A stretch of 64,000 nt of DNA, taken from contig DAOPYA010000006.1 of assembly GCA_035352635.1 (NCBI GenBank), positions 3,742 to 67,741 of the forward strand, read 5' to 3'. The position numbers were made by a program, and so were the translations under genes. Shown here piece by piece: positions 1 to 64,000 of this stretch. Each line of letters opens with the position of its first letter. Within the stretch, counting starts at the first letter, position 1. This DNA comes from Candidatus Rifleibacterium sp. (GTDB lineage Bacteria; Muiribacteriota; Ozemobacteria; Ozemobacterales; Ozemobacteraceae). Below the pieces are notes generated by a model. That model saw nothing but the letters and a program-made list of their open reading frames with translations, had not been told where the DNA came from and did not search any database.

Positions 1-186
1 TGCAGATAATTGGTATCAGCTGTAGATGCAGTTGCCAAAAATATGGGCGCAGAATTTCCCTAACAAAAGCTTCTTCTGTCTGGCCTTCGCAATTTGCCTG
101 GGTTTTAATTATTGCCGGTCTGACGAAGAAGGATTGTTTTGTGAGATAATCGAACTTATATTGATTGAACAAATAACCCCGGTGAG

Positions 187-585
187 GTGAACATGAAGCC
201 AGAAGGAATCAAGTTTCCGATTTTCGGTCTTTTTTGCATGGCTCTTGGCGGCTTTTTTCTGCATTATCGCGTGCATCCGCCTTCCAAAGATGCGATCAAT
301 CTGATCGGCGTAATTTTTCCGCTGTTCAATGCCACGATTCTGCCTTGCATGTTTTTTTATCGTAAAACCGTTCCGTGGGCTTATATAATCAACATCACGA
401 GCGTTATTGTCGGGGTTTTTGTCATGACCTGGTTTTCGATTGCCAACTGGAAAGACCCGCTAACCTTGTATCACCTCCTTTTCCATTCGACGCTGGCCGA
501 CAGCCTTATTCTGCTTGGCAAACTTCCGCTGGCTCACATGATTCTCATGGCCTGGGTCAACTTTGACGAAGAAGAAAAGCCATGA
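187..585 (+). CDS. Hypothetical integral membrane protein, about 4 predicted TM helices
   Basis: 132-aa ORF, strongly hydrophobic. Its stop overlaps the next gene's start (ATGA-type overlap at 582-585), which suggests an operon with the flavocytochrome. Confidence 0.5.
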   Translation: MNMKPEGIKFPIFGLFCMALGGFFLHYRVHPPSKDAINLIGVIFPLFNATILPCMFFYRKTVPWAYIINITSVIVGVFVMTWFSIANWKDPLTLYHLLFHSTLADSLILLGKLPLAHMILMAWVNFDEEEKP

Positions 586-1934
586 GCGCTACAATTACCC
601 CCGCTGCCCGGCGGTATTCGTTACAAAAGGTCTTCTGCTGGCTGCTTTTGCTTGGCCTTTTTCTGCTGTTAACCCGAATTGGCGTGCGGCATTACTTCAG
701 GGAAGAAGCCGTTAAAGCCGGCACTTTGCCGGTGACGGTCGGGCGGGTGATTGCTCTCTGGACCATCGCTCTGCTGCTTCTTCAGCCGATTCTGGCGGCC
801 AGGCTGCGTGTTCTTGACCGTATTTTTGGCCTTGATCGTCTATTGCGGTTTCACCGCCTTGCAGGCATTCTCAGTCTGAGCATGGCATGTTTTCACCCTC
901 TGCTGATGTATGTTTCAGGTCTGAAAAAACTTGGGCCGCTGAGTTCTGAGCAATGGCCAGAGGCAATCGGCAGCATTTGTATTGTCGGATTGTGGCTTGC
1001 GGTGGTTTCTTCGGTCTGGCGCCGGTTTGTCAGCCTGAACTATGAACAGTGGCTCAGGCTTCATAAATTCACGGCTCCCGTGGTGGTGCTGGCTCTCGCG
1101 CACATGTTTATCATTGAATCTGCAATGCTTAAAGGCTGGGTTCTTGGCTTCTGGGTAGTATTGCTGGTTTTGTGGGCAGCAGTTTTGCTGGCATCACGAA
1201 TCGTTTTTCCAGCTCAACGTGCCAGAAACGAGGCATTCGTTGTTGCTGAAAGCGCCAGGGTGGCAGAAGGCGTCTGGCAGCTCAACCTTAAACCTGACGC
1301 CGGTGTTGAACGCTTCGACTTTGTTCCGGGTCAGTTCGCGTTTTTAGCCATCAAAAGCCCCGAGATACCCTTTGAAGAACACCCGTTTACCATCGCATCA
1401 GCCCCTGCTGATGCGGGTAATCTGCAATTCATTATTAAGGGTGATGGCGACTGGACCAGAAAGCTTTCGGCCGTCAGAGCCGGCGATCAGGCAAGAGTTT
1501 CAGGGCCATTTGGGGTTTTCTCGGCATACCGTCACGAACCTCGCAGCCTGGTGATGATTGCCGGTGGTATCGGCATCACCCCGATGCTGAGCACTTTGCG
1601 TCAGCTCAGCCGTGAAAAAGCAGCGTTGCCGGTCAAGCTGATCTGGTCTTTTCAGACCAGGGCCGGGGCACCGTGTATCGATGAAATTGACGGCTTCCGG
1701 CAGGCCCTTCCAAACCTTGAAGTAATTAAAATCGCAACCCGCGAACCCGCAATCGGCAACTCTGCGCCAACACGCCTCGACAAATTAACTCTCGCAAAAT
1801 TACTGCCCGAATTCAAGCCTGGCGACCTCGTCATGCTCTGCGGGCCAGTGCCAATGATGCGCGAGGTGCGCCATATCTTGCAGTCTCTTAATTACCCTGA
1901 TTCAGCAGTGCTGTCAGAAGAATTCGCCTTATAG
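582..1934 (+). CDS. Ferric-reductase/NOX-like flavocytochrome: N-terminal multi-TM bis-heme domain plus FAD-binding and NAD(P)-binding domains
   Basis: TM region with paired His (FHRLAGIL..CFHPLL and LHKF..LALAHMFII). HPFTIASAP FAD-binding motif. GGIGITP NAD(P)-binding motif. C-terminal CGP motif. Confidence 0.75.
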   Translation: MSATITPAARRYSLQKVFCWLLLLGLFLLLTRIGVRHYFREEAVKAGTLPVTVGRVIALWTIALLLLQPILAARLRVLDRIFGLDRLLRFHRLAGILSLSMACFHPLLMYVSGLKKLGPLSSEQWPEAIGSICIVGLWLAVVSSVWRRFVSLNYEQWLRLHKFTAPVVVLALAHMFIIESAMLKGWVLGFWVVLLVLWAAVLLASRIVFPAQRARNEAFVVAESARVAEGVWQLNLKPDAGVERFDFVPGQFAFLAIKSPEIPFEEHPFTIASAPADAGNLQFIIKGDGDWTRKLSAVRAGDQARVSGPFGVFSAYRHEPRSLVMIAGGIGITPMLSTLRQLSREKAALPVKLIWSFQTRAGAPCIDEIDGFRQALPNLEVIKIATREPAIGNSAPTRLDKLTLAKLLPEFKPGDLVMLCGPVPMMREVRHILQSLNYPDSAVLSEEFAL

Positions 1935-1963
1935 TGCCGACAACAGGTTATTTAACGGTTACA

Positions 1964-4867
1964 TCAGTCGCTTTTATCTTGGGAAAGCTTGGCGCTGCGC
2001 AGTTCGTAGAGTTCGTAGATATTGTATTCGCGTGCTTTGCCCTTAAGTGAACAGCGACGCAGAAAGTTGACGCGCCCTTCGCCCTTGAGCATGCGCATCG
2101 TCGAGCCGGAAATGATGATGCCGCTGCTGCTGTTGAGCGCCTCGTTTTTCAGGCGGGCCGCGAGGTTCACCTGGTCGCCGATCACAGTGAAGTCGAGTTT
2201 GCCGGTATATGAGCCGATGCGGCCTGAAATGACGGTGCCTGATGCAATGCCGGCGTAGATGTCGAATTGCTGTTCGTGCATGGCGGCAGCCAGGTCGAGG
2301 GCTGTTCTGGCGGCCCGCAGAGCGTGAGAGTCTGCATGAGCCTCACTCTCGCGAAAAACGAGCATCAGGGTATTATCTATTATCTTGTCGATAGTACCAC
2401 CGTGCTTTTTAACGAGGTGGTCGCCGCTGGTGATGAAGCGATTGATCAGAGCAACCGTCTGTTCGGGTGATAAACCTGCAGTAAGCTGGGTATAGTTTTT
2501 TAGGGCAGCGAAGATGATGGTGGCTTCAATGTTCTCGCCACCGGGAGCCATTTCGTGACTTTCTGACAACTCAATTTGCGAAATTGCATCTTCAGAAACA
2601 TAGTCGCTCAGCAGGTTGCGTTGCTGCAGGCCGACCACCAGGCCGGCAAAGGCTTCGTTCAATTTTTCGAACTCATCGCCAGTTGTGAGCGAAAGATTCC
2701 AGACATCGTGGCCCCGGGCTATCTGTTCGGCGCTTCTGGCAAGCTGCAGAACCGGGTTAACGAAAAACCTTTCCAGTAACTGGCTGACCAGATAAAAAAC
2801 CAGGCATAAATAGACCAGCAGACTCAGTGCAGCAGCAAAATAACCCTCGATATCAAGGCTCACCCTGACGATCGCCACTGCAATATGCGGAATATTATGA
2901 TTATAACGGCTGATGACATAGGTTCTGTTGCCCTGGTCGTCGGTTTCGCTGACGGTTCGTGATGTCTCATGCCTGGCGGCCTTTCTGATCACGGGTTCGC
3001 CAAGATGCCCACTGCCAGCCCATGTCTTTTTTGAACCAGTTCTATCGGTCGGCAAAAATGCGTATTTAATTGTGAACCCGCCCCAGCTTTCAACAAAATT
3101 GCCGTCGGCCACCGGCATCTGGGCAGTGTAAGAAGCCAAAATTGGCCCGGGTTCAAACTTTGCGCCGAGAATGCCCATGAACGGCATGCCGGGGGCGTGC
3201 TGGTCATACAATTTGTACATCGAATACCAGATGACACTCGTCGTCTGGTCAAAGTAATAGAATTGACCATTAGTGCGCAGCGAGTCGCCAATCGATGTGT
3301 TTTTGATCGGGTTGCCGGCGATGAGCATTATATCCTGGCGCACGCGGTTAACGATTGGCTCTGGCTCAAGCAGAAGGCTTAACAACTGTCGTGGCATGAA
3401 ACGCTCGACCATGCCGACTGTACTGTTCTGATTCGCGGGCGAACTGCGGTTCGGCAACTCAACAATCTGCGACTTTTCGGGTCGGTGCAGCGCCAGTGCC
3501 GAAACTGGCAGAGCTTTTCCAATGCGCTCAAATAGAATTGCCGTAGCCTGTGGGTCATTAAACAGCTGCCGGTCAATATTTTCGCCAAAGGAAATAAATG
3601 AACTTTCCAGGCCTTCCATGTACTGCTCAAGTTCGTTATGAATCTGGGTCAGGCGCGTTTCAACGTGCAGCAGAAGATTCTGCCTGGCGAGAAAGCTGTC
3701 ATACTGCCGGTGCAGATAAAACCCGATGGCAAGAAACGAAAATGGAAACAGTGAGACCAGCATGACACTCGCAAGAATGCGGCGCTTGAAACTGGTGTTA
3801 AGATCGATGCCGAAGGTCAGCATACGCATAAGCTGCACCAGAGAGATTATAATGATCAGACGACTGATCAGCCCGATATAATGACGAAGTCTCTGAAAAT
3901 CATGCTGAAAGCTGGTGGCCGGCAGATGATATTCAATGAACGGAATATCAAATTCGGCTTTTTTCTGGTTCAGGTGCATGCCGCTCTTATGCAGCCAGGT
4001 GCGAATGAATCTCTGGTCGGCCGGAGCCGTAATGACTATGCGGTCTTTGTAACGACGAATGCCGCTGAAAAGGTTTCCGGGCTGTGCTATGGCTTTCTGC
4101 ACATTGGTTTGTCTTGCGATGAGCCTGAGTTGCGGGTGAGTTTTACGAAGGGTTTTAAATATGGCTGGCCATGCAAGGTCGCGGCCGCGGAACACCGCCA
4201 GACAGCCTTTCTGGCCGGCCTGCGGCCTGGTGAACTCAAAATAGGTAAAATAAAGCTCGCCGCCGTAATCAACCGAAAGGTTCATTGAGACCTTTGCCGG
4301 TCTGATGTTGACCGTAGTGACGGTTTTGAACATCTGTTGAATTTGCAGGGCATTACGTACCGTTTCCTGACCCTCGGTCTGTTCTGCGTCTGCATTTGCC
4401 CGGTAGTTTTCTTTGGCCAGCATCTGAATAAGTTTGCGGAAAAGCGCTGCCGGCGGCATCTGCTTTTTCAGATCGGCTGGGCGAAAGGAGCGCGGCGTCA
4501 GTTTTTCGGCATTTGCATCAAAAAAGATGTAGAGCAGCCCCTGGCCGGTGATGACCCGGTCTATTTCGCTTTGCAGGTCGGCAACATTCGTCGAGCCGGC
4601 TGGAAGTTCAAGGTTTTCAAGCAGTGCGAGACGCGATTCGAGATAGTTTTCGACTACCAGCAGATTGCGGTATTCATCTATTTTCTGGTGCGCGATGGCT
4701 AGTTGCTCTGGCTCAGCAAAAAGCGCGTACTCGTCGAGAAAGTAATCGAGAGCGAACAGTGACCCGGCGAGTGGCAGAACCAGAACCAACAACCAGGCCA
4801 GCAACAACGGCCCGGCGGCAATGCTGATCGTTCCTGTAATTTTGTTTTTGCTGTCAGTTGCCATCAA
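1964..4867 (-). CDS. Membrane-bound sensor nucleotidyl cyclase (2 TM + periplasmic sensor region + HAMP + class III cyclase homology domain)
   Basis: 967 aa. N-terminal TM helix, large extracytoplasmic region, second TM. C-terminal CHD with FTVIGDQVNLAARL-type motif. Confidence 0.8.
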   Translation of the reverse strand: MMATDSKNKITGTISIAAGPLLLAWLLVLVLPLAGSLFALDYFLDEYALFAEPEQLAIAHQKIDEYRNLLVVENYLESRLALLENLELPAGSTNVADLQSEIDRVITGQGLLYIFFDANAEKLTPRSFRPADLKKQMPPAALFRKLIQMLAKENYRANADAEQTEGQETVRNALQIQQMFKTVTTVNIRPAKVSMNLSVDYGGELYFTYFEFTRPQAGQKGCLAVFRGRDLAWPAIFKTLRKTHPQLRLIARQTNVQKAIAQPGNLFSGIRRYKDRIVITAPADQRFIRTWLHKSGMHLNQKKAEFDIPFIEYHLPATSFQHDFQRLRHYIGLISRLIIIISLVQLMRMLTFGIDLNTSFKRRILASVMLVSLFPFSFLAIGFYLHRQYDSFLARQNLLLHVETRLTQIHNELEQYMEGLESSFISFGENIDRQLFNDPQATAILFERIGKALPVSALALHRPEKSQIVELPNRSSPANQNSTVGMVERFMPRQLLSLLLEPEPIVNRVRQDIMLIAGNPIKNTSIGDSLRTNGQFYYFDQTTSVIWYSMYKLYDQHAPGMPFMGILGAKFEPGPILASYTAQMPVADGNFVESWGGFTIKYAFLPTDRTGSKKTWAGSGHLGEPVIRKAARHETSRTVSETDDQGNRTYVISRYNHNIPHIAVAIVRVSLDIEGYFAAALSLLVYLCLVFYLVSQLLERFFVNPVLQLARSAEQIARGHDVWNLSLTTGDEFEKLNEAFAGLVVGLQQRNLLSDYVSEDAISQIELSESHEMAPGGENIEATIIFAALKNYTQLTAGLSPEQTVALINRFITSGDHLVKKHGGTIDKIIDNTLMLVFRESEAHADSHALRAARTALDLAAAMHEQQFDIYAGIASGTVISGRIGSYTGKLDFTVIGDQVNLAARLKNEALNSSSGIIISGSTMRMLKGEGRVNFLRRCSLKGKAREYNIYELYELRSAKLSQDKSD

Positions 4868-7838
4868 GAAGTTCCCAGCTTTCGTCGTTGTGGCGGGTCA
4901 GCCTGAAGGCATCGTTTAGAGCAGCACGACTGGCATTGCAGACAAGAATTCGACTTGTGGTATGCACGGTCATAGCTTCGAGATGGGCCGCCTGCTCTGT
5001 TATCCGCCCAATGATCGTGAAATCCTTGCGGCCGTTCGTGCTGCCAATGCTACCCGAAATGGCCTGGCCGGTAGTGATGCCGATGCCGTTCTCAAGAGCA
5101 AATAGATTCTGCCGGGCGCGTTGCCCGTTGAGCGCGAACAGTTGGCGGCGCATGGCGAGAGCGGTTTGGCAGGCTCGCTGTCCCACGGGCGCCAGGCCGG
5201 CTTTTTCATAAAAAACAACCTGTATGGCATCGCCGATATATTTATCGATTACCCCGCTATTCTCGCTTATGGCTGCTTCCATCGCGGTAAAATAAGTATT
5301 GAGCAGTTCAACAACCTCTGACGGTGCATATTTTTCGCTGATTGAGGTAAAGCCCCTGATATCTGAGGCGAGAACACTGACCACCTGCATGTCGCTGCCC
5401 GTAACTTTTGCCCCCGGGGTGCCTTCGACTCTCTCGATCAGTTTGGCCGAGACAAGTCTTTTGATCATTTCCCGCTGTCGCAAAGCCCCTGACATCTTGT
5501 TGAAAGCTGAGGTTATGAGACTGAATTCATCGCCCGAAAACTTTTCGATGAGAACGCCATAGTCTTCTTTGCTGAGCCTGGCGACCCCATCAGAAAAGAT
5601 TTTAACCGGTTTGATGATAAACTCGGCAAAGAGTAACGACAGAACCATGATCAGAAGAATACCGTAGCCAACCAGCACCGGAAAAAGCATACTGACGAAA
5701 AGCTGACCAATACCGTGCCCCCGGCTGCGGCCAATGGCCGAAAAAATGGCCGGACTGCCGGGTCGGAAGCTCCAGGCCTGAACCCTGGCTCCAGCTTCAC
5801 TGTGAAAGATCAGGCTACCTGTATCTTTGGCAACCATGGCGCGCTGAAAAATATCAAGCATTTCGTCGTTCGGAGCCGCCTGGGGCGGCCAGGCATTCAT
5901 GTTAAATTGTGATTGCCGGCGTAGTCTGGCAGCCAGCTCGATATCACAATAACGGTCGCTTCTGCTGAATCTTTGCTGCCGGGCCTGGGAATACTCGCTG
6001 AGATAGGCGTGGGTGAAAAAATCGCCGTCGTTGAATCGTGGAAAGGCGAATACATAGCCGCAGCCGGATGATTTTGCAATAATGCTGGCGGCGCGACTGG
6101 TATCAAGGGTGTGGGTAATATCACGCTGAATGGTTGTCTCGAATGGAATTGCCCCTTCTTCGCGCTCGGGCGTTATGAAGTCTTCGAAAATCCCAAGGGT
6201 CAGGGTGTTCGAAAGCACGTTTCCCTTTTTCTTCAGCAATCCGAGGTTGTCGAGATACTTCGGTATGATAGCATTGAGAAGTTTGTTGGTTTCTATGCCA
6301 AGATACTGAAGCGCCTGGTTAAAGTGAATAATGGTGCCATTTTCGTCAACCCAGATATGGTTGGTCGTTATGGTTCTCAGCCAGAGAAGATCGTCGCCGG
6401 GGCGACTCAGAACCTTTTCCGGGTCAAGTTGGCGGTTTTGATATTCTTCGAGGCGTCGTTTGGTTTCGAGCATTGCCAGTTGCTGATGCTGTGAGTTTTC
6501 GAGCTCGTTGATGACGAATTCGCGAATGAATTCTTCGGTCTTCAGCAGCACGTGATTTTCAATAAGGCGCCCTGAACCTTTGATGCTGATGGCGGTGAGA
6601 AAACCAACCCCGGTGACCGGAATAAAAATTATGATGGCAAGCAGTAACAGAAGCTTGCGGCGGATAGCCAGGCGCAAATTCAGGCCAAAAAGCCAGAAAT
6701 GCAGGGCCGCCATCAGGTAACATAGCAGCAGAAAGCCTGATATCAAGCGAAAAAGACGCTGATAGTTTTTCATTTCAATGATTTCGCGGGGTGGGGGGGC
6801 CTTGAGACGAAGATGATAGCGGCCGGTCTGGTCAGTATAGCGCTGTTTTTGCAATCTTTTGGTGAAAAAGAAGTGGTTCCAGAATTCGGTTGGCGGCCGA
6901 TCAAAGTAGAACAATGTTCCCCGTTCTTCAAAAAAACCTGATCTTGGCAGAGCTAAATCAATCAGTTCAGCCTCAATCTGCTCTGAATTATTTTGCAGCG
7001 CATTCTTTAGAAGCATGGCCGGTTCAATGGCTGATTGAAGAACCCCGATAACATAGCCACCGTGTATGTTCTTGCGGCTGACGCAACCGTAGGCATAGTA
7101 ATAAATTGACTGTCTGCCAAAATAGTCAGTGAAAACTTCCTTAACCGTATCGTTAAGCAAATCGAATTCGGTGAAACGGTTTAAATACTTGAATTCGAGG
7201 GCCGCACTCTTCTGGAAATTAAACTCAATCAAGTCATTCATGCTGGCATGCAGACCAAGGTTTCGCCAGCTGCGCTGGTAATATTGCTCATAAAGCTGCC
7301 CGCTCAGACCGATTAGGCGGCAGGCAATGGCCGTCGCCAGATTCATCGGCTCAGGGCACTGCGCAAGCAGGGTTTCGGCAAACCAGTGATATATGCCGGC
7401 AAAGGCAGGGCTGACAACGGCAATGAAGAGCGGGTCAACCCGTTGCGCCTGCATCGCATCTCTGAGCCTGTCTGGCAAGTTCTCGTTAAAGAGCTCTTTT
7501 CCATAGTCTTTAGCTGGTTGCATTTTGATCAGGTCGGCAGTTACCCCGGGCAGGGCTTTGGCATGAGCTTTCCTGATGATTTCTTTTATGAAAAAGGCTG
7601 GTTTCAGAAGGGTTTTAACTTTTGCAGTTTCCTGCAGCATCTTTTCGCGCAGCAGTGCCATGGCAGAATCAGTGCTGCGCTGCACCGCAGTCGTCAGAAG
7701 ATCGTTAAAAAACAACAACGGCGCCGCCAGCACGATAAAGCCGGCCAGTAACAGCACCAGAAGACGAGTTTCTGCGTATTTTTTCATGCCAGTTTGCCAG
7801 AAAATAATTGTCTGTTTACGCTGTGCAGCAGAGATCAT
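4854..7838 (-). CDS. Second membrane-bound sensor nucleotidyl cyclase (HAMP + class III cyclase domain), tandem paralog of 1964-4867
   Basis: C-terminal CHD (FTIIGRITEQAAHLEAM). The frame is open to 7922. ATG at 7838 is preceded by an AAGGG RBS, so I prefer that start. Overlaps the downstream cyclase gene by 14 bp. Confidence 0.75.
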   Translation of the reverse strand: MISAAQRKQTIIFWQTGMKKYAETRLLVLLLAGFIVLAAPLLFFNDLLTTAVQRSTDSAMALLREKMLQETAKVKTLLKPAFFIKEIIRKAHAKALPGVTADLIKMQPAKDYGKELFNENLPDRLRDAMQAQRVDPLFIAVVSPAFAGIYHWFAETLLAQCPEPMNLATAIACRLIGLSGQLYEQYYQRSWRNLGLHASMNDLIEFNFQKSAALEFKYLNRFTEFDLLNDTVKEVFTDYFGRQSIYYYAYGCVSRKNIHGGYVIGVLQSAIEPAMLLKNALQNNSEQIEAELIDLALPRSGFFEERGTLFYFDRPPTEFWNHFFFTKRLQKQRYTDQTGRYHLRLKAPPPREIIEMKNYQRLFRLISGFLLLCYLMAALHFWLFGLNLRLAIRRKLLLLLAIIIFIPVTGVGFLTAISIKGSGRLIENHVLLKTEEFIREFVINELENSQHQQLAMLETKRRLEEYQNRQLDPEKVLSRPGDDLLWLRTITTNHIWVDENGTIIHFNQALQYLGIETNKLLNAIIPKYLDNLGLLKKKGNVLSNTLTLGIFEDFITPEREEGAIPFETTIQRDITHTLDTSRAASIIAKSSGCGYVFAFPRFNDGDFFTHAYLSEYSQARQQRFSRSDRYCDIELAARLRRQSQFNMNAWPPQAAPNDEMLDIFQRAMVAKDTGSLIFHSEAGARVQAWSFRPGSPAIFSAIGRSRGHGIGQLFVSMLFPVLVGYGILLIMVLSLLFAEFIIKPVKIFSDGVARLSKEDYGVLIEKFSGDEFSLITSAFNKMSGALRQREMIKRLVSAKLIERVEGTPGAKVTGSDMQVVSVLASDIRGFTSISEKYAPSEVVELLNTYFTAMEAAISENSGVIDKYIGDAIQVVFYEKAGLAPVGQRACQTALAMRRQLFALNGQRARQNLFALENGIGITTGQAISGSIGSTNGRKDFTIIGRITEQAAHLEAMTVHTTSRILVCNASRAALNDAFRLTRHNDESWELLDGN

Positions 7839-7984
7839 GCCCTTGGAGATCGCAAAAGTATCATTTCTGACAAAGCAATGCAGCTGCGACATTCTACCAT
7901 TACTGCCGGCTATTGATAACAATTACCATAATGAATATCTATTGAAAAACGTTCTACCTGTTTTTAAATGAGTCAGACGGGCTG

Positions 7985-8044
7985 TATATAAGAGTGCATC
8001 ACTTGTTTGTCACCGATTCGACGGCGCGGCCTATCAGCCGGGTT
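7985..8044 (+). repeat. Copy 1 of a roughly 60-bp dispersed intergenic element (TATATAAGAG...CGATTCGACGGCGCGGCC...CAGCCGG)
   Basis: Near-identical sequences at 8251-8306, 13053-13112 and 61450-61510, all in + orientation. Confidence 0.6.
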
Positions 8045-8250
8045 ACTTTTTTGCTGACAGGAGGTCAGCGATACTCGACAGCATCAGGATAGATGCTGTC
8101 GGGTGCTACAGCGATTCGCTTCGCTCAGCAGAACCGCTCTATCGTGCGCGGTTCTGCATAAGCACCTCCTGTGCGTAACAAGCTTCCGAAAAAGTAATCC
8201 CGTCTTCTCTCCGCGCCTTGTGTTGGAATTTTCAAGGAGCTGTTGCATTT

Positions 8251-8306
8251 TTAAGAGTGCATCGCTTGTTTGTACCGATTCGACGGCGCGGCCCTTTCGG
8301 CCGGTT
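8251..8306 (+). repeat. Copy 2 of the roughly 60-bp dispersed intergenic element
   Basis: TAAGAGTGCATCGCTTGTTTGTACCGATTCGACGGCGCGGCCCTTTCGGCCGG. The 3' hairpin is retained with a different loop. Confidence 0.6.
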
Positions 8307-8478
8307 TACAGGTTAACTTGTAGCTTGCCGGCAAAAAGTATTGTAAAATACCCTGCGTTGCCTGATCAGTCAGAACCTGCATTTTCAAACTTCGCAAGCG
8401 CGAACCCGGTTTTTCAGACAGAGAAAGACTGCGTGCCGGGCTGCCTGTTACCCTGTTATCATAATTCAGTCACCGACC

Positions 8479-9858
8479 ATGATCATTGAACAAAAAGACG
8501 CGCAATACATCAGAATGACCGAATCTCCGGTTGGCGGGCTGATTGCCTCGCTGGCCGTTCCGACGATTGTCAGTATGCTGGTATCGTCGATCTACAACAT
8601 GGCTGACACCTGGTTTGTTTCAAAGCTTGGCACCAGCGCTTCGGCCGCGGTTGGTATTGTGTTTTCGCTGATGGCAATTATTCAGGCGATCGGCTTTATG
8701 ATCGGCATGGGTTCGGGAAGCATGATCTCGCGACTTCTCGGTGCCTGCGAGAATGACCGGGCAAATGAGGTCGCGGCGAGCGGTTTTTATCTTTCTTTTT
8801 GTCTTGGCCTGTTGCTGGCCATCGCCGGCATGTATTACCTCGACCCGTTGATGCATCTGCTCGGGGCCACCAGAAGCATTTTGCCCTTCGCCCGGCAATA
8901 TGCATTCTATATTCTGTTCGCTGCGCCGGTTATGACCGCCTGTTTTCTGCTGAACAACGTTTTAAGATCTGAGGGCAAGGCGCAGCTGGCGATGTTTGGC
9001 ATTGTTTCGGGTGGGGTGCTTAATTGTTTTCTTGACCCTCTGTTTATTTTTACTTTCAAGATGGGCATTGGTGGGGCTGCAATCGCCACCGCCCTCAGTC
9101 AATGTGTCAGTTTTGTGATTTTGTTGTCGCCTTTTCTCAGGGGCAAAACGGTTACCAGGTTAAAAATGGCTTCGGTTGCCAGAAACCCGGTTGTTTATCT
9201 GCAGATTCTCAAAAATGGTTTGCCTTCATTCTGCCGTCAGGGCCTGTCGAGTGTCGCTACCGTTGCCCTGAACGTTAACGCGGCGGTCTATGGTGACGCG
9301 GCGGTTGCCGGGGTTTCGATCGTCGGCCGGATATTTATGACTGTTTTTTCGATCACCCTCGGCATCGGGCAAGGGTTTCAGCCGGTGCTCGGTTACAACT
9401 ATGGTGCTAAAAAATACGGGCGGGTGCGCGAAGCCATTTTTTTTACACTCAAGAGCAGTTCTGTTGCGATGATTGTTTGCGCTTTGGTTGGCTATTGCAA
9501 AGCCTCAGCCCTGATGCGATTATTCATTGCCGATGATGCAGCGGTTATCAGCATAGGGTCTGTGGCTCTGCAGGCTCAATCGCTGGCGGTGCCGCTCATT
9601 CCGATGATGGTGGTCTGCAATATGACTTTTCAGGGCCTTGGCCGCTCAATGACGGCAACTATTCTGTCGATGGCCCGCCAGGGTATCTTTTTTATGCCGA
9701 TTATCCTGGTTTTTCCGCGTCTGTTCGGCTTGTTTGGTGTGCAGATCGCTCAAGCGCTCGCCGATGTCTGCACGTTTCTTGTTTGCCTGCCGTTTATGTA
9801 TAAATTTCTCAAGGAACTTGACGCCGAAACAGCGAAACTCGACACCACTGAAGCCTGA
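8479..9858 (+). CDS. MATE family multidrug/Na+ efflux transporter
   Basis: 459 aa, 12 TM, typical MatE composition. Confidence 0.85.
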   Translation: MIIEQKDAQYIRMTESPVGGLIASLAVPTIVSMLVSSIYNMADTWFVSKLGTSASAAVGIVFSLMAIIQAIGFMIGMGSGSMISRLLGACENDRANEVAASGFYLSFCLGLLLAIAGMYYLDPLMHLLGATRSILPFARQYAFYILFAAPVMTACFLLNNVLRSEGKAQLAMFGIVSGGVLNCFLDPLFIFTFKMGIGGAAIATALSQCVSFVILLSPFLRGKTVTRLKMASVARNPVVYLQILKNGLPSFCRQGLSSVATVALNVNAAVYGDAAVAGVSIVGRIFMTVFSITLGIGQGFQPVLGYNYGAKKYGRVREAIFFTLKSSSVAMIVCALVGYCKASALMRLFIADDAAVISIGSVALQAQSLAVPLIPMMVVCNMTFQGLGRSMTATILSMARQGIFFMPIILVFPRLFGLFGVQIAQALADVCTFLVCLPFMYKFLKELDAETAKLDTTEA

Positions 9859-10055
9859 GAACGTAACGTTATTCAGGGCAAGACCCAACTGATCGCCAGT
9901 CGGGCTGTGACAAATTGCTGGTCAACGCTACACTCTGGCTCGGGCGAGCCTGGTCGCTGTTCTGATTCCTTTTAAATGAATCGAGTTCACGACTGGATGT
10001 TCGTTTGACTATCGGTTAGAATATACGGGCAAAGTGAAAATCATGGGGGAACTAT

Positions 10056-13043
10056 ATGAAAAAACCGTTCTGGTCGTGTTGTGCTATGCTCGTCTTTTTG
10101 CTTTTATTGCTCTGCTCGCCGGTCAAAGCAGCCGAGCCTGAGCTTGGGGCCAGACTGCTTTTTTACCCCATCGGCAGTGATGCCCATTTTCTCGTAAAAG
10201 CCGTTAAGAGGTCTGATACCGATAGTTCATGGTTTTATTACCGTAACCAGGCTGTTTCAATCATAGAACCCCGGCCTGGCGAATGGGTTTCTTCTTTTAT
10301 AAACACAATCTGGGAAGAAAACCAGGTAACCCATGAAATTTTCGCCTGGGGCAAGCTTTCTGGCAATTCTGAAGATTTCGCAGGGCGCTTGCAGGCCTTT
10401 ACCGGCAAAGAACCGGTTGGCATTGCTTTCAATAAAATCGAGAAAAGCCCTCTGGCTCGTCTGGTTTGCGCGGGCGCCGAAAGCGGCAAAGCGCTGAGTG
10501 GTATCCCCGCCTACAAAAAATGGGCAAAAGTCAGCGACGGCGAATTACAGCACTGGGAAGCACTTTTCCAACATCTTGCCTCGCTGAACCGGCAGCGCAA
10601 TGTTCGGGGCGAGAATCTCGATCTATACAGTGTTTTTACCGGCATCAGCGCTATCCGTGAAACCCTGCAGATCGATGTCGATCTCGCCAATGAGAATCCG
10701 GTTCTTGATCGGGCCTGTAACGCCAACCTGCGCATTATTCAGAGTGCGGTCGAAATGTACAACATGGACCACTCGACCATGATGCAAACTCTTGATCTGC
10801 AGGCTCTCGTCGAAGGTGGCTACCTGAAAAGCAAACCGACATGCCGGTCCGGTCGTGAATATTATGGCAAGAACCTGGGGTCTGATGGCATGATTCGCTG
10901 CCCGGCTCACGGCGATATCAATAACCCGCGCCCTGATGATGGTCTGGTTGTCGATAATACAGCGAGAGTCAAAGTAGCTGGGCTGGAAGGCCCTAAAGCG
11001 CCATCGCACCCCTGGCGCAAAATGATCAAAAACCCCAATCTGGTTTTGCCCGAAGTCTATCGTCTGATACCGTCTGACTGCGCGTTTATTCATTTTCCTT
11101 CTTACAGCTCGTTTCGCAAGGCTTTTGACTTTTTTGCCGACTGGGCATCGGCTCTGGGCACCATGGCTGGCGGCGATTCGGGCAGTTCAAATTTCGGTCT
11201 TGAGAAGCGCATCAAAGACCAGTTGTTGCTCAAAACCGACATGCTGACCAGACTATTTGCAGACCTGGCGCTCAGTGATATTGTTTTTGTCTGTGAAGAC
11301 CCGTTTATCTTTGAAGGCAGCGCAGTGGCGGTAGTGCTTAAAATAACCAACGAAACAATGTTGCGCGAGAAGCTTGCAATGACCGCCAACGAATTTCGCA
11401 GCGAAAACCCTGCGATCAGCGAGAATACGCTGATGATGGGTGGCAGAAAGGTGCAGGCCTTCACCTCGCCTGATTTCCGCTATCGTTCTTATCGCCTGCT
11501 TGCCGATGGGCACCAGATCATCTCCAATTCGCCCCTGTTAATGGAAAAATTCATTTCGGTGCTTGACGGCAAGACCCCGGCGCTTACAGAGTTTCTTGAT
11601 CTGCATTATTTTTATGAACATATCGAGAAGAATTTTAAGCAACCGGGTCGCATTTTCAGCTTTCTTTCTGATGCCTTTATCAGAAAAATCATCGGGCCTG
11701 CCTGCAAAATCGCCACCAGACGCCGACTCGAATGCATTCGCCAGTCACTGCTGCAGACCCATGAATTGATGGTGAATGATGGCAAACTCGACGAGACCCT
11801 TACCTGCCCCGAGGGTGGCGTCTACGAGGTTGTAGATGGCGAAATCAGTTGCACGGTGCATCGGGTTTTTGGGCGAATGACGCCGGTAAGCGAAAGACTT
11901 CCGGTTGAAGCGACCCCTGAAGAAGCCAGCAGCTATGCAACTTTCGTTGCCCAATACAATCAGTATTTTTCGCAATTTTTTGACCCGATCGGTTTTGTAT
12001 TTTCAACTGAACCCGAATTCACCGGGCGACTTCTAATTATGCCGCTGGTTGAAAACGGCATTTACAGCGAATTGCAAAAAAATGTCCGCCATGAGCCGAT
12101 GAATGCCGGCCCGCAACCGCAGAACGGCATTCTCAAGGTCGGTGTGAATCTTCAAGCCGCTAATCTGCCGGTGCCCGGTTACTGGCTCAGTAACATCGCT
12201 TATCAGAAACGTCTTGAACTCGTCGGCCGCTGGTTCACTGGTTGTGTCTGGGCACATCTTGCTGACCACCCCCTGTTGTTCCACTGGGATTCAAACCTGC
12301 TGGCGCGTGGTATTCTCGGTGCTTTCAGCGGCGGGCGAACTGGTATGATGGGGTTATCACCGGCAATACTCAGCTTTTTTTCGCCGGTGCTTTTCGCGAT
12401 CGAGCTGACCGATGAGTCGCATTTTGACTCTATAATTGACTGGGTTCGCAACGAAATCGCGGGCAGCATCAACAATTCTGGCTTCATGGGGCCGGCATTC
12501 AAGCTCGATCAGCTCGAAGAGAATGGCGTCAAAATGTATGTGTTCTCGTTTGAACTTTTTGCGATCAGAAAAACCTATTACCTGACGCTTCGTGATGGTT
12601 TTTTTCTGGTGGCCAGCAAAAAAGAACTGCTCTTCAATCTTGAAGAAGCGCCTGCTTATGAAAAAAATGCCTTTTCAGGCAATTTCAACCTCGTCTTTTA
12701 CCCGGCGAAAATAAGACTGATGCGCCCTGATCTTCTCGAAGTGCGTGCCCGTTCGCAACGCGAAACCTGCCTCGAAAACCTTAAAAACCTGCATTTCGTC
12801 TCGACCTTTCACCCAGACCAGACCGAAAAATTTTATCAGATTGTTTACGCTGCGCAACCGGTCTGCCCGGCCGGCGGCACTTATTCAAGCGTCATGCCGG
12901 TTTCCTGCTCTCAACATGGCACAATTTCGGGAGGCGTGCTCAAGCCGGTTTCTGACTTTTTCAAAGGGGTTGGCGCCATCTCGATTCAGAGTTTCATCGA
13001 CTCCGAAGGCTTTCAGAGTGAGGTTAGATTTTTCCCCGAGTAA
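10056..13043 (+). CDS. Large secreted protein (signal peptide) containing an internal pseudopilin (GspG-like) domain
   Basis: Cleavable signal peptide MKKPFWSCCAMLVFLLLLLCSPVKAAEP. Internal segment DRACNANLRIIQSAVEMYNMDH..LQALVEGGYLKSKP..C..HG matches the post-helix region of T2SS GspG/type IV pilins and the C-terminal domain of 37740-40205. Confidence 0.7.
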   Translation: MKKPFWSCCAMLVFLLLLLCSPVKAAEPELGARLLFYPIGSDAHFLVKAVKRSDTDSSWFYYRNQAVSIIEPRPGEWVSSFINTIWEENQVTHEIFAWGKLSGNSEDFAGRLQAFTGKEPVGIAFNKIEKSPLARLVCAGAESGKALSGIPAYKKWAKVSDGELQHWEALFQHLASLNRQRNVRGENLDLYSVFTGISAIRETLQIDVDLANENPVLDRACNANLRIIQSAVEMYNMDHSTMMQTLDLQALVEGGYLKSKPTCRSGREYYGKNLGSDGMIRCPAHGDINNPRPDDGLVVDNTARVKVAGLEGPKAPSHPWRKMIKNPNLVLPEVYRLIPSDCAFIHFPSYSSFRKAFDFFADWASALGTMAGGDSGSSNFGLEKRIKDQLLLKTDMLTRLFADLALSDIVFVCEDPFIFEGSAVAVVLKITNETMLREKLAMTANEFRSENPAISENTLMMGGRKVQAFTSPDFRYRSYRLLADGHQIISNSPLLMEKFISVLDGKTPALTEFLDLHYFYEHIEKNFKQPGRIFSFLSDAFIRKIIGPACKIATRRRLECIRQSLLQTHELMVNDGKLDETLTCPEGGVYEVVDGEISCTVHRVFGRMTPVSERLPVEATPEEASSYATFVAQYNQYFSQFFDPIGFVFSTEPEFTGRLLIMPLVENGIYSELQKNVRHEPMNAGPQPQNGILKVGVNLQAANLPVPGYWLSNIAYQKRLELVGRWFTGCVWAHLADHPLLFHWDSNLLARGILGAFSGGRTGMMGLSPAILSFFSPVLFAIELTDESHFDSIIDWVRNEIAGSINNSGFMGPAFKLDQLEENGVKMYVFSFELFAIRKTYYLTLRDGFFLVASKKELLFNLEEAPAYEKNAFSGNFNLVFYPAKIRLMRPDLLEVRARSQRETCLENLKNLHFVSTFHPDQTEKFYQIVYAAQPVCPAGGTYSSVMPVSCSQHGTISGGVLKPVSDFFKGVGAISIQSFIDSEGFQSEVRFFPE

Positions 13044-13052
13044 AGTGCTTCT

Positions 13053-13112
13053 ATATAAGAGCGCATTGAGTATTTTTCGCCGATTCGACGGCGTGGCCTG
13101 TCAGCCGGTTTT
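13053..13112 (+). repeat. Copy 3 of the roughly 60-bp dispersed element, in the 3' UTR of the 995-aa gene
   Basis: CTATATAAGAGCGCATTGAGTATTTTTCGCCGATTCGACGGCGTGGCCTGTCAGCCGG. Confidence 0.6.
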
Positions 13113-13126
13113 GTATAGACTTAAAA

Positions 13127-13166
13127 ATGGGGCTGTTTCATAGCAATGTGAAGCAGCCCCTTTTTT
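13127..13166 (+). terminator. Rho-independent terminator
   Basis: GGGGCTG..CAGCCCC hairpin followed by TTTTTTT. Confidence 0.7.
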
Positions 13167-13288
13167 TGAACTGAAACACGGCGCCATTTAAAAAATTTTG
13201 GCAAATGTAAACAATTGGCGGCAGGGGCTGACCGATTTTGCGTATGTAAGTTTACATAATATTCTGTAGCCCCGTTGTTTTTGATGAA

Positions 13289-14401
13289 CTATTCGGCGAG
13301 CATGAGCCAGAGGCGGCCGTAGTGGTGCAGATCGCCGGCACTGTCGCCAGCTTCACGGCCCTGGCCGTGATAGAGGTCGATATGGCCGGGCCCCTTGATG
13401 GCGCCGCCGGTATCGTGGGCGAAGAGAATATCGTAGCGATGACCGGTCAGAACGCCGTGTTCATCAAGCACGGGGATCTCGGCCAGCAGACAGGCGCCAT
13501 AGGGAATACATGACCGATCTACAGCGATTGAATGCATGGCAGTCACTGGCACGCCGGCGGCCCCGGTTGGCGCGGTTGAGCGCCATGCAAAAAATGCGTA
13601 AGACGGGTTGTGGTTGAGCATTGGCACCAGTTGCTCGGGGTGCGTGGCAAACCATTCGCGGATTGCTCGCAGCGAGATTTTTTCTGCGGGTATCGAGCCA
13701 TTGGTGACCAGCATTTTTCCGATACTGCGGTAGGGGTGCCCGTTGCCTCCGGCAAAGCCGATGTGCCTGATATTGCCGTTGCCGAAATCGAGCACTCCAG
13801 AACCCTGCACCGACAAAAAGAAATTGTCGAGCAGGCTGTCGGTATAAGCCAGTTCGAGGCCGTGTCCGGCCAGCGCTTTATCCTGGTCGATTTCTTTTCG
13901 CGACGGCATTCTGTCAAACTTTGGCATGGCGTAAACCGGGTATTTAAAAACGTTGTCTGGCTTTTCACGCGCCGCCAGTCTCGGTGTAAAATAGCCGGTA
14001 AAATGCACGTTGCCGCGATTATCTTCGCCATTGATCTGGTAAAACGACAGCTGTTGCAGCGCTTCAGCCTGGTCATAGATCGCAAAGCGGCCAATAATTT
14101 CGGTGGCTTTAATCAGCTGGTTGACGGTGATCTCCAGGTTTCCAGCTGTAAAAACTGCGTCGACAGTCATACGCGAAAGATAGTGGGCGTTTCTCTGCGC
14201 GGCTTCCCGCAGGCCGGGTGTGATCTTCAGCCTGTTCGGTTGCTGTGAGGTCTTGACGTACATCTGCAAAAACTCAACTCCAGGAACTTTTCCGTTATTC
14301 TCAAATTCATAGCCGTGCCCAAGCGGCGCCGCCTCTATTTGCGCAACGGGAAAATGCGCGAGCAGCAAAATCTGAAAAACAACCAGCAGAATTTTCGTCA
14401 T
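13289..14401 (-). CDS. mltA: Membrane-bound lytic murein transglycosylase A (MltA domain + 3D domain)
   Basis: Signal peptide. MltA-specific domain. C-terminal 3D domain with conserved Asp residues (AVDRSCIPYG..DTGGAIKG..IDLY). Confidence 0.75.
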   Translation of the reverse strand: MTKILLVVFQILLLAHFPVAQIEAAPLGHGYEFENNGKVPGVEFLQMYVKTSQQPNRLKITPGLREAAQRNAHYLSRMTVDAVFTAGNLEITVNQLIKATEIIGRFAIYDQAEALQQLSFYQINGEDNRGNVHFTGYFTPRLAAREKPDNVFKYPVYAMPKFDRMPSRKEIDQDKALAGHGLELAYTDSLLDNFFLSVQGSGVLDFGNGNIRHIGFAGGNGHPYRSIGKMLVTNGSIPAEKISLRAIREWFATHPEQLVPMLNHNPSYAFFAWRSTAPTGAAGVPVTAMHSIAVDRSCIPYGACLLAEIPVLDEHGVLTGHRYDILFAHDTGGAIKGPGHIDLYHGQGREAGDSAGDLHHYGRLWLMLAE

Positions 14402-14777
14402 AGTTCCCCCTGATCTGGCGATCTAAAATTCATTTTAACACGTCAAAGGTTTTTTAAAAATTGTCGGCCTGTTTCGGTCAGGTGGTATTTTTGCAGGCGT
14501 CGGGGCGATTTCCGTTCAGGCCTGCATTGACCCTGAAGGAATGAGCGAGATCATGTTTCTGCCACTAGAATAACGAATTTTGTCATGCACCAGAGGGTTC
14601 ATGTACACGGGCACATGAAAAATTATGCACCGTTGCCTGTCTGGTAAGCCAATAAAATACCTGCCGATGGCAACGGCTGAATGTCTGCAAAACGACAAAT
14701 GATGCGGGGAACGGGCATGTAAAAAATTTTTTCTGCAAGTCTTCCGATTTTAGATTTAACGAGTATAATCAAAGAAT

Positions 14778-15713
14778 ATGATAACCAATGTAATAAAAAC
14801 TGGTGTTTTAGTATTCGGTTTCGTTGCTGCTTCCGGGGTTATGGGTGTATCGGCACAGGAAGGAACACTTGACGTAAGTGCCCGCGAAAAACTGCTCCAG
14901 GAAACGCTGCAACTGCTCGACAGAGTTGAAAATGAATCGCCAAAGGCCCACGCTGATCTGGTTAAGATCCGTGAACGCCTGTTGGCTATTCATAAGAACC
15001 CTGTTGTAGAAGGCATTCAGAGTGCTGATGTCAACCCCGAACTTGTCTACTACCGTCAGCGCAACACCCCGGCTCGTCAGGCCAAAAAAGCCCGGCGCAC
15101 CAACTTCCAGGAATCTGTAAAGGGTCTGCGTGATGATGCTCTGCGTCAGCGCCTGCACGATGCGATTGCCAACCAGAAGGTTTATGATTATGGCGATGCC
15201 AGGCGTCTGGTCATGCTTAAAATCGATAATCACGAAGGTTACATCGAATGTATTTACACCGGCAGAGTCATTTCGGCTGATACAATGCCGAAAACTTCCG
15301 AAATGAACATCGAGCACACCTGGCCCCAGTCAAAGGGCGCGACTGGTCCCGCCAAGTCAGATATGCATCATCTGTTCCCGACTGACCCGGTTGCTAACTC
15401 GACCCGCAGCAGTCTGCCCTTCGGCGAAGTATCGAACCCGAAATGGCAGAATGGTGGCAGCGAATGTGACCAGAAGCGCTTCGAAATCCGCAAAAAATAC
15501 CGTGGCAACTCAGCACGTGCTATGTTTTACTTTGCCGTCAGATATAACAAGAACATCTCAGCCCCCGAAGAAGACATTTTGCGGCAATGGCATAAAGAAG
15601 ACCCGGTCGATGCCACCGAAAAATCGCGCAACGAAATAGTTGAATCAGTTCAGGGTAATCGCAATCCTTTTATTGATAACCCTGAATATGTCGATCAGAT
15701 TACTGATTTCTAG
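14778..15713 (+). CDS. Secreted endonuclease I family nuclease (EndA/NucM-like)
   Basis: Signal peptide. EHTWPQSKG catalytic region typical of the Endonuclease_1 family. NPFIDNP near the C-terminus. Confidence 0.75.
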   Translation: MITNVIKTGVLVFGFVAASGVMGVSAQEGTLDVSAREKLLQETLQLLDRVENESPKAHADLVKIRERLLAIHKNPVVEGIQSADVNPELVYYRQRNTPARQAKKARRTNFQESVKGLRDDALRQRLHDAIANQKVYDYGDARRLVMLKIDNHEGYIECIYTGRVISADTMPKTSEMNIEHTWPQSKGATGPAKSDMHHLFPTDPVANSTRSSLPFGEVSNPKWQNGGSECDQKRFEIRKKYRGNSARAMFYFAVRYNKNISAPEEDILRQWHKEDPVDATEKSRNEIVESVQGNRNPFIDNPEYVDQITDF

Positions 15714-15736
15714 ATCCTAACCAACCTTTTGGGGCG

Positions 15737-15768
15737 GCTTCCTAAGCCGCCTTTTTTTTTGGTCGCTT
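15737..15768 (+). terminator. Rho-independent terminator
   Basis: GGCGGCTTCCTAAGCCGCC followed by TTTTTTTTT. Confidence 0.7.
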
Positions 15769-15824
15769 TTTTTCGCGTTCGTGATATATTTTGTGGTTCA
15801 GCATGAGTAACATGGAGGTTAATT

Positions 15825-16481
15825 ATGGGCAGTAGCATTCGCAATCTTGTCATTATCGCTTTTCTGGTGTGCCTGCTGCAGCCTGCAAGCTTGCAGGCGG
15901 GCGGGTATGTTTACAACAAGGTGCAGCAAGGGGCACCGTTCATTCACTTCGACATCGAAGACATTTACCACCAGCGCTGGGTAAGCACCTATCTGCGTGG
16001 CAAACCGATCATCATTCTCACCGGTCATCGTAACCAGCGCTACGAGATTCTTAAATGGGCCGAAACCTTCAGACAGGAATACGGTCTGCCGGGTCACGTT
16101 CATCTGCTCTGGGCAGTGAATCTGCGCAAGTTTCCCTGGTCGACGAGTCGGGCAACCGTAATCAGGCAATGGCGCGATTTTAATCCGCCGATTCCGGTCC
16201 TCATGGACTGGAGCGGCATTATCGGGCGTGGCCTGCGCATTAACTATAATGTTCCGAACATTATTGTCATTGATGCCTTCGGTCGTCTCGCTCTGCATGA
16301 AATGCATACCTACAACCCCGAAGTCTACGCGGCGCTTTCAGCACGTATCATGAGCCTGCTCTCGGTTAACCCTGGTTATGCCGTCGGCCCAGGCGTGCAG
16401 GGTGGCATGTTGCCAACCCAGCCTGTGCCACTCGGGCAGATTGTACCGAACCCGACCGGTCGCAAGGGCGACTCTAACTGA
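15825..16481 (+). CDS. Secreted hypothetical protein
   Basis: 218 aa with N-terminal signal peptide. No recognisable catalytic motif. Confidence 0.5.
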   Translation: MGSSIRNLVIIAFLVCLLQPASLQAGGYVYNKVQQGAPFIHFDIEDIYHQRWVSTYLRGKPIIILTGHRNQRYEILKWAETFRQEYGLPGHVHLLWAVNLRKFPWSTSRATVIRQWRDFNPPIPVLMDWSGIIGRGLRINYNVPNIIVIDAFGRLALHEMHTYNPEVYAALSARIMSLLSVNPGYAVGPGVQGGMLPTQPVPLGQIVPNPTGRKGDSN

Positions 16482-16496
16482 GTAAAAGTCATTAAA

Positions 16497-16545
16497 ACAA
16501 ACCCGGGTCTGGCAGAATTGCCAGGCCCGGGTTTGTTTTTGAGGT
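16497..16545. terminator. Bidirectional terminator hairpin between convergent genes
   Basis: CAAACCCGGGTCTGGCA/TGCCAGGCCCGGGTTTG stem with T-rich flanks on both strands. Confidence 0.65.
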
Positions 16546-16554
16546 TGCTTTTCG

Positions 16555-17847
16555 TTAAGCCTGGGCGATTATTTTGATTTCAGAGGGGTGCAGAGTGTAG
16601 TTAAGGCAACGTGGCACGGTGCCGAGTTCAAAATCAAGACTGACGTCTACGCATGAACCGGGGCCTGTAATCGCCGTAACATCAGGAATAAATACATTCT
16701 GATTGTTGCAGCGGTCTTTGTTGAGAATTACAAACAATGTTTTCATGCCAGGCTGCGAGCGTTTGAAGCAGAAGACATTCGGCCAGTTGGCCTGATCAAC
16801 AATTTCAAGGCCGGTTTCAATGTTGAGAACATCGAATTTCTGCTTGAGAGCCGCAATTTTGCGCAGATAATCGCTAAGATCGATTTCGGTTTCTTCCCAC
16901 CAGGTGGGGTCAGTTTTAACGACATTCAGACTTTTGCGAAAACCGTACTCAAAGCCAGTCGTGATCATATACCCCTTGCTGAACAGCGCCGAAAAAAGAA
17001 TCTGACGCTTCACGGCGGCGAGGTCACCATTGAGTTCGCTGATCAGGCGTGCAGTGTCGTGAGATTCCGGGAATGCGATCGAAGGTGTAAGGGGTGAAGT
17101 CTTATAGTATTGTTCCATGCCCCAGGGAGCGTTAAAATCCCAGTATTTTACTGAGTTGAACAGGTAGTCAAAGCCATGCTTCGCGAGTTCTTGCACCTGT
17201 TTGAAATCACAGCCGAGCGACTCAGCCAGAAACAGGCACCCAGGCCGGTTTTGCCGCGATTTATCGATGAGAAAGTTCCAGAGGGGGGCGGGCACCTGAT
17301 AGGCCATATCACACCTGAAGCCATCGACGCCCATTTCAAGATAATAGGCCATCATTTTCCACCAGAAATTCCAGAGATTCTGGCGATCTTTTGAATTCTC
17401 GTTATCGACTTCGGCGAGATCGCCCCAGGTAACCCATTTGCCGTCGTGCATGGCGCCGGGGTTGAGAACTTTGCCGCTGGCATCATGTCTGTACCAGTCT
17501 GGGTGTTCCTGTATCAGCTGGCAGTCGATGGCGGTATGATTGATGACCAGATCCATTATAAAAAGAATGCCGTGGTTGTGGCAGGCGCTGATAAAATCAC
17601 GCAACTGCTCAGTCGGAGCCTTTGAGGCACCATTATCGATAAACATCGGGTTGAATTTGTAATAATCTTTCGGCGAATAGAGGCTGCCGCTGAAACCCGG
17701 GTAATGAAACGGGTTGACCCAGATGGCATTGAACCCCATATCTTTGATGTGGTCGAGTTGCTCGGCCCACTTGCTCATACTGCCCACCAGTCGCGGGTAA
17801 AGATTGTAGAGACGGATGCCCTGATTGCCCAGAAGCGGGTGTGTCAT
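16555..17847 (-). CDS. GH13 (alpha-amylase family) glycoside hydrolase / alpha-glucan transferase
   Basis: GVDGFRCDMA region II-like motif, HDTAR region, TIM-barrel composition. Confidence 0.7.
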   Translation of the reverse strand: MTHPLLGNQGIRLYNLYPRLVGSMSKWAEQLDHIKDMGFNAIWVNPFHYPGFSGSLYSPKDYYKFNPMFIDNGASKAPTEQLRDFISACHNHGILFIMDLVINHTAIDCQLIQEHPDWYRHDASGKVLNPGAMHDGKWVTWGDLAEVDNENSKDRQNLWNFWWKMMAYYLEMGVDGFRCDMAYQVPAPLWNFLIDKSRQNRPGCLFLAESLGCDFKQVQELAKHGFDYLFNSVKYWDFNAPWGMEQYYKTSPLTPSIAFPESHDTARLISELNGDLAAVKRQILFSALFSKGYMITTGFEYGFRKSLNVVKTDPTWWEETEIDLSDYLRKIAALKQKFDVLNIETGLEIVDQANWPNVFCFKRSQPGMKTLFVILNKDRCNNQNVFIPDVTAITGPGSCVDVSLDFELGTVPRCLNYTLHPSEIKIIAQA

Positions 17848-18329
17848 TTCGTAGCCTCCTCAGCTTTTTTATGTAGTTCATTCAACGCACCAACCAGCGC
17901 AGCAATCTCTTTTTTGTTTACACTGCGATAAAAATCGATTTCTCCGTCGGGAGTCTTGAGTTTAAGCAAAGTCATGGTTTCATTGCCATCCTGCTCTTCG
18001 GAAGTTTTGATGCCGAGCCACTGCCGGCGCGTCAGTCGGTGCGCGGTCGGTGGTTCTCGCATGTTCTGAGAAAAGCTGAAGCCATCAGCGGTCATGCCGG
18101 CATTCAGAGATTGAAAGGTCAAGGATTTGCCCATGAACATGAACAAGAGAAAAAAACCGGCGCAAAAAAGCAATTCGGCCCATTGCTCGGTTTTAACGCC
18201 ATTGTAGACAAAAAAGAGAACCGGCAATACCAGAGCCGCAACCATGAGAAAAACCCCGGTGCCTATTTCAAGGAGCGGGTAATAAGCGAATCCGGGCAAT
18301 TTGTCTTCGGTAACGATCCAACGTACCAT
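17844..18329 (-). CDS. Membrane protein with 2 TM and a bacterial PH-like (YdbS/bPH_2-like) domain
   Basis: 161 aa. Overlaps neighbours on both sides (operon). Confidence 0.45.
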   Translation of the reverse strand: MVRWIVTEDKLPGFAYYPLLEIGTGVFLMVAALVLPVLFFVYNGVKTEQWAELLFCAGFFLLFMFMGKSLTFQSLNAGMTADGFSFSQNMREPPTAHRLTRRQWLGIKTSEEQDGNETMTLLKLKTPDGEIDFYRSVNKKEIAALVGALNELHKKAEEATK

Positions 18330-20038
18330 TAGTTTCCTGGCTTTCTGGCGGGGGCTGCGATTTTCCAGTCGCCCTCACCGGTAATGATCTCGAGATCCAT
18401 GCCAAGAAGCGTGCCATAGCTGGCAACTGCTTTTGCAGGCAACACAAGGTAAGTGTCTGAGTCGATGGCCTTTTTTAGAGCTTCAACATCGTTTAATACT
18501 AATGCGGCAGCGGCCTGATTGTCAAACCTGGTGATGCGTTGAATATTAAAAGTCGGCACCGGTCGCCCGACATAGAAATACCATCCCTCAATCATCTCAT
18601 CGACGAGAATCAGTTTATGTGTCTGGGGAAGGGTCGCAGCGATTCGTTTGAGCAGATACCACTGGCTGGGCAAGTAGCGGGTGCGCTCGCTGTGCCTCTG
18701 GTCGGGGTAAGGTTCGTTGCCACGAATACCATGCAGAATGAAAAACATAAACCCCGGAACCAGCATTGCCAGTATTACAAGCATTCCGACACGGCTCTTT
18801 TTTAAAATAAAAGCCAGCAGCATCAGTGAAGCGAAGAGCCAGAACATGCCTGCAAAAATGGCTGTCTGCGCGATAATGCGGTAACCGGCAAAATATTGAT
18901 AACCCCAGACCGAAAGGGCCATGCCCGCAAGCGATGCAAAGGCCGCGATGCCAATGCAATGTTGCCGGGCGGTTTCGCTGCCTTCAGGTTCAGTCGAAAA
19001 AAAGGCTTTTTTAACCGCGTTACCGGTAAGCAAAGCCACCGGAACCAGAAGCGGCAGTGCGTAGCCGGCGAGCTTTGAGCGACTCAACGAAAAAACGACA
19101 AGTGGCACAATCAGCCAGAGAAGCAGATAAACTGCCGCTGGATCGGTTTTGTATTCCTGTATCTTTTCTTTCAGGGCAATGGCAAAAAAACTGGTCCAGG
19201 GAAAAACCCCGAGCGGAAGCAGGACAAGAAAGTAGTAGAAGGGGGCGGTGCGCTGATGAGCGCTGCTTGCGACACGGTTGATCGTTTCGTCAATGAGAAA
19301 ATAGGCCAGCAGCCCATCATTTTGCATCGCCATAAGCAGATACCAGCCGAGACCGGTAATAACAAAAATCGCCCAGCCTGCCCGGGCTGCAAAAAGTTCT
19401 CTGGTGGCCTTCTTTTGCCCGGTCAGCATGGCAGCGGGCAGCAGGCCTGCCAACGGCAGCAGGGCAGGGGGGCCCTTGACCATGAAAGCAAGACCGGCGC
19501 ACAGCCAGAAGGCGTATTTCCAGCGTTGCCGTTGCTCGGCGAGCCAGCAGAAAAAAAAGAAGACCATGAGGGTTTCGGCGGCCGCCAGATAGGGGTCTGT
19601 GGTCAGGCCTCTGAACTGAAACTGAAAAAACAGTGAAGTAATCAGAATTACGGCGGCGGTCAGGCCGCTCAGGGTGCCGAAAAACAAGCGACCGAGCAGA
19701 AAGGTGCCTAACGCCGTCGTTCCGGCGGCAAAGCAGAGAAAAAAACGTGCCCCAAACTCGTTGATGCCAAAGATTTGCAGGCCGAGAGCGCTCAGCCAGT
19801 AGGTCACCGGGGGTTTGGTCAGATGTTTAAGGCCGTTCTGTCTGGGTGAAAACCAGTCGCCGCTGTCAACCATCTGGCGTGCTACTGATGCATAACGGGC
19901 TTCTGAGGTTTCAAACAGCCCGGCGGTGCCAATGTGCAATAAAACAGGCAGCAGACCGGCAAGAAAAACCAGGAGCGGCAACACCCGTCGCAGCCTGATC
20001 AGCAGGTCAGTCTTCGCCATTATACTCGCCCGGTTCAT
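18329..20038 (-). CDS. GT39/GT83-type (ArnT/PMT-like) polyprenyl-phosphate-sugar dependent glycosyltransferase
   Basis: 569 aa, multi-TM. N-terminal FETSEARYASVARQM..DW motif typical of the ArnT/PMT family. Confidence 0.75.
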   Translation of the reverse strand: MNRASIMAKTDLLIRLRRVLPLLVFLAGLLPVLLHIGTAGLFETSEARYASVARQMVDSGDWFSPRQNGLKHLTKPPVTYWLSALGLQIFGINEFGARFFLCFAAGTTALGTFLLGRLFFGTLSGLTAAVILITSLFFQFQFRGLTTDPYLAAAETLMVFFFFCWLAEQRQRWKYAFWLCAGLAFMVKGPPALLPLAGLLPAAMLTGQKKATRELFAARAGWAIFVITGLGWYLLMAMQNDGLLAYFLIDETINRVASSAHQRTAPFYYFLVLLPLGVFPWTSFFAIALKEKIQEYKTDPAAVYLLLWLIVPLVVFSLSRSKLAGYALPLLVPVALLTGNAVKKAFFSTEPEGSETARQHCIGIAAFASLAGMALSVWGYQYFAGYRIIAQTAIFAGMFWLFASLMLLAFILKKSRVGMLVILAMLVPGFMFFILHGIRGNEPYPDQRHSERTRYLPSQWYLLKRIAATLPQTHKLILVDEMIEGWYFYVGRPVPTFNIQRITRFDNQAAAALVLNDVEALKKAIDSDTYLVLPAKAVASYGTLLGMDLEIITGEGDWKIAAPARKPGN

Positions 20039-20315
20039 TTGAAATCACTTCTGCACGTTTCTCGCGGCCGATCAAAACCAGATTGCGTATGTAAATGACG
20101 AAACCCATTGACTGGCCAAGAATGAAGACCGGGTCCTGGCGCTTGATTGCGTAGGCAAGCAGCAGAAAAGACCCGCCAATGCTGAAATACCAGAAAGAAA
20201 TCGGAATAATACTCTTTTTTTGACGCTCAGAAGCAAGCCATTGCACGAAGAAACGCATCGAAAAGAGCAACTGCCCAAGTAAGCCAACTATAAGCCAGAG
20301 ATCAAACCTGCTCAT
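20007..20315 (-). CDS. Small membrane protein of the lipid-A-biosynthesis N-terminal domain (LAB_N) family
   Basis: 102 aa, 3 TM. Overlaps neighbours. Confidence 0.55.
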   Translation of the reverse strand: MSRFDLWLIVGLLGQLLFSMRFFVQWLASERQKKSIIPISFWYFSIGGSFLLLAYAIKRQDPVFILGQSMGFVIYIRNLVLIGREKRAEVISNEPGEYNGED

Positions 20316-21021
20316 CTATCTGATACCTCAATTTGCGCCATTTCATCCAGCGAATGGCGAGTAGATCAAGAAAAGACCTGAGTATCCGGTTCCAGACATT
20401 GTATTTTGAAACCCCGAGGGCGCGAGGGTGATGACTGACTTCGACTTCAACCACCCGACCACCGTTCATTTTGACCAGAGTTGGCAAAAATCGGTGCATG
20501 CCTTCGAACAGTTCAATCGGTTGAATGTACTCAGCCCGAAAAGCCTTAAGGGAGCAACCAGTGTCTTTAATGGTCTCACTGCTGATCACATTTCGTATCC
20601 AGTTGGCGATTTTAGATGAAACACGCCTGACAAAATTGTCATTGCGCTTCTTTCGCCAGCCAACCGCCGCGGCGCAATCAGCACCCAGATGGTCTAGTAG
20701 CAACGGAATATCGGCCGGGTCATTCTGAAGGTCAGCGTCGAGGGTAATAATTACCGCGCCACGTGCTGCTTTGATGCCCGCAGCCATCGCGGCAGTCTGC
20801 CCGTTGTTCTTTGAAAAACGCAGCCCTCTTATTGCCGGAAATCTTTGTTTGAGTTCAACAAGACGCGCAAAACTACCGTCAGTCGAGCCATCATCGACGA
20901 GCAGGAGTTCCCATGGCTTGCCGAGGCCGGACATGGTTGCGTCAACGCGTCTGACCAGCTCTTCAAGGCTTTCAGCTTCATTGTAAACCGGTATGGCCAC
21001 TGAATAAAAAATATTGCTCAT
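20302..21021 (-). CDS. GT2 polyprenyl-phosphate glycosyltransferase (ArnC/DPM1-like)
   Basis: VAIPVYNEAE..LLLVDDGSTDGS..DADLQ motifs. Confidence 0.8.
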   Translation of the reverse strand: MSNIFYSVAIPVYNEAESLEELVRRVDATMSGLGKPWELLLVDDGSTDGSFARLVELKQRFPAIRGLRFSKNNGQTAAMAAGIKAARGAVIITLDADLQNDPADIPLLLDHLGADCAAAVGWRKKRNDNFVRRVSSKIANWIRNVISSETIKDTGCSLKAFRAEYIQPIELFEGMHRFLPTLVKMNGGRVVEVEVSHHPRALGVSKYNVWNRILRSFLDLLAIRWMKWRKLRYQIDEQV

Positions 21022-21155
21022 TTAAAGTCTCTGGCACCACCACTGTGTTTGAATTCTTCGAGAGTCTATCACAAAAAGCTGGCGCAAAAAACTCTCAGTT
21101 TAAAATTCCACCAAAAATAAAACACCCCGCCGAAGCGGGGTGTCTGGGTTTGTGA

Positions 21156-21545
21156 TCAGAGTTCCTGGTGAGCTTTCAGAAATTTTTCCTGGCGATCAAG
21201 CAGCTTATTGAGTGATACGCCAACTTCTTCTTCGAAATCGTCCATGCTGATGAATTCGGCAGCAACGGCACGAGCCTGTGCTAATTCTTCGGCGGTTTTG
21301 ATGTCGGCAACCATTTTGCTGATTTTTTCGCGGGCTTCAGCAATGCATTTGTCGGCTTCCTGGGGGCTGACTACCGGTGAACTGCCATAGCCACCACTGT
21401 GGGTTGCATCATGCAGCACGCTTTCGAGTGAAGACCAGGTCCACATCTGCTGGCGAAGCTCGGCAACGTTAAGTGCAAAAGCCGAAGAAGCAATAGCAAG
21501 AAGAAAAACCACTGCAAAAACCACTACTTTTTTAGTTCTGAACAT
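21156..21545 (-). CDS. Small secreted hypothetical protein
   Basis: 129 aa, signal peptide. Confidence 0.45.
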   Translation of the reverse strand: MFRTKKVVVFAVVFLLAIASSAFALNVAELRQQMWTWSSLESVLHDATHSGGYGSSPVVSPQEADKCIAEAREKISKMVADIKTAEELAQARAVAAEFISMDDFEEEVGVSLNKLLDRQEKFLKAHQEL

Positions 21546-21942
21546 TTTTTTCTCCGTTGAAAATTTTTATGCTGTTTTGTTAGCAATTAGTGTACCAAGT
21601 CTTAAAAACTGCTCTGGTGCAAAAATTCACAAAGCAAGTATAGCATAATGACAAAAAACCGGCAATCCTCTGCCGAAAAATTCAGCAATTCTCAGTCAAA
21701 AGCAACCCGGCTGACAGGTCGAAGCTCCTACTTTTAAAAGACAACTGTTTAAACAAAAGTGGCTTTTGACGCGAGTTACAAAACTCACCGAGGATTGCTG
21801 CGAAAAAATCGCCAATTCATAGACACTGAAGCTATATCTGCAAAAACTATTTTGATTTCAAGAGGGTTTGCCTGGCAGGTTGAATTTTTTCATTCCCGCT
21901 GTTTTGCTTACGAGTTAAGCATTCCCGGCAAATCGAAAAAGA

Positions 21943-21975
21943 AAAAGGCCACGAGATTTCGTGGCCTTTAATAGC
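21943..21975 (-). terminator. Rho-independent terminator for the NlpC/P60 gene
   Basis: AAGGCCACGAGATTTCGTGGCCTT hairpin. The minus-strand reading is followed by a T-rich run. Confidence 0.55.
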
Positions 21976-22113
21976 AATAATGCGATCAAAAATCAGAGTT
22001 GGCTTTTTCTGCAAAAAGCTTGTGATATATTTAAGTATTTGTGAGCATACCTTTTGTCGAGTTGGTGCGTTCAGGCATCAGGTGCGAAAAATTGCAAATA
22101 ACACAAACTGGTT

Positions 22114-23361
22114 TCAGGCGGTCATGGCTTTGCGAACTTTATCCATGCCGTTCATGCGGTAGGTGCCTTTATAAAACTCATACTTGTGCGGCGCCAGAAT
22201 GCTGACTTCAGCGGTGTTGCCCATCTGCATGACCAGGATGTTCCCCTGACTGTCGGTACCTTTGTAGATCATCGAATGACCGTAGCGGTTGTGACCGTAA
22301 TCGAGCAGAATCATGTCGCCGGGTCTGATGTCGGGCGGCGGCGGAGGTTTGACGCCCGGGTTGATCGAGGAGGTGTATTTTTGCGACCATAGCCCGCTGG
22401 TAGAGGTTCGCCCACCACTAATCGGGTAGGCAACACCGGCTTTGCCATAAGCTTCTTTTTGCAACATCTGCACAAAACCGCTGCAGTCAATGCCGCCAAT
22501 TTTTTGAAACTTGTTATACGCTTCTTTTGAACGCCATTTCCAGGTGTTGATGTCAACGTAATTTTCATAATAATCGCGAGATTCAAGGCCGAGTTGGTTG
22601 CCTGAACCCTTCTTTTTCTGGTAGGTTTTGAGGTCGTCGAAACCGCCGAATTTAAAGACGATCGGTTCATCGATGTAGGGTTGGGCGATTTCCTGTATCT
22701 TGCGGGCAAAAACAATATCTTCAAAATGTTTTTCGAGCTGCTTTAAAATGCTGGCTGCCTGGTCGTGTTTGCCAAGTTTTTCAAGGCACATTGCCTGCAT
22801 GTAGAGCGACTCAGCCGGGTTGCCACTCGAGGCTGCTGCCAGTTTGTATGCCTCAGCGTAATCGCCGTTCTTATAAGCTTTATTGGCACGGTTCAGCTTC
22901 CAGTACCAGGGGAAACGCTCAAAATTAAGCAGATTCTTGCCAAGGTGTCGGTTCCAGCGTTCGAACTGTTTTGCGTTGGCAAGAGACTGCTGAGCCTGGG
23001 GCTGTGTGGCAGTCGTGGCGCCTGATACAGTCGCTTTGCTGACCAGGTCGTTGCGAACCCAGCCGGTCAGGCCATTGCCAAAATCAAGCTGATACCAACC
23101 GTTCTTTTCGCCTTTAATTACACCCGACGAGCCCATCGGCAAGGTTTTGAGCACGGAATTGCCAATGCCAGGGCCACTGCGAACATTAACCCAGGCCTTG
23201 TTTATTTCGTAACTGTCTGCTGCGATGGTAGCCGTTACGGTCGAAGATTCGTTGCCGACGGCAAACGGGTCGTTTTGAGCCATGATCGGGTTGCTGCCAT
23301 GCAGCCCAAACATCAACAGAAAACCAAACATCAGGTAACTTCTGCGCATGCGATGCTCCAT
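22114..23361 (-). CDS. Secreted cell-wall hydrolase: SH3b domain + TPR-like region + NlpC/P60 cysteine peptidase domain
   Basis: Signal peptide. WVNVRSGPG..GWYQL (SH3b). C-terminal DCSGFV..H catalytic dyad region. Confidence 0.7.
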   Translation of the reverse strand: MEHRMRRSYLMFGFLLMFGLHGSNPIMAQNDPFAVGNESSTVTATIAADSYEINKAWVNVRSGPGIGNSVLKTLPMGSSGVIKGEKNGWYQLDFGNGLTGWVRNDLVSKATVSGATTATQPQAQQSLANAKQFERWNRHLGKNLLNFERFPWYWKLNRANKAYKNGDYAEAYKLAAASSGNPAESLYMQAMCLEKLGKHDQAASILKQLEKHFEDIVFARKIQEIAQPYIDEPIVFKFGGFDDLKTYQKKKGSGNQLGLESRDYYENYVDINTWKWRSKEAYNKFQKIGGIDCSGFVQMLQKEAYGKAGVAYPISGGRTSTSGLWSQKYTSSINPGVKPPPPPDIRPGDMILLDYGHNRYGHSMIYKGTDSQGNILVMQMGNTAEVSILAPHKYEFYKGTYRMNGMDKVRKAMTA

Positions 23362-23410
23362 CTTTTTAATTTATTAACATTCTAATGAAAAAGCCGCTAA
23401 CCGTCTACGG

Positions 23411-24328
23411 TTAAAAGTTATTGCCCGAACGCAACAACTTGAATCCATCTGCCGCTGAACCAGAAAACCCGTAAAGCTTGCCGTCGCTGCATAGTTTCCA
23501 GCTGGCGGTCAGGAAAGGTGCATCGAAAATTGGCAATGCAACCGATTGCAGCACTTCGGCATGGTCGCCGAGCTTGGCAAAGTTGAGAATGCCGGGCTTG
23601 CTCCTGGTGACCACCTGCACTACCAGGCGATTAGCGTGTATCCCGGCTGTTTTTATGAATACTATCGGTTCACCTGGTTCGTAAAGCCCGATCATTTCGG
23701 GTTCTTGAACTTCATCGGCGAGTTCGGCGGCGATAATGCCACGTGAATCGGCCTCAAGATTATATTGCACCCCGAAAATGCGCTGGCCGGTACAGGCTGG
23801 TTCGAGCGCCACGGCCGGATGCTGAACTGTCTGGTCATTTTTGCAGATCAGCAGGCCGTTTCCCTGGTCTTCGATGAGAAAAAGCTTGTCGTTGAGAATA
23901 CTCAGGCGGCCCGGGTTCTTGAAGGCTATTCTTACGTGCCGGTCAACCTTGCCATTAGCCGGGTTAATCACTGCTACCCCGTCAGGTTCGCGGGTCAAAA
24001 CATACAGGCGCTGGTTGAAGCAGGCAAGATCGCCAAGTCGCCCGTAGTTGAGCATGATGTAAGACCATTCGTTCTTTTTGAAGCACTTTAACATGCTGTT
24101 GACCGAATCCGAAAACCAGGCGGCGCCATCATTGTCAATGTCAAAGCCGCCAATGCACTGATAAGGCGCAACAGGCAGCACCCCCGGTGATGGCAGCCTT
24201 ATGCCGAGCTGATTCACTTCTTTGCCCCAGTTGCCTTTGCAGATCAATACGTTATCACCGGCATGCGCCGCGAAAACCTGGCATAACAGAATGAACCCCA
24301 GCAAAATATAAACGATACGTTTCTGCAT
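23411..24328 (-). CDS. Secreted hypothetical protein
   Basis: 305 aa, signal peptide. Confidence 0.5.
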   Translation of the reverse strand: MQKRIVYILLGFILLCQVFAAHAGDNVLICKGNWGKEVNQLGIRLPSPGVLPVAPYQCIGGFDIDNDGAAWFSDSVNSMLKCFKKNEWSYIMLNYGRLGDLACFNQRLYVLTREPDGVAVINPANGKVDRHVRIAFKNPGRLSILNDKLFLIEDQGNGLLICKNDQTVQHPAVALEPACTGQRIFGVQYNLEADSRGIIAAELADEVQEPEMIGLYEPGEPIVFIKTAGIHANRLVVQVVTRSKPGILNFAKLGDHAEVLQSVALPIFDAPFLTASWKLCSDGKLYGFSGSAADGFKLLRSGNNF

Positions 24329-24571
24329 CTGATTTACTCCGGTCAGCTGAATAATGTATCAAGTTTAACAGAATTCCCTACACCATGCACAGCTCTAAAA
24401 ATTTTTAGGGTGAGCGCATAGTTGGACTTTGTAAAATGCAAAATAATTTTGAATGATCGCCTCTGGCAAAGCCGCCTGCATTAGCTTTAATTGCTCGCAT
24501 AGCCCGGAAAGAATTCACTTAACAGCACTCTGACCAGATAACGGGGAGTTTCTCTGCAGTGCTTTCTCTGG

Positions 24572-24600
24572 TTGACTTGGCTGGTGACGCGGGGTAGTAT
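24572..24600 (+). promoter_or_regulatory. Sigma70-like promoter for moaA (TTGACT-17-TAGTAT)
   Basis: Hexamers at 24572-24577 and 24595-24600. ATG at 24617 about 10 nt past the predicted TSS. Confidence 0.45.
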
Positions 24601-24616
24601 AAAGTCATCTTTCATC

Positions 24617-25558
24617 ATGTTTAAATATCTCAGAGTATCGGTTACTGATCGCTGCAACTACCGCTGCATTTATTGCATGCCCGAAGACGGCATCTGCAAA
24701 CAGTCACATGACCAGGTCATGCGTTACGAAGAAATGCTGCCGGTGATTCGTGCTGCTGTCGAAACCGGTGTTGAGCAGGTTCGGGTAACCGGCGGCGAAC
24801 CGCTCGTCAGGTCGGGCATCGTTGAATTTATTGGTGATCTGGCGAAAATACCCGGTCTGAATGATTTGACCCTGACCACCAATGGTGCTTTGCTCGACAA
24901 ATTTGCTTTGCCTCTTAAACAAGCTGGTCTGCGCCGGGTTAACGTCAGTATTGATTCTTTGAACCCTGAGAATTTTCATAAAATTACCCGAAATGGCAAT
25001 TTGAGTGATGTGTTGCGTGGCATTGATGCAGCAATAGCTGCCGGCCTGGGGCCGGTTAAGATTAATACTGTGCTGATGCCGGGCTTGAACGATCACGAAA
25101 TTTTGTCTTTTGCAGATTTTGCCGCCGAAAAAGGCCTGTCGGTGCGTTTTATCGAGCGAATGCCTTTCAATACAGATCCCGGCGGCGAACCGGTCGAATT
25201 TGTTCCAGAAGAAAGGGTTCTCAGAACAATCTCAGAAAAATACCGCCTGGTGCCCCATGATGAGCATTCGTATGGCCCGGCCCGCAGCTTCAGTATCGAA
25301 GGCAGCAATGGCCGTATCGGGCTGATCAGTTCGCGCAGCACGCCGTTCTGCCACCTGTGCCAGCGGTTGCGTCTAACTTCTGGTGGCTATATTCTACCCT
25401 GTCTTGATTCAAATTATGGTATAAATATCAGAGGCCTCGGCCCTGATGAAATCAAGGCGGTAATCGAACGCCTTGATAGCGAAAAGTCAGGCTGGCACAA
25501 GAACCGGGCCTGTTTTGCGGCAACTTTTGATAATTCCCTGTCAAAAATCGGCGGTTAA
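24617..25558 (+). CDS. moaA: GTP 3',8-cyclase MoaA (radical SAM)
   Basis: CNYRCIYCMP radical-SAM cluster motif and C-terminal auxiliary-cluster cysteines. The track start at 24572 is TTG and lies upstream of the promoter, so ATG 24617 is preferred. Confidence 0.85.
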   Translation: MFKYLRVSVTDRCNYRCIYCMPEDGICKQSHDQVMRYEEMLPVIRAAVETGVEQVRVTGGEPLVRSGIVEFIGDLAKIPGLNDLTLTTNGALLDKFALPLKQAGLRRVNVSIDSLNPENFHKITRNGNLSDVLRGIDAAIAAGLGPVKINTVLMPGLNDHEILSFADFAAEKGLSVRFIERMPFNTDPGGEPVEFVPEERVLRTISEKYRLVPHDEHSYGPARSFSIEGSNGRIGLISSRSTPFCHLCQRLRLTSGGYILPCLDSNYGINIRGLGPDEIKAVIERLDSEKSGWHKNRACFAATFDNSLSKIGG

Positions 25559-25574
25559 TTCTAAGGAGCAGTTT

Positions 25575-26531
25575 ATGGCAAATGCAAAGAACCTCTGCCT
25601 CGGAATCGATCTCGGAGGCACCAAAGTAGCGGTTGGCCTTTGCAAAGGCGAAGAGATTCTCAAAAAGGCGATTTTTCCGACTCAGGCTTCTGCGGGTTTT
25701 GATGGGGTTATTTCAGTGATACTCGGTGCCGTCGAGAAGGTAATGGAAGGGCATACCCTCAAAGAGGTGTCGGGCGCCGGTATCGGTTCAGCTGGCCAGA
25801 TCGACGGTGCCAGCGGCGAAGTTATCTATTCGCCGAATCTCGGCTGGCGAAACGCACCCCTCGGCAACGCGGTGAGCAAGGCTCTTGGTTTGCCGGTCAA
25901 GGTGCTGAACGATGTGCGTGCCGCCACAGTCGCCGAACAGAAATTTGGCAACGGCAAAGGCCTTGAAAATTTTGGTAATATTTTTGTCGGCACCGGCGTC
26001 GGTTCGGGCTGGGTTATTAATGGCCAGCTGATGAACGGTGTCACTAATTCAGCGGGTGAAATCGGCCACATCTGCATGGACCCGGAAGGCCCACTCTGTG
26101 GCTGCGGTAATCGGGGCTGTCTTGAAGCCTATTGTTCAGGCACAGGCATGGAAAATTACGTGAAAGCCGAATTGAAAAAGGGGCGCAAGAGCCTGCTCAG
26201 CGAGCTTGCTGAGCACAAACTCGAAAATGTGCGCGGCCCGCTGATCGGCAAGGCAGCAGAGCAGGGTGATGAACTGGCTCTTGAAGCAATTCATCGGGTT
26301 GGTAAATATCTAGGGTTGGCTCTGGCGAACGTTCATACTCTGCTGAACCCAGAAGTAGTGCTTCTTGGCGGCGGCATGATGGCTCTTAAAAAGTTTTTCC
26401 TGCCGCAGCTTGATAACACTCTGCGTCAGCACATTCTGCCGGTAGCCGCTAATCATAATCGGCCCCTCATCAAAGAGGCCCGTTTTGAGAATGACGCTGT
26501 TCTGCTCGGTGGGGCGGCAGTTTTTGCATGA
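25575..26531 (+). CDS. ROK family sugar kinase (glucokinase-like)
   Basis: LGIDLGGTKV ATPase motif. CGCGNRGC zinc motif. AAGGAG RBS 7 nt upstream of ATG 25575. Confidence 0.8.
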   Translation: MANAKNLCLGIDLGGTKVAVGLCKGEEILKKAIFPTQASAGFDGVISVILGAVEKVMEGHTLKEVSGAGIGSAGQIDGASGEVIYSPNLGWRNAPLGNAVSKALGLPVKVLNDVRAATVAEQKFGNGKGLENFGNIFVGTGVGSGWVINGQLMNGVTNSAGEIGHICMDPEGPLCGCGNRGCLEAYCSGTGMENYVKAELKKGRKSLLSELAEHKLENVRGPLIGKAAEQGDELALEAIHRVGKYLGLALANVHTLLNPEVVLLGGGMMALKKFFLPQLDNTLRQHILPVAANHNRPLIKEARFENDAVLLGGAAVFA

Positions 26532-27484
26532 AGCCTCTTTACCCGGCAACTTTCAAGGCTGCTGATGTAGAACGCCAGCATTGGGCAGAAATACCGGCGA
26601 ACATTCAGTTTTATCGGCATGTTCGCAACGTCTGTAATGGTTTTCCAAGTGTTGTGCTCGCCTGGTCGGCCAGGCCAGGCCTCGAAAGCCTTGCGGCGGG
26701 CATTGCTGAAGGCCTCATGAATAGCGGAATAAATGTTTTCATGCCGCCGCAGGCCGCACCGATTTGTGCTTTATCACAGGCGATCGGCGCACGTAATCTT
26801 CCGATTGCCCTTTATCTCGACGCTGACGAACATGTTGCCAATCTGACGCTTGCCGCGCTTTCGAGCCACGGCGGGCCATTTGACCAGCAGGATATTCTTA
26901 CGGCGCCGTTTGGGCGCAGCGGAAAGTCTGGAGTCGCCGGTGAAACCGACATTGAAAGAGCTTATGTCAATAATCTTGCCGGGCTGGCTGACCAGTTTAT
27001 CGAAAACGGCACCGGTTTTTCCGAGCTGGAAATCCCTTTTAGCGCCCTTTTAGATCGTCTGCATGAAAACCCGGCACTGAAAATACTTTTTCAGCAAGAC
27101 CCCGAGGGGCCGAAAGCCATCGTAGGTCATGATGGCCAGACGTTAACCATAATCGAAAAAGATGGCCGTCAGATGCAGACAACCGAAATAGCCAGCTTTA
27201 TCACCAGTTACCTTGTCGAAGACAGAATGGCTGCCGGCACACTTCTCGGGCCGACCGGTCAGGTGCACGATTTTGCCAGATCTTTCGCCGGTCTCGAAAC
27301 CATTGAAATCGATGATTCGCTGACTGATTTTCACCATCGCGCCAGTTTCATCGACCTGCTGATTGGGTGGTGGCACAATGGTTTGATTGCTCACCAGGGC
27401 GGCAGTTGCTTTGGCGATGCCATTTTAACCGCCGTCTACTATCTCGAATCCCGCCGCCGCCACCACCAAAAAAAAAATATGTAG
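26528..27484 (+). CDS. Hypothetical protein, weak phosphohexomutase-like signature (SSHGGP)
   Basis: 318 aa. Translationally coupled to the ROK kinase (overlap at 26528-26531). Confidence 0.45.
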   Translation: MKPLYPATFKAADVERQHWAEIPANIQFYRHVRNVCNGFPSVVLAWSARPGLESLAAGIAEGLMNSGINVFMPPQAAPICALSQAIGARNLPIALYLDADEHVANLTLAALSSHGGPFDQQDILTAPFGRSGKSGVAGETDIERAYVNNLAGLADQFIENGTGFSELEIPFSALLDRLHENPALKILFQQDPEGPKAIVGHDGQTLTIIEKDGRQMQTTEIASFITSYLVEDRMAAGTLLGPTGQVHDFARSFAGLETIEIDDSLTDFHHRASFIDLLIGWWHNGLIAHQGGSCFGDAILTAVYYLESRRRHHQKKNM

Positions 27485-27663
27485 GGACCGGTTTGTAGGG
27501 ACCGGTTTGTAGGGACCGGTTTAAAACCGGTCCCTACGGGTATGTAATTGCATCCGGGTATGTAATCGTGCGCGGGTATGTAATTGCATCCGGGTATGTA
27601 ATCGTGCGCGGGTATGTAATTGCATTCGGGTATGTAATTGTGTGCGGGTACGCAATCACACCC
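27481..27663. repeat. Minisatellite: 3 x 14-bp (GTAGGGACCGGTTT), a 13-bp-stem perfect palindrome, then 7 x 18-bp direct repeats (GGGTATGTAATYGYRYSC)
   Basis: Read directly. Sits between the stop of 26528-27484 and the stop of the convergent rlmD-like gene. Confidence 0.85.
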
Positions 27664-29005
27664 GTTCGAAGACACACACCAGTTCAACATGATGCGTACG
27701 TGGGTATAGATCGAACCCGGCGACCTCAGTCAGGCGGTAACCGCTGTTGACGATGGCGCTCGCATCTTTTTCGCAGGCATCGAGGTCGCAGAAAACGCAG
27801 ACAACCTTTTTGGGCAGCAATTTGCCGAGCAGACGTGCGATGCCGGGGGTGCCGGTGCGCGGTGGGTCGATCAGTAGAACATCAGGTTCAGGGGTGCATT
27901 TTGCCAGTTCTTTGAGCGCATCACCTTCAATGAGACTTATGCGTTCAGAGAAACCGCTGCGTATAACGTTGCGTTGCCCGGTTCTAACTGCACCAGGGTG
28001 TGATTCTATTGCCTCAACCCGGGCGCCCTTGGCAGCCAGAGCCAGAGTGAAATTGCCGGCACCGGCAAACCCTTCAACAATGCGAGTTTCGGCGGAAGGT
28101 TTGCAGAATTCAACAACCTTGCGCACCAGCACTGGGTTCTGAAAGATGTTTCCCTGCACGAAGAACGAAGGTTCGGCATCATAAGGCCCACCATCTATTT
28201 CGGGGGCGACCAGCCCGGTAACATTGACCGGCCCGACGACTTCTTTAATTTTGCCATCGAATGTAGAGATCGACATGCCCTTGAGATTAAGACTGCGCAT
28301 GACTTTCATCAGATCTTCATAGCAATGCCGTGAAGTTTGCCCCTTCATGAGCACGGCGTGCCCGGTGACCCGGTCTGAATTGTGTGCTGAAGAAGACATC
28401 AATGTCAGGCTGTCGAGCATGATCGGAACCTGATTGAGAATTTTGCGGGCGGCGACCAGGCGGCGGTTGAGTGGGGCGGTAACCAGGGCGCAGGCAGTAA
28501 CCGGCACCACGTTTCCGGGCACTGGTGTCTGCCAGTTATCGGAAGCGAGAAAACCTGATTCGCGTTCTTCAAAGCTTCGGCTCTGATGCAGCCTGACGCG
28601 TGGCAGATACCTGATCAGCTCACGGGAAGGGTGAAAGCTGTGAACGAAGGCTTCTCTGCCGCCTGGTATGCGGGCGAGACTGCGTTCAATCATAGCCTGT
28701 TTTTCTTTTTTGCGGCCTTTTTCTGAGAGTTCGAGAAGATCGCAGCCGCCGCAAGGGCCGTGAAAAAAGCAGTCGGGCTTGACGCGTTCGGGTGAAGGCT
28801 CAAAAAGGGCTGCAGATACGACTTTTAAAGCGCTGTCAAGCTGGACTTCGACCTTGTCGCCAGGCAGAAAACCGGCAAGCCTGACCCGGTTATGTTCAAG
28901 GGTAATAAAGGCCTGACCGTTGCCGGTCAGACCTTCAACAACTGCAATCACGCGTCTGAGTTTGTTTTCGTTCACTCTTGTTACTTCTTGATGACTTTTG
29001 GGCAC
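27656..29005 (-). CDS. 23S rRNA (uracil-5)-methyltransferase RlmD-like (TRAM + Fe-S + class I SAM MTase)
   Basis: N-terminal TRAM-like region. CGGCDLLEL Fe-S cysteines. C-terminal MTase with FCDLDACE region. Confidence 0.75.
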   Translation of the reverse strand: MPKSHQEVTRVNENKLRRVIAVVEGLTGNGQAFITLEHNRVRLAGFLPGDKVEVQLDSALKVVSAALFEPSPERVKPDCFFHGPCGGCDLLELSEKGRKKEKQAMIERSLARIPGGREAFVHSFHPSRELIRYLPRVRLHQSRSFEERESGFLASDNWQTPVPGNVVPVTACALVTAPLNRRLVAARKILNQVPIMLDSLTLMSSSAHNSDRVTGHAVLMKGQTSRHCYEDLMKVMRSLNLKGMSISTFDGKIKEVVGPVNVTGLVAPEIDGGPYDAEPSFFVQGNIFQNPVLVRKVVEFCKPSAETRIVEGFAGAGNFTLALAAKGARVEAIESHPGAVRTGQRNVIRSGFSERISLIEGDALKELAKCTPEPDVLLIDPPRTGTPGIARLLGKLLPKKVVCVFCDLDACEKDASAIVNSGYRLTEVAGFDLYPRTHHVELVCVFERV

Positions 29006-30189
29006 TGCAAGCGTTCATAACTGGGCATGCTGCCGAGTAGCGGGCGTGCATAGTTGAGAAAGTCAGTGGTAACGCCGTTGCCGGCTTCGTTGATGAAAGT
29101 GCGTGGCATTGGCTTCGTTTCGCGGGCGACACTGGCGAGCGGGGTCAGGAAATAATCGACCGAATAATCGCCAGTTCTGCGAATGGCAACTGAGCCATCG
29201 ACGTTGTTCCAGACGGCAAACTGGGCGGCTTTTTCGCCGACTTCACGGGCTTCGGCCTGGTCAACTTCTGAAACGATGCCGAGAAAGCTTCTCTGCAGGT
29301 AACCAAAAGTATCAGAGCGAACCCGCTTGATTTTGAGGCGGTCCTTGATGACTTTGCCGAGGGCATCGCCGAGGGCGCCGGTACCCGAAAGCTGCACGTT
29401 GCCGTGCGCATCTTTTTCAGAATCGCCGATCAGCGAAGAGATAATCGGCTGGCCATCGGGGCCGACAATGCCTTCAGACACGGCAATGACACAGCGGCCG
29501 AAGCGCCGGTAAGCATCATCGACATCTTTCAGAAAAGTTTCAGTTTCGAAGGGTCTTTCTGGCATATAAATGAGGTGTGGGCCGTCGTCTTCATATTTCT
29601 GGGCGAAAGCCGAGGCTGCAGTCAAAAAACCAGCGTTGCGGCCCATAACGACGCCAATGTAGACGCCGGGCAGTGCGCGGTTATCAAGGTTAACGCCGGC
29701 GAAGGCTGAAGCAACGAACTTGGCCGCCGAACCATAGCCAGGGCAGTGGTCGGTGACCCGAAGATCGTTATCAATGGTTTTTGGGATATGAATGCAGCGC
29801 AGTTCATAGCCAGCGGCCGCGGCATTATCATTCACGATGCGCACCGCATCAGCCGAATCGTTACCGCCGTTGTAGAAGAAATATCTGACATTGTGCTTCA
29901 TACAGACTTTAAAAATCTTTTCACAATAATCAGCATCTGGTTTATCACGGGTCGAAAGCAGTGCCGAACTGGGTGTACAGGCAACTCTTTCGAGATTGTG
30001 GGTAGTTGCCTGGGTCAGATCGATGAAATCTTCTTCGATAATGCCTCTGACGCCATGTAGAGCGCCATAAACACGGTCAACTTCAGGAAACTTTCTTGAT
30101 TCAAGAACCGCACCTACCAGACTCTGGTTGATAACAGCAGTCGGGCCGCCGCCCTGAGCGATAAGAACGTTACCTACGAGTTTTGCCAT
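28981..30189 (-). CDS. 6-phosphofructokinase (PFK-A family, possibly PPi-dependent)
   Basis: LIAQGGGPTAVIN..GG.DS..PKTIDNDL motifs. Confidence 0.8.
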   Translation of the reverse strand: MAKLVGNVLIAQGGGPTAVINQSLVGAVLESRKFPEVDRVYGALHGVRGIIEEDFIDLTQATTHNLERVACTPSSALLSTRDKPDADYCEKIFKVCMKHNVRYFFYNGGNDSADAVRIVNDNAAAAGYELRCIHIPKTIDNDLRVTDHCPGYGSAAKFVASAFAGVNLDNRALPGVYIGVVMGRNAGFLTAASAFAQKYEDDGPHLIYMPERPFETETFLKDVDDAYRRFGRCVIAVSEGIVGPDGQPIISSLIGDSEKDAHGNVQLSGTGALGDALGKVIKDRLKIKRVRSDTFGYLQRSFLGIVSEVDQAEAREVGEKAAQFAVWNNVDGSVAIRRTGDYSVDYFLTPLASVARETKPMPRTFINEAGNGVTTDFLNYARPLLGSMPSYERLQCPKVIKK

Positions 30190-30285
30190 GTTATAGTGTC
30201 TCCTCTGTTTGTAATGAATTGCACCGCGCCATTATGCCCCGAAAGGCCGCAGCAGGTCAAGAAGAAGTTTTTTTCCGAAGGGGCA

Positions 30286-30314
30286 TTGACAAAGAATCTG
30301 AGGCACCATAGAAT
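30286..30314 (+). promoter_or_regulatory. Near-consensus sigma70 promoter TTGACA-17-TAGAAT
   Basis: TTGACA at 30286-30291, TAGAAT at 30309-30314. ATG codons at 30313 and 30322. The predicted TSS coincides with ATG 30322. Confidence 0.55.
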
Positions 30315-32910
30315 GCACGGCATGCCCACCCCCCGCAAAAAGAAAATCGCGCCGGCTACGGCGGTAAATATTGCCGCCGGCGACCGCCAGGTGCTCGTCG
30401 ATGCCATCGCTGAAGCGCAAGGCGCCGAAGTGTTGAGTGCGGCAACCTGCCGGACCGATAAAACCTGGGATAACATCCGGATTCTTGCCCGGGGCAACGA
30501 AGACTCAGCGCCGGCAATCGTGCGCAGTCTCCGGCCCGGTGATGTTATGCTCCATAACCATCCATCAGGCGAACTGATGCCTTCTGATGCCGATCTTTCG
30601 GTGGCTTCATTGTGTGGCAAGTCAGGCATCGGTTTCGTTATTCACAATAATGCATGCAATGAATTCTATGTTGTCGTCGAGCCTTTTATTGAAAAACAGG
30701 TACAACAACTTGATCCCCGCGAAATGACTGCCTTCATCACAAAAGGCGGTGCCATTGCCCGCCGCCTCGACAACTTCGAAGAGCGTGCCGGACAGAAAAA
30801 CCTCATGGAAAAAATCATTGAGGCAATGAACAAACCCTGCCACGCCATGCTCGAGGGTGAGACCGGCATCGGCAAAAGCATGGCGTATCTGATTCCGGCG
30901 GTGCACTACGCGATCCGAAACCGTTGCCGGGTCGGCATCTCAACCAATACCATCAACTTGCAGCATCAGCTGGTCAATAAAGACCTGCCTTTTCTTGCAT
31001 CGATTCTTGATTTTCCCTTTAAATACTGCCTGGTCAAAGGCCGGCGCAATTACATCTGCCTGCGCCGTATTCGCGAAGCCCTCGCCGCCACCGATGGTGA
31101 GTTCCTGCTCGAACACGATGAATTCGATCAGTTTAATCGCCTGGTTTCGTGGGCCGAAAATACCGCCGATGGTTCGTTGAGCGATCTGAACTGGGTGCCG
31201 GTTGAATCGCTCTGGGAAAAAATCTGCTGCGACAAAGACAGTTGCCCGGGCATAAAATGCAGCGAATACAACGAATGTTTTTTTTATACTTCGCGGCGTT
31301 TTGCTTCTGAAGCCGATATTCTTGTGGTCAACCACCACCTGCTTTTTGCTGACCTTGCCCTGCGTGCCGACACCTCTGAATACAGTCAGACAGCGGTTAT
31401 ACCGGCCTGCAAGGTTGTGATTCTCGATGAAGCTCATAATCTCGAAGAAACGGCGACCAAGCATTTCGGGTTTCGCACTACTGCAGTTGGCATTCAGCGA
31501 GTTCTTAACAAGATTTATCAGAAACGTGGCCGGCGTGAGCAGGGTAGTCTCGCGACTCTTTATTCGCTGATTTCGTTCGGTCGCGGCGATTTTTCGGTCG
31601 AGAACCGGGCGGCCCTCCTCCAGGATCTTTCCGAAGATATGATTCCGTCGCGCCTCGAAATCGGTGATCTCAGCCGAAGTCTTTTTGATGCGGTGACTGC
31701 CTTTATTACTGACCCGGCCAGCGCCCAACCCGGTGAATACCGTCTGCGTATCGGGCCGCGCGAAGAGCAACGCGGTGAGTTTTCTTCTCTGGTGCATTTT
31801 GCCTTTAAGCTGCGTGACGAATGCAAGCGACTTGCTGGTCGAATGCGCAAGATGGCCCGCAAGATAAGCAATCTGCTTGGCGATGAAGAATCAGACGAAA
31901 GTGAATGTTTTGAACTGCCCGTAACCGAGTTAAATTCTTACGCGGCCCGCCTCGACGAAACTGCAGGTGGCGTCAACATTCTTTTCGATGCGAGTGCCAC
32001 TGATCGTGAAATTTTTGTGCACTTCTTCACGGCTGCCTTCAGAAAAAACGCTGTCTACCCGGCCTTTAATTCACTGCCTATCGAAGTCGCGAAGCCGATG
32101 CTGGAGTATTGTTTTAAAAAAATACCCTGCACGGTTCTGGTTTCCGGAACTATGACCACCGCCCATGATTTTTCGTTTATTCGCGGTCGTCTTGGCCTTG
32201 ACAACGCTGAACTGACGCCGAAACCACTTGAAGAACGCTTCTCTTCGCCCTTTAATTACCAGGTGCAGGCGCGGCTTTTCATTCCGACCGATTTGCCTGA
32301 CCCGGCCAGCCCGGTTTTTGCCGAGAAAGTCAGTGACCCGTTATTCGAAATTATTCTCGCTTCGCGTGGCGGCGCCTTGATTTTGTGCACCTCATACGGC
32401 CATTTGAACCATTTTTACAACAGTCTGGCGCGGCGGCTTGCCGCCGAGGGCCTTGAATGTTACAAGCAGGGCGAACTTGAACGGCATCATCTTCTTGAAT
32501 TGTTCAAAGAAGACGGCAACGCCGTGCTGATTGCAACCGACAGTTTCTGGGAAGGGGTCGATATACCCGGTTCAGCGTTGCGCAACCTTATCATAACCCG
32601 CTTGCCGTTTGCGACGCCCAATGACCCGGTGCTTGAGGCACGCAACGAAAAGATCAAGGGCGCAGGGGGCAATGCCTTTAAAGAATATCAACTGCCGATG
32701 GCCGCTATCAAGCTCAAACAGGGTTTTGGCCGGCTGATCCGAAAAAAAGACGACCGCGGCACCGTCTGGATACTTGATAACCGTATTGTCAGCAAAAGTT
32801 ACGGCAGTTATTTTCTTGATTCACTGCCAGAACTGCCGGTCATGCGTGGCAAATTTCAGGCACTGGCGGGCATGGCCCGCAAATTTTTCGGCAATGATTC
32901 TTGCGAATAG
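30313..32910 (+). CDS. Fusion protein: N-terminal JAMM/MPN (RadC-like) domain + DinG/XPD-family Fe-S superfamily-2 helicase
   Basis: HNHPSGELMPSDAD matches the JAMM motif H-x-H-x7-S-x2-D. Walker A GETGIGKS. DEAH box VILDEAHN. Fe-S cysteine cluster (CLRRI..CCDKDSCPGIKCSEYNEC). C-terminal helicase_C_2 region. The track start at 30196 is GTG and sits 7 bp from the divergent pfk start, so it was rejected. Confidence 0.75.
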   Translation: MHGMPTPRKKKIAPATAVNIAAGDRQVLVDAIAEAQGAEVLSAATCRTDKTWDNIRILARGNEDSAPAIVRSLRPGDVMLHNHPSGELMPSDADLSVASLCGKSGIGFVIHNNACNEFYVVVEPFIEKQVQQLDPREMTAFITKGGAIARRLDNFEERAGQKNLMEKIIEAMNKPCHAMLEGETGIGKSMAYLIPAVHYAIRNRCRVGISTNTINLQHQLVNKDLPFLASILDFPFKYCLVKGRRNYICLRRIREALAATDGEFLLEHDEFDQFNRLVSWAENTADGSLSDLNWVPVESLWEKICCDKDSCPGIKCSEYNECFFYTSRRFASEADILVVNHHLLFADLALRADTSEYSQTAVIPACKVVILDEAHNLEETATKHFGFRTTAVGIQRVLNKIYQKRGRREQGSLATLYSLISFGRGDFSVENRAALLQDLSEDMIPSRLEIGDLSRSLFDAVTAFITDPASAQPGEYRLRIGPREEQRGEFSSLVHFAFKLRDECKRLAGRMRKMARKISNLLGDEESDESECFELPVTELNSYAARLDETAGGVNILFDASATDREIFVHFFTAAFRKNAVYPAFNSLPIEVAKPMLEYCFKKIPCTVLVSGTMTTAHDFSFIRGRLGLDNAELTPKPLEERFSSPFNYQVQARLFIPTDLPDPASPVFAEKVSDPLFEIILASRGGALILCTSYGHLNHFYNSLARRLAAEGLECYKQGELERHHLLELFKEDGNAVLIATDSFWEGVDIPGSALRNLIITRLPFATPNDPVLEARNEKIKGAGGNAFKEYQLPMAAIKLKQGFGRLIRKKDDRGTVWILDNRIVSKSYGSYFLDSLPELPVMRGKFQALAGMARKFFGNDSCE

Positions 32911-32923
32911 CGCTCGGCGCGAA

Positions 32924-34201
32924 TCAGACAGAACGGCTCAGCTGCTTGAAGAATTCAACCAGTTCAGGCTCGTCTGAGTCTTCGGCAATCTGCAAAAGGG
33001 TCAGCCCGGCCTTATTTTTCATGTTAAGGTCGGCCCCGGCCGAAATCAGACTTCTCACCGCTTCGAATGAACCGTCTTCAACGGCATGCATCAGAGCGGT
33101 ATTGCCCGAGTCATCACGGCGATCAAGCAGAATGCCATATTCGAGCAGCAGGGCGAGAACGTCGAAGTGTTCTTCAAGCACCGCTCTGATCAACGGCGTT
33201 GCGCCGAAGACACCTTTTATTTCGGGGTCAGCACCGGCATCAAGCAGTGCCTTTACGATTTTGATATTGCCAAGGCTGACGGCAAGCAGCAGTGGTGATG
33301 AGCCTTGTACGGCTTCGCAGCGGTGCATGTCTGAATCTTTTTCGATCAGCATTTCGACTGCGGCGAGATTGTCGTTCTGAATTGCCTTGAAGAGAAGGGT
33401 CATGCCTGAATCATCGTTTTCGTTAATCAGCTGCGGATACTGCTTGATCAGCGTTGACAGCTCAGGTAGCCGGTTGTTCTGCAGCAGGCTGACGGCCTTG
33501 CTGAAATGGCCCGAAACCGTGATGGTGCCCGGAATCTTATTTATCGCATCGACAAGTTCTACCAGGCGCAGCCGGTCGAGATTGTCGGGCAGCCCTTCGA
33601 GATAGCCAGCAAGATCTGGCAGGCTGTTCAGGAGAATTGCTGCAACCGTAAGGCTGGCTGACTCGCGAAAATTGGCGAGCAGGCATTCAAGCCCCTGCAC
33701 ATAAAGCACCGGAATATCATTGCTTTTGCCGAAACCGGTCAGAAAACGACCAAAGCCAAAATTGAGGCGGTTGCGCTTCAGGCGCTCAAAATAGATACAG
33801 GCATTCTGAGCCTTCTGTACCCTGGCAACCACGTCCTGTTCGTGAAAAGACAATGTCCAGGCCAGGCGTGACAGTTTGAGGGTCAGGCAGGCGTTTTCCT
33901 GGTTGCATGCCAGTTCGGCGGCCACTGAGGTCATGTAAGCTGTTTGAATGCGATCGAGAGCGAACGGCTGCTCTTCGCTGCTGACAAAAAAATTAAGGGC
34001 TTCAGCGCCGCGTTCGAGCCTGACCAGACAGAGAAAGTGGTAATAACGCTGCCAGCCAAAGAGTGCCGGGTCTACGGGCGGGTTGGCGAGCAGACGGGTG
34101 CGCATTTCCTGGCAGAGATCAAGGGCGCTGGCGTAACTTTCCTGGTTGAGCTGCGTGGCAATCTGTTTAAGATAGGTTTCAAAGATAGTTGGATTTGTCA
34201 T
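32924..34201 (-). CDS. Ankyrin-repeat protein with N-terminal TPR-like helical region
   Basis: At least 4 ankyrin repeats in the C-terminal third (TPLIRAV.., NTALMHAV..G..E..LI.AGADLN). Confidence 0.7.
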   Translation of the reverse strand: MTNPTIFETYLKQIATQLNQESYASALDLCQEMRTRLLANPPVDPALFGWQRYYHFLCLVRLERGAEALNFFVSSEEQPFALDRIQTAYMTSVAAELACNQENACLTLKLSRLAWTLSFHEQDVVARVQKAQNACIYFERLKRNRLNFGFGRFLTGFGKSNDIPVLYVQGLECLLANFRESASLTVAAILLNSLPDLAGYLEGLPDNLDRLRLVELVDAINKIPGTITVSGHFSKAVSLLQNNRLPELSTLIKQYPQLINENDDSGMTLLFKAIQNDNLAAVEMLIEKDSDMHRCEAVQGSSPLLLAVSLGNIKIVKALLDAGADPEIKGVFGATPLIRAVLEEHFDVLALLLEYGILLDRRDDSGNTALMHAVEDGSFEAVRSLISAGADLNMKNKAGLTLLQIAEDSDEPELVEFFKQLSRSV

Positions 34202-34204
34202 GCT

Positions 34205-34588
34205 TCATTCGAGGTAACCGTGGTCGTCACCATTATTGGTTTCAACGCAGCTGACCCGTAAATTTTCCTTTTCATTTTGTATCCAGTAGCGACCCGCACA
34301 GGGGCAGACCGGCTTGCGGCGAAGATAACCGAGTTCTTTGAGCTTATCGACGGTCAGATTGGTGTTATCGATACTGCTCATTTCAGTCTGACTTTGCAGG
34401 GCAGCTGCAAGTATCACCCGCATATTTTCGCGGCAACTGGTTCGGCGTATGCGGGTTCGGATATTGGAAAAACTCCATGATGCGAGTGCGACAAGTATGC
34501 CGATAATCGCAATCACGATCATCAGCTCAATCAGCGTAAAACCTGCGGTTCTACGTTTCAGGTGGGTTTGGTAATTGTCAGCATGCAT
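34205..34588 (-). CDS. Prepilin-type N-terminal cleavage/methylation domain protein (pseudopilin/type IV pilin-like)
   Basis: KRRTAG/FTLIELMIVIAIIGILVALA with Glu at +5. ATG at 34588 gives a 16-aa leader. The track start at 34639 is less likely. 4-bp gap to the ankyrin gene. Confidence 0.75.
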   Translation of the reverse strand: MHADNYQTHLKRRTAGFTLIELMIVIAIIGILVALASWSFSNIRTRIRRTSCRENMRVILAAALQSQTEMSSIDNTNLTVDKLKELGYLRRKPVCPCAGRYWIQNEKENLRVSCVETNNGDDHGYLE

Positions 34589-34737
34589 AGGCAGACCATG
34601 ATATACTGTTTTGCAGCGAAAAAAAAGCATAAATATCATGATTACGCTTAATGGGAAAAAGATAAGGCTATGGCTGCAACCTGAGAAAAATCAGGCGTTG
34701 CAGAAAATCGGCCGGGGTTATATGATTTTATTTAAAA

Positions 34738-35802
34738 TTGACTGCATGCAATCGGGAGAAAAAAATGGGTCTGACCGCTAAACTCGTTCTCAAAGCACTT
34801 GAAACAGGTATCGTGCCTGAGCGCATCTCGAGAGCATGGGTGCGCTACCTTTGCTCTCAAGCGATTGATCGCGCATCGCTCGGTGATGTTGAAGCGCGGC
34901 ATGCGGTATTTCGCCAGGTTCTCAAAGAACTCAAACTTGGAGCCATGATTCGCAATGAGCCAAATGCCGAGGATTCGGGCGGTGAAATGGGCCCTGAATT
35001 CTACGAGCTTTTTCTTGGCAAACGCCTTAATTCAGGCTGTTGCTACTTTCCAACCGGGGCTGAAGACCTTGACGAAGCCGAAGATACCATGTTGTGGATG
35101 TCGGCTGACCGTGCCCATATCCGTGATGGCATGAAGATTCTTGAAATTGGCTGTGGCTGGGGAGCCATGACTTTCTGGCTGGCGGAACAGTTTCCCATGG
35201 CGCATATAACCGCTATTGCCGAGAGCACCAGCCGGGCAATTCATCTTCAGAAACGTTTAAAAGAGCTTGAGCTGAATAATGTCAGAGTGGTGGCCGCTGA
35301 ATTTCAGGATCTCAATTTCAGTGCTGAGTTTGACCGGGTAATCTGCATTGAAAGATTTGATCTGATTGCGCCAGCCCCCGCCTGGGATTCAAAAATAAAA
35401 GCCTGGTTAAAACCAGATGGCAAGTTGTTTTTGCAACATCAGGTACATTCTGCTTGCGCCTATTACCAGGAATCAGCCGGTCTTGGCGATATTCCGGGCA
35501 ACAGTGTTGTCAACCTTCGCATGGTGCCGTCTGCAGAAATGCTCTGCCTTTGCCAGAAGGCCTTCATGGTCGAAGATTACTGGAAAATCAGCGGTGAACA
35601 GTATAAAAAAACGGCGGAGCGCTGGCTGAACCGCTACTATTTTAACCGACTGGCAATTCTACCGTTATTCGAAAAGGTATATGGCAAGAAAATGGCCTGG
35701 ACCTGGCTGCAACGCTGGCGCCTGTATCTGATTGCCCTGGCTGAACAGTCGGGCTTTAATCGTGGTCAAGAATGGATAATCAGCCAATATCTCATGGGCT
35801 GA
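34738..35802 (+). CDS. Class I SAM-dependent methyltransferase of the cyclopropane-fatty-acyl-phospholipid synthase (CMAS) family
   Basis: ILEIGCGWGAMTFWLAEQFP SAM-binding motif and CMAS-like length. Confidence 0.7.
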   Translation: MTACNREKKMGLTAKLVLKALETGIVPERISRAWVRYLCSQAIDRASLGDVEARHAVFRQVLKELKLGAMIRNEPNAEDSGGEMGPEFYELFLGKRLNSGCCYFPTGAEDLDEAEDTMLWMSADRAHIRDGMKILEIGCGWGAMTFWLAEQFPMAHITAIAESTSRAIHLQKRLKELELNNVRVVAAEFQDLNFSAEFDRVICIERFDLIAPAPAWDSKIKAWLKPDGKLFLQHQVHSACAYYQESAGLGDIPGNSVVNLRMVPSAEMLCLCQKAFMVEDYWKISGEQYKKTAERWLNRYYFNRLAILPLFEKVYGKKMAWTWLQRWRLYLIALAEQSGFNRGQEWIISQYLMG

Positions 35803-35878
35803 CAGGTTTTAAAGGTTATTTAGGTTTAAAAAAAGCCGGGCAATCAGTTTGCCCGGCTTTTCAGGTTTACCCTGCAGG

Positions 35879-36616
35879 TTAATCGCGACTCTGAAAGGCT
35901 GCCAGCAGTCTGAGCAATTCAAGATACAGCCAGACAAGCGTCACCAGCAGACCAAAGGCGCCATACCATTCCATGTGTTGCGGCGCTCCTGACTGGGCGC
36001 CCTTATAGATCATGTCGAAATCGAGAATCAGATTCAGCGCTGCAATAGCTACAACAACCAGGCTGATAATTATGCCAACCACGCCGGTAGAATGAATCGG
36101 AGTCGATAGACCGAACATGCTGAGAATGAAAGAGAACAAGTAGGCAAAACAAACACCCATGGTGGCCGAGAGAACACCGGCCCGGAAACGCTCGGTCGGC
36201 TGTATGATGCCGGTCCGGTAGAGGAACAGCATGCCAAAAAGGGTTGCGAGGGTGAGCATGATGGCGTTCAGCACTATGCCCTGATAGGCCATCTGAAAAA
36301 GAGCAGAGATGCCACCGAGGGTCAGGCCTTCGAATACGGCGTAAATCGGGGCGGTAAACCGGGCATTCTTTGGCGAAAAAATGGTAATAAGCGCGGTGAT
36401 CAGACCACCAAAAATACCGAGATACATCAGGCTCTGCACGCTGGCAACCTGTTCATATACCATTTTCCAGGTGAAACTGCCGGCGGTAATCACCAGCAGC
36501 ATCAGAAAAGCAATTTTATTGATGGTGCCCTGCACGGTCATCACGTTGCCGGCTGCCGCCGTTGCGCGAAAATACTCATCTTTGAACGCGGGGTTTGAAG
36601 TTCTGTCAAAACTCAT
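35879..36616 (-). CDS. Bax inhibitor-1/YccA family membrane protein
   Basis: 7 TM. GGAGG RBS before ATG at 36616. The frame is open to 36652. Confidence 0.7.
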   Translation of the reverse strand: MSFDRTSNPAFKDEYFRATAAAGNVMTVQGTINKIAFLMLLVITAGSFTWKMVYEQVASVQSLMYLGIFGGLITALITIFSPKNARFTAPIYAVFEGLTLGGISALFQMAYQGIVLNAIMLTLATLFGMLFLYRTGIIQPTERFRAGVLSATMGVCFAYLFSFILSMFGLSTPIHSTGVVGIIISLVVVAIAALNLILDFDMIYKGAQSGAPQHMEWYGAFGLLVTLVWLYLELLRLLAAFQSRD

Positions 36617-36701
36617 GTTTTTTTTCCTCCGGGCTGGTGAGATGATGACCATTCGGTCATCGGGTAGTGAAACAATTACCAGTGCGACATCTTTGTCGCG
36701 G

Positions 36702-37730
36702 TCAGGTGCGACTCAGCTTTTCAGCTTCGAGCAGGCCTCTTTCGAGGTCTTCGAGACCATTCTTGATGCTTTCGACCTCTTTGACCATGGCGTCAGAAGA
36801 GGCTTGCAGGGTCATGACATCGACGAATTTAAGGGCGTTCATGTTGTCCATGAGGCTGTCGAACAGGTCACGCATCTGAATTTTCTGCATCTTTATACGG
36901 TTTAGACTCGTGGCGAGGCCATCAAGTTTCAAGAATCTTTGCTTTTTCTGGTCAATATTCGCCTGCATCTGGGCGCGACTGACCTCGTCGGTCATAACCG
37001 TCAGCTGTTGCTCATAGTCTTTAACATCGGCAGAAAGCTTGTCGCGGTCAATAGTACCAAGATAGCTGCCAAGCCCGGCGGTTCTCGCGAGAACCACCGC
37101 GTGCTTGACCTGCAGGTTCTCGACCTGATCGATGATCTTCTGCAGGGCAGATTTCATGGCAGGCTTAGCATTGCGGTGACTTTTTCTGACTTTGATCAGC
37201 TCGCGCTCAATATCGGTAAATTCTTTTAGATCGTTCTCAACCAGCAGTTCAGGCTCGACATCAACCTGGGAAAGCTTGAGAATCCGGCGACGCAGGTTGC
37301 TCTGGCTGAGTGATTCAGCGAGGTCGGCTGCGCCGGCCGTGAGATTCTGCAACGTAACGCCGCGCTGAAAGCCCAGCACAATTATTCCACAAAGGATGGC
37401 TGCGAATGAATAAGCACTCAAACCGGCTGCCATAACGATATACGGCACAAAGAACAGCGCAAAGGCGGTAAACAGATAACTTGCATCGCGTTCTCGCACC
37501 GTGACGACGAGCATAACCAGGGCCATCAGGTGAAAGAACAACTGCGACTCGCTCGATACACCTTCGGTAGCCTTGAAGATCCACATCATGTAGGTATTTA
37601 CGCTCAGGCAGCAGAAGGAAGCGAGGGTTCGTTTGACTTTGCTGTCATCGATATCGGCATCGAAGTGTTGAAGATTCTGCACCTGGCGAACGGCCAGGGG
37701 TGCCGGGTTGGCTGGTTTGCTCGCGGGCAT
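36702..37730 (-). CDS. Membrane-anchored coiled-coil protein (TelA/XpaC-like architecture), hypothetical
   Basis: 3 N-terminal TM helices followed by about 200 aa of predicted coiled coil. Confidence 0.45.
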   Translation of the reverse strand: MPASKPANPAPLAVRQVQNLQHFDADIDDSKVKRTLASFCCLSVNTYMMWIFKATEGVSSESQLFFHLMALVMLVVTVRERDASYLFTAFALFFVPYIVMAAGLSAYSFAAILCGIIVLGFQRGVTLQNLTAGAADLAESLSQSNLRRRILKLSQVDVEPELLVENDLKEFTDIERELIKVRKSHRNAKPAMKSALQKIIDQVENLQVKHAVVLARTAGLGSYLGTIDRDKLSADVKDYEQQLTVMTDEVSRAQMQANIDQKKQRFLKLDGLATSLNRIKMQKIQMRDLFDSLMDNMNALKFVDVMTLQASSDAMVKEVESIKNGLEDLERGLLEAEKLSRT

Positions 37731-37739
37731 AAGGTCTCC

Positions 37740-40205
37740 TCAGGATTTGTCGGTCGGAAACAGAAAGATGAACAGACTGCTTAGTATGCGAAAGGGTAGC
37801 ATAACAATAAAATACAACAACCACACAGAAAATGCGATACCGAGCAAAAACAACGGAATATTAATCAGGGCGCTGACAATATTGGAGAGGTAGTTGTTCC
37901 AGATGCGGACGGTCCAGGGGGTAACGCCTTGTTCGTCAACTTCAACTGATTCGACATACTGGGTCGTTGAGGGGTCGTAGAAGAGTGCCTCGCCACGGTC
38001 TTTTTGTGGTTGGCCGTTCTGGCTCTCAGACCCGTCTTCGACTGTGCCGTGTATGGCACAGGTCAGTATGCCATCGGTAACGAGGTTGCCGATAGTGCCG
38101 TAGGAGCAGCCAATTTCTGGTCTGTTAAGGTCGCTTTTAAGGTATTTTCCTTCTACCAGATATGGGATTTCGTTGTCGGTGACCAGATCAAGCATTTCGG
38201 CGCTTTGGTGATCCATGTTATACATTTCTACGGCACCGAGCAGCACGCGCATGTTGGCGTAGCAGGCTTTTTCGCGGGATTGTTCGCGGGCTTTTCTGAA
38301 GTTTGGTATGGCAATGGCTGCAATGGGCAGAAACCCGGTTGCGCCCCATAATGACACGCCTTTCGCCTCGGTTTTGCGTATAACGGTGCGTTTAACCGGA
38401 GCGCCATGTTTGGCACGGGCCATAGCGGCGGCATGTCTAATGGAAGTCGCGCCGCCGGCTTCGGCGACCTGAGTGACCGGGGTAGTCGAAACAGCTATGA
38501 ACGAGGTGAACGGGGTCGAGAACTGAAATTCTTTGCTGAGGGCGATAACTTCGTCTTTAAGTTGCTGCTTCTGGCCATAGGTCTGCATCTGCAGCATCAG
38601 TTCGTCGGCCTTGGCTCTTGCCCAGTACCGGGCCGCAAAAAGGTTTTCTGAAGAGGTTGCCGGGAAGGAGGCCTGAATGGGGTATTCGTATTTTTCGGCA
38701 TTGATCTTGCCGCTCAGGGTTATCTGCGAATCGCCGGCGTTCTGATAGCGGCCGGTGACCACAAGCTGAGTGCCCTGATACATGTTTGGCAGGGTTTTGG
38801 GGTAGATATCGCTGGCTTCGATGCCTTTCATGTCGAGGGCCAGATCGACGAGCAGCGGAGTGCTGATCGACTGGTAGAAACTGATCAGTTCTTCGTCAAT
38901 GTTGGCCTTTTGTTCATCGAGATAAAGGGCTTCACCACGGTTTTCCATGGCGAGTTTGTTGAGAAGGGTCTGATTGACGCTGTTGCCGACCCCCAGGGTA
39001 AAAGTGCGCACCTGCAGGGTGTTGAGATTGTTGTAGTTGCGGGCGATGGTGTTGGTGTCGGTGATGCCGTTGCTGGCTTCGCCGTCAGTCAAGAAAACCA
39101 GGGTGCGGGTGCGGTCAGGGGTTTCGTCAAACAGGCTGAGAGCGTGGCGAAGCGATTCATCAATATTGGTACCGCCACTGGCACGCAATTGGTCGATAAA
39201 ACCGTGAGCAATATCGCGATTTTCCTTGTTTACTGGCATTAATTCGAGCTTCCAGAGCACGACAGTTGATGAAAAAGAGATGATACCGAAGCGATCTTTT
39301 TCGTTGAGTTTGTTAACAAAGAATTCAAAGGCCTTTTTGGTCTGTTCGATTTTATTGCCAGACATTGAACCGGAGGTATCCATGACGAAAACGATGTCGC
39401 GGTTGACGATGTCTTTCTGGGTGACGATTTCCTGGGGCGAGAGCATCAGCACAAAATAACCGGCTTTTGATGCATCGGGGCGGGTAGCCAGAAAATTGGC
39501 CGCCATTTTGTCGGCTTTAACTTCATAGTCAAGCCTGAAATCACTGTTTGATAAAAAATTATTCTTTTCAAACACCATTTTCCAGTTGGTGGGGGTGATT
39601 TTTTCGGCGTAGATGTCGTGGGTCAGCGAGGTAAGGCCGATAATTTCTTTCTGGTCGGAAACTTCAACGATGAGTGTAACAGCCTCGAGGGGCTGGGTCT
39701 GAAAACCAGCGATGTTAAAAGGCAGGCTGTAGCTAACAATACCCTTGTTGTAGGGCAGAATTTCGCTGTATTCTATGGTGACTGTGGCCCTGGATTTCGG
39801 GCCAATAGCGCCGATACTGGTTTCAAAAACGCCAGGCTGTTTCTGAACGGCCATGGCTGGCATCAAGCCTTCGGATTTGGCTTCGTTAAAAGTTTCTTGG
39901 GCCTGGCCAGATTCTTCAATACGACCTTCGTAAGTCTGGCCCTGGCTGTCGGTCAGTGAAAAATTCTGAACTGAGGCCTTTTCGTGCACCGGAAACTTGA
40001 TATTCGGCTGAATAGTAAAGTCGTGCGGGTTGTAAAAAACCATTTCGAGCCTGGTAATGGCGACCTGGCTGTTGATTTTGACGTTTACTTTCTGGTGAAC
40101 AAGCGGCAGATTGCCCTGAGAGAACACCAGATAAGACGCGTCGGCGGCTGAAAGGCCTGCGAACAGCATAACGATAATGATGATTGATAAAATAAAGTTT
40201 TTCAT
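37740..40205 (-). CDS. VIT + von Willebrand factor A (MIDAS DxSxS) protein fused to a pseudopilin-like domain, with a C-terminal membrane anchor
   Basis: Signal peptide MKNFILSIIIIVMLFAGLSAADA with GGGGAG RBS. VIT region. VWA DIVFVMDTSGSMSG. Remnant pilin helix FLPIAAIAIPNF. GspG-like ACYANMRVLLGAVEMYNMDH..LVEGKYLKS..C..HG. C-terminal hydrophobic segment of about 35 aa. Confidence 0.75.
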   Translation of the reverse strand: MKNFILSIIIIVMLFAGLSAADASYLVFSQGNLPLVHQKVNVKINSQVAITRLEMVFYNPHDFTIQPNIKFPVHEKASVQNFSLTDSQGQTYEGRIEESGQAQETFNEAKSEGLMPAMAVQKQPGVFETSIGAIGPKSRATVTIEYSEILPYNKGIVSYSLPFNIAGFQTQPLEAVTLIVEVSDQKEIIGLTSLTHDIYAEKITPTNWKMVFEKNNFLSNSDFRLDYEVKADKMAANFLATRPDASKAGYFVLMLSPQEIVTQKDIVNRDIVFVMDTSGSMSGNKIEQTKKAFEFFVNKLNEKDRFGIISFSSTVVLWKLELMPVNKENRDIAHGFIDQLRASGGTNIDESLRHALSLFDETPDRTRTLVFLTDGEASNGITDTNTIARNYNNLNTLQVRTFTLGVGNSVNQTLLNKLAMENRGEALYLDEQKANIDEELISFYQSISTPLLVDLALDMKGIEASDIYPKTLPNMYQGTQLVVTGRYQNAGDSQITLSGKINAEKYEYPIQASFPATSSENLFAARYWARAKADELMLQMQTYGQKQQLKDEVIALSKEFQFSTPFTSFIAVSTTPVTQVAEAGGATSIRHAAAMARAKHGAPVKRTVIRKTEAKGVSLWGATGFLPIAAIAIPNFRKAREQSREKACYANMRVLLGAVEMYNMDHQSAEMLDLVTDNEIPYLVEGKYLKSDLNRPEIGCSYGTIGNLVTDGILTCAIHGTVEDGSESQNGQPQKDRGEALFYDPSTTQYVESVEVDEQGVTPWTVRIWNNYLSNIVSALINIPLFLLGIAFSVWLLYFIVMLPFRILSSLFIFLFPTDKS

Positions 40206-40441
40206 CGTTGCTCCCCCTGATTTAATTCTGCCCCAGTATACCGCCACCGATTCAGAAATAATAATGATAAATAATTTCATCTGGCACCAGTGTACCGTGG
40301 CATATAATTGTTAGCAACCGGCATGCCATGTCTTAAAACCATGATCCATTCTGATTTAGCCAGAATATCGGCGAAATTGGTGCGACAAATATGACGCTAT
40401 TATTGTTCGTCGGGTTCGGGTGCTGTTTCGGCGGCAATAAT

Positions 40442-41056
40442 TCAGCGGGCTGGCGGAAAATCGGGGAAAATAAGATTGTGAGTGTAAAGGTCGGCGCCTG
40501 TTTTGATGCCACGCTTTTCGAGCTGATCGATCATACCGAAAAGAATTTCTTTGACGGCGCGGGTATCGGCCATGGCGCGGTGGGCGTTCACCAGGTCAAT
40601 GTTGAAGTGGCTGGCAACATTGCTAAGTTTGTTTGAACTCAACCCGAGAAACTTGCGGGCCAGGCGAAGGGTGCAGAGCGACGGCATGCGCAGAGGCTGG
40701 CGCAGGTGTTTCCTGAAAGCGTAGTCTAAAAATGACCAGTCGAAAGGCACGTTGTGGGCGACGAAGATTTTATCACGGAACAGCTCCGCGAGAATCGGTG
40801 CCAGTTCTGGCATTTTTGGCTTGCCACGCAACATGGCGTCGGTAATGCCGGTTAAGCGCGTGATTTCGCCAGGAACGGGCATTTCGGGATCGACGAGCGT
40901 CTCAAACAACTCTTCTTTGCCGTTTTGCAGTGAGATGATGGCGACCTCGGTAATTGCCGCCTCTTCGGGCTTGAAACCAGTTGTTTCAAGGTCGAGAATG
41001 ACAAACGGCAGTTCTTTGATTGGAAGATTAACAAAATCCGGCATTAAATTTTTCAT
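40442..41056 (-). CDS. DEDDh 3'-5' exonuclease (DnaQ/epsilon-like)
   Basis: FVILDLETTG Exo I motif. H-x4-D Exo III motif (AHRAMAD). Confidence 0.8.
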   Translation of the reverse strand: MKNLMPDFVNLPIKELPFVILDLETTGFKPEEAAITEVAIISLQNGKEELFETLVDPEMPVPGEITRLTGITDAMLRGKPKMPELAPILAELFRDKIFVAHNVPFDWSFLDYAFRKHLRQPLRMPSLCTLRLARKFLGLSSNKLSNVASHFNIDLVNAHRAMADTRAVKEILFGMIDQLEKRGIKTGADLYTHNLIFPDFPPAR

Positions 41057-41150
41057 GCAGATATGGTATAACTAACGGGTAAAATGGTCAAATTAACCGT
41101 TTGTGCCTGCTCAAGCGCCTGGCAGACAGCGGTTTCATCGGAGGGCAGTG

Positions 41151-41522
41151 ATGCAGATGCAACGTCTCAAGGGCCTGGTTGAAAGTGTTTTTGCTGACCG
41201 GGTCGTGGTAGTAGCCGACAAGACCGGCGCAGAATATTCTTTCGACCCTGACGAACTGCCTGGGGCGGCCAGGGGTACCCGGGTCGATCTGTTGATTACC
41301 CCATCAGATGAAGATGGCGGTTTTGCGTCAATCATTTCGATCAAAACGCAGAAGCAGATTAAGCCGCTCAAAATGGCAAGCTTTGCCACCCTGGTCGGGC
41401 ACATGCTCAAAACCCGCGACCGTCTCAAGGCAACTCTTGCCGAATCAGTCGATGCAGATACTCAGAATGAACTCAACGAAAAAATAGCCTGGCTCGACCG
41501 CGGCATCAGACTTTTTTCATAA
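41151..41522 (+). CDS. Hypothetical protein
   Basis: ORF with no recognisable domain. Start chosen at MQMQ. The frame is open from 41103. Confidence 0.4.
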   Translation: MQMQRLKGLVESVFADRVVVVADKTGAEYSFDPDELPGAARGTRVDLLITPSDEDGGFASIISIKTQKQIKPLKMASFATLVGHMLKTRDRLKATLAESVDADTQNELNEKIAWLDRGIRLFS

Positions 41523-41609
41523 TAAAAACCGTCGCCCGGCACCAGCAATCGAAAAGCAGTATCATGGGTTTACATAATCACGCGAGGGCAAATCAATTAC
41601 ATGCCGCCG

Positions 41610-42224
41610 TCACTTGACCGGCGGGCAGATCAGCGGGTCAGGCAACTCAGCCAGCACCGGAAACATACGGTTGGGTGACATCACCACCAGATCGCTGACT
41701 TTGAGATGACGTTTCGCCATTTTTCGGGAGCGCAGCAGAATTTTCTGCAGTTCTTCAGCATGCCCGGGCTTGAGATCTTTGCTCAGGGTTATGTGTGGCT
41801 GATAGTTGTGACGGTCGGCATGTGGAAAAATCTCGAACTCGCCGAATTTTTCGCAAACCTCGTTATGCAGATTCTGCAGGGCCTGACAGGGCAGAACTTT
41901 TAAAAAGATGACAGTAGCGCGACCTTGAGCGTATCTGAAAACGTCGAAGCCACGCACATAAATTTTAAGGGGCAGATATCTGGCGCAAATGCTGTGAATC
42001 GAAGGCAGCAAGCCGATAATGCGCTGGTCATCAAGAAATTCTGAAGAAAACCCGAGAAACTTCACGGTCAGATGTGCTGTTTCAGGGGGTTCAAAAGAAT
42101 CGCAGACCCTTAGCAATTTCTGCTGGCAGGCGGCCAGATAGCTGCGAAAAATAGCCGGCACCCTGAATGCCAGCGTATAGGGCAGATTGCGATTGTTTTC
42201 GTCAGCCTGTTTCTGGTTGGTCAT
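41610..42224 (-). CDS. 2H phosphoesterase (LigT/ThpR-like RNA 2',3'-cyclic phosphodiesterase)
   Basis: Two H-x-T/S-x motifs (HLTVKFLG, HITLS). The track start at 42275 is GTG, so ATG 42224 is preferred. Confidence 0.65.
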   Translation of the reverse strand: MTNQKQADENNRNLPYTLAFRVPAIFRSYLAACQQKLLRVCDSFEPPETAHLTVKFLGFSSEFLDDQRIIGLLPSIHSICARYLPLKIYVRGFDVFRYAQGRATVIFLKVLPCQALQNLHNEVCEKFGEFEIFPHADRHNYQPHITLSKDLKPGHAEELQKILLRSRKMAKRHLKVSDLVVMSPNRMFPVLAELPDPLICPPVK

Positions 42225-42317
42225 TTTGAAGAAAGTGCAGGAAACGGTTTGCGCCGTTCCCTGCACTTGTTGCACATTTTAGCCGGCTTTCGATCTGAAA
42301 CGATGACCGGCAGAGTA

Positions 42318-43808
42318 TTACAGATTCTTCAGGACCCCGGTCTTTTCATTGAACGCGGTGATCATTTCATCCCAATGTTTGATAACTTCTTCGCTGAATG
42401 CGTCTTCCCAGAATTCGGGATCCCAGAGTTCGTTGAGTTCTTCAACGGTTTTGCCCTGCTGTTCAACCCAGGTATAATACTTGAAGTTGTGCAGGCGCTT
42501 GCGGTCATGATAGTTGAGTTCCATCATGTTCTGGCTGCCTTCACCAAGCATGAAGCGTTCAAAGTCTGCAAGAGCGCGTTCGCCGGTCATTTTGCCATGC
42601 TGATGTTCGAGTTCGCCGAGGCGCGACTGATACATTTCGGCCGAGTCAGTCAGACAGGTGAACAGAATGTCGTTTTCGTCCATTTCATAGAACTTGGCGG
42701 TCTTTACGGCTGAAAGCACATTGCTGACGCTGCTGACGCCGAGGAGCGACAGCTTTTCGATGACTTCGGGCTTAACACCAGCATTTTTAAGCATTGCGTG
42801 ACCTTCGGGGGTGTTGAATACCCTGAACAGCCTCATGCAGTTTTCATCATCCACGGCAACCACCGTGTCGGTATTGCGGGTGTTGTGAATCCAGGGAACA
42901 TGCTTGTCGCCGATACCTTCAATGCGGTGACCACCAAACCCGCAGTTCAGCAGGGTGGGGCACTGAAGTGCTTCAGAAGCGACGATGCGGGCGTGCGGGT
43001 GAATGTGTTTGATGCGGTCGCCAGCGGCGATGGTGCCGGCTGAACCAGTCGCGCTGACCCATGCGGCCATGCGGCTGCGTGGCCCTTTGACCTTTTCAAA
43101 TACTTCAAGGGCGGCGTTGCCGGTCAGGTTGTAGTGCCAGATCGGGTTGCCGATTTCGGCAAACTGATTAAAAATTACGATATTGTTGCCGCGTTCTTTG
43201 ATGAGTTCCCAGCATTTGTCGTAGATTTCTTTGACGTTTGATTCGCAGCCGGGGGTGGCGAAGATTTCGCTCGTGCCGATTTCTTTGAGCCAGGCGAAGC
43301 GCTCGGGGCTCATATCCTGGGGAAGAATGGCAATCGCGGGTGAGCCGAGCAGAGCGCAGTCATAAGCGCCGCCGCGGCAGTAGTTGCCGGTGCTTGGCCA
43401 GACGGCCTTCTGTTTTGTCGGGTCAAATTCACCGCTGACGAGCCGCGGAACCAGACAACTGAAAGCAGCCCCGACCTTGTGAGCGCCGGTGGGAAAATAC
43501 TTGCCGACCAGACCGATGATGCGGGCTTTGACGCCGGTGATGGCGCTGGGCAGTTCAACAAAATTCACATCACCATAAAGACCGGTTTTGGTATCGTTTT
43601 TCCAGGTGATGCGGAACAGGTTGCGGGGATTGACATCCCAAAGACCGAGCGGCTTAACCTGCGTTTTGATTTTTTCGGGGATCAGGTTGGGGTTTTTCTG
43701 CTGGGCAAAAGTCGGAATTACCACATTGCGTTCTTTGGCGCGGTTAACGGTATTTTTGATTACTTCATCATTTACATGAAGTTTGAACTTTTTTAAATAC
43801 TTAGGCAC
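42318..43808 (-). CDS. PLP-dependent fold-type II enzyme (tryptophan synthase beta / cysteine synthase superfamily)
   Basis: 496 aa. Lys-containing GAHKVGAAFS region. Gly-rich PLP phosphate loop. Adjacent to carbamate kinase. Confidence 0.65.
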   Translation of the reverse strand: MPKYLKKFKLHVNDEVIKNTVNRAKERNVVIPTFAQQKNPNLIPEKIKTQVKPLGLWDVNPRNLFRITWKNDTKTGLYGDVNFVELPSAITGVKARIIGLVGKYFPTGAHKVGAAFSCLVPRLVSGEFDPTKQKAVWPSTGNYCRGGAYDCALLGSPAIAILPQDMSPERFAWLKEIGTSEIFATPGCESNVKEIYDKCWELIKERGNNIVIFNQFAEIGNPIWHYNLTGNAALEVFEKVKGPRSRMAAWVSATGSAGTIAAGDRIKHIHPHARIVASEALQCPTLLNCGFGGHRIEGIGDKHVPWIHNTRNTDTVVAVDDENCMRLFRVFNTPEGHAMLKNAGVKPEVIEKLSLLGVSSVSNVLSAVKTAKFYEMDENDILFTCLTDSAEMYQSRLGELEHQHGKMTGERALADFERFMLGEGSQNMMELNYHDRKRLHNFKYYTWVEQQGKTVEELNELWDPEFWEDAFSEEVIKHWDEMITAFNEKTGVLKNL

Positions 43809-43823
43809 GATTTGGCTCCTTGG

Positions 43824-44774
43824 TTATGGGTATACGTGAGTGCCGGCTTCGCCTTTAACGGCGCGGGCAAGATTCTCGGGGTTAGTGATGATGGCATGCT
43901 TGCCACCGTTTTTAATGAACTTGATAATTGCTTCGCATTTCGGAAGCATAGAACCTGGCTTGAAATGGCCTTCTTTGCAATATTTTTCGAGTTCGGCGAC
44001 CGTAACTTTTTCGAGAGATTTCTGATCGGGTTTGCCGAAGTTCAGGCAGGCTTTTTCGACGGCGGTCGATACGATGAACATGTCGGCCTTGATATTCGAG
44101 GCAAGAAGTGCTGACGCAAAGTCTTTGTCGATTACAGCGGCGGTACCTTCAAGGTTGCCTTTGTCGTTGCGAATAACCGGAATCCCACCGCCACCAACTG
44201 CCACGACGCAGAAACCCTTGTCGGCGAGAGTGGTAATCGCATTTTCTTCGATAATTTCGAGGGGCAGCGGTGAGGCTACCACCCGGCGCCAGCCACGGCC
44301 GGCGTCTTCAACCATCGACCAGCCGTCATTCTTGATGCGGTCTTTGGCTTCGGCTTCAGTGTAGAACTGACCGATCGGTTTGCTCGGCTTTTTGAAAGAC
44401 GGGTCGTTTTTATCGACGAGAACCTGCGTTACTACAGTTACTACTGGTTTGCTGATTCCACGTTTTTTGAATTCATTGCCAAGGGCCATCTGAAAATTGT
44501 AGCCGATGGCGCCCTGAGTATCAGCACCGCATGAATCAAGCGGAACCGGGTGCAACTGACTGCGTGCGATTTCGCTGCGCAGCAGAATAAAACCGACCTG
44601 TGGCCCGTTGCCATGCGTCAATACAACGTTATAACCCTGTTCGATCATGTCGGCGACATGAACCATGGTTCTGCAGGCTGCATCATACTGATCTGGTACC
44701 GACTGATGCTTGCTGTCGAGAATCAGTGAATTGCCGCCTACCGCGACTACTGCGAGTTTACCTTTTGCTGCCAT
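43824..44774 (-). CDS. arcC: Carbamate kinase
   Basis: MAAKGKLAVVAVGGNSL..GNGPQVG motifs of the amino-acid kinase family. Confidence 0.85.
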   Translation of the reverse strand: MAAKGKLAVVAVGGNSLILDSKHQSVPDQYDAACRTMVHVADMIEQGYNVVLTHGNGPQVGFILLRSEIARSQLHPVPLDSCGADTQGAIGYNFQMALGNEFKKRGISKPVVTVVTQVLVDKNDPSFKKPSKPIGQFYTEAEAKDRIKNDGWSMVEDAGRGWRRVVASPLPLEIIEENAITTLADKGFCVVAVGGGGIPVIRNDKGNLEGTAAVIDKDFASALLASNIKADMFIVSTAVEKACLNFGKPDQKSLEKVTVAELEKYCKEGHFKPGSMLPKCEAIIKFIKNGGKHAIITNPENLARAVKGEAGTHVYP

Positions 44775-45066
44775 AAAAGTGTCATTCCTTTGTCAGTCAG
44801 CGACTGACTTTGCATATTATGGGTGTAACGAAGCGCCTTCAGCCTTCATTATATTGCCTTAATCGACTTTCCTTGCGTTTTTGTTAGTCTGAATCGAAAT
44901 TTTCTGCACCGATTATACCTGCAAATATTTAAAATGTAAACTTTCCAACGAACCAGGGTATTTAAATACACCTTGAAAAAGGCAATAATGAGGAAATTTT
45001 ATTTTAATCAGTGGTTATAGTTTAATATGCAACAAAGGTGTTCTTTCAATCGTATGATAAAAAAAA

Positions 45067-45696
45067 TTGGGGGTTGATATGCTGGCGAAAAATCTCGTTT
45101 TGAGCGCTTTCCTGGGTGCTGTGTTCTTTTCAGCCGGCTGTGGCAGCCAAGCGACTCCGGCCGCAAAAATCGTCAGCGTCAGTGGCCAGGTTGAAGCTAA
45201 AATCACAGCTGAACAGGGTTTTGCGACTGCGGCAGGCGATATGCAGCTGATGGCAGGCGGTGCCGTGAGAACTGCCAAAGATTCTTCTGCCAGCCTGATG
45301 ACCCTCGCTGATTCTGCAAAAGTCGATGTTGCGGCTGATTCATATTTTGAAGTGCGTGCGGGCAGCGACAAAATTGGGTTTCAGGGCGAGGGCAAGGCGG
45401 TTTATGACGTTAACAAACAGCAGAAATCTATTGTCGTTGAAACCAGGCATGGCAATACGGCGGTTCTCGGTACAAGATTCGGGCAGATAGTTTCGAGCAG
45501 CTCTTTTGAACTTTATGTTGCCAATGGCAAGGTTGAGTTTACAAATAAAACTGGTGAAAAACGCCAGGTTGGTGCCGGCCAGCAGCTAATCTGGAATACT
45601 TCAGAGGCGTTGCCGACGGTCGTTGAAACCAATGTGGTCGAATCAGAGGCAATTTTTGGCTCGGGTGACCGAAGCTTTGAATTTAACCGCCACTGA
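45067..45696 (+). CDS. Lipoprotein with FecR-like beta domain
   Basis: Lipobox LSAGC. Beta-rich FecR-like composition. First gene of the pilin-like operon. Confidence 0.5.
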   Translation: MGVDMLAKNLVLSAFLGAVFFSAGCGSQATPAAKIVSVSGQVEAKITAEQGFATAAGDMQLMAGGAVRTAKDSSASLMTLADSAKVDVAADSYFEVRAGSDKIGFQGEGKAVYDVNKQQKSIVVETRHGNTAVLGTRFGQIVSSSSFELYVANGKVEFTNKTGEKRQVGAGQQLIWNTSEALPTVVETNVVESEAIFGSGDRSFEFNRH

Positions 45697-45778
45697 CAAT
45701 TCAACAGTTTTTCTCAATGCTGCAACAAAAATGATATGCTGACCGTATGCACTTTGTCTGTTAAAGCGAGTTCGTTCG

Positions 45779-47203
45779 ATGGGGGCAAACATGAGATCGT
45801 TTAAAACAAGGCTTGGCATGGCCTTGCCTTTCACGATAATAGCGATGGTTGTGGTAGTTGGCTTTATCATGACCATGAGTCGCATGAATCAGGGTGTGAA
45901 AAACCAGATTTTTCACACCAATAATCACCAGTTGTCGTTTTTAATGGCCTATTCAGCCCTTTCACGGGTTTGTGCCAAAATACACTCTTTTTCGTGGGCG
46001 AATCGGCCGTTTGTTACTGACCCTCTGGTTGAAAACAAAGTGGCTCTGCAGGGTGGCGAGTATGATCTGCTCGTCGAAAACAGCAAAAACCGCGACTTTC
46101 AGGCTGATGTGTATGTGCGCACTCATCTGGCAGGCATTTCCAGAATGTATTTCTGGCGTGTAAGATTTAACGATGACCTGCTCGATGTGTCTAATCAGAT
46201 TTTTGTCGAAGCCTTTTTGAATGCTGATCCAAAAGATTTTCCGGTAGCTGGCAAGGCTAACCCCTTTGCCAGCAGAGTCGAAAGCATGCTTGCCCAGCGA
46301 GTCGCCAACCAGAAAAAATCCGACCAGCTGGCTCGTGAAATCATCAAGCTTAAAAAGCCCAATGATATTATCAAAGAGATTAATGGCCGGCCGATCGCGC
46401 CTGGCGACCCGGGCTTTCCACCCCCGCCTGAAGACATTGAAATTGCAAAAAAAGAACCGGTCGATGTGCCGCAGATGCCGCCACTCCCCGGCTCCGAAAA
46501 GCCATCCGCGCCTGGCCCCAGGGTCAACGTTCCGCCTTCTGCCACCGACAGCATGGTCGGCATCAATATGAATGCAAAGATGGCAAGTGTCGTCAGCTCT
46601 TCAAAATCGGCCTACGACTACACCGACCAGGGCTGGAAAAAAATTGAAGAGAAGGGAGTTGGGGGGATGTCAGAAGCGACTGATCTTCACACCCAGGCTG
46701 CCGAAGCCCGAGAAAAGGCCTTTGATGATATGAGCGATTTGATAACCGATGCCAGAACAGGCATCAATGACGCACCCAGCTCCGGTGCCGCAAAGGCCAT
46801 CGAAGAAATGGTTTCCCAGACGATCGTCGCCGGCGTGCAAAACCTCGGAAACGCCCTCAACCGAGGCATGGATCACCTTGACAACAACGCCGGCAGTGAT
46901 TATCTCAACTCATTGCCAACTGCAGAGTCGGTTGCCAAGCTTACCACCGACTGGGAAACCGCCCTGGTTAACGTAACCGCAGATGTTACCCGAATGACTG
47001 AATTGGCCAACGAAATCGGCCCATTTGCCAAGGCACCCGAAGTCGAGGCGGCTCTTGCAGCTGCCCTCGAGCAGGCCAGAGCTAATGTTGAACAGTTGAC
47101 CAAACTGGTTGAAGATGCAAAAAAGAGGCTCGAAGAACTCATCAAAAAAGAAGAAGAAGAAGCCGAGCGCCTTCGACAGCAGGAAAACGAGAGCCAGCAA
47201 TGA
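45779..47203 (+). CDS. Pilus/pseudopilus-associated protein with degenerate N-terminal pilin-like helix (PilX/GspK-like), Pro-rich linker and C-terminal coiled coil
   Basis: N-terminal LGMALPFTIIAMVVVVGFIMTMS. PPPPEDIE/PPLPGSEKPSAPGP linker. Stop overlaps the next gene's start (ATGA). Confidence 0.5.
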   Translation: MGANMRSFKTRLGMALPFTIIAMVVVVGFIMTMSRMNQGVKNQIFHTNNHQLSFLMAYSALSRVCAKIHSFSWANRPFVTDPLVENKVALQGGEYDLLVENSKNRDFQADVYVRTHLAGISRMYFWRVRFNDDLLDVSNQIFVEAFLNADPKDFPVAGKANPFASRVESMLAQRVANQKKSDQLAREIIKLKKPNDIIKEINGRPIAPGDPGFPPPPEDIEIAKKEPVDVPQMPPLPGSEKPSAPGPRVNVPPSATDSMVGINMNAKMASVVSSSKSAYDYTDQGWKKIEEKGVGGMSEATDLHTQAAEAREKAFDDMSDLITDARTGINDAPSSGAAKAIEEMVSQTIVAGVQNLGNALNRGMDHLDNNAGSDYLNSLPTAESVAKLTTDWETALVNVTADVTRMTELANEIGPFAKAPEVEAALAAALEQARANVEQLTKLVEDAKKRLEELIKKEEEEAERLRQQENESQQ

Positions 47204-47730
47204 AAATGCAGCACAAATCCGGAACCACCCTTGTCGAGCTTCTTGTGGTAATTGGCCTGGTGGGTTTGATCGGGGCCGCCGGCATGCACTTTTTTACCTC
47301 CGTAAACACCAGCCAGAAGGCTTTTTCGCAACAGGCGATTCTTCAGATGGAATCGCGCAAGGCATTCGACCAGATTATCGATCAGATTCGCGAGGGCACT
47401 GATGTAATCAGGCCTGTCACCGGCGAAACCATGCATTATATGGTTTTTCGCGACCTGCTGAATCAGGTGAACATGTTGTATCTCGAACCAAATAATGATG
47501 AATCAGTGCGCCTTAAACAGAGGGTTTACCGGCTGGTTTCATACTGCAATGATTTTTCAGGGGCATATAACAAGGCCAATGAAAAGATTTTGCACAATTC
47601 AATCAAGCAGTTACGGTTTTCGAGCCTTTCGCCTTCAAGCGTGCAGGTTAATGCAACCGTCGTCAGTGATAAGGGCGAATATCAGTTTCTCGCCCACGTC
47701 GGTTTGTTGAATGTCGGGGGGATCGAATGA
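47200..47730 (+). CDS. Prepilin-type N-terminal cleavage/methylation domain protein (minor pseudopilin-like)
   Basis: SG/TTLVELLVVIGLVGLIGAA with Glu +5. Confidence 0.7.
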   Translation: MKMQHKSGTTLVELLVVIGLVGLIGAAGMHFFTSVNTSQKAFSQQAILQMESRKAFDQIIDQIREGTDVIRPVTGETMHYMVFRDLLNQVNMLYLEPNNDESVRLKQRVYRLVSYCNDFSGAYNKANEKILHNSIKQLRFSSLSPSSVQVNATVVSDKGEYQFLAHVGLLNVGGIE

Positions 47731-49097
47731 AAACTTCGCGCAGACAGGGCATGACCCTTATCGAAATAACGATTGGCTTTGCCATTTTAACGGCGATCAG
47801 CGCCTTTTTTCTCAGTTTTCTGACTTCTTCTTCAAAAGAGATTTCGTTTTCGGCAGATCACTTTAATGCGGTTATTCTATCGCAGAAGGTCTGCGAAGAT
47901 TTGCTTGAAGAGATCGCCGTAAACCCTTATGGCCTTGAGACCCTTGGCATCGACGAATCAATCAACAGCAAACATGACGTTGTTGATGGCAGTTCGGTGT
48001 TCTTCTCTTTTATCGAAGACCGCACTGAGCCGTGGGGTTTGATTGAGCCGGCTAAAGATGGCATGATCAACAGTTCTATGCAGCCGCTTTATAGTTCAGT
48101 TAAAAAATTTAAATTCGGGGTTTCGGGCAGGCGCTTGGCAAAGACCGGCGACCACGAAGACCGCAATCTGGTTTCGTGCAATGTTGACTTCTCGTGGAGC
48201 GCTCAAACCGGCAAGGGAGCCTATAACAATTCATTTGAGCTTTTTTCGCCAGTTTCGGTCAAAAAGGTCTCGCTGGGCGTGTCGCTTAACGAGGCTGCAA
48301 TCGATGCCCGGATTCCCCCGGAAGTCTTTTATCAGCCCTCACAAACCATCGGAGAACTCGCAACCCGGATCGGTGAAAACGTTGATGCGGTGCTTTCGGT
48401 CGGGCGTATTTCTCTGGTAAGCCGCGACTTTATCAATTCACAGTTCTACCGTGATTCAAAAGATGCCATCAGGATTCTTTTGCGTAAACTCTCGACTCTT
48501 TCGGCCGATGACAGCGAAGAAATCTTCGAAACCCGCTTGCAGCTGGCAAAGACCTGGTATGAGCAGGCAAAGGTCTGCTTTCAGATCATCAGCTACCTCG
48601 AGCCGCATTTCACCACTCTGCAACAGCAGGGAAAATTTGACGGCACTTCTGGCAGCGGTTTTAACCCTATCAGTTTTCAACAAGATCTCATGAGCTTCAG
48701 AATCATTTATGAATTCTTTGCTGGTGCGATTGTTCAGGCCAGGTTTCATTATTATCAGCTGTTGCAGCCGGCCATGGTCGCTTTAAAAGGCAACAAGGCC
48801 CAGCTTCAGGTCATTCAGAAACTTATCGATATTTACCGCATCACTTCAATATTGCCCACCAGACCAGAAGGCATGGCAGAGTATCGAAGTTTTCTTAATC
48901 GCATCAAGGGCCTGTCAGAGAACCGTAACCCATTTGTTAACCGTATGATCGGCCATGAATTGAAGATGCTTGATAATCGCAATGACTGGCTGCAGCATTA
49001 CCCGAACCTTGGCCGCATCGATGATATGCTAACCGGCAAAATGCCGGGTATTCTTGCCTTCATAAAGACAAAGACCATAGGGGCGCTCACAAATTAA
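47727..49097 (+). CDS. Large prepilin-type N-terminal domain protein (GspK/minor pilin-like, 456 aa)
   Basis: RQG/MTLIEITIGFAILTAISAFF with Glu +5. Translationally coupled to the upstream pilin-like gene. Confidence 0.65.
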   Translation: MKTSRRQGMTLIEITIGFAILTAISAFFLSFLTSSSKEISFSADHFNAVILSQKVCEDLLEEIAVNPYGLETLGIDESINSKHDVVDGSSVFFSFIEDRTEPWGLIEPAKDGMINSSMQPLYSSVKKFKFGVSGRRLAKTGDHEDRNLVSCNVDFSWSAQTGKGAYNNSFELFSPVSVKKVSLGVSLNEAAIDARIPPEVFYQPSQTIGELATRIGENVDAVLSVGRISLVSRDFINSQFYRDSKDAIRILLRKLSTLSADDSEEIFETRLQLAKTWYEQAKVCFQIISYLEPHFTTLQQQGKFDGTSGSGFNPISFQQDLMSFRIIYEFFAGAIVQARFHYYQLLQPAMVALKGNKAQLQVIQKLIDIYRITSILPTRPEGMAEYRSFLNRIKGLSENRNPFVNRMIGHELKMLDNRNDWLQHYPNLGRIDDMLTGKMPGILAFIKTKTIGALTN

Positions 49098-49440
49098 GCC
49101 GGCCGACACACTCCGGGTTGCAATTTTTGTGCGTGCATAAGCTTTAAAGGCCTGTCTGGCCAGTTGATTTGCGGGCAAGAAACCGCACCGCTGGTGCAGA
49201 GGCCGATCAGTCTCTCAGTAATCAATCGTTATCAGGTATATCAACCGAAACGTATTAGCCTTCTTTTGTCAACCCAGCCTTTGACGCGCTTCTTTTTGCC
49301 GCTGTTGTGAAGACTGCCTTCATGTCGGTGCCCGCCTCTTGTAATAAAATGGAATATTCCCCACAATTCCCACAACCCGGCGCGAGGCCCTTTAATTGAC
49401 GCAAAAGGTTCTTTCGGCTCCCCGTAGATTTTTGCAGGCC
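49036..49440. pseudogene. Degenerate first copy of the duplicated module: flank Y1, deleted remnant of the 73-aa gene, promoter element P1
   Basis: 49036-49270 is about 90% identical to 51359-51590. 49271-49345 matches 51693-51790 (an internal deletion has removed most of the small gene). 49346-49410 is identical to 54250-54314. Confidence 0.7.
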
Positions 49441-49625
49441 TCAATAACACCCGGATTGAAAAATGGCCGCATGTCAAAAATTCGCGCATCGCCACTCAGC
49501 CATCAAGCCTGAAAAAACTGCGCGAACTCAAAAACCTCGCGGCCGAAGAAACCGCCGCAAAATAACCTTGTGGCCGATTTCCCTGGGCCGGTGACCTCGA
49601 AAAAATGACCTAAGACTCATGATTT

Positions 49626-50840
49626 TTAAGTCTGCTGGCTGAGGTCATGCAGGCGTTTTTTTGTGACTTTTTCGAGTTGGGTTCTTTGTTTTTCGGTCAT
49701 GGGGATCTGCTGCAGAATGGCTGAATACTGGCAGAACCTTGCTGTCAGCCGGTCGAGCATTTTGCTGACCGCCGCTTCAGAAACTCCGAACCGCCCGGCA
49801 AAGCTGACAAGATTACTCCTTTTGATGTTGTCGTCACGTCCATCAAGTTTCAAGGCCATTTTGTGGTCACCATAAATATGTGTGCAGAGCAGATCGTAGG
49901 CCGGCGAGACCTCGACTATCCTGCTTCCAGACTTGACGAGCAGGCTGATATTCTTTGCATGCAGATCGCCGTTGCCAATGAGATACGAGAACGCATAAAC
50001 CTCAATCAGCCTTAGTATGGCAACCTTCGCCGCCGATACATGCGTTGTGACGCCCCTGGCAATATCATTAAAAGCGACTCGATACTTGTCGGCCGGGTAG
50101 CGGTCGAGCATCTGGCAGGCGTCTTCCTGATGATGCCTAAGAAATCTGCCGGTTTTTTCGTTCCAGACGCGGTCGAATCGTGTGACGAGAAGGCCATTAT
50201 TGCCGTCGCGGTCTCTAACCAGACTGGTTCTGGCCGCTTCAATGCTGCATTTTTGTGCTAGTTGCATGCAGAAGTGTTCATTCTCAACCAGATTCGGTTT
50301 GTCGGGCGGATTCAACTTGAGAATATACCGGCAATTCTCTTTCGCAATGTTGACAGGGAAACTGATCATCGATGCCGAGAGTTTTTCCTGGGCTCCTGCA
50401 ATCGCCTCGTCGCGCATAATTGCATTGCCGGATAACACTTTCTGAAAATATTCGTAGAAATTTATTTCTCTGAGCTTTGGAATCTGTGCTTCATCCTCAG
50501 AGCGCTCGACGCCGGCATAGACATCACCGATTACCTGATCGCCGATGCTTGCGAAAAGACTGAAAAGATCGTCTTCAGAAGTCTTTAGATTTCGCACCAG
50601 CGACTTTAATCGTAACCCTTCGGGCAGCAGTCCCGCAAAAAACGGAAAAAGATTGACGCCAGGGTTGATCAGGCGTGCCGGGCTTTTCTTCATGCAGAAA
50701 GAAATCCCTGCAAAATTCTGCTGCCGCAGAAAATCGTCGTCGAACACAAACTCGCAGCCGGCAGGCGTTCTGCGCAAGATTCCGGCTCGCTGACCATCTC
50801 GAAAGATGTTTAATTCGCTGATCGAACGGGCGTCTTTCAT
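49626..50840 (-). CDS. hipA: HipA-family serine/threonine kinase toxin
   Basis: HipA N and C domains. GNGDLHAKNISL catalytic motif. 4-bp overlap with hipB. Confidence 0.85.
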   Translation of the reverse strand: MKDARSISELNIFRDGQRAGILRRTPAGCEFVFDDDFLRQQNFAGISFCMKKSPARLINPGVNLFPFFAGLLPEGLRLKSLVRNLKTSEDDLFSLFASIGDQVIGDVYAGVERSEDEAQIPKLREINFYEYFQKVLSGNAIMRDEAIAGAQEKLSASMISFPVNIAKENCRYILKLNPPDKPNLVENEHFCMQLAQKCSIEAARTSLVRDRDGNNGLLVTRFDRVWNEKTGRFLRHHQEDACQMLDRYPADKYRVAFNDIARGVTTHVSAAKVAILRLIEVYAFSYLIGNGDLHAKNISLLVKSGSRIVEVSPAYDLLCTHIYGDHKMALKLDGRDDNIKRSNLVSFAGRFGVSEAAVSKMLDRLTARFCQYSAILQQIPMTEKQRTQLEKVTKKRLHDLSQQT

Positions 50841-51094
50841 TTTTCAACAATATTCTCTGAAGTTCGGAAGCCTGAACCTCCGGGGGTAAGGGCCAACTCG
50901 AGGCCGAGAACATCAATTACGGCAAGCAGCTTGTCGAGCTGTGTTTTGGGCTTGCCGTTTTCGAGCTGCGAAACGTAGTTAAGACTGACACCCGCCAGGT
51001 CGGCCAGCTGTGTCTGAGTCAGACCGAGATTTTTGCGGTAGTCCTTGATTGCCGCACCTAATTTTTTAGTTACCTGCGAACTCGAATTGTTCAT
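50837..51094 (-). CDS. hipB: HipB-like XRE-family HTH antitoxin/transcriptional regulator
   Basis: LGLTQTQLADLAGVSLNYVSQLENGK helix-turn-helix. Confidence 0.8.
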   Translation of the reverse strand: MNNSSSQVTKKLGAAIKDYRKNLGLTQTQLADLAGVSLNYVSQLENGKPKTQLDKLLAVIDVLGLELALTPGGSGFRTSENIVEK

Positions 51095-51157
51095 TTTTCC
51101 TATGTGTGAAGTAAAAATTTAACTTATCCTACTAAAGTATATTGATTTTTATAAAAA

Positions 51158-51366
51158 TTACAATGATCGTGCGAAAAAAGTTAAAAATCCTCTGAAAAAA
51201 TATAATTCTGCAGGAAATTCATGCGATCATGTGAAAAATGATTGTTTTATGGCTGCCCCTGATTCTGACGCTGACCCTTTTTCTGGTCTGGCCCCAGGTC
51301 TCTCTGCCACGGCTTTTTCAAAGACTGCAATGCGTTCCGCATGCATCTGCTGGCGAAATGCCTGGC
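51158..51366 (-). pseudogene. Deleted copy (X2) of the 3' part of the periplasmic-protein gene 55835-56458 and its downstream DNA
   Basis: 51158-51291 matches 55756-55876 and 51291-51366 matches 56070-56150. The 195-bp internal deletion is bounded by TTCTGG short repeats. Encodes only the C-terminal ..KKGQRQNQGQP fragment. Confidence 0.7.
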
Positions 51367-51538
51367 ATTCTTGCCTTCATCAAGGCAAAAACCATTGGGG
51401 CGCTCACAAATTAAACTGGTCGCTGCACTCCGGGTTGCCATTTTTGTGCGTGCATAAGCTTTAAAGGCCTGCATGGCCAGTTGATTGGCGGGAAGGAAGC
51501 CGCAACGCTGGTGCAGAGGCCGATCAGCCGCTCAGTAA

Positions 51539-51760
51539 TCAATCGTTATCAGGTATATCAACCGAAACGTATTCGCCTTCTTTTGGTGTGCGTTTTTTGA
51601 AATTTTCAATTGGCACATAAATCTCAATGGTGGCATCAGGGTCATCGGGGTGCTTGATAACCACCACCACAATGCCGCCGGTTACGCGGTCTACCCAGCC
51701 TTTGACGCGCTTCTTTTTGCCGCTGTTATGAAGACTGCCTTCATGTCGGTGCCCGCTCAT
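51539..51760 (-). CDS. Small hypothetical protein (73 aa, basic N-terminus, acidic C-terminus)
   Basis: Intact copy. A deleted remnant lies at 49271-49345. Immediately downstream of the 755-aa gene. Confidence 0.5.
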   Translation of the reverse strand: MSGHRHEGSLHNSGKKKRVKGWVDRVTGGIVVVVIKHPDDPDATIEIYVPIENFKKRTPKEGEYVSVDIPDND

Positions 51761-51822
51761 AAGTTTACTCCTGAAATAAAATAGAATGTTCCCCTGAGAT
51801 TCAACAAAAGCGTTCAGCAGGT

Positions 51823-54090
51823 TTACATGTTGTGGTAATCGATGCCGGTCAGTTGAATATGACCGGGTAGAAACTTCTTGAAAATGCTGCCGATATAATC
51901 GACGGCATCGTTTAAAATCTGGTTATCGGGGTCAATCAAGTAGCCTGGGCCAATATGCCGGCAGATATCGCTGACAATTTCATCAGTCGGAAGCTTTTCG
52001 TCGGTCAGGCGGCTCATACGGGTTGTAACCCAGGTAACGATCAACGGAATGCAGGAAGGCGAAGTTTTAAACGCGAGTTCGAACCAGCGCTCGGCTTCGG
52101 CGAATTCACCACATCTTTTGCATATAATACCAAGACCGAGCAAGGCATCGAGGGAATTTGCTACTTTATTCAATTCTTCGTGATAATGCGTTTTGGCAAG
52201 GGCCAGATTTTTTTCTGGCTCAATGTCGTTGACGGCAAGGGTTTTATAGGTGCGTGCCAGCATATAAGAAACTTGGCCAAGGGCTGGTTGGTCTTTGGCC
52301 AGGGCTTCACAGGCCTGAATTGTTTCGGCGTATTTTTGTTGGCTGAACAGGGCGTTGATATTTGCAAAACGCCCGCTGACATCAATATAGCCGGTCTTAT
52401 TAAAGATTTTGATCGGCGTCAACGAAGGGTAGCCAACTACAGCAACGCGATAGTTGCCCTGCGATTGCCTCAGGCCTTCAGCAAAGTTTTCGCTGCCCTC
52501 TTTGCAATAAAACTGGCTGCTGATGGCGCGATCAAGATCGCAATTGTAGAGCGAAAGAATATTGCCTTCAACAAATGGTATTTTGACGCTTTGTAGTTTT
52601 TCAATTGGCACTTCGAGATAGACTTGCAGGTTTTCGCCCTTGAACTGCAGGCGTGCGTGATGAATCATCGGCGAAAACACGAAATAGATAATGGTCGGCA
52701 CCTTTACTACGCCCGGATCAGATAGAAACGCGGTAAATGAATTACGGGCCATCATGGTATCGATGTGATCGGGTGCAGTTTCGCGTGTGGCAGATTTCAT
52801 GATTTCCCATAGTTCGGCGGCTCTGGCTTCGATTTTTGCAAAAGCAGGCGAAGCACGCAGTTCAGCTTCAAGCGCTTCGCATTCATCGAGTCTGGCTATT
52901 GCCTTTTGGCAGCCGGGGAAAATGCCTGGCCAGGTTAGTGCTACGCCGCATGACTGCGGAGCTTTCGGCGATTGCCTGGCGACTTCGAGCCATTGTTTGA
53001 CCTGTTTTCGGCTCAACATCAGAGCGTCACCGGTGCAAAGCAGCATTTCGACAGTAAGATCATTGAGGTTGCCTGCATAATCGGCAATCAACCGCTGCAT
53101 AAACGTTTCAGGGTTAAATTCGCCGCCGTCAGAGGCTGGCGCCAGGCTTTTTTCTTTGCGGGTTTGATCGAAGATGCGCTGATAGAGGTCGGGTGGGATG
53201 GGCACGAACTCGCGTAGATTTCTTATTATTTCTTTTTCTTCGTTCGACAGGTTTTCGTCGGCCATGATGTCTTTCAAGGCCGCGGAATAGATAGTTTCGA
53301 CGCTGAGTGACCGGTGGGCGGGTGCTGGTGGCGTAGCGGTAGTGGTTTCAATGGCGGCGGTCAGTTCATTCAACATGGCGGTTACCTCAGCATTTTTGCT
53401 GAGTTTGCTGAGGCGTGACAATTCGGTTTTCAGGGCATCACGGCTTGCCGGAATAAAGCCGAAAGCACGTTTCTGGCAGTGACGGGCCACCTTGACTACC
53501 AGGCCGAAATCATTTATCAGCTCAGGCACTGCTATAAGCAGGGCTGCGTTCCAGCGGAGCTGAGCCGCAAAAAGCACGTCGCAGCAGTTCAGAGCAGCGT
53601 AGAGCAGGAACTCCAGGGAGTGCTTCATGTATTGGGCGAGAAAGTTTCCGTTGCCCGGCATTTTCGACCAGCGGGTGAAGAGGCCTGAGAACATGAAGGT
53701 TTCCATTTGTCGAACATGTTCGGCAAAAATATAATCGCAGGTCAGTGTTGAAGAAATTTTCGCGGCAAAATAAGAAGGTGTGAAGAGATCGGGGTAAATA
53801 AACAGATTGTGTATTTCGGCGTTCCATGGCTCTTGATCGGCGTAGAACCGCGCATACCGCAGAAACATTTCAAGCACCGCAGGGTAGTATGAAAAATTAC
53901 GTTGATGTGGCAGCAGCGCCAGACGAAATGCTTCGGTGAAGCCCTGGCAGATAGCTTGCTTTTCTTCAGTGGGACGTGAATGGGTAGGGTTGTATTCGCC
54001 CCGCATGTAATCGAGATTATCTTTGATATCCTCGTGATTGCTGTTCCAGAGGGCCTCAAACAGATCCCGAAAAAATGGTAGACCCGCCAT
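51823..54090 (-). CDS. Large cytoplasmic hypothetical protein (755 aa) with C-terminal TPR-like repeats
   Basis: No signal peptide and no recognisable catalytic motif. TPR-like helical pairs in the last 250 aa. Confidence 0.6.
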   Translation of the reverse strand: MAGLPFFRDLFEALWNSNHEDIKDNLDYMRGEYNPTHSRPTEEKQAICQGFTEAFRLALLPHQRNFSYYPAVLEMFLRYARFYADQEPWNAEIHNLFIYPDLFTPSYFAAKISSTLTCDYIFAEHVRQMETFMFSGLFTRWSKMPGNGNFLAQYMKHSLEFLLYAALNCCDVLFAAQLRWNAALLIAVPELINDFGLVVKVARHCQKRAFGFIPASRDALKTELSRLSKLSKNAEVTAMLNELTAAIETTTATPPAPAHRSLSVETIYSAALKDIMADENLSNEEKEIIRNLREFVPIPPDLYQRIFDQTRKEKSLAPASDGGEFNPETFMQRLIADYAGNLNDLTVEMLLCTGDALMLSRKQVKQWLEVARQSPKAPQSCGVALTWPGIFPGCQKAIARLDECEALEAELRASPAFAKIEARAAELWEIMKSATRETAPDHIDTMMARNSFTAFLSDPGVVKVPTIIYFVFSPMIHHARLQFKGENLQVYLEVPIEKLQSVKIPFVEGNILSLYNCDLDRAISSQFYCKEGSENFAEGLRQSQGNYRVAVVGYPSLTPIKIFNKTGYIDVSGRFANINALFSQQKYAETIQACEALAKDQPALGQVSYMLARTYKTLAVNDIEPEKNLALAKTHYHEELNKVANSLDALLGLGIICKRCGEFAEAERWFELAFKTSPSCIPLIVTWVTTRMSRLTDEKLPTDEIVSDICRHIGPGYLIDPDNQILNDAVDYIGSIFKKFLPGHIQLTGIDYHNM

Positions 54091-54249
54091 TGTGAATGTT
54101 CCTCCGTGTTTTAAAGACCATTATTTTTTTCTAGTTGCTAAAGTTCAGCTGTCCGGTTGGTTGGCACAGATTATGTCAATTTCTGTCGCTCTCAATGGCT
54201 TTTCCAGCTTTATTTCGCCACTGCTAAAGATTTATAACACAGCCAGCCA

Positions 54250-54314
54250 ATTCCCACAACCCGGCGCGAGGCCCTTTAATTGACGCAAAAGGTTCTTTCG
54301 GCTCCCCGTAGAAC
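54250..54314. promoter_or_regulatory. Conserved 65-bp element P2 upstream of the 755-aa gene (identical copy P1 at 49346-49410)
   Basis: AATTCCCACAACCCGGCGCGAGGCCCTTTAATTGACGCAAAAGGTTCTTTCGGCTCCCCGTAGA is present at both loci. Confidence 0.55.
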
Positions 54315-54414
54315 ATTCTTTGCCTTCGTGGGAATCGTCTTGATGAGTTTAAAAGGCCCGCCTGCAAGAGGTGCGCGGGCGGGCCTTTGTGTTAAACTTG
54401 TTCAGAAGCTGGTT

Positions 54415-55590
54415 TCAGGAAAAAAGTGAGCGCAGGCGTTTGGCGCCCTGACCGATCAGTGAGGCGCCGCTTGACCAGAGGTCAGCGACTGCCTTGCCGG
54501 CTGAGCCTGCACTGCTGGCGATGTTGCCACCGACAATGGCCGCGCCGCCGCTGACACGATTCCAGAGGCCGCCCTGTTTCCAGCGTTCCTGGCCCCAGTT
54601 GCTCATGTTTCTGCCCGAATTTTTCGCGAAGTTTGAAGCGACGCCAACAATGGCGCCGGGCAGGCCAAGAACCAGTTTGGTGGCACCGCCGATAGTCTGA
54701 GTGACCGAGCGGTTGGTCCAGCCGTTTACGACGTCATTGATGCCCGATGCCATGTTGTCTTCGGTCGCGGTTTCAAAGGTGCCGGGGTATGGGGTAGAGG
54801 TCGGGCTGCAGGTGCCATTATTGTCGATAAGAACGTTTGAATAGCTCACCAGGCTGCCGAGAACGCTATTGCCGAATGGCTTGTTCCAGGAGGTCATGAA
54901 TTTGTCGATCGGCATGGTGTGCGGGCCTTCGTCGCCCCAGTAAGAATCGCGCATGCGCAGCGAAACGACATTACCGCTGGCATCGGTATCATAACCGGTA
55001 ATACATACCCAATGGGGCACGCCGCCGCTCGATTCGACCAGAACGATCACCGGCTTGCCTTCGTCTATTCTTTTTGTAATATCTTTAATGCCGGCGCGGT
55101 TTTTCATGCGTGCATCGATGCCGTTCGCACGCAGATATTCAGCAATCGTCGGGGGCGCAGTGAAAATACCTTTCGGGTTTGATTCCTGGTAAACCTTCTG
55201 CGGGTCGGCCTCGATGCCCATACCTTTCAGAAGAGTGCTCATTGCAAACTGGCCGCAGTAGTTGTCACCGTCAATATTGATATCCAGATTGTCGTAATTT
55301 TTAAGATGGTGTTCTTTGGCATTCTCTGGTCTGGCTTCATTGCGCTTGCCTTTCCAGGGGCCGAGGGTGCGGTAGATGCGGCTCAGATCTTTTATCAGCG
55401 ACGGTTCGTCTGCTCCTGGCGTTGCAGTATCGCCTTCATCAGGGGCAGAGTCTGCGGCTGTTGCAACCGGCGTGCTCTCACTTTTAGCCGGAATGGTCAC
55501 ACTATCTACGTTAAATGGGTTCGCATCGGCGATTGACAAGGCGCAAAGAAACCAAGCGGTCATCAGCAGAAACGAAAATCTTCTGAACAT
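54415..55590 (-). CDS. Secreted papain-fold cysteine peptidase, C39-like (Peptidase_C39_2-type), with Gly/Ala/Ser-rich C-terminal tail
   Basis: Signal peptide. Cys in NYCGQFAMSTLL and His in GVPHWVCITGY arranged as in C39 peptidases. C-terminal 90 aa is G/A/S-rich. Confidence 0.6.
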   Translation of the reverse strand: MFRRFSFLLMTAWFLCALSIADANPFNVDSVTIPAKSESTPVATAADSAPDEGDTATPGADEPSLIKDLSRIYRTLGPWKGKRNEARPENAKEHHLKNYDNLDINIDGDNYCGQFAMSTLLKGMGIEADPQKVYQESNPKGIFTAPPTIAEYLRANGIDARMKNRAGIKDITKRIDEGKPVIVLVESSGGVPHWVCITGYDTDASGNVVSLRMRDSYWGDEGPHTMPIDKFMTSWNKPFGNSVLGSLVSYSNVLIDNNGTCSPTSTPYPGTFETATEDNMASGINDVVNGWTNRSVTQTIGGATKLVLGLPGAIVGVASNFAKNSGRNMSNWGQERWKQGGLWNRVSGGAAIVGGNIASSAGSAGKAVADLWSSGASLIGQGAKRLRSLFS

Positions 55591-55834
55591 ACTGCTACCT
55601 CCGGCGTTTTCTACTATTATACTCAGAACTCACCAGAAAAGTTTTACTTTAGCCTGAGATTTAAAACAATAAACTAAGGGTCAGGCGTTTTCCGGGTGCG
55701 GGCTGAGATTCTGCAGGCATTTTTTTTGACTTTTTTCGAGCTGATTACAATGATCGTGCGAAAAAATGTTAAAAAGCATCTGAAAAAACATAATTCTGCA
55801 GGAAATTCATGCGATCATGTGAAAAATGATTGTT

Positions 55835-56458
55835 TTATGGCTGCCCCTGATTCTGACGCTGACCCTTTTTCTGGCTCATGAAAGCTTTTGCCGATTCTTT
55901 CTGGCTCTGAAAAAAGGCCTGCAGCTTTTCGTTCAGTGCCTGCCCCTCAAGATTTGAATCGGCGCCAACTTTGTCGAGAAAGTCCATGTTTTCCTGATGC
56001 TTCCCGGCAAAAAAGGCTTTGAATTCTTCGTAAGACCTTGTAAATCTGGCAAGGGCCTGTTCCCGCATTTCTGGTCTGGCACCAGGTCCCTCTGCAACTG
56101 CCTTTTCAAAGGCTGCAATGCGTTCCGCATGCATCTGCTGGCGAAATGCCGAATTCTTCTCATACTGGCGGGTCTTGAACTCCTTCAGAGCCTGTATCAG
56201 TTCAGACTTCGGCTTTCCCTGCATTGACGCCATGAATTGCTTACCCTCTGCAGCCTCTTCGGCAAGAAATTCCTGCAGTCTGGCCTGCTGCTCCGAAAAA
56301 AGCTTGCCCATCTGCATGCTGCCGCTCTTAGTTCCCATTTTTCCATTCTGAGCCTGCATATTCTGCGCCAATACGGGCTGGTTTAAAATGCTGCCGGCGA
56401 GAAGGCCGGCGACGGCGAGCGCTTTCATTGTCGAAAAAAACAGTCTGCTTCTGCTCAT
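55835..56458 (-). CDS. Periplasmic all-helical Gln/Lys-rich hypothetical protein
   Basis: Signal peptide MKALAVAGLLAGSILNQPVLAQ. A truncated duplicate of its 3' end lies at 51158-51366. Confidence 0.55.
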   Translation of the reverse strand: MSRSRLFFSTMKALAVAGLLAGSILNQPVLAQNMQAQNGKMGTKSGSMQMGKLFSEQQARLQEFLAEEAAEGKQFMASMQGKPKSELIQALKEFKTRQYEKNSAFRQQMHAERIAAFEKAVAEGPGARPEMREQALARFTRSYEEFKAFFAGKHQENMDFLDKVGADSNLEGQALNEKLQAFFQSQKESAKAFMSQKKGQRQNQGQP

Positions 56459-56610
56459 TTATTTTTTTCCTCCCGGAGTAACAGATTCGAGAAACCTGGC
56501 CAGCCAGGCATGGTTATGTCTGTCGCTGCCTGCTTATGATACTCCCGGTTCGGTTCGGGGCCAAAACAATATTATTAACGAACATGTCTGGTCGTTAATT
56601 TTCGCTTTTT

Positions 56611-56684
56611 CGATTAACATCGATTATCATCGATTATCATTAAGCGACTTGGATATTGTTAAAAAGTTAACACTCGGGTATAAT
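56611..56684 (+). promoter_or_regulatory. Three 10-bp direct repeats (CGATTAWCAT) followed by sigma70 promoter TTGTTA-17-TATAAT upstream of ygeY
   Basis: Repeats at 56611-56640. -35 at 56656-56661, -10 at 56679-56684. GGAGATTGG RBS before ATG 56749. Confidence 0.55.
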
Positions 56685-56748
56685 TTGGCAACGCGGACGG
56701 TCGATATATTACTTCGGTCTGCACCACTATAGAAAACTGGAGATTGGA

Positions 56749-57951
56749 ATGAGCAACTCAAAGAAAATCATGGAACTGGCTGAGAAGTATCGCGATTATA
56801 CTGCCAAAAACCTTGGCAAGATGGTCAAAATTCCCTCTGAAAGCATGAAGGAAAAAGACGTTCAGGCAGAAGCCGCCCGTCAGATGAAAGAAGCCGGTTT
56901 CGATGAAGTTCGCATCGATGGACTCGGAAACGTTATCGGCCGCATCGGCAAGGGCAAAACTGTCATCGCCATTGATGGCCATGTTGATACAGTCGGGGTC
57001 GGCAACCGCGCCAACTGGGAATTTGATCCGTTCAGCGGCGATGTCAAAGACGGTTATGTCTGGGGCCGTGGAACCATCGACCAGGAAGGCGGCATCGCTT
57101 CAGCAATTACCGCCGGCCGCATTCTTAAAGACATGGGCTTTGACCGCGACGTTACTTTTTATGTAGTCAGCTCAGTCATGGAAGAAGATTGCGATGGTCT
57201 CTGCTGGAAATACCTCGTCGAAGAAGAAAAACTCAAACCAGACTTCGTCATCAGCACTGAACCGACTAACCTCAACATCTATCGCGGTCATCGCGGTCGT
57301 ATGGAAATCGGCGTCGATTTCCGTGGTATTTCGTGCCATGGTTCAGCCCCTGAACGCGGCAAAAACGCTGTTTACATGGCAGCTAAATTTGCTCTCGAAG
57401 TCGAAAAACTTAACGAACGCCTGAAACACGATGATTTTCTTGGCAAAGGCACGGTGACCATTTCTGAATTCAAATCAGGCAGCCCGTCACTCTGTGCCGT
57501 AGCCGATTCGGTCCACATTCACCTTGATCGCCGCCTTACCTGGGGCGAAACCAAAGATTCAGCTGTCAAAGAAGTTGAAGATGTCATCAAGGCTATCGGC
57601 CTCAAACTGAACGATGAAGCCAAAGTCGAAGTTCTTCATTACGAAGAAGTCGCTTACACCGGCCTTAAATACGGCATGGAAAAGTATTTCCCCACCTGGA
57701 AAATCCCCGAAACCGAACACGTCGTTCAGACTGGCGTAAAATCATTCAAGGAACTGTTCAATAAAGACCCGAAGGTCGATAAATGGACATTCTCGACCAA
57801 CGGCGTTACCATCAACGGCTATTACAAGATTCCGATGATCGGCTTTGGCCCGGGCAACGAAGTTTACGCGCACGCTCCGAACGAAAAGATTCCGGTTGAT
57901 GATCTTGTGAAGGCTTCGGCTTTCTACGCCCAGTTCGCTTATAATATCTGA
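56749..57951 (+). CDS. ygeY: YgeY-family M20 peptidase/deacylase (selenium/purine-catabolism-associated)
   Basis: High similarity along the whole length to E. coli YgeY (VKIPSES.., EEDCDGLCW, RGRMEI, SCHGSAPERG, NEKIP). Confidence 0.8.
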   Translation: MSNSKKIMELAEKYRDYTAKNLGKMVKIPSESMKEKDVQAEAARQMKEAGFDEVRIDGLGNVIGRIGKGKTVIAIDGHVDTVGVGNRANWEFDPFSGDVKDGYVWGRGTIDQEGGIASAITAGRILKDMGFDRDVTFYVVSSVMEEDCDGLCWKYLVEEEKLKPDFVISTEPTNLNIYRGHRGRMEIGVDFRGISCHGSAPERGKNAVYMAAKFALEVEKLNERLKHDDFLGKGTVTISEFKSGSPSLCAVADSVHIHLDRRLTWGETKDSAVKEVEDVIKAIGLKLNDEAKVEVLHYEEVAYTGLKYGMEKYFPTWKIPETEHVVQTGVKSFKELFNKDPKVDKWTFSTNGVTINGYYKIPMIGFGPGNEVYAHAPNEKIPVDDLVKASAFYAQFAYNI

Positions 57952-58042
57952 GGTTAAAGCCCGTTGGGCAGGTTTTAAAATGCCTGTTCAACGGTTCTCT
58001 TTTGTCTGTAGGGTTTTAAACAAATACAAAAAGGAAATATAA

Positions 58043-59233
58043 ATGAAAGAATTAAATGCTCTGCTGAAAGAAATCAAGGGTTACAAAAGCAAAATGCACG
58101 GTAAAGATTTCCTCCTCACCTGGGAAAAATCCACCGACGAGCTGAAACAGATTCTTGCCATCGCCGACCTGCTCAAATTGATGCGCGAAAAGAACATTTC
58201 TGCAAAGGTGTTTGACAGCGGTATCGCCGTATCTTTGTTCCGCGACAATTCGACCCGCACCAGATTTTCTTTTGCTTCAGCATGTAATTTGCTTGGCCTC
58301 GCCGTCCAGGATCTCGACGAAGGCAAATCGCAGATCGCTCATGGCGAAACCGTTCGCGAAACTGCGAACATGATTTCTTTCCTGTCAGAAGTTATCGGCA
58401 TTCGCGATGACATGTATCTCGGCGCCGGCAATACCTATATGCGTGAAGTCGGTGATGCTCTTGATGACGGTGTTAAGCAGGGTGTTCTGCCGCAGAGACC
58501 TGCGGTTGTTAACCTTCAGTGCGATATCGATCACCCGACCCAGGCAATGGCCGACCTCGGCTGGCTCAAAGAACATTTTGGCGGGCTCGATAAACTCAAA
58601 GGCAAGAAGATCGCGATGACCTGGGCGTATTCACCGAGTTACGGCAAGCCCCTTTCCGTACCCCAGGGTATTATCGGCCTGATGACCCGCTTTGGCATGG
58701 ATGTCGCTCTTGCTCACCCCGAAGGCTACAACCTGATACCCGATGTAATGGAAGTCGCGAAGAAAAACGCCAAGGAAAGCGGCGGCAAATTCAGCGTCAG
58801 CAACAGCATGGAAGAAGCCTTCAAGGGTGCTGACATCGTTTACCCGAAGAGCTGGGCGCCTTATGCCGTTATGGGCAGGCGCACTGAACTGCTGCGCAAG
58901 AACGATCACGATGGTCTCAAGGCTCTCGAAAAAGAATGTCTGGCCAACAATGCCAAGTTCAAAAACTGGGAATGCACCGAAGAAATGATGAAGCACACTA
59001 AAAAAGGCAAGGCGCTCTACATGCACTGCCTGCCCGCCGACATCACTGACGTTTCGTGCAAGGCCGGTGAAGTTGCCGCCAGCGTTTTTGACCGCTATCG
59101 CATTGAAACTTACAAAGAAGCCGGTTACAAGCCCTATATGATCGCTGCCATGATTCTGACCACCCGCTTTAAAGAAGTGCCGGGCATGCTCGAAGCCCTG
59201 GTTGAAAAAGGCCGCAAAAGAATCAAGTTCTGA
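58043..59233 (+). CDS. ygeW: YgeW-family knotted carbamoyltransferase (oxamate carbamoyltransferase-like)
   Basis: Near-colinear match to E. coli YgeW (FRDNSTRTRFS, DEGKSQIAHGETVRETANMISF, NLQCDIDHPTQ, KIAMTWAYSPSYGKPLSVPQGIIGLMTRFGMDV, YMHCLPADI). Confidence 0.85.
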   Translation: MKELNALLKEIKGYKSKMHGKDFLLTWEKSTDELKQILAIADLLKLMREKNISAKVFDSGIAVSLFRDNSTRTRFSFASACNLLGLAVQDLDEGKSQIAHGETVRETANMISFLSEVIGIRDDMYLGAGNTYMREVGDALDDGVKQGVLPQRPAVVNLQCDIDHPTQAMADLGWLKEHFGGLDKLKGKKIAMTWAYSPSYGKPLSVPQGIIGLMTRFGMDVALAHPEGYNLIPDVMEVAKKNAKESGGKFSVSNSMEEAFKGADIVYPKSWAPYAVMGRRTELLRKNDHDGLKALEKECLANNAKFKNWECTEEMMKHTKKGKALYMHCLPADITDVSCKAGEVAASVFDRYRIETYKEAGYKPYMIAAMILTTRFKEVPGMLEALVEKGRKRIKF

Positions 59234-59251
59234 TATTACCTCCGGTTATTT

Positions 59252-59285
59252 TAAAAGGCTTCAGGTGAACTGAAGCCTTTTTTTA
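59252..59285 (+). terminator. Rho-independent terminator after ygeW
   Basis: GGCTTCAGGTGAACTGAAGCC followed by TTTTTTT. Confidence 0.7.
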
Positions 59286-59363
59286 TGGCGATTTTTCGGT
59301 TCGCCGCGGGTCTGGTTAAAGCAACTTTGACCCGGGCGCATCAGAGGGGGATTTATAGAACCC

Positions 59364-61418
59364 TCAGAAGCTGGTCAGGGCCAGGCGGATTGCTTCTTGA
59401 AGGTTAACTGAATTGAAGGGTTTGCGCAGGAAGGCCTGCGGCAGATCGGTGTGAGAGCCTTTTAAGGCCATGGCATCATCGTAGCCGCTGGCCAGTATGA
59501 AGGGAAGTCGGGCTGATTTTTTGCGCAGCGCCGCCAGGGTTTGCCAGCCATCCATGCCGGGCATGATCAGATCGCAGATCACCAGTTTGATTCTGGGGTT
59601 AGTATCGAAAAGCTGCATGGCTTCAACCCCATCTTGTGCTTCGATGACTTCGAAATTAAAGTGTTGTAACATGCTGGTGGTAATAAAGCGCACCATCTGA
59701 TCGTCTTCTACGACCAGAATATAGCCACCCTCAAGCTGTATTGGCAGGGTTTGTGAGTGGCTGGCGTTTTCTCTGGTCTTGTCTTCGGGGCTTTTGCCAT
59801 GGGTTTCGCCAAGATAGGCCATGAGCATGGCACTAAGCTCAGCGGCTTTCATGGCCGCTTTCATGGCGTCGTCCTGCTTCTTTTTCTGGCGGTCTTCTTC
59901 ATTGGCCTTCAGCAACTCAAGATTGCCGATGACGATCTGCAACTGGTTGTTGAATTGATGAGCAACTGCTTCGGCAAGTTTGGCAAGGCTGTCGGCTCTT
60001 TCGGTCTGCTGGCGGTGCGCTTCGATTAAAATGCTCTGGCGTTCACTTTCTTTGCGGGCCAGCGCATTAGCATAAATTTCACCAATGACCCGCAATAATG
60101 AAATCTCTTCGTCGGTCCAGGAATGGATCTTGTTTATGCAATCGTAACCGAAAAGACCAATCAACTTGTTGTTGTGCAGCAATGGCAAAACCAGGACTGC
60201 CGTTGTTTTATCTTCGCGAAGAACAATTTTGAATTCTTCGTGAGCATCGGGCATTTTTTCAACGGATTTAAAATAGTGGTAATCGACTTTCCGAGTCTGA
60301 AATTCAGTAACGAAGGTGAAATTACTGACGGGAAAATCCTGATACCGAGCTTTTATCGATTTGATATGAGCAGGGCGCCACTCGTGGGTGAACGAAAACC
60401 GGCTGGCATCTTCATTGAAGAGAACTATATAGCCGCGTTCAACAGCAAAAAAATCGCAAGTCAGTTGCAGGGCTTTTTCAAGAATCCGGTCAATTTCGCT
60501 GGTCGGGGAATTGGCAAAGCCTGTGGAGATATTGGTCACCAACCGTTCAAAACTATAATGATATTGAAGTTTGTCGGTGGCATTTTTGAACTCGCTGATA
60601 TCCTCGATTATGCCAATTCCTGAGGTTACCTGGCCATTTGCGTCAAAAACCGGCGCAAATACCGCCTTGACAGGAGATGCGCTATTTGTTGAAACCAGGG
60701 GAAAGAAACCGTTGTAATACGCTGACTTGCCATTCAGGGCGTCTTTGATGCCTTGCATGGCTTTTTGATTTGGTTGTTCAAAAAGATTCAGGCCGATCAG
60801 GGTCTCTAGGTTATTTTGAGCGAGCTGTAAGAACTTTTTGTTGCATTGTTTGATAATTCCGTTCTCATCAAAAACAAAAATTGCGGCCGGCGCGTTATCA
60901 AAAATCTTTCTGAACTTTTCTTCAGACTCTTGCAGCGCATTGGTCAGGCGTCTGATCGGAAAACTCTCGGGTTCTCCGGGGTTTTCCTGGGGTACTGATA
61001 AGTGCAGATGGCAAATCTGCGGTTGTTCATCAGCCAGGCTTATGACGGCAGTAATTCTGACATGGGGCATGCAGAATTCACATTGCTCTTCGGCTTTGAT
61101 GACCCCGGTTAACGCTACAGACGCCATCACCAGGCCAAGTTCATCGCTAAGTTTTTGCACCTCACAGGTGAGATGGTCTAATTTTATTGAATCGGGAATT
61201 TGCCTGATGTCGTCTTTGAAGCGTTTCAGGCATTCATTGCGGGTATTGGAAATCTCGTGAATTGCGGTGCCGATGCCGGTTAAACTGGCGGCAAGCATCG
61301 GTTTAAGAGATTCAAGGTCGCGTCTGGTGAACAAAACCTCAAGAAAATCAGAAAAAAAACTTCTGATTTTCTGCTCGTGAACCCATTTTGCAGATTTTTT
61401 AGAGGCCGTCTTTTTCAA
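59364..61418 (-). CDS. Response-regulator receiver protein with PAS and GAF sensor domains and a HisKA-like dimerisation segment (no HATPase_c domain evident)
   Basis: C-terminal REC (VEDDQ..D..MPGMDG..K). PAS and GAF in the middle. ..AHQFNNQLQ.. segment. Confidence 0.65.
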   Translation of the reverse strand: MKKTASKKSAKWVHEQKIRSFFSDFLEVLFTRRDLESLKPMLAASLTGIGTAIHEISNTRNECLKRFKDDIRQIPDSIKLDHLTCEVQKLSDELGLVMASVALTGVIKAEEQCEFCMPHVRITAVISLADEQPQICHLHLSVPQENPGEPESFPIRRLTNALQESEEKFRKIFDNAPAAIFVFDENGIIKQCNKKFLQLAQNNLETLIGLNLFEQPNQKAMQGIKDALNGKSAYYNGFFPLVSTNSASPVKAVFAPVFDANGQVTSGIGIIEDISEFKNATDKLQYHYSFERLVTNISTGFANSPTSEIDRILEKALQLTCDFFAVERGYIVLFNEDASRFSFTHEWRPAHIKSIKARYQDFPVSNFTFVTEFQTRKVDYHYFKSVEKMPDAHEEFKIVLREDKTTAVLVLPLLHNNKLIGLFGYDCINKIHSWTDEEISLLRVIGEIYANALARKESERQSILIEAHRQQTERADSLAKLAEAVAHQFNNQLQIVIGNLELLKANEEDRQKKKQDDAMKAAMKAAELSAMLMAYLGETHGKSPEDKTRENASHSQTLPIQLEGGYILVVEDDQMVRFITTSMLQHFNFEVIEAQDGVEAMQLFDTNPRIKLVICDLIMPGMDGWQTLAALRKKSARLPFILASGYDDAMALKGSHTDLPQAFLRKPFNSVNLQEAIRLALTSF

Positions 61419-61449
61419 AAATACCTATCCAACCTGATTACAACGTGTC

Positions 61450-61510
61450 TATATAAGAGAGCATCGAGTATTTTTCGCCGATGCGACGGCGCGGCCTATC
61501 AGCCGGGTTT
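61450..61510 (+). repeat. Copy 4 of the roughly 60-bp dispersed element, followed by an 11-bp-stem hairpin (61521-61558)
   Basis: CTATATAAGAGAGCATCGAGTATTTTTCGCCGATGCGACGGCGCGGCCTATCAGCCGGG. Confidence 0.6.
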
Positions 61511-61571
61511 GTTTTGTTTAGAGGCTGCCCCGCTCATGCGGTATCGCGGGGCAGCCTGCTTGATAACCGAT

Positions 61572-62912
61572 TTAGAAGCGTTCCCAGAGAGAGTTGGCCA
61601 GTTCTCTTGATTTGGCCATCATTTCTTCTTCTTCGCCTTCTGCGAGGAAGGTAAGTTGACCGTCTTCCATGATGGTTTTGCCCTGGCAAATCGTAGTCTG
61701 AACCTTGCTGAACGGCAGGCCAAAGGTCAGGTGCCCGAAGGTGTTGCCAGCGGTGACCGGGGTGGGGGGCAGGTAATCCCAGACGATGATGTCGGGGGCG
61801 GCGCCTTCTTCAAGGCAGCCGATCTTGCGTTTAAACAGCTTGCTGGCCAGTTTGGGGCCGTTGACTGCGAACATTTTCCAGGCTTCGCCGTAGATTTTGC
61901 GGGGGTCGCCGGCCTGATGTTTGTGCAGAATATTGGCGACTGCCAGGTCTTCGAGTGGTGAAGCCGACATCCCATCGGTGCCGAAGCTGACGTTGATTTT
62001 TTCTTCCATCATTTTTTCGAGCGGTGAGCACCCGACCGCATTGTTCATGTTCGAACGCGGGTTATGGATAACGTTGGTTTTGGTCAGCGCCAGGGTCGAA
62101 ATGTCGTGTGAGTCGCAGTTGACGCCGTGTACGAAAATATGCTCAGGGCCGGTCAGTTTATAGCGGTGCAGGCGATCGACAACCGAGCGAAAACCGCGTT
62201 TTACGGCGTCTTCGTTATCGGCCTTATCTTCGGCAACATGAATGTGAACCCCGGTTTGCAGTGCCTGTGAGAGTTCGGCGGCACGCTGCAGACTGGTATC
62301 GCTCAAGGTGAAGCTGGCATGCAGACCGATCATGGCAGTGATATCAGATTCGCTGTCGAGTTTTAGCCCCCTGATAAAGCTGGCGTTTTCTTCGAAGCCG
62401 GCGTCACAGCGCTCGATACCGTCGCGGTCAGTGATTTCGTAGCAGAGATTGCCGCGCAGGCCGCATTTTCTGAAGGCGTCACGCAGAATCGACAGCGAAC
62501 CGGTAATGCAGTTCGGGCTGGCATGATGATCGATCATGGTGGTGACGCCATTGCGCACTGCATCGAGCATCGGAATCATCGCGGTCAGATAAAGATCTTC
62601 TTTGGTAAGCGCCTTGTCGAGGCGCCACCACAGGCGCTCAAGTATCTGGACAAAATTGGTCGGCGGAGCGTCTTTGAGGGAAATCCCGCGCGCAAAAGTC
62701 GAATAAAGGTGCATGTGGGTGTTGACAATGCCGGGCATAACCAGTCTGCCTTTGACATTTTTAACTTTTGCTTTGGGAAAACGTTGTTTAAGTTCTTCGG
62801 TGCTGCCAACGGCGTGAATCTTGTTTTCGTCATAAGCGACGGCGCCGTCGTTGATAACCTGATGATTTTCTCCAAGGGTGACTAGAGTAGCGTGACCGAT
62901 TATTTTCATCAA
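61572..62912 (-). CDS. ssnA: SsnA-family amidohydrolase (putative selenium/purine-metabolism aminohydrolase)
   Basis: GRLVMPGIVNTHMHLYS..LWWRLD..DHHASP..GSLS.LRDAF.. is colinear with E. coli SsnA. Confidence 0.8.
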   Translation of the reverse strand: MMKIIGHATLVTLGENHQVINDGAVAYDENKIHAVGSTEELKQRFPKAKVKNVKGRLVMPGIVNTHMHLYSTFARGISLKDAPPTNFVQILERLWWRLDKALTKEDLYLTAMIPMLDAVRNGVTTMIDHHASPNCITGSLSILRDAFRKCGLRGNLCYEITDRDGIERCDAGFEENASFIRGLKLDSESDITAMIGLHASFTLSDTSLQRAAELSQALQTGVHIHVAEDKADNEDAVKRGFRSVVDRLHRYKLTGPEHIFVHGVNCDSHDISTLALTKTNVIHNPRSNMNNAVGCSPLEKMMEEKINVSFGTDGMSASPLEDLAVANILHKHQAGDPRKIYGEAWKMFAVNGPKLASKLFKRKIGCLEEGAAPDIIVWDYLPPTPVTAGNTFGHLTFGLPFSKVQTTICQGKTIMEDGQLTFLAEGEEEEMMAKSRELANSLWERF

Positions 62913-62996
62913 TCAACCTCATTTCGTGTATGTAATAAAACCTCTCCGGGTCTCAAAAAAATAGCATATTGTCGCCAGACTTGGCAACCACATTCA

Positions 62997-64000
62997 TCAA
63001 TTGTTCTGAATCACTGAACTGCTGATCATTGCAACCAGTTCGGCGGTTGAAACCCGACCGGCCATGTCGCTGCCCGAAAGCAGGCCATCGGCAAGGTCGC
63101 GTTTCCGGCCATGCAGTTGCAGAATCTTTTCTTCGATGGTGTTAGTGGTAATCAGACGGTAAATAGTTACGGGTCTTGTCTGGCCTATGCGATGCGCCCG
63201 GTCAGAAGCCTGATCTTCAACCGCCGGGTTCCACCAGGGGTCGAGGTGAATTACATAATCGGCCGCCGTCAGGTTAAGCCCCAGGCCACCGGCCTTCAAG
63301 CTGATTAGAAAAAAGTCGCCGTTTCCTTCCTGGAAGTTGTTGATCGCTTTGTTGCGGCCGCGAACCGGCGTTGAGCCATCGAGATACTGGTAGGCATAAC
63401 CCTTGCGGTCGAAAAGCTCACGTACGAGCGCCAGATGATCGACAAACTGGCTGAAAATAAGAGCCTTGTGGCGGTTTTCGAGCAGTTCTTCAACAATACG
63501 TTCGAGCAACTGCAATTTTGAACTGGCAATGCCAGCTTCGGGTGCTACCAGCGAAGGGTTGCAACACAACCGGCGCAGGCGCATGATTTCGGCAAGCACC
63601 AGCATTGGTTTGCCGCTTTCCCCATTTTCGCCGGCCGAAATCTTTTCGATTGCATTGCGGCGCATGCTTTCATAGAGAGCGGTCTCGTCGCGACTTAGAT
63701 CAACCTGCAGGGTGATTTCGGTGCGTGGGGGCAGATCTTGAAGAACCTGACTCTTGGTGCGTCTTAGTATGAAGGGTTGCACCAGCTTTTTCAGGCGCAG
63801 CTGGGCAAGTTTGTCGCCCTGGTTCTGAATCGGATTGGCGAAATTTTCGTTGAAGACCTCGACCGAACCAAGCAGCCCCGGGTTGAGAAAGCGGAACAGG
63901 TTCCAGAGTTCGCCGAGGTGGTTTTCGATTGGAGTGCCGGTCATCAGCATTTTAAAGCGGCCCTGCAGCATCATAACAGCCTGAGAGCGGTTGGTAGCCA
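62997..64000 (-). CDS. SNF2-family helicase, C-terminal half (gene continues beyond the window edge)
   Basis: LTGTPIENHL (motif III region). Helicase C domain with HLDPWWNPAVEDQA.DRAHRIGQ. No stop before position 64000. Confidence 0.75.
   Translation of the reverse strand, partial: ATNRSQAVMMLQGRFKMLMTGTPIENHLGELWNLFRFLNPGLLGSVEVFNENFANPIQNQGDKLAQLRLKKLVQPFILRRTKSQVLQDLPPRTEITLQVDLSRDETALYESMRRNAIEKISAGENGESGKPMLVLAEIMRLRRLCCNPSLVAPEAGIASSKLQLLERIVEELLENRHKALIFSQFVDHLALVRELFDRKGYAYQYLDGSTPVRGRNKAINNFQEGNGDFFLISLKAGGLGLNLTAADYVIHLDPWWNPAVEDQASDRAHRIGQTRPVTIYRLITTNTIEEKILQLHGRKRDLADGLLSGSDMAGRVSTAELVAMISSSVIQNN

What the first reader, a model, noticed from the sequence alone, without database searches (positions are those of the whole stretch)
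7923..8478. Two tandem copies of a roughly 60-bp element plus two 10-bp-stem hairpins in the 556-bp divergent region upstream of the MATE pump
Copies lie at 7985-8044 and 8251-8306. They share TAAGAGTGCATC..TTGTTTGT.ACCGATTCGACGGCGCGGCC, then a short hairpin whose loop differs while pairing is preserved (CGGC-CTATCA-GCCG versus CGGCC-CTTT-GGCCG). Between them lie strong hairpins at 8069-8100 and 8125-8160. Each element starts with a -10-like TATATAAGAG. This could be a structured leader or sRNA region, or an array of REP/MITE-like repeats.
Basis: seen in the sequence. Interest (0 to 1): 0.55.

Follow-up and report, generated by a model that had tools for sequence, protein, structure and literature searches.

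The report
Species-specific dispersed 60-bp intergenic repeat
The two look-alike 60-base stretches upstream of the efflux-pump gene belong to a short repeat found at least four times in this 64-kb piece of an uncultured Rifleibacterium genome and missing from the same spots in related genomes, so it is most likely small mobile "junk" DNA, not a regulator of the pump.

Summary
Two about 60-nt direct copies lie at 7985-8044 and 8248-8307, with two strong hairpins between them.

The element is not specific to this locus. Two more full copies lie on the same strand at 13052-13111 and 61450-61511, and a fragment lies on the minus strand near 21698-21721.

The window comes from a Candidatus Rifleibacterium MAG. 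No copy was found in about 110 kb from six other Riflebacteria lineages. Orthologous sites are empty:
- The sister species has 71 bp where the window has 379 bp (7932-8310).
- In two other species, the terminator hairpin after the 995-aa gene lies 20-32 nt from the stop codon. In the window the element sits between the stop and that same hairpin.
- The ssnA-regulator spacer is element-free in another species.

The element has no terminal inverted repeats, no Rfam match, no promoter or terminator consensus, no compensatory base changes and no unusual folding energy.

Best reading: a lineage-restricted, REP-like, non-autonomous insertional repeat. The enzyme that moves it is unknown. The sRNA and pump-leader readings are not supported. 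This is a new member of a known kind, of modest interest.

The parts
7985..8044 (+). Copy A of the repeat: TATATAAGAGTGCATCACTTGTTTGTCACCGATTCGACGGCGCGGCCTATCAGCCGGGTT. It lies 93 nt from the cyclase start codon, in the divergent intergenic region.
   Evidence: nhmmer E = 2e-24
8248..8307 (+). Copy B. It starts TTTTTAAGAG, has a 1-nt deletion relative to A, and has a different loop in the second hairpin. It lies about 170 nt upstream of the MATE start codon.
   Evidence: E = 1.5e-19. It is 100% conserved in strain contig L129.
13052..13111 (+). Copy C. It starts 9 nt after the stop codon of the 995-aa Riflebacteria-specific gene and lies 5' of that gene's conserved terminator hairpin.
   Evidence: E = 1.7e-23. 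Empty orthologous sites in L127 and L125.
61450..61511 (+). Copy D. It lies between ssnA (minus strand, stop at 61572) and the response-regulator gene (minus strand, start at 61418). It is antisense to both genes, and its T-rich tail abuts the hairpin at 61521-61558.
   Evidence: E = 2.9e-24. Element-free orthologous spacer in L130-L139.
21698..21721 (-). Degenerate fragment of the 3' end of the element (GACCTGTCAGCCGGGTTGCTTTTG). It lacks the first hairpin.
   Evidence: E = 0.074; pair I3. The support is weak.
8039..8202 (.). A 164-nt compound palindrome. An interrupted outer stem (8040-8065 pairing with 8164-8200) encloses three hairpins. Its left arm overlaps the last bases of copy A. It occurs once in all DNA examined.
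   Evidence: pairs I1, I6; -82.4 and -79.6 kcal/mol; z = -8.3 and -8.4
8073..8104 (.). Inner hairpin 1 of the palindrome: 13-nt arms with 12/13 paired and a 6-nt loop.
   Evidence: pair I2
8128..8157 (.). Inner hairpin 2 of the palindrome: 10-nt perfect arms and a 10-nt loop. No T-run follows it on either strand.
   Evidence: (pair I8)
7932..8310 (.). A 379-bp segment holding copy A, the palindrome and copy B. An unrelated 71-bp stretch replaces it in the sister species (L116 1090-1160).
   Evidence: The right edge coincides with the left edge of the mosaic tract in L129.
13129..13160 (+). Intrinsic terminator hairpin of the 995-aa gene. It is conserved in other Riflebacteria species and predates the insertion of copy C.
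61521..61558 (.). Strong hairpin downstream of ssnA, immediately 3' of copy D on the + strand. In relatives a hairpin at this position is followed by a T-run. In the window the tail of the element lies there instead.
4854..7892 (-). Flanking gene: HAMP-domain class III adenylate/guanylate cyclase, 1012 aa.
8479..9858 (+). Flanking gene: MATE family efflux transporter, 459 aa.

Best explanation
The two copies belong to a short (about 60 nt) dispersed intergenic repeat family confined, as far as the data reach, to one Candidatus Rifleibacterium species.

Shown:
- The unit is discrete. Similarity starts at (T)ATATAAGAG and ends at GCCGG(G)TT, and the flanks are unrelated.
- It has a conserved 5' end (TAAGAG-GCAT), a variable 12-nt middle, and a conserved GC-rich 3' half. 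That half can form two adjacent 4-5-bp hairpins: CGCCG-ATTCGA-CGGCG and CGGC-loop-GCCG.
- Relative to other Riflebacteria, each copy is extra DNA in an otherwise conserved intergenic layout. Each lies 2-20 nt 5' of a palindrome or terminator hairpin.
- All four full copies are on the same strand.

Inferred:
- It is, or recently was, a non-autonomous mobile element copied in trans by an enzyme encoded elsewhere in the genome.
- It has no terminal inverted repeats, carries hairpins, sits beside hairpins and shows a single orientation. The most likely mobiliser is therefore a single-strand-DNA (HUH/Y1, RAYT- or IS200/IS605-type) transposase that recognises the hairpins. A cut-and-paste DDE transposase is less likely.
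- Any effect on the MATE pump or the cyclase gene is a by-product of where it landed.
- The 164-nt palindrome between copies A and B is a separate, single-copy structure inside the same 379-bp lineage-specific segment.
For: - Four full copies in 64 kb with nhmmer E = 1e-19 to 1e-24, against 0 chance matches in shuffles.
- Copies A/B and C/D form two subfamilies. Only the unit is shared, not the flanks.
- The organism was identified as Ca. Rifleibacterium sp..
- No copy in L116, L117, L123, L125, L127 or L130-L139, about 110 kb non-redundant. At the window's density about 7 copies would be expected, giving a Poisson P of about 0.001 (my calculation).
- Empty site for A/B: L116, at about 85% nucleotide identity in the flanking genes, has 71 unrelated bp in place of 7932-8310.
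- Empty site for C: in L127 and L125 the terminator hairpin lies 20 and 32 nt after the stop codon. The L127 hairpin differs by 1 nt from the window's. In the window the distance is 85 nt and the element fills the gap.
- Empty site for D: the L130-L139 spacer is 106-138 bp with no element, against 153 bp in the window. The sister species has 109 bp, known from gene coordinates only.
- No terminal inverted repeats, by direct inspection of the ends.
- No Rfam family.
- No promoter or terminator consensus inside any copy.
- No compensatory pairs, and folding z-scores between +1.1 and -1.6.
- No match in the E. coli, plasmid or phage collections.
Against: - No transposase of any kind lies in the window (Pfam), so the mobiliser is pure inference.
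- Only 4 copies and 1 fragment were seen. The rest of the genome could not be searched, so genome-wide copy number is unknown.
- Target-site duplication is ambiguous. Copy C is flanked by TATA...TATA, and excising the element plus one TATA gives a 22-nt spacer against L127's 20 nt. A, B and D show only a TA, which is weak in AT-rich sequence.
- Copies differ by 5-20%, so there is no sign of very recent activity.
- No presence/absence polymorphism was seen among strains of the same species. L119-L122 are identical to the window and L129 keeps copy B.
- All four copies on one strand has P = 0.125, which is not significant, and the fragment is on the other strand.
- A conserved 5' end that looks like a -10 box plus T-rich tails after the second hairpin would also fit a small transcript.
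Confidence: 0.68

Rival explanations
1. A multi-copy small RNA gene family. Each copy would be transcribed from the TATATA box on the + strand. The variable 5' part would be the seed, the two hairpins a scaffold, and the T-rich tail or the next strong hairpin the terminator.
For: - The conserved TATATAAGAG at the 5' end is -10-like in three of four copies.
- T-rich tails follow the second hairpin.
- The middle is variable between conserved ends.
- In copy C one side of a pair changes C-G to U-G, which keeps pairing on the + strand.
- Copy C is followed by a canonical terminator.
Against: - No sigma-70-type promoter or intrinsic-terminator consensus lies inside any copy.
- No -35-like sequence is shared, because similarity begins at the TATATA box.
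- Copy B has TTTTTA in place of the box.
- No Rfam hit.
- No compensatory changes.
- Folding is no better than shuffles.
- The first hairpin in A and B is closed only on the minus strand (G-U), which contradicts the strand implied by copy C.
- The element is absent from every relative, including the sister species.
Confidence: 0.15
2. A cis-acting leader or riboswitch, or a structured 5' UTR, that controls the MATE efflux gene or the divergent cyclase gene.
For: The copies and a very stable structure lie in the long divergent region upstream of the MATE gene. Copy B has the same orientation as the MATE gene.
Against: - The whole 379-bp segment is missing upstream of the 93%-identical MATE orthologue in L116 and of the 77% homologue in L117.
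- The same element lies after a stop codon (copy C) and antisense between two other genes (copy D).
- No Rfam family matches.
Confidence: 0.03
3. Repeated binding sites for a DNA-binding protein, such as a nucleoid protein, a regulator or an uptake-sequence-like signal. Selection would maintain them and they would not be mobile.
For: - Some blocks are invariant across all four copies: TAAGAG, GCAT, CCGAT, CGACGGCG and GGCC.
- The positions are intergenic.
- Competence-like genes (ComGC_C, Endonuclease_1) are nearby.
Against: - Sixty nt is long for an operator.
- The neighbouring genes are functionally unrelated: cyclase and MATE, a 995-aa pilin-like protein, and ssnA with a response regulator.
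- The element is absent from orthologous promoters in relatives whose genes are conserved.
- Copy C sits between a stop codon and its terminator.
Confidence: 0.08
4. Local duplication only. Copy A would have arisen from copy B by a tandem duplication within this intergenic region, and the similarity to C and D would be unrelated.
For: A and B are each other's closest relatives and lie 263 bp apart.
Against: - Sequences flanking A and B share nothing beyond the unit itself.
- C and D match the same unit end to end, with E = 1e-23 to 1e-24.
Confidence: 0.02

Closest known systems
REP (repetitive extragenic palindromic) sequences and REPINs, mobilised by RAYT tyrosine transposases
   Same: - Short, within the 21-65 bp range given in PMC3184786.
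- Extragenic, with a GC-rich hairpin-forming part.
- Multiple copies, lineage-specific, often beside gene 3' ends and terminators.
- No terminal inverted repeats and no coding capacity.
   Different: - The unit as a whole is not a palindrome. Only its 3' half forms two very short (4-5 bp) hairpins, and the 5' half is AT-rich and unpaired.
- It has no conserved GTAG.
- Copies are single and in direct orientation, not the inverted doublets of REPINs (PMC3116915, PMC3337134).
- No RAYT gene was seen, and genome-wide copy number is unknown.
Neisseria REP2 and Borrelia IR-A type repeats, as described in PMC3184786
   Same: Intergenic repeats without terminal inverted repeats. They have two internal stem-loops and a promoter-like box at one end.
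   Different: - REP2 is 120-150 bp, carries a promoter, ribosome-binding site and ATG, and sits immediately upstream of ORFs.
- This element is about 60 nt and has no ATG or ribosome-binding site.
- It gave no promoter consensus hit.
- It occurs downstream of a gene (copy C) and antisense to its neighbours (copy D).
MITEs, for example Correia elements, RUP and Nezha
   Same: - Small, non-coding and multi-copy.
- Presence/absence differences between related genomes.
- Insertion in intergenic DNA.
- A possible TA or TATA duplication at copy C.
- Correia elements also create TATA-like boxes at their ends (my recollection, not tested here).
   Different: The element has no terminal inverted repeats, which define a MITE (PMC3184786), and it does not fold into one long hairpin. 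The target duplication is not established.
IS200/IS605-derived palindrome-associated elements (PATEs)
   Same: - No inverted ends.
- Hairpins are the likely recognition feature.
- No clear target duplication.
- A constant sequence (TATAT) sits immediately 5' of the conserved core in three of four copies.
- Single-orientation bias.
   Different: Those elements carry distinct subterminal hairpins at both ends. Here hairpins are only in the 3' half. No TnpA or TnpB is nearby. None of this could be tested beyond the window.

Membership tests
MITE | Terminal inverted repeats flanking a core | tested here: not met
   The left end is TAAGAGTGCATC. The reverse complement of the right end is ACCCGGCTGATAGG. 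They show no similarity (direct inspection). The repeat finder reported no inverted pair joining the two ends of a copy.
MITE | Target-site duplication (direct repeats) at each copy | tested here: inconclusive
   Copy C has TATA on both sides, and its reconstructed empty site matches L127 in length. A, B and D share only TA, and B's left side is TT.
MITE | Small (less than about 400 bp), no transposase gene, multiple copies, absent from the same site in related genomes | tested here: met
   The unit is about 60 nt with no conserved ORF, since B carries a frame-shifting deletion. There are four copies. Empty sites were found in relatives.
REP / REPIN (RAYT-associated) | Short (21-65 bp), extragenic, G+C-rich unit that folds into a stem-loop | tested here: inconclusive
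   Length and extragenic location fit. Only the 3' half is GC-rich, and it forms two 4-5-bp hairpins, not one imperfect palindrome. Folding energy is no better than shuffles (z = +1.1 to -1.6).
REP / REPIN (RAYT-associated) | Conserved GTAG-type tetranucleotide 5' of the palindrome | tested here: not met
   No GTAG occurs in any of the four copies.
REP / REPIN (RAYT-associated) | Inverted doublets (REPIN) or BIME clusters | tested here: not met
   All four full copies are single and on the + strand. A and B are direct repeats 263 bp apart.
REP / REPIN (RAYT-associated) | Tens to hundreds of copies per genome, and a RAYT gene flanked by the repeats | not testable with these tools
   Only 64 kb of this genome is available. 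It holds four copies and no Y1 transposase domain in any ORF of 150 aa or more.
Small RNA gene family | Own promoter and terminator | tested here: not met
   Consensus scans found none inside any copy. These are simple sigma-70 and intrinsic-terminator rules, and no expression data are available.
Small RNA gene family | Structure supported by covariation, or membership of a curated family | tested here: not met
   RNAalifold predicted 8 pairs with 0 compensatory changes. No Rfam match reached a family's gathering score, and none overlapped a copy at E up to 1-10. With only four sequences the covariation test has little power.
Small RNA gene family | Conservation in related genomes | tested here: not met
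   Absent from about 110 kb of six other Riflebacteria lineages and from the orthologous sites.
Riboswitch or leader of the MATE gene | Conserved position upstream of orthologous genes | tested here: not met
   The sister-species orthologue (93% aa) has a 279-bp spacer without the element. L117 has a 132-bp spacer.
IS200/IS605-type non-autonomous element (PATE) | Subterminal hairpins at both ends; insertion 3' of a fixed 4-5-nt target; no TIR or TSD; TnpA in the genome | tested here: inconclusive
   The absence of terminal inverted repeats fits. Hairpins occur only in the 3' half. TATAT precedes AAGAG in A, C and D, but B has TTTTT. Presence of TnpA is not testable.

The most novel reading that the evidence does not exclude
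This would be an undescribed kind of miniature mobile element in the candidate phylum Riflebacteria. It is asymmetric, with no inverted ends and no overall palindrome. It has a conserved AT-rich 5' end and twin mini-hairpins at the 3' end. It would insert in a fixed orientation immediately 5' of pre-existing terminator or other hairpins, implying structure-directed targeting by an enzyme not yet identified. As a side effect it would rewire 3' ends and promoters. For example, it displaces the T-run of the ssnA terminator and places a TATATA box 32 nt from the response-regulator start codon.
Probability: 0.2. Interest if true: 0.55.

Novelty: new member of a known kind. Interest (0 to 1): 0.3.

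Why it matters
Short interspersed repeats are well known in Proteobacteria, Neisseria, pneumococci and cyanobacteria. I found no description of any in Riflebacteria, a candidate phylum known only from metagenome-assembled genomes.

A species-specific repeat of this kind is useful in three ways:
- It is a strain or species marker.
- It is a likely cause of assembly breaks and mosaic contigs.
- It is a handle for finding whichever transposase moves it.

The result also stops a mis-annotation. The region upstream of the MATE pump should not be recorded as a riboswitch or sRNA locus on present evidence.

If the preference for landing beside hairpins holds genome-wide, it would be one more case of structure-directed insertion. 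That would be of moderate interest to specialists in mobile DNA.

Tried and rejected
1. The genome-contig scan with the GC-rich core CCGATKCGACGGCGYGGCC returned over 115 loci, all chance hits in high-GC genomes (L001-L115). This was my mistake in pattern design.
2. The metagenome scan with a 23-base gapped pattern gave one hit, L118. It lies inside an 843-aa permease ORF of an unrelated organism and is chance.
3. Two viral-contig scans found nothing.
4. Searches of the E. coli, plasmid and phage collections found nothing meaningful.
5. Rfam scans at permissive E-values found only sub-threshold hits to neighbouring hairpins.
6. I looked for a degenerate orthologue of copy B in L116, because TATAGAAG..AGTATTT..GCCGGTT looked similar by eye. 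Smith-Waterman scores against shuffles gave P = 0.03-0.3, so I rejected it as not significant.
7. Coding potential is rejected. Copy A has a 33-codon GTG frame, but copy B carries a 1-nt deletion and C and D lack the start. The 54-aa minus-strand ORF 8084..8248 looks spurious.
8. I rejected readings as an integron attC, IHF site, extended -10, DGR or CRISPR from direct inspection of the sequence.
9. I tried to reach other contigs of the same genome through paralogues of the cyclase. The search returned only 15 orthologues from other species.
10. Look-ups of sister-species contigs at the C and D sites returned gene coordinates but no DNA. P0125 was not on record.
11. I searched for further copies of the 164-nt palindrome in all held DNA and found none.

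Full report
**The observation.**
The region 7700-8700 was read directly. The repeat finder confirms two direct copies: 7989-8010 / 8252-8273 (22 nt, 95%) and 8012-8044 / 8274-8306 (33 nt, 82%). They are separated by a 1-nt deletion in the second copy and lie 262-263 bp apart.

The same call confirms two hairpins. One is at 8073-8104, with 13-nt arms, 12/13 paired and a 6-nt loop. The other is at 8128-8157, with 10-nt perfect arms and a 10-nt loop.

Neither half of the repeat occurred in any of 100 dinucleotide-preserving shuffles of the window.
- The first hairpin is about 4 nt to the right of the stated coordinates.
- The copies are not head-to-tail.
- Only copy A begins TATATAAGAG. Copy B has TTTTTAAGAG.
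- The intergenic region is 7893-8478, because gene callers start the cyclase gene at the ATG at 7892.

**The element is dispersed, not local.**
Allowing mismatches, the 3' core matched two more places on the same strand, at 13079 and 61477. Reading them showed the whole unit again, including TATATAAGAG at the 5' end and GGCC-loop-GCCGG followed by Ts at the 3' end.

An HMM built from the four copies finds them at E = 1e-19 to 1e-24 and nothing else convincing in the window. One weak minus-strand hit near 21692-21721 is, on inspection, a 3'-end fragment: GACCTGTCAGCCGGGTTGCTTTTG.

The four copies fall into two subfamilies, A/B and C/D. They differ mainly in a roughly 12-nt middle segment. The blocks TAAGAG, GCAT, CCGAT, CGACGGCG and GGCC are invariant. 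Sequence outside the unit is unrelated between copies.

**Context and organism.**
The flanking genes are a HAMP-domain class III nucleotide cyclase (minus strand) and a MatE transporter (plus strand). The exact MATE protein is in the public collection as HNX74415.1 from a Candidatus Rifleibacterium sp. MAG. The window corresponds to contig CAZOMG010000020.1 of GCA_964580875.1.

- Copy C starts 9 nt after the stop of a 995-aa protein that has homologues only in Riflebacteria (22 hits).
- Copy D lies between ssnA and a PAS-GAF response-regulator gene. Both are on the minus strand, so D is antisense to its neighbours.
- No ORF of 150 aa or more in the window has a transposase domain.

**Related genomes.**
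Loci L119-L122 are 100% identical to the window and represent the same population in other samples.

The closest distinct relative is L116. Its MATE protein is 93% identical and its flanking genes are about 85% identical at the nucleotide level. It aligns up to window 7931 and again from 8311. In between it has 71 bp where the window has 379 bp. A by-eye resemblance of those 71 bp to the element was not significant against shuffles.

More distant Riflebacteria were also scanned: L117, L123-L128 and L130-L139. Together with L116 they total about 110 kb of non-redundant sequence, and none holds a copy by nhmmer. At the window's density about seven copies would be expected.

The orthologous sites tell the same story:
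- In L127 and L125 the terminator hairpin after the 995-aa gene lies 20 and 32 nt from the stop codon. The L127 hairpin, GGGGCTGTTTCATAGCAATaTGAAGCAGCCCC, differs from the window's by one loop base. In the window the distance is 85 nt, and the element sits between the stop and that hairpin.
- In L130-L139 the ssnA-regulator spacer is 106-138 bp: a hairpin, a T-run and a short upstream region, with no element. In the window it is 153 bp, and the T-rich tail of the element lies where the T-run is in relatives.
- In the sister species this spacer is 109 bp. That figure comes from gene coordinates only, because no DNA was returned.

By parsimony, the copies were gained in the window's lineage.

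**A strain-level contig.**
L129 (98.9% MATE identity) keeps copy B unchanged but is a mosaic. Window positions 8311-9090 are 6.5% diverged and everything else is identical. The diverged tract is from a third lineage, equally far from L116. Its left break coincides with the right edge of the segment missing in L116. I read this as recombination or assembly switching at the edge of homology, not as evidence of selection on the element.

**Is it an RNA?**
- Rfam gives nothing at gathering thresholds for the whole window. At E up to 1-10 around all copies it gives nothing overlapping a copy.
- Each copy folded alone, on either strand, is no more stable than shuffles, with z between +1.1 and -1.6.
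- RNAalifold finds 8 pairs in two mini-hairpins and no compensatory change.
- The one-sided changes point to opposite strands. U-G in copy C favours the + strand, while G-U closing the first hairpin in A and B favours the minus strand.
- Simple promoter and terminator scans find nothing inside any copy.
- Similarity begins at the TATATA box, so no -35 region is shared.

None of this excludes transcription, but nothing supports an sRNA or a leader. Absence upstream of the orthologous MATE gene argues directly against a pump-specific regulator.

**The hairpins between A and B.**
The two hairpins are the inner arms of a larger structure. Positions 8040-8065 pair with 8164-8200 (pairs I1 and I6) around three hairpins. 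The fold is -82.4 kcal/mol on the + strand and -79.6 on the minus strand, with z about -8.3 on both. Its left arm overlaps the last bases of copy A. It has MITE-like fold symmetry but no recognisable target duplication, and it occurs only once in all DNA examined. I could not assign it.

**What it most likely is.**
It is a discrete 60-nt unit present several times in one species. It is absent from the same intergenic sites in relatives whose neighbouring genes, and even terminator hairpins, are conserved. It lacks coding capacity. That is the behaviour of a non-autonomous insertional repeat.

- It lacks the terminal inverted repeats that define MITEs (PMC3184786).
- It is closest in kind to REP-type elements and to the TIR-less Neisseria REP2 class described in the same review.
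- It fails specific features of each: no single palindrome, no GTAG, no inverted doublets (PMC3116915, PMC3337134), and no promoter-RBS-ATG module.
- Each copy lies 2-20 nt 5' of a palindrome or hairpin, and all full copies share one strand. This is suggestive of structure-directed, single-strand transposition, but with n = 4 it is not significant.
- A TATA...TATA flank at copy C gives a reconstructed empty site of 22 nt, against 20 nt in L127. The other copies show only TA.
- The mobilising enzyme is inferred, not observed.

**Limits.**
Only 64 kb of this genome could be examined. My first collection scan used a GC-rich core and was wasted on chance hits. That removed the chance of a genome-wide census. 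Sister-species DNA at two of the three sites was not retrievable.

**Verdict.**
The sRNA or leader interpretation is not supported. The dispersed-repeat interpretation is supported in a broad sense. This is a new member of a known kind of element in a little-studied phylum, of modest interest.

Noticed in passing
window 49364-49428 and 54248-54312 (sense on the minus strand): A second, unrelated 65-nt repeat is 100% identical at two sites: TCTACGGGGAGCCGAAAGAACCTTTTGCGTCAATTAAAGGGCCTCGCGCCGGGTTGTGGGAATTG. One copy lies about 160 nt upstream of a 755-aa ORF with no Pfam domain. It shares the GGCC-loop-GCCGGGTT motif with the element studied. It has no Rfam hit at gathering score.
   Followed up: partly
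window 49035-56150: Several further repeated modules of 31-234 nt at 90-97% identity lie around hipA (49626..50840, minus), the 755-aa ORF and a C39-like peptidase ORF. These are families D2, D4, D6, D7 and D9. D7 contains a repeated 22-codon ORF (MKAVFTTAAKRSASKAGLTKEG). The region looks like a patchwork of duplicated intergenic cassettes.
   Followed up: no
window 27480-27650: Two adjacent tandem arrays lie between convergent genes. The first is TGTAGGGACCGGTT x3 (100% identical) followed by its inverted copy, which gives a perfect 12-bp palindrome beginning GTAG. The second is an 18/36-nt array (CGGGTATGTAATTGCATC / CGGGTATGTAATCGTGCG) of about 6.3 units. The 18-nt unit is not found in any fetched locus.
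   Followed up: partly
L129 1-1916 against window 8183-10098: This strain contig is mosaic. Window positions 8311-9090 are 6.5% diverged (51 substitutions), while both flanks are identical. The diverged tract comes from a third lineage equidistant from the sister species. The cause is recombination or chimeric assembly.
   Followed up: yes
window 61521-61571 compared with L130 7828-7933: In relatives the hairpin after ssnA is followed by a T-run, making a canonical terminator. In the window the hairpin is followed on the minus strand by CTAAACAAAACAAA, because the tail of the repeat lies there. Termination between ssnA and the response-regulator gene may therefore be weakened.
   Followed up: no
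sister-species contig from ERZ22666135 (no DNA returned): Gene order suggests mltA is absent between the 995-aa gene and the Endonuclease_1 gene in the sister species, as in L123. The window, L125 and L127 do have mltA there.
   Followed up: no
window 10056-13043: This 995-aa protein with a weak ComGC_C domain has homologues only in Riflebacteria (22 hits, down to 38% identity). It sits next to Endonuclease_1 in several genomes, and in L123 next to a T2SSE ATPase. It may belong to a lineage-specific pilus or competence-like system.
   Followed up: no
window 1964-7892: Two large paralogous class III adenylate/guanylate cyclase genes (966 and 1012 aa) lie in tandem with overlapping ends. Orthologues of the 1012-aa one were found only in Riflebacteria (15 hits).
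   Followed up: no

Follow-up and report, generated by a model that had tools for sequence, protein, structure and literature searches.

A probable MITE- or REPIN-like interspersed repeat family with palindromic full-length copies in Candidatus Rifleibacterium

MITEs mobilised by IS630/Tc1-mariner enzymes include RUP in Streptococcus pneumoniae, the Correia elements (CREE) in Neisseria and the IS630-derived MITEs of cyanobacteria. The ERIC/IRU elements of enterobacteria and the BOX elements of pneumococci are imperfect palindromes of about 100–170 nt located in transcribed intergenic regions. Both are modular, with short forms produced by internal deletion and long forms by internal insertions of about 50–70 nt. 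IS630-family and Tc1/mariner elements insert at the dinucleotide TA and duplicate it (PMC2170065). For IS630, a passage in the same source, which cites Tenzen & Ohtsubo 1991, describes a preference for TA within CTAG.

Here we analyse a repeat found in a 64,000-nt stretch of DNA from Candidatus Rifleibacterium sp. (GCA_035352635.1 DAOPYA010000006.1:3742-67741), referred to below as the window. Consensus, core and repeat searches all recover four plus-strand copies of a 60-nt element (copies A–D, Table 1), in agreement with a first-pass annotation made from the sequence alone. The four copies are ~84–95% alike, and the number of such copies expected by chance is about zero. A 33-nt consensus matches exactly at C and D and is not found in 100 shuffles, while the 19-nt core CCGATTCGACGGCGCGGCC matches at all four positions with at most one mismatch (0.01 expected). 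The repeat search of the window likewise groups A–D among its repeat families. C and D form the most similar pair, with 90.8% identity over 65 nt, in direct orientation and 48 kb apart. Two blocks, AGAGnGCAT and TTCGACGGCG, are invariant in the alignment of copies.

The annotation had placed every copy on the plus strand. This does not hold, since copies E, H and A' lie on the minus strand, and the argument drawn from strand uniformity fails with it. On the contig, four full copies run in one direction and a fifth, E, in the other; the density is at least five copies in 73 kb. Copy H keeps just the 3' part of the core (CCTGTCAGCCGGGTTGCTTTTG).

Table 1. Copies of the repeat and associated hairpins, in window coordinates unless stated otherwise
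Feature	Position	Strand	Description
Copy A	7987..8052 (wider span 7985-8052)	+	left arm (core) of the full-length palindromic element
A-block interior	8053..8172	+	spacer common with F (CTACAGCGATTCGCTTCGCTC) and two ~50-nt hairpin-bearing insertions
A'	8173..8247	-	right arm ('type II'), inverted and diverged relative to the core
Copy B	8247..8320	+	solo core abutting A'; nearest in sequence to A
Copy C	13052..13117 (wider span 13050-13117)	+	solo core including flanking TA dinucleotides
Intrinsic terminator of the 995-aa gene	13129..13167	+	14-bp stem 13129-13160, then T-run; not part of the repeat
Copy H	21695..21721	-	truncated or decayed, intergenic; from profile search (nhmmer E = 0.055, weak)
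Copy D	61450..61520 (wider span 61448-61520)	+	solo core; antisense to both neighbour genes
Perfect 12-bp-stem hairpin	61522..61557 (61522-61533/61546-61557)		not of the repeat family
Copy E	L031 1551-1618, same contig, 2.1 kb left of the window	-	full copy

Every copy is intergenic, in either orientation, and the functions of the neighbour genes are unrelated: MatE, adenylate cyclase, a ComGC_C protein, amidohydrolase, PAS-GAF-REC, GDSL-like lipase, FMN reductase, DUF2442, a FadL/PorV-like OMP and CHASE2-SpoIIE. Copies A and B, 262 nt apart, share an intergenic space of 556 bp, bounded by a HAMP-adenylate cyclase gene (4854-7922, minus strand) and a MatE gene (8479-9858, plus strand), the start of which lies 170 nt downstream of B. 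Copy C begins 7 nt past the stop codon (13041-13043) of a gene for a 995-aa protein and ends before the terminator of that gene. Copy D is flanked by the genes for an SsnA-like amidohydrolase and a PAS-GAF-REC protein, both on the minus strand. These contexts (A and B 5' of MatE, C in a 3' UTR before a terminator, D antisense) are as first described. The hairpin that follows D had been given an 11-bp stem; its actual perfect stem has 12 bp, and it lies 15 nt downstream of the stop codon of the SsnA-like gene (minus strand), with no T-run on either strand. Outside the window, copy E is found 19 nt past the stop codon of a co-oriented GDSL-lipase-like gene. Copies thus sit 5', 3' and antisense to unrelated genes, and neither their position nor their orientation is constant. 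The view that the element is an autonomous dispersed unit, and not a simple cis-regulatory leader, is borne out.

Several other features of the window deserve mention. Two overlapping (4854-4867) HAMP-adenylate/guanylate cyclase genes, encoding 967 and 1022 aa, occupy 1964-7922 directly upstream of the MatE gene and divergent from it. The 995-aa protein (10056-13043) has a weak ComGC_C domain match in precomputed Pfam tags, and a direct Pfam scan of this protein assigns it to no family. Just 22 homologues are found at E <= 1e-20 among 5.8 billion proteins, and those with a named source all come from Candidatus Riflebacteria, indicating a lineage-restricted large protein. Two adjacent tandem arrays just past an ORF ending at 27484 reach up to, and slightly into, the start of an RNA methyltransferase-like gene (27656-29005, minus strand): a perfect 14-nt unit (TGTAGGGACCGGTT) repeated 3.1 times at 27480-27522 and a 36-nt unit repeated 3.2 times at 27537-27664, with 18-nt sub-repeats CGGGTATGTAATyG. 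Furthermore, long dispersed direct repeats lie among HipA-like, TPR and peptidase-C39-like genes at 49035-56150 (234 nt, 90%, 49035/51352; 113 nt, 96%, 51174/55762; 83 nt, 93%, 51280/56068; 68 nt, 97%, 49268/51689; 65 nt, 100%, 49364/54248). They resemble a gene cassette that has recently been duplicated or is recombining, and no transposase is found among them.

With the copies beyond the window included, seven full cores (A–D, E, F and one at locus L024) occur within at most ~90 kb sequenced from this organism or population, with nhmmer E-values of 1e-15 to 1e-22. An exact-pattern scan of the JGI metagenomes yields only two copies, both true (loci L023 and L024). Copy F, on contig k141_699681 (locus L037) from the same ENA sample as the window, is identical to the L023 copy and lies between an FMN-reductase gene and a DUF2442 gene, antisense to both. 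An FMN reductase encoded next to a related copy is assigned by name to Candidatus Rifleibacterium. The L024 copy is located 33 nt past the end of a co-oriented ORF without other annotation. A diverged subfamily, G, is present in the relatives L039, L040 and L044; the diverged G copy may resemble the Correia terminal repeat (GCGGATTA...CCGGTnCGGCG).

The same exact-pattern scan of GTDB representative genomes finds no true copy: its six matches are all chance ones, in unrelated phyla and without the rest of the element. A scan of viral sequences with the 19-nt core gives chance matches only, and BLAST of the F-block against a plasmid collection gives no match. The whole window has no Rfam match at gathering thresholds. 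Permissive Rfam scans return noise only at 7900-8500 (E <= 10) and, over this region, L037 and L024 together, sub-threshold matches to snoRNA sR5, Thr_leader and psRNA2. The psRNA2 match (RF02349; L037 652-844, minus strand; 23 bits versus a cut-off of 65, E = 0.044) covers the FMN-reductase terminator and the F' arm, and we judge it to be due to chance. A full-text literature search on Riflebacteria, Rifleibacterium and Ozemobacter turned up no repeat description. Since neither the plasmid collection nor Rfam holds a match and the taxon search returned no description, this is a new repeat family, of a well-known kind of selfish DNA.

The 60-nt element forms a single arm of a larger, imperfect palindrome, a point absent from the first-pass annotation. 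A and A' together form a 266-nt imperfect palindrome (7985-8250) with a folding energy of -116.2 kcal/mol (z = -8.2), and the F-block is a 172-nt palindrome of -55.4 kcal/mol (z = -7.1); for either block, 0 of 200 shuffles fold as well. The right arms A' (window) and F' (L037) align to the core in reverse orientation, and A and F are alike in the core plus ~110 nt downstream. One U-A to C-G compensatory pair between the A- and F-blocks preserves the long stem. Both strands of the palindrome fold about equally well, which argues for a palindrome at the DNA level and not for a strand-specific RNA. The full-length architecture comprises two diverged, inverted arms of ~65 nt and a spacer of ~30 nt, ~170 nt in total.

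The A-block differs from the F-block by the insertions at 8046-8099 and 8122-8172, which are missing from the latter and each carry a nested hairpin of their own (for example 8073-8085/8092-8104). The two insertions also carry the complementary 9-mers ACAGGAGGT and ACCTCCTGT (arms 8048-8065/8164-8181), and no further copy of the inserted segments is found in the window or in the related loci examined. The A-block is a full-length copy that internal hairpin insertions have enlarged to 266 nt. Since B abuts A' head to head, orientation alternates along A, A' and B.

Five copies (B, C, D, E and L024) each consist of a solo arm of 62–70 nt with short inverted termini (TAyAArAG...CTTTTG, or, written out further, TAyAArAG...CTTTTGTA); the 5' end of copy A reads TATAAGAG. 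In copy C, the termini 13050-13063 and 13106-13119 are 79% complementary over 14 nt, and its inverted repeat can be taken as about 8–14 nt long; no inverted repeat of 10 nt or more is reported for D, E or L024. The solo arms are probably internal-deletion derivatives or half elements. Overall, element sizes range from 62 to 266 nt, among at least seven full copies plus diverged ones. The sequence at 13053-13112 is accordingly a solo arm inserted in the 3' UTR of the 995-aa gene.

Comparison with related loci reveals gain and loss of copies. In L009, whose MatE is 93% identical, the gap upstream of MatE measures 280 bp versus 556 bp in the window; A and B are absent, and a shortened A'-like remnant is kept. 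At the position of B, L009 (1130-1180) has a 48-nt piece bracketed by TA...TA-G with core-like ends (TAGAAG..AGTATTT/GCTGCCGGTTGTCTGG), which may be an internally deleted orthologue of B, an assignment that nhmmer does not support. MatE homologues are too widespread between phyla to guide a search for relatives. L038 and L048 (88–89% amino acid identity) are without the ~237-nt insertion that bears F. Similarly, the flank shared by L038 and L039 is 97% identical, and a 137-nt G-block is present in L039 only. In more distant relatives at 65–68% amino acid identity (L027–L030, ~37 kb non-redundant), no copy is found.

Copies also coincide with breaks in the assemblies. The contigs of L040 and L044 stop within the G core, and that of L044 also starts inside right-arm sequence, as expected at places where a repeat breaks de Bruijn assembly.

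The boundaries of the copies share a signature. Copies C, D, E and L024 are each bracketed by C-TA...TA-G (C-TA at 13051-13053 and TA-G at 13116-13118 for C; 61449-61451 and 61519-61521 for D), and B and the F-block end in TA-G, with TAG at 8321-8323 after the right end of B. G-TA stands at 7984-7986, just before copy A, and the G-block lacks the two-sided TA bracket. The spacing between conserved core and TAG differs among copies (7 to 16 nt), which suggests that TAG is part of the flank and not of the element. A duplicated target TA and TA bases terminal to the element give the same pattern. TAG occurs in the window at 0.005 per position and CTA is also rare, while CTAG is ~28-fold depleted, with 9 occurrences observed versus 249 expected from base composition.

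The sole informative empty site, that of the F insertion in L038, reads AGTCTAGAAATG and has CTAG exactly at the junction. The filled/empty pair L037/L038 is not clean: 3–5 nt differ at one junction, and an extra hairpin segment of ~80 nt is present. This segment (L037 907-985; TTGAACCTGA...TCAGGTTTGA) came in with F, relative to L038, and may be a second, unrelated miniature element using the same TA site. The check for flanking duplications that the first-pass annotation had proposed is suggestively positive, with C-TA...TA-G flanks and one empty site containing CTAG.

In our reading, the copies belong to a non-coding, non-autonomous interspersed repeat family of the MITE/REPIN-like kind, confined to a narrow Candidatus Rifleibacterium lineage, of which the 60-nt sequence is one arm (probability about 0.62). 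The family is repetitive, palindromic in architecture, restricted to intergenic sequence, polymorphic in its insertions and placed at assembly breaks, and it lacks the features expected of an sRNA or a riboswitch. Its copies would have spread by transposition supplied in trans. The enzyme would most likely be a TA-duplicating DDE transposase of the IS630/Tc1-mariner type with a preference for the rare CTAG, which would generate C-TA[element]TA-G. We tentatively favour such an IS630-type enzyme acting at CTAG over one of the HUH type, which is the main alternative and itself unlikely. The window and ~340 kb of related loci yield no transposase gene and no autonomous element with matching ends. 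Effects on neighbour genes would be a by-product of the landing site: copy C would do no more than extend the 3' UTR of the 995-aa gene, upstream of the gene's own terminator, and the A-block would separate the cyclase and MatE genes by a very stable hairpin.

The strongest competing explanation, which we regard as doubtful, is a REPIN- or PATE-like selfish repeat moved by a single-strand HUH transposase (IS200/IS605-type or RAYT). Insertion would then occur 3' of CTA without duplication, the inverted doublets would be the mobile form and the solo arms decayed singlets. The bracket CTA[element]G is just as compatible with insertion 3' of a fixed target, and the full-length copies are inverted doublets with a spacer that form a long hairpin and coexist with singlets, as in REPINs (PMC3116915, PMC3337134). 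By eye, small subterminal hairpins are possible (YGAG-nAUUU-YUCR; CGGC-loop-GCCG). Among the five full copies on the contig, four are co-oriented, while the cumulative GC skew climbs monotonically across the window, yet the bias is not strict, given the minus-strand copies E, H and A'. The 62-nt arms, however, are not palindromic (z = +0.1 to -2.5 against shuffles for single-copy folds; consensus fold of 8 distinct copies -6 kcal/mol, with eight pairs), whereas REPs are hairpins of 20–40 nt. Moreover, no conserved foot of the GTAG type is identified, and neither a RAYT nor a TnpA gene is found in the window or the related loci examined.

In a further reading, which we find quite improbable, the active unit would be the solo 62-nt arm: non-palindromic, targeted to CTAG and spread by a host transposase, with some copies co-opted as 3'-UTR or antisense RNA modules. 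This would explain the invariant blocks, the placement 7–33 nt after stop codons and the series U-A / U.G / C-G seen by eye among the copies in the small 5' hairpin YGAG-nAUUU-YUCR. The evidence for co-option consists of these positional hints and the one small hairpin series. If true, the repeat would be a transposon-distributed regulatory cassette in an uncultured phylum.

The first-pass annotation had offered a small-RNA gene family or a miniature repeat as the two options, and it is the miniature repeat that stands. A small-RNA family, in which each copy would be its own transcription unit and the conserved 60 nt a functional RNA, is very unlikely. The 84–95% conservation across dispersed intergenic copies would suit it, as would the 3' end of the core, where a small GC hairpin precedes a U-rich stretch (GGGUUnCUUUU), and the strong terminator behind C; D and F, being antisense to their neighbours, would need promoters of their own if expressed. 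Against this, no sigma-70-like promoter is predicted at A–D, by rules from which Riflebacteria promoters may differ, and conservation does not extend to the TATA-like motif at the 5' end, which reads CATACAAGAG in F and CTAAATTAGAG in E. C alone has a terminator behind it, and a homologous one stands 30 nt past the stop codon of the orthologous gene in L027 and L028 (68% amino acid identity), which have no element; it is therefore the terminator of the upstream gene itself. The consensus fold is weak and none of its eight pairs is compensatory in the alignment of 8 closely related copies (covariation term +0.34). No Rfam match is obtained, permissive thresholds included, and copies are missing at the orthologous sites in L009, L038, L048 and L027–L030. 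The density of at least five copies in 73 kb also far exceeds that of known sRNA families.

Other readings of the element as a functional sequence were considered and rejected. A small ORF on either strand is not maintained, since frames and stops differ among copies and B has a 1-nt frameshifting indel. A sigma-54 promoter, a tRNA-like T-arm or att remnant and an IHF site, each assessed by eye, appear not to fit the respective spacing or pairing rules.

A cis-acting regulatory RNA or DNA site under selection is highly unlikely, be it a MatE leader or tandem riboswitch, a module for termination or stability in the 3' UTR, or a site bound by a DNA- or RNA-binding protein. In its favour, A and B stand one after the other before a MATE efflux gene, as tandem riboswitches typically do, and C, E and L024 follow co-oriented genes or ORFs at 7, 19 and 33 nt. 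The orthologous MatE gene (93% amino acid identity) nevertheless lacks A and B, orientation is inconsistent, with D and F antisense to both of their neighbour genes, and the neighbour genes have no common function. Rfam matches and covariation are absent, as described above. The long invariant blocks, which could be taken as a sign of such a site, are by our estimate no longer than expected at ~85% identity. Finally, there is next to no probability that C and D, the most similar pair, in direct orientation 48 kb apart, are attL/attR repeats from the integration of a ~48-kb island, since further copies exist elsewhere, no integrase or transposase is present among 27 ORFs scanned between 13 and 61 kb (several ORFs, mainly at 15.8–24.3 kb, were left out), and the genes downstream of C (endonuclease I, alpha-amylase-like, PMT_2, GT2, SH3 and others) keep their order in L029, which does not have the element.

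To return to the favoured reading of a MITE/REPIN-like family, an interspersed repeat family is here described for the first time in Riflebacteria, which is known from metagenomes only and ranks as a candidate phylum. The repeats fragment short-read assemblies of the genus, with contigs ending in copies, and are open to confusion with sRNAs or riboswitches in automated scans; conversely, they can be used as strain-level insertion markers. The ~28-fold depletion of CTAG together with the apparent landing in CTAG makes it testable whether tetranucleotide avoidance and transposon targeting are linked. The 266-nt hairpin upstream of the MATE efflux gene could influence the expression of that gene. 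The current understanding of bacterial mobile DNA is unchanged by these repeats.

Among known systems, ERIC/IRU and BOX offer a parallel to the size difference between the A-block and the F-block, which resembles their internal insertion variants. In contrast, there is no sequence similarity to ERIC or BOX and the host phylum is different. Furthermore, ERIC copies are, to our knowledge, mostly conserved at orthologous sites, whereas the repeats described here turn over between close relatives.

The comparison with REP/REPIN-RAYT systems (PMC3116915, PMC3337134) is closer in architecture: in both, spaced inverted doublets form a hairpin, singlets coexist with them and all copies are extragenic. 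The arms differ, being ~62 nt long and not hairpins themselves, whereas a REP is a short (~20–40 nt) imperfect palindrome. Unlike in REP/REPIN-RAYT, no GTAG-type motif is recognised and no RAYT gene is found in the loci examined, and the C-TA/TA-G (CTAG/TA) bracket is not a REPIN feature.

MITEs of the IS630/Tc1-mariner group differ from the present family in having hosts outside the uncultured candidate phylum Riflebacteria, and also in their parental elements and ends, since here no parental IS or transposase is found and the terminal inverted repeats of the solo arms are rudimentary; the TA duplication, in addition, is deduced here from a single imperfect empty/filled pair. The likeness to these MITEs extends over size (60–270 nt), the non-coding and intergenic nature of the copies, and their polymorphism between close relatives. 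It also includes the inverted arms, the long hairpin and the size variants created by internal deletion or insertion, as well as the TA flanks and the one empty site at CTAG, the target preference of IS630.

Follow-up and report, generated by a model that had tools for sequence, protein, structure and literature searches.

What does a RadC-type JAB domain do when it is carried by a DNA helicase, and how is such a gene expressed? RadC is, to our knowledge, among the most widespread bacterial proteins without a biochemical function, and its fusion to a DinG helicase provides the strongest contextual clue to the role of RadC-type JAB domains. The gene described here is located in a 64-kb stretch of a Riflebacteria-like metagenome-assembled genome, which is referred to below in its entirety as the window. 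It occupies a single open frame at positions 30196-32910 of the + strand, identified from the list of open reading frames and the sequence itself, with in-frame ATG codons at 30313 and 30322; the public gene call uses the former (30313-32910, 865 aa), and the latter would yield a product of 862 aa. An upstream GTG start at 30196 was rejected, since it lies 7 nt from the start of the divergent PFK gene and the sequence up to 30312 aligns with that of relatives only via non-triplet indels. The PFK gene (28981-30189, - strand) is divergent on the 5' side and an ankyrin gene (32924-34201, - strand) is convergent on the 3' side; therefore, the gene is monocistronic by layout, as a preliminary description of the locus had stated. 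The product combines a RadC-type JAB domain and a DinG/YoaA-type Fe-S helicase in one polypeptide, and 70 full-length relatives share this fused frame; together with the window protein they constitute the 71 full-length sequences compared below. Residues are numbered from the ATG at 30313, and all features of this gene are on the + strand.

The JAB/JAMM domain covers residues 20-125 approximately (30370-30687) and contains the core motif HNHPSGELMPSDAD (30553-30594, residues 81-94), which supplies H81, H83, S91, and D94. The catalytic glutamate upstream of this core, missing from the preliminary description, is E39 within GAEV (30427-30429), and the spacing E-x(n)-HxH-x7-S-x2-D that defines the JAMM/MPN+ metallopeptidase superfamily is confirmed, together with the corresponding fold. 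The best sequence match of the domain in the PDB is RadC (2qlc, E=2.6e-4). An AlphaFold2 model of the domain (pLDDT 86) likewise has RadC 2qlc as its top Foldseek match (1.5e-5), followed mainly by JAMM/MPN folds; among the matches listed, nearly all are RadC, CSN5, AF2198, PfJAMM1, Rpn11, or other MPN-domain proteins, including the non-catalytic Rpn8, Mov34, and EMC8. The five residues E39, H81, H83, S91, and D94 are invariant in 71/71 sequences, so that the Zn-JAMM domain is, judged by its residues, catalytically complete. Throughout the 71 sequences, the domain is acidic, with a median pI of 4.9 and net charges between -12 and -1, and retains a single invariant basic residue. Measured against the window protein, the median identity reaches 47% over the JAB domain and 36% over the helicase, which indicates a stronger constraint on the former. 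The Pfam RadC model aligns only to a 21-residue motif of the window protein and scores just under its cut-off of 22.1 bits (18.0 bits for the whole protein, 21.4 bits for the JAB domain alone); therefore, the domain is unflagged in public annotation.

The DinG/YoaA-type SF2 helicase core extends over residues 150-850 approximately (30760-32862) and is supported by NCBIfam profiles and by the match to E. coli DinG (PDB 6fwr, 9.5e-46). It contains the Walker A motif GETGIGKS (30856-30879, residues 182-189; K188 is invariant in 71/71 sequences), an Fe-S cluster domain (31057-31278), the DEAH box or Walker B motif (31426-31437, residues 372-375; its D, E, and H are invariant, and all 71 sequences have DE(A/G)H), and motor domain 2, Helicase_C_2 (32347-32832, residues 679-840; Pfam E=1.9e-45), and R807 is also invariant throughout. 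The putative cluster ligands C249, C311, C316, and C322 align with C120, C194, C199, and C205 of E. coli DinG; three of them are found in every sequence, and C311 in 64 of the 71. The JAMM/RadC-like domain and the DinG-family Fe-S helicase of the preliminary description are thus corroborated by motifs, profiles, fold, and alignment with DinG. From the domain scan that it had proposed, Helicase_C_2, DEAD_2, and also DEAD were recovered by Pfam in the helicase part; the RadC model was missed by the window protein, unlike in 17 of 17 other family members tested, all of which it matches.

The same description had not recognised the fusion as one already described, which it is. Iyer et al. (2011; PMC3239186) report, from several phyla, DinG/RAD3 helicases to which JAB domains of the RadC type are fused, and a 2025 review (PMC11981726) names the subgroup "RadC-like DinG", presents an AlphaFold3 model and a representative from Desulfuromonas soudanensis, places its predicted architecture nearest to YoaA, and states that the subgroup has not yet been the subject of research. 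The window gene is a member of this already known family from a Riflebacteria-like lineage, one that is unnamed in the available sections of both papers (PMC3239186; PMC11981726). It has in common with the published proteins the N-terminal RadC-type JAB domain with an E/HxH/D centre (here complete with S), the YoaA-like core with Walker A, DEAH, and Helicase_C_2, and the four-cysteine Fe-S domain, all in one polypeptide of ~850 aa. Its N-terminal domain is 40-47% identical to those of Desulfuromonadales RadC-like DinG proteins, and it differs from other family members by a lineage-specific, Lys-rich N-terminal tail (PRKKK). Full-length colinear relatives occur in Desulfuromonadales, Spirochaetota, and Bacillota. 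The fusion is carried by 80/80 of the best genome loci examined, in more than 12 phyla, and nearly all carriers found are metagenome-assembled genomes, for example of Geobacter and Desulfuromusa. Our literature search for an experimental activity of RadC or RadC-like DinG found none. The sole functional inference published (PMC3239186) is that of a nuclease, and it speaks against a peptidase.

The window protein is distinct from each of the better known proteins to which its parts are related. YoaA, the DinG paralogue of E. coli that functions together with HolC (chi), provides the best NCBIfam match of the helicase core and shares its Fe-S domain and DEAH box, but the score falls short of the equivalog cut-off (NF053712, 538 vs. 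680 bits) and the window protein has the additional JAB domain. The matches to E. coli-type DinG (NF008729, 393 vs. 598 bits) and Bacillus-type ExoDinG (NF005981, 484 vs. 789 bits; TIGR01407, 343 vs. 548 bits) are also below the cut-offs. The ExoDinG proteins of Bacillus and Staphylococcus likewise have a hydrolase domain N-terminal to a DinG core that is closely related, in the same position, and PDB 8zef, an ExoDinG with an N-terminal DnaQ-type 3'-5' exonuclease, matches the window protein with 2e-35. The two differ in the fold of the N-terminal domain, which is JAB in the window protein and RNase H-like in ExoDinG, and in the Fe-S cysteines, which are intact in the former and lost in ExoDinG of Bacillales. 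Canonical RadC, a protein of about 220 aa composed of HhH and JAB domains, is the best sequence and fold match of the N-terminal domain (PDB 2qlc) and shares the motif HNHPSG...PS..D. In contrast to it, the window protein has no HhH domain and joins its JAB domain to a helicase, and its scores are far below the canonical RadC equivalog cut-offs (NF000642, 17 vs. 180 bits; TIGR00608, 13 vs. 134 bits). A canonical RadC gene adjoins the fusion gene in 6 loci; therefore, both coexist as separate genes.

Transcription of the gene probably relies on a near-consensus promoter of the sigma-70 type, which consists of a -35 hexamer TTGACA (30286-30291), a 17-nt spacer, and a -10 hexamer TAGAAT (30309-30314) that overlaps the first in-frame ATG (30313-30315). 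This is the best promoter-like site of the region (11 of 12 positions). The pattern TTGACA-N17-TANAAT occurs only once on both strands of the 64 kb (0.02 matches expected), and 2 of 100 shuffled sequences contained a match. We aligned the site in four independent Riflebacteria-like sequences, namely the window and the loci L001, L002, and L008. The -35 hexamer is the same in all of them, and the -10 box of the relatives is TAAAAT or TACAAT, i.e., it varies only at the third position, which is weakly constrained in -10 hexamers. Apart from this position, neither the hexamers nor their spacing of 17 nt changes, and the second ATG always follows the -10 box after a gap of 7 nt, though the N-terminal domains are as little as 57% identical to that of the window protein and the residues encoded between the two ATG codons vary (HG, HR, PC). 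Conservation elsewhere in the 123-nt intergenic region is confined to the two hexamers of the PFK promoter, which lies back to back with this one and diverges from it (TTGACC-18-CATAAT, 30231-30260, - strand); both are kept in the four-sequence alignment.

The A of the second ATG (30322-30324) is located 8 nt past the -10 box; therefore, transcription is predicted to start at 30321-30322. This geometry and its conservation support a leaderless mRNA that would have its 5' end at the ATG at 30322 or 1 nt ahead of it and encode the 862-aa product, with the -10 box positioned for transcription to start at this codon and no conserved Shine-Dalgarno site. A leaderless transcript had been predicted from the geometry before, and the conserved arrangement TTGACA-17-TAnAAT-7 nt-ATG now backs it; the accompanying claim that there is no Shine-Dalgarno sequence needs correction, since GAGG is present at 30300-30303, 9 nt before the ATG at 30313, yet this element is not conserved among relatives. 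It leaves room for an unlikely arrangement in which the promoter is real but the mRNA has a leader: translation would start at 30313, the ATG chosen by public gene callers, an unrecognised promoter would be located further upstream, and GAGG would serve as the ribosome-binding site, in line with the Shine-Dalgarno sites used on other genes (e.g., AGGAGA before the PFK gene). GAGG is found in the window and L002, but it is replaced by GACG in L001 and by AATC in L008; the invariant hexamers, spacing, and gap to the second ATG, and the intergenic region with its lack of further conserved blocks besides the PFK promoter hexamers, also argue against a leader. Two other candidate leaderless genes of the window were set aside: a promoter-like site at 45813 falls within an ORF that plausibly encodes a signal peptide and probably arose by chance, and the Endonuclease I gene at 14778, although TATAAT precedes its ATG by 8 nt, is without a good -35 element.

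As for the role of the JAB domain, our tentative preference is for a peptidase, directed at protein that is bound or crosslinked to DNA, rather than for a nuclease. The E. coli helicases DinG and YoaA load on single-stranded DNA and translocate in the 5'-3' direction. By analogy with these family members, the window helicase would load on single-stranded DNA, move 5'-3', and thereby carry the JAB hydrolase, to which it is tethered, up to any obstacle in its way; there the JAB domain could cut an amide or peptide bond and thus trim a protein bound or covalently crosslinked to the tracked strand. In favour of a peptidase over a nuclease are the oxyanion-stabilising Ser91, invariant in 71/71 sequences, and the uniform acidity of the JAB domain with its one invariant basic residue, although the acidic pI carries little weight, since many metal-dependent nucleases share this property. 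More tentatively still, the JAB domain may be regarded as a helicase-delivered protease that clears crosslinked or tightly bound protein from single-stranded DNA, and the fusion as a single-chain bacterial counterpart of FANCJ and SPRTN. In that system, as described in PMC12279946 (citing Yaneva 2023), FANCJ runs into a crosslinked protein and unfolds the adduct, which is then cut by the SPRTN metalloprotease. The likeness is limited to how the system works, i.e., to the pairing of a DinG/XPD-family Fe-S helicase with a Zn metalloprotease: FANCJ is a weak PDB match of the window helicase, SPRTN has a zincin/SprT fold in contrast to the JAB fold, and the two are separate eukaryotic proteins, whereas the window fusion is one chain and its function is predicted. 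We know of no DNA-protein-crosslink phenotype or substrate in the carrier organisms.

The main competing explanation, which we consider possible but rather doubtful, is a helicase-nuclease in which the JAB domain, as a Zn-dependent nuclease, would degrade or nick the unwound strand, much as ExoDinG would with its DnaQ-type exonuclease or EndoDinG with its endonuclease. It follows the proposal of Iyer et al., who predicted a nuclease role because the exonuclease domain of closely related DinG helicases has been displaced by a non-homologous one (PMC3239186), and the window protein agrees with this displacement: positions 245-927 of the Bacillus DinG profile PRK08074 align to residues 142-857, so that the exonuclease block of the profile (1-244) is replaced by JAB, which thus occupies the exact N-terminal slot of the 3'-5' exonuclease. 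According to the 2025 review, N-terminal nuclease domains are recurrent in DinG subgroups (ExoDinG, pExoDinG, and EndoDinG; PMC11981726), and the fusions of RadC to HhH, primase, and ArdC ssDNA-binding modules and the nucleic-acid-related ancestry inferred for its deaminase-like fold (PMC3239186) point the same way. The domain itself is more difficult to reconcile with a nuclease: among the matches listed, the structure searches give RadC and proteins of the JAMM/MPN peptidase family and no nuclease, the uniformly acidic domain has but one invariant basic residue, and the full peptidase-type constellation including Ser91 is kept. Moreover, we know of no JAB-fold protein that has been shown to cleave phosphodiester bonds, which counts against a nuclease.

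A role other than that of lesion effector seems improbable. The JAB domain would then be a regulatory, autoprocessing, or protein-docking module, or have as its substrate the amide of a small molecule or nucleotide; for instance, it could bind or trim a factor of the replisome or SSB type, in place of the contact that YoaA makes with HolC. MPN domains often act as scaffolds, and the fold matches include Rpn8, Mov34, and EMC8, as noted above. HolC, the partner of YoaA, is absent from organisms with RadC-like DinG, according to the 2025 review (PMC11981726), and Iyer et al. inferred a nucleotide-binding ancestry for the fold (PMC3239186). Yet a scaffold needs no five invariant catalytic residues, which are nonetheless kept in 71/71 sequences across phyla, and there is no conserved neighbour hinting at a dedicated partner in the 77 loci compared.

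The genomic setting is of the housekeeping kind, and our best explanation of the gene product is a stand-alone, chromosomally inherited genome-maintenance enzyme. The gene is surrounded by genes for PFK, an RNA methyltransferase, the ankyrin protein, a prepilin-type protein, a CFA-synthase-like enzyme, and BaxI, and Riflebacteria relatives have retained the synteny with PFK. Clustering of up to 4 genes on each side of the 77 loci, from many phyla, revealed no conserved partner gene; the only large cluster (24/77 loci) comprises paralogous histidine kinases, and the others reflect lineage-specific synteny. The GC content is flat (0.49-0.54 throughout), so that a horizontally acquired island was rejected, and neither a CRISPR array nor CRISPR-like repeats were found in the 64-kb window. 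The link to phage defence hinted at in the preliminary description therefore received no support from the neighbourhood. A component of anti-phage or mobile-element defence, for example a type IV CRISPR effector akin to CasDinG or a conflict system that contains JAB, is very improbable: RadC-type JAB domains are common in polyvalent proteins of phages and plasmids (PMC5512222; PMC3239186) and the helicase core is hit by PADLOC typeIV_DinG models (7.5e-129 at best), but this match reflects generic DinG similarity, the curated Csf4 model TIGR03117 gives 122 bits vs. a cut-off of 400, no cas, ubiquitin-like, E1, or E2 genes are found nearby, and in the 77 loci from many phyla the gene stands singly among housekeeping-type neighbours.

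The window copy itself adds little to the family beyond a new, Riflebacteria-like lineage and a clean conserved promoter that apparently gives a leaderless mRNA. With its invariant centre, conserved and acidic JAB domain, lack of a partner, and housekeeping context, the family as a whole constitutes a well-defined target for biochemistry. If the protease reading is true, it would provide the first activity assigned to any RadC-type JAB domain; if the domain turns out to be a nuclease, it would be the first built on the JAB fold. Biochemistry could thus settle the choice between nuclease and peptidase, and may uncover a way in which bacteria free their DNA of protein obstacles.

The studied gene lies within a single long open frame (30196-32910, + strand) that offers two in-frame ATGs, 30313 and 30322, and its product has 865 aa when counted from the first of them. 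The public record, in which the window corresponds to contig CAZOMG010000020.1 of the metagenome-assembled genome GCA_964580875.1, likewise starts the gene at 30313. The helicase part matches the Pfam families DEAD, DEAD_2 and, in its C-terminal part, Helicase_C_2 (1.9e-45), and contains a Walker A motif (GETGIGKS, residues 182-189) and a DEAH box (residues 372-375). In the alignment with E. coli DinG (PDB 6fwr, E=9.5e-46), the Fe-S ligands C120, C194, C199, and C205 correspond to C249, C311, C316, and C322, which confirms the assignment to DinG-family Fe-S helicases made in the preliminary description. Among NCBIfam models, the helicase core scores best with YoaA (538 bits), followed by Bacillus DinG (484) and E. 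coli DinG (393), all of them below the curated equivalog cut-offs.

The Pfam entry of the public record includes no JAB domain, and the Pfam RadC model aligns with the window protein over a 21-residue motif only, just under its cut-off of 22.1 bits (18.0 bits for the whole protein, 21.4 for the domain alone). The JAMM core at residues 81-94 reads HNHPSGELMPSDAD, and with the catalytic glutamate E39, within GAEV, the E-x(n)-HxH-x7-S-x2-D constellation is complete. The first 156 aa retrieve the RadC structure 2qlc as the sole significant sequence match in PDB (E=2.6e-4). For an AlphaFold2 model of residues 1-141 (mean pLDDT 86, input alignment of 17 sequences), 2qlc is also the top Foldseek match in PDB (1.5e-5), followed almost exclusively by other JAMM/MPN proteins (CSN5, AF2198, PfJAMM1, Rpn11, BubCD), with no nuclease fold among the matches. 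Moreover, Pfam RadC matches 17 out of 17 members of the N-domain alignment (best E-value 4.6e-9). Together, the 2qlc sequence match, the modelled fold and the family-wide Pfam matches establish the N-terminal region as a JAB domain, as had been proposed from its JAMM motif.

The same fusion had been taken for an undescribed one; in fact, RadC-type JAB domains fused to DinG/RAD3 helicases are reported by Iyer et al. 2011 (PMC3239186), and a 2025 review (PMC11981726) names the subgroup "RadC-like DinG", a name that we did not find elsewhere in the literature searched. The window gene is thus a further family member from a Riflebacteria-like lineage. When the N-domain alone served as query, a word-indexed protein search returned 16 relatives, all contig-end fragments, several of which extend into the Walker A motif of the helicase. 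Among 1.84 billion representative proteins, searched exhaustively with a profile, 402 clusters matched at E<=1e-30, and the top 150 of these mostly have the full fusion length (800-920 aa). Scanning GTDB, with each species represented by one genome, yielded at least 593 confirmed matches, some of which may be canonical RadC genes. The best 80 of these loci represent Riflebacteria, Thermodesulfobacteriota, Dadabacteria, Spirochaetota, Hydrogenedentota, Nitrospirota, Nitrospinota, KSB1, Bacillota, Acidimicrobiia, Desulfuromonadales (Geobacter, Pelobacter, Desulfuromusa) and others, and encode JAB and helicase as a single reading frame (about 820-900 aa), except for contigs ending within the gene and a few interrupted frames. 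The closest relatives among the matches listed, one of them labelled Candidatus Riflebacteria, have N-domain identity of 85-87%. The public contig NODE_712 (ERZ724085; L001 about 10435-10478) terminates in Illumina adapter sequence, AGATCGGAAGAGCGTCGTGTAGGGAAAGAGTGTAGATCTCGGTGG, which creates an artificial C-terminus of its protein P0001, so that the fusion looks like a 155-aa stand-alone JAB protein.

The predicted promoter of the helicase gene comprises a -35 hexamer TTGACA (30286-30291, + strand) and, after a 17-nt spacer, a -10 hexamer TAGAAT (30309-30314), in agreement with the near-consensus promoter noted earlier. It matches the consensus at 11 of 12 positions, and TTGACA-N17-TANAAT occurs nowhere else on either strand of the 64 kb (0.02 expected; present in 2 of 100 shuffles). 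Transcription had been predicted to start at or near the ATG codons at 30313 and 30322. The former overlaps the -10 box and would thus be absent from any transcript of this promoter; the A of the latter is 8 nt past the -10 box, within the usual range of transcription starts at sigma-70 promoters. We aligned the intergenic region with those of three independent relatives, L001 (of the L001/L003/L004 group), L002, and L008, whose N-domains are 85, 87, and 57% identical to that of the window, respectively. Both hexamers, their spacing and a GC-ATG 7 nt downstream are kept in all four sequences; in the -10 box, only the third base, a weakly constrained position, changes (TAGAAT, TAAAAT, TACAAT). 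The residues encoded between the first and the second ATG vary (HG, HR, PC), as does the remainder of the spacer. Apart from these elements, intergenic conservation is limited to the two hexamers of a promoter-like site for the divergent phosphofructokinase (PFK) gene (TTGACC-18-CATAAT, 30231-30260, - strand), located back-to-back with the helicase promoter. GAGG at 30300-30303 could serve as a Shine-Dalgarno sequence for ATG 30313; in relatives it becomes GACG or AATC. In the more distant low-GC relatives L005-L007, the promoter arrangement is not clearly seen. The conserved geometry favours a predicted leaderless mRNA starting at 30322. An 11-nt palindrome, ATGC-NNN-GCAT (30313-30323), covers the two possible start codons; all four sequences keep its arms and differ in its centre (ACG, ACC, CGT), and it could be an operator or a mere by-product of two ATGs. 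Elsewhere in the window, an Endonuclease I family gene (14778-15713, Pfam 2.4e-32) is preceded by a TATAAT whose end lies 8 nt from the ATG, lacks a Shine-Dalgarno motif, and is possibly a second leaderless gene in this genome.

Conservation was analyzed in the window protein and 70 full-length relatives. Invariant in all 71 sequences are E39, H81, H83, S85, S91, and D94 of the JAB domain, as well as the Walker A lysine, the D, E, and H of the DEAH box, the motif VI arginine and three of the four Fe-S cysteines, the fourth being present in 64. Since relatives resemble the window protein more closely in the JAB domain than in the helicase (median identity 47% vs. 36%), the former appears to be a constrained catalytic module rather than a decaying appendage, and these alignments demonstrate purifying selection on a predicted catalytically complete JAMM domain fused to an Fe-S DinG/YoaA helicase. 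All 71 JAB domains are acidic (median pI 4.9, net charge -12 to -1), with R60 as the sole invariant basic residue. In contrast to this acidic domain, a Lys-rich tail precedes it in Riflebacteria-lineage members (RKKK, residues 8-11, 30334-30345) and has no counterpart in other phyla.

We tentatively propose that the helicase, translocating 5'-3' on single-stranded DNA in an ATP-driven manner as inferred from E. coli DinG and YoaA, would deliver the Zn hydrolase tethered to it to an obstacle met on the strand it follows; there, the JAB domain would hydrolyse an amide bond in a protein bound or crosslinked to that strand. This peptidase reading is suggested because all JAMM enzymes of known chemistry are, to our knowledge, (iso)peptidases, and because the oxyanion-stabilising serine is invariant and the domain uniformly acidic. 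It also draws on the absence of nucleases from structure searches, both here and in the 2025 review (PMC11981726), and on the precedent of FANCJ, a DinG-family helicase described in PMC12279946 as translocating into crosslinked protein and unfolding it for cleavage by the SPRTN metalloprotease. The main rival is the published proposal of Iyer et al. (PMC3239186), who argue from the close kinship of JAB-fused helicases with versions having a 3'-5' exonuclease at that position that the domain "might function as a nuclease". Positions 245-927 of the NCBIfam profile of Bacillus-type DinG align with residues 142-857 of the window protein, therefore the JAB domain precisely substitutes for the exonuclease block, and N-terminal nuclease domains recur among DinG proteins according to PMC11981726; we regard a nuclease as somewhat less likely than a peptidase. 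A regulatory or docking role is unlikely.

By its layout, the helicase gene stands alone, as the preliminary description had stated: the upstream PFK gene is divergent and the downstream ankyrin-repeat gene convergent. Between the stop codons of the helicase and ankyrin-repeat genes there are only 13 nt (32910-32924), too few for a conventional intergenic terminator; the final 45 nt of the helicase coding sequence contain a terminator-like hairpin (32866-32890), GCGGGC-ATG-GCCCGC with AAATTTTT after it. Two adjoining tandem-repeat arrays (27480-27522, a 14-nt unit in 3.1 copies at 100% identity; 27537-27664, an 18-nt unit in 6-7 copies with a 36-nt super-unit at 96%) sit between the convergent genes 26528-27484 (+) and 27656-29005 (-). 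Other window neighbours encode a tRNA-U5-type RNA methyltransferase, a prepilin-type protein, a cyclopropane-fatty-acid-synthase-like methyltransferase and a BaxI-family protein. Clustering of up to four genes per side in 77 loci revealed no partner gene conserved across phyla; the largest cluster consists of paralogous histidine kinases and the remaining ones reflect within-lineage synteny. PADLOC matches to type IV DinG represent generic helicase similarity; the curated Csf4 model, with a cut-off of 400 bits, gives 122. With these neighbours, flat GC content (0.49-0.54) and no CRISPR-like array within the 64-kb window, the setting is of a housekeeping type rather than a defence island, and the earlier hint at phage defence now appears highly improbable. 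In six deltaproteobacterial loci, a canonical HhH-JAB RadC gene is located 1-2 genes downstream of the fusion (for example, L078 11130-11813), therefore fused and free RadC forms occur together in this lineage, with a possible functional link. The literature searched contained no experimental work on RadC activity. In this housekeeping setting, RadC-like DinG would work with no partner gene of its own, and the family as a whole is a good experimental target.

Follow-up and report, generated by a model that had tools for sequence, protein, structure and literature searches.

A translationally coupled trio of pilin-like genes in Riflebacteria: a putative minor-pilin complex of a type IV filament

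Four genes lie on the same strand at positions 45079-49097 of the window, a 64,000-nucleotide stretch of a Candidatus Rifleibacterium metagenome contig, and encode a FecR-domain lipoprotein followed by proteins of 470 or 474, 176, and 456 aa. We propose that the last three proteins probably form a minor-pilin complex that serves as the tip, or primer, of a type IV filament. The trio is inherited as a unit and its genes are translationally coupled. We infer its tip function from the N-termini of the proteins, a structural match to the pilin domain of ComZ, and paralogs linked to an assembly ATPase, which together lend support to the same reading in the initial annotation. Judged by sequence, the trio belongs to no named minor-pilin family, and the cluster most likely represents a familiar type of system in a form specific to this lineage rather than a machine of a new kind.

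Gene layout and conservation

The initial annotation described a four-gene cluster, and all four ORFs are found where it placed them (Table 1). The FecR ORF (45067-45696) opens at TTG 45067, which would give 209 aa; the start is likely ATG 45079, which follows a GGGGG Shine-Dalgarno sequence and matches the JGI call. Similarly, the 474-aa ORF probably starts at ATG 45791, giving 470 aa and matching the NCBI call. Both junctions within the trio (474/176 and 176/456) are 4-nt ATGA overlaps, as expected from the translational coupling attributed earlier to the three pilin-like genes. The AT-rich upstream region, previously put at 290 bp, measures 304 bp and has a GC content of 33.9%, compared with 50.4% for the window. 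It is a probable promoter region; sigma-70-like matches on its two strands are no more numerous than in shuffled sequence.

Table 1. Coordinates of the cluster and associated features in the window. A slash marks the predicted boundary between leader and mature sequence.
Feature	Position	Strand	Description
Small canonical prepilin, 127 aa	34205..34588	-	TAG/FTLIELMIVIAIIGIL
AT-rich intergenic spacer	44775..45078	.	Separates divergent carbamate-kinase gene from FecR gene
FecR-domain lipoprotein	45079..45696	+	205 aa from ATG 45079
GspK-style pilin-like protein	45779..47203	+	474 aa; pilin head, Pro-rich linker, long helical bundle
Prepilin-type protein, 176 aa	47200..47730	+	MKMQHKSG/TTLVE...
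Prepilin-type protein, 456 aa	47727..49097	+	MKTSRRQG/MTLIE...; C-terminal helical domain of ~270 aa

All 27 distinct loci keep the trio together; their neighborhoods vary, and they belong to Riflebacteria wherever the organism is named. Gene order is constant except in one divergent paralog, and 22 of 23 loci retain the 176/456 ATGA overlap. In 17 of the 27 loci the trio is flanked by a FecR-family gene, which is thus a frequent but separable neighbor. In two loci (L017 and L020), the trio is followed by a gene for a secreted vWA protein of 1914 aa. Minor pilins have vWA proteins such as PilY1 as partners.

Pilin-like features of the three proteins

The predicted leaders are short (8-9 residues) and basic. 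The initial annotation had noted a Glu+5 motif in two of the proteins, and this residue is invariant in the families of both, with G or A at position -1 in 30 of 30 aligned sequences of the 456-aa family and 24 of 24 of the 176-aa family; both features are kept down to 32% identity. Only three of the 336 window ORFs of at least 50 aa combine a class III motif with an uncharged hydrophobic run. The window proteins score 17.3 and 16.9 bits against Pfam N_methyl (PF07963), under the 21.2-bit cut-off (E=0.0035 for the 176-aa protein), and 13.8 against TIGR02532, under its cut-off of 16.3, whereas a few family members carry a precomputed PF07963 match. Because the window proteins fall below these thresholds, the case for class III signal peptides rests on family-wide conservation, and it is in this respect, rather than by individual score, that the class III-like N-termini proposed earlier are upheld. 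When the 176-aa profile was compared with the PDB, type IV pilin N-termini were the only matches (best E=0.0025), and the 456-aa family shares homology with the 176-aa family over its N-terminal 89 columns (hhalign, 94.5%). The globular parts have no sequence match to any known pilin, and none of the named pilin, pseudopilin, GspI/J/K, or PilV/W/X models scored over threshold against the trio.

The 474-aa protein begins differently, with RLG/MALPF and no Glu+5. Across its family, the Gly is conserved in all members with the N-terminus present and is followed by [MVI][AV][LIM]P, with an invariant Pro, no Glu+5, and a hydrophobic helix. The protein matches no Pfam family and no GspK model. AlphaFold predicts that both large proteins consist of a pilin head, formed by a helix of ~55 residues on a beta-sheet, and a large helical C-terminal module. 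In the 474-aa model (pLDDT 77.3), the helix at residues 16-71 (56 residues) packs on a 5-stranded sheet (strands within 83-149), a Pro-rich linker at ~200-263 is disordered, and helices span 264-473. The 456-aa model (pLDDT 83.8) has a helix at 11-65, three strands at 128-173, and an all-helical region at 189-455, and it has no significant match among PDB folds. Foldseek aligned the 474-aa model with Thermus thermophilus ComZ (PDB 6qvi) over 104-105 columns, with rmsd 3.0-3.7 Å and probability 0.99-1.00, albeit with a weak E-value of 0.13-0.31; the ComZ pilin domain is the sole tight (low-rmsd) match of this model among solved PDB structures. Structure prediction, which had been suggested as a check, thus places a pilin head in both large proteins and reproduces the Pro-rich linker and helical or coiled-coil C-terminus described for the 474-aa protein. 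Likewise, its designation as GspK/PilX-like agrees with the conserved Gly, the missing Glu+5, and the ComZ match. One paralog of the 474-aa protein has collagen-like repeats at its end, which fits an exposed fibrous tip module.

Assembly machinery and signaling neighbors

In Pfam scans of window ORFs of at least 150 aa (nested ORFs excluded), none matched an ATPase, platform, secretin, or prepilin-peptidase family, in agreement with the initial annotation. PilC/GspF, PilD, and secretin were found neither in the window nor in ~0.9 Mb of Riflebacteria loci, so a complete type IV machine is not demonstrated for the lineage. Genes of a gsp operon (GspC-M, secretin) occur within 10 kb of the trio in none of the 27 loci. 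The cluster had been called an orphan operon; this is accurate within the window but unremarkable, because type IVa pilus genes are usually scattered over several operons, with the core minor pilins in an operon of their own (PMC7248040). The earlier count of pilin genes recognized the trio but missed a small canonical prepilin at 34205-34588, ~10 kb from the cluster, which carries the third and last class III motif of the window. It scores over both cut-offs (37.7 bits for N_methyl and 31.8 bits for TIGR02532) and has partial matches to GspH, PilA, ComGC, and GspG models. We consider it a candidate major pilin or pseudopilin with a presumed link to the operon.

Paralogs of all four genes adjoin a PilB-family ATPase in other Riflebacteria, which favors the earlier suggestion that the machinery is encoded elsewhere. 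This paralogous module (176-like, FecR lipoprotein, 474-like, and 456-like; hhalign 98.7-99.5%) is located 3 kb downstream of the ATPase in L037 and, in part, also in L031; in L029 the distance between the two is 5.5 kb. In L033 and L036 the 176-family and other pilin-like genes are found upstream of the same ATPase. One metagenome-assembled genome, GCA_015232575.1, has both the canonical trio and the ATPase (L018 and L029). The ATPase matches PilB over its full length (E=4.2e-177) and also GspE (E=3.7e-162). It is atypical, at ~1160 aa with a 600-aa extension, and has no adjacent platform gene.

The lipoprotein matches Pfam FecR (PF04773; E=6.3e-9, 36.6 bits versus a 24-bit cut-off) but scores only 25 bits against the FecR equivalog, for which the cut-off is 385. 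It has neither the cytoplasmic domain nor the transmembrane helix of a FecR anti-sigma factor; instead, its 205 aa include a lipoprotein signal peptide with a lipobox Cys, and the lipobox [AVT]GCG is conserved in all 16 homologs, ATPase-linked paralogs included. A pair of FecR and CHASE2-PP2C genes flanks the trio in 14 of the 27 loci, a CHASE2-adenylate cyclase is encoded at L036, and L037 has an ECF sigma/FecR anti-sigma pair; at L012, ECF-sigma-like and anti-sigma-like ORFs were recognized from their N-terminal sequences only. The window has no CHASE2 gene, no ECF sigma, and no TonB receptor. A FecR-domain protein and a CHASE2 sensor are a known conserved signaling pair (PMC5192318). In the Burkholderiales "BiofilmReg" operon, as in Riflebacteria, the gene for a secreted FecR-domain protein sits beside that for a CHASE2 membrane sensor (PMC5192318). 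However, the "BiofilmReg" output is a histidine kinase, whereas that of Riflebacteria is a PP2C phosphatase (SpoIIE) or adenylate cyclase, and the Riflebacteria FecR protein is a lipoprotein without LysM and the pair is linked to pilin-like genes.

Comparison with known systems and alternative explanations

The closest parallels to the trio are architectural. The GspI-GspJ-GspK tip complex, known from the ETEC structure of Korotkov and Hol (2008) as summarized in PMC7248040, likewise consists of three consecutive, co-expressed pilin-like proteins of unequal sizes, the largest without Glu+5 and the other two with canonical G/xxxxE N-termini, and in GspK an additional alpha-helical module leaves the cap too big to fit into the filament body, as would also hold for the 474-aa protein. 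The helical domain of GspK is inserted in the beta-sheet, whereas the Riflebacteria modules are C-terminal to the pilin head; in the 474-aa model, which also lacks Glu+5, the module follows a complete sheet and the disordered linker. The trio further differs in its oversized second subunit (456 aa), the lack of a gsp operon, and its FecR lipoprotein partner. It is not a member of TIGR01707, TIGR01711, or Pfam T2SSK, and sub-threshold matches to gspI (E=0.17), gspJ (E=0.039), and XpsI (E=0.0012) all fall within the first 50-60 residues. ComZ is, like the 474-aa protein, a large (~550 aa) pilin-like protein; its pilin domain was described by its authors as GspK-like, it is not a predicted PilD substrate, a place at the tip has been proposed for it, and its gene lies beside that of a smaller partner pilin, PilA2 (PMC6561018). 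However, ComZ has an inserted DNA-binding beta-solenoid where the Riflebacteria proteins have C-terminal helical bundles, and there is no detectable sequence similarity between them.

The type IVa core minor pilins (FimU-PilV-PilW-PilX with PilY1 in P. aeruginosa; PilH-I-J-K in Neisseria) are encoded in their own operon, far from pilBCD and pilMNOPQ, and they prime assembly and sit at the tip, the same role we propose for the trio. Here there are three pilin-like genes, where type IVa systems usually have four core minor pilins and PilY1, and the pilins themselves carry the large modules as fusions. The trio has no matches to the PilV (TIGR02523), PilW, or PilX models and no PilY1; the only counterpart of such a large partner is the vWA protein of L017 and L020. 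TcpB and CofB of type IVb systems resemble the large trio proteins as single minor pilins of more than 400 aa with appended domains, and modular minor pilins of this type initiate assembly at the tip (PMC5207764; PMC7248040). They depart from the trio in their beta-rich C-terminal domains, in their long type IVb leaders, and in being encoded inside a single machinery operon. The Verru_Chthon cassette proteins A-D (TIGR02596-TIGR02600) were also considered and set aside, as the only match was that of the 176-aa N-terminal helix to cassette protein D (E=0.073).

The GspI-J-K logic of three coupled genes, one without Glu+5 (PMC7248040), could also suggest that the trio tips a pseudopilus like that of type II secretion, which works in the periplasm and moves substrates through a secretin, rather than a surface pilus. 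The weak N-terminal NCBIfam matches to XpsI, GspI, GspH, and GspJ, the fold similarity to ComZ and GspK, and the strong GspE score of the linked ATPase are in line with this alternative. We nevertheless regard it as unlikely: that ATPase scores higher, and over its full length, against PilB; a GspC, D, F, L, and M context occurs in none of the 27 loci; the trio has no major pseudopilin gene (GspG or GspH) as a neighbor; and the Pro-rich, coiled-coil, and collagen-like modules would be more at home on a surface-exposed tip than in a short periplasmic piston. It is slightly less likely still that the three proteins are periplasmic and processed by a peptidase but stay anchored in the inner membrane without polymerizing, and with the FecR lipoprotein form a sensory or scaffolding complex that would feed CHASE2-PP2C, adenylate-cyclase, or ECF-sigma signaling. 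The recurrent FecR, CHASE2, and ECF sigma/anti-sigma neighbors, the known FecR-CHASE2 pairing (PMC5192318), and the fact that no platform or secretin was found nearby point in this direction, whereas filament assembly is what selects for an invariant Glu+5 and for a combination of one Glu-less with two Glu-bearing subunits, the paralogous module has an assembly ATPase in its neighborhood, and the window has the trio without any CHASE2 gene.

It seems highly improbable that the three proteins begin with ordinary Sec signal peptides or signal anchors whose resemblance to pilins is due to chance. Although the N_methyl and TIGR02532 scores of the window proteins and the unmatched globular parts would allow it, the conservation of Glu+5 and of G or A at -1 in two divergent families, the rarity of the motif in the window, the packing of the predicted N-terminal helices on beta-sheets, and the N_methyl matches of several family members argue against it. 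Sec signal peptides would not be expected to carry an acidic residue within their hydrophobic core.

If the trio is a minor-pilin complex, a prepilin peptidase encoded elsewhere would remove the leaders, and the three N-terminal helices could come together as a staggered trimer in the inner membrane, where the Glu-less 474-aa protein would form the cap at the top, as GspK does over GspI-GspJ. The complex would then nucleate polymerization of the major pilin, for which the 34205-34588 prepilin is a candidate, by the PilB-family ATPase. In the two large proteins, the helical modules appear too bulky for the filament body and so would end up at the tip, displayed as its binding or receptor end. 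The FecR lipoprotein may be a periplasmic accessory that probably links envelope signaling to the state of the filament or of the tip complex; the route would run by way of the adjacent CHASE2-PP2C sensor in most relatives and the ECF sigma/FecR-type anti-sigma pair in the ATPase-linked paralog, and in this window the CHASE2 partner may have been lost or never been present.

A bolder reading, which we consider doubtful, is that the FecR lipoprotein and the trio make up a filament-based envelope signaling device specific to Riflebacteria. The FecR-domain lipoprotein would read the engagement or assembly state of the tip complex in the periplasm and pass the signal to CHASE2 sensors with PP2C or adenylate-cyclase outputs, or to an FecR-type anti-sigma/ECF sigma pair. 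If true, such a device would be a pilus-driven analog of TonB-dependent cell-surface signaling.

Pilin-type N-termini of the operon

The four open reading frames described in the initial annotation, encoding a FecR-domain lipoprotein and proteins of 474, 176 and 456 aa (the last three hereafter the trio), are all present. The AT-rich region claimed 5' of the operon is likewise there, the spacer before the FecR gene being 304 bp of 33.9% GC in a window of 50.4% GC. A promoter and terminator scan was uninformative, with counts inside the range of shuffled sequence, and the window contains no tRNAs or Rfam matches; a JGI metagenome contig (Ga0116247_10000798) matches it, and NCBI assigns an identical protein of the 474-aa family to Candidatus Rifleibacterium sp. 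The FecR-domain protein scores 36.6 bits against PF04773 (Pfam cut-off 24), and its N-terminus ends in a lipobox cysteine within an [AVT]-G-C-G motif kept in every homologue examined.

Features in the window and in other recovered loci that bear the trio, paralogous modules or the PilB-family ATPase (L handles)
Feature	Sequence	Position	Strand	Size or remark
FecR-domain lipoprotein gene	window	start probably ATG 45079		behind GGGGG ribosome-binding site
Spacer between FecR and 474-aa genes	window	45697-45790		82-94 nt
474-aa gene	window	45779/45791-47203		ATGA overlap with 176-aa gene
176-aa gene	window	47200-47730		ATGA overlaps with 474-aa and 456-aa genes
456-aa gene	window	47727-49097		ATGA overlap with 176-aa gene
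Small canonical prepilin gene	window	34205-34588	minus	
Ankyrin-repeat gene	window	32924-34201	minus	425 aa
VIT-vWA gene	window	37740-40280	minus	846 aa
Two tandem HAMP-adenylate/guanylate cyclase genes	window	1964-7922	minus	967 and 1022 aa
hipBA toxin-antitoxin pair	window	49626-51094	minus	
Direct repeats	window	49035-49335, 51352-51756		234 nt at 90% identity and 68 nt at 97%
Small ORFs sharing a peptide	window	49241-49495, 51539-51760	minus	
Split metabolic genes	window	42318-44774, 56749-62912		
Canonical trio duplicated in tandem	L011	1-6420		
Three prepilins and GspK-style protein	L026	12851-16488		711 aa (GspK-style)
Sigma/anti-sigma-like ORFs, then pilin-like genes	L012	14199-17683	minus	
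Divergent trio	L089	5277-11725		197/310/574 aa
Divergent trio	L091	8209-11668		180/405/555 aa
CHASE2-SpoIIE (PP2C) gene	L002, L006-L009	about 6100-7990		622 aa, between FecR and 474-aa genes
Secreted vWA-domain protein gene	L017	11431-17175		1914 aa
Secreted vWA-domain protein gene	L020	5021-10765		1914 aa
PilB-family ATPase gene	L029	16765-20187	minus	
PilB-family ATPase gene	L037	9989-13465		
474-type paralogue	L037	17817-18980		387 aa

The trio proteins start with MKMQHKSG/TTLVE (176 aa), MKTSRRQG/MTLIE (456 aa) and (M)RSFKTRLG/MALPF (474 aa), the slash marking the predicted prepilin cleavage site. In a six-frame regular-expression scan of the window, a class III-like motif followed by an uncharged hydrophobic run occurred in 3 of 336 ORFs of at least 50 aa: the 176-aa and 456-aa genes and a small prepilin gene on the minus strand. 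The initial inventory of pilin-like genes was right about the operon and overlooked this third gene. Its product, TAG/FTLIELMIVIAIIGIL, clears the cut-offs of both N_methyl (37.7 against 21.2 bits) and TIGR02532 (31.8 against 16.3) and could be a major subunit. The gene ends 3 nt before the start of an ankyrin-repeat gene, and homologues of the ankyrin protein (36% identity) are encoded beside or near the trio in three other loci (L010, L019 and L021).

All 30 aligned sequences of the 456-aa family and all 24 of the 176-aa family carry Glu+5 and have Gly or Ala at position -1, in both cases down to 32% identity; the N-terminal regions of the two families are homologous (hhalign 94.5%, 89 columns). 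In the 474-aa family the Gly is retained and a Pro at +4 is invariant, but Glu+5 is missing, an absence that was reportedly described by Korotkov and Hol in 2008 as a hallmark of GspK-type cap subunits. Searched against PDB sequences, the 176-aa family profile matches only type IV pilin N-termini (best E=0.0025), and the 456-aa and 474-aa profiles match generic helical bundles or nothing. The trio proteins of the window score under the cut-offs of Pfam N_methyl and TIGR02532, and no named minor-pilin or pseudopilin model matches past the N-terminal helix. Membership in GspK/PilX, the Verru_Chthon cassette or HpsJ was rejected, as the matches were sub-threshold or confined to the N-terminus.

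Distribution and signalling neighbours

The trio represents three protein families that lack annotation and are so far known from Riflebacteria only. Homologues of all three belong to Riflebacteria or Ozemobacteraceae wherever the record gives a name. When the profile of the 456-aa family was searched exhaustively with HMMER, 219 cluster representatives were recovered at E <= 0.001, and the three named among 20 sampled representatives, distant ones included, were all Riflebacteria. A scan with one genome per GTDB species yielded 25 loci, all Riflebacteria where the lineage is named; several MAGs carry two trio copies, and the same genomes also hold further divergent paralogues. Across 27 distinct loci the genes run 474-176-456 with a single exception, a divergent paralogue arranged 176-456-474, and the surrounding neighbourhoods are otherwise unrelated. 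The ATGA overlap of the 176-aa and 456-aa genes recurs in 22 of 23 loci, and in L011 the whole trio is duplicated. The trio makes up a minor-pilin-like module that is conserved and multi-copy within an uncultured phylum. Further sets of pilin-like genes were also seen: divergent trios in L089 and L091, three prepilins with a 711-aa protein that has a GspK-style N-terminus in L026, and, in L012, pilin-like genes preceded by ECF-sigma-like and anti-sigma-like ORFs, assigned by N-terminal sequence only.

A FecR-family lipoprotein gene lies directly 5' or 3' of the trio in 17 of the 27 loci, and 14 of those 17 also have, as its partner, a gene for a ~620-aa CHASE2-SpoIIE (PP2C) membrane sensor. 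In the closest relatives (72-90% protein identity) the sensor gene stands between FecR and the trio, whereas in the window only a short spacer separates the two, and tblastn of the window found no CHASE2-PP2C partner. In Burkholderiales, a gene pair has already been described in which a CHASE2 sensor adjoins a secreted FecR-domain protein (PMC5192318). We rejected the FecR protein as an anti-sigma factor because it is a lipoprotein without a cytoplasmic domain. Other neighbours recur as well: in L017 and L020, a large secreted vWA-domain protein is encoded on the same strand 39 nt 3' of the 456-aa homologue, and the window encodes a VIT-vWA protein 27% identical to it, on the strand opposite to the operon and 4.8 kb upstream. 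Pilus-tip partners, PilY1 among them, typically contain vWA modules. Homologues of the HAMP-cyclases in the window lie within a few kb of the trio in six other loci (L002, L006, L007, L009, L014 and L015); a link to cAMP is possible.

Directly 3' of the operon, a hipBA pair is bracketed by direct repeats, the first copy of which begins within the last 63 nt of the 456-aa gene; two small minus-strand ORFs share the peptide GHRHEGSLHNSGKKKRVKGWVD. These repeats look like a duplication accompanying hipBA insertion. Genes for carbamate kinase, a PALP enzyme, an M20 peptidase, an OTCase-like protein and an amidohydrolase, which we take to be the usually clustered ygeW/ygeX/ygeY/ssnA-type purine-catabolism set, are split by a ~12-kb block holding the FecR-trio operon, hipBA, a 755-aa TPR protein and a C39-like peptidase. 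The closest relatives (L002, L006-L009) have the trio in a different neighbourhood from that in the window, an indication that the block was inserted or relocated.

Predicted folds and linkage to a PilB-family ATPase

AlphaFold2 models built from family alignments predict an N-terminal helix with a beta-sheet in both large proteins, in keeping with their initial reading as pilin-like. In the 456-aa model (pLDDT 83.8), a 55-residue N-terminal helix and a three-stranded sheet are followed by a ~270-residue all-helical domain. The 474-aa model (pLDDT 77.3) has a 56-residue helix on a five-stranded antiparallel sheet, one more helix, and then the Pro-rich linker noted from the sequence, predicted to be disordered, ahead of a long helical bundle. 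When the complete 456-aa model was compared with the PDB by Foldseek, no hit reached E=0.01 and those returned were 14-3-3/TPR-like helical repeats. The 474-aa model had a single geometrically tight PDB match, to the Thermus ComZ pilin domain (6qvi; 104-105 columns, rmsd 3.0-3.7 A, probability 0.99-1.00, E 0.13-0.31). According to its authors, this domain is closest to GspK, and ComZ, not predicted as a PilD substrate, must sit at the pilus tip (PMC6561018). In an ATPase-linked paralogue of the 474-aa protein (L037), collagen triple-helix repeats (PF01391, E=3.5e-6) stand at the end in place of the helical bundle, which suggests that the C-terminal module of this subunit type is exchangeable.

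The claim that the window lacks assembly machinery held up: Pfam scanning of the window, covering all ORFs of 150 aa or more except those nested in longer ones, brought up no family of the T2SSE, T2SSF, secretin or prepilin-peptidase type, and in none of the loci does any of the machinery lie less than 10 kb from the canonical trio. Such absence is not unusual, since the genes for type IVa pili are distributed among several operons and the core minor pilins have their own (PMC7248040). No platform protein, prepilin peptidase or secretin turned up in the window or in ~0.9 Mb of Riflebacteria loci, where a rough probe HMM, with a few non-PilC sequences included, found no PilC-type platform genes. 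A literature search gave nothing specific on pili or secretion systems in Riflebacteria/Ozemobacter.

A PilB-family ATPase is encoded in Riflebacteria, matching TIGR02538 over the full model (E=4.2e-177; GspE, E=3.7e-162) and carrying Pfam T2SSE and MshEN domains. In L029 and L031-L063 it is consistently ~1160-1190 aa long and bears a C-terminal extension of ~600 aa with three repeats of an RFKPW(Q/E)F-like motif. Having neither a Pfam match nor a transmembrane segment, these C-terminal 590 aa were rejected as a fused platform protein. A BsuPI-like secreted protein precedes the ATPase nearly always, and a 246-280-aa protein, PP2C phosphatase-like by eye and matching no Pfam family, often follows it. 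In L037 the ATPase is followed by a 280-aa protein, glutaredoxin, ECF sigma, FecR-domain anti-sigma, 176-like prepilin, FecR lipoprotein, 474-like protein with the collagen repeats and 456-like prepilin; the paralogues match the window families at hhalign probabilities of 98.7-99.5%. L031 holds the start of the same arrangement. A paralogous trio lies 5.5 kb from the ATPase in L029, and 176-family and other pilin-like genes lie just upstream of it in L033 and L036, in the latter with a GspK-style gene and a CHASE2-adenylate cyclase. The cyclase gene of L036 stands between the pilin-like genes and the ATPase. One MAG, GCA_015232575.1, holds both a canonical trio (L018) and the L029 ATPase locus. 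Together, the small prepilin, the PilB-family ATPase and the paralogues of the module beside that ATPase connect the module to a type IV filament machine.

A putative tip complex

We propose that a prepilin peptidase encoded elsewhere would remove the leaders, after which the three N-terminal helices could associate in the inner membrane as a staggered trimer, with the Glu-less 474-aa protein on top. This trimer would prime polymerisation of a major pilin by the PilB-like ATPase and stay at the tip. The helical modules of the 474-aa and 456-aa proteins exceed what the filament body can accommodate and would be exposed there as the functional, possibly ligand-binding, end. The FecR lipoprotein would act in the periplasm and could pair with CHASE2 sensors, with the ECF anti-sigma or with both, which would link filament state to signalling. 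In this scheme the trio would resemble GspI-J-K and ComZ-PilA2 most closely in the way it works, and its genomic niche is that of the T4aP minor-pilin operon, yet by sequence it belongs to none of the three. Four features set it apart from them: two of its subunits are oversized, its modules are appendages and not insertions, it has three genes where four plus PilY1 would be usual, and a FecR lipoprotein is its partner.

The three-gene logic would suit the tip of a T2SS-like pseudopilus, but the ATPase leans towards PilB, gsp context is absent and the modules are extended, and we consider this reading unlikely. Ranked below it, and likewise improbable, is a non-polymerising, pilin-anchored sensory complex; the persistent signalling neighbours point to it, but it leaves the invariant Glu+5 and the ATPase linkage unexplained. 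That the N-termini resemble Sec signals by chance is scarcely credible, being excluded for practical purposes by the conservation data.

The finding on the trio is sound, and it overturns no current concept. Minor-pilin tip complexes set the role of a type IV filament, be it adhesion, DNA uptake, secretion or surface sensing, and to our knowledge almost all that is understood of them comes from Proteobacteria, Thermus, Firmicutes and cyanobacteria. In the Riflebacteria families, pilin heads are fused to large helical modules, collagen-like in one paralogue, and the gene module is repeatedly linked to signalling genes of the FecR-domain, CHASE2 and ECF-sigma kinds as well as to an unusual PilB-type ATPase of 1160 aa. 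If confirmed, the tip-complex reading would widen the range of known tip subunits and provide a concrete candidate for coupling between filament and envelope signalling. The finding would gain most weight if FecR/CHASE2/ECF signalling turns out to be functionally linked to the filament module.
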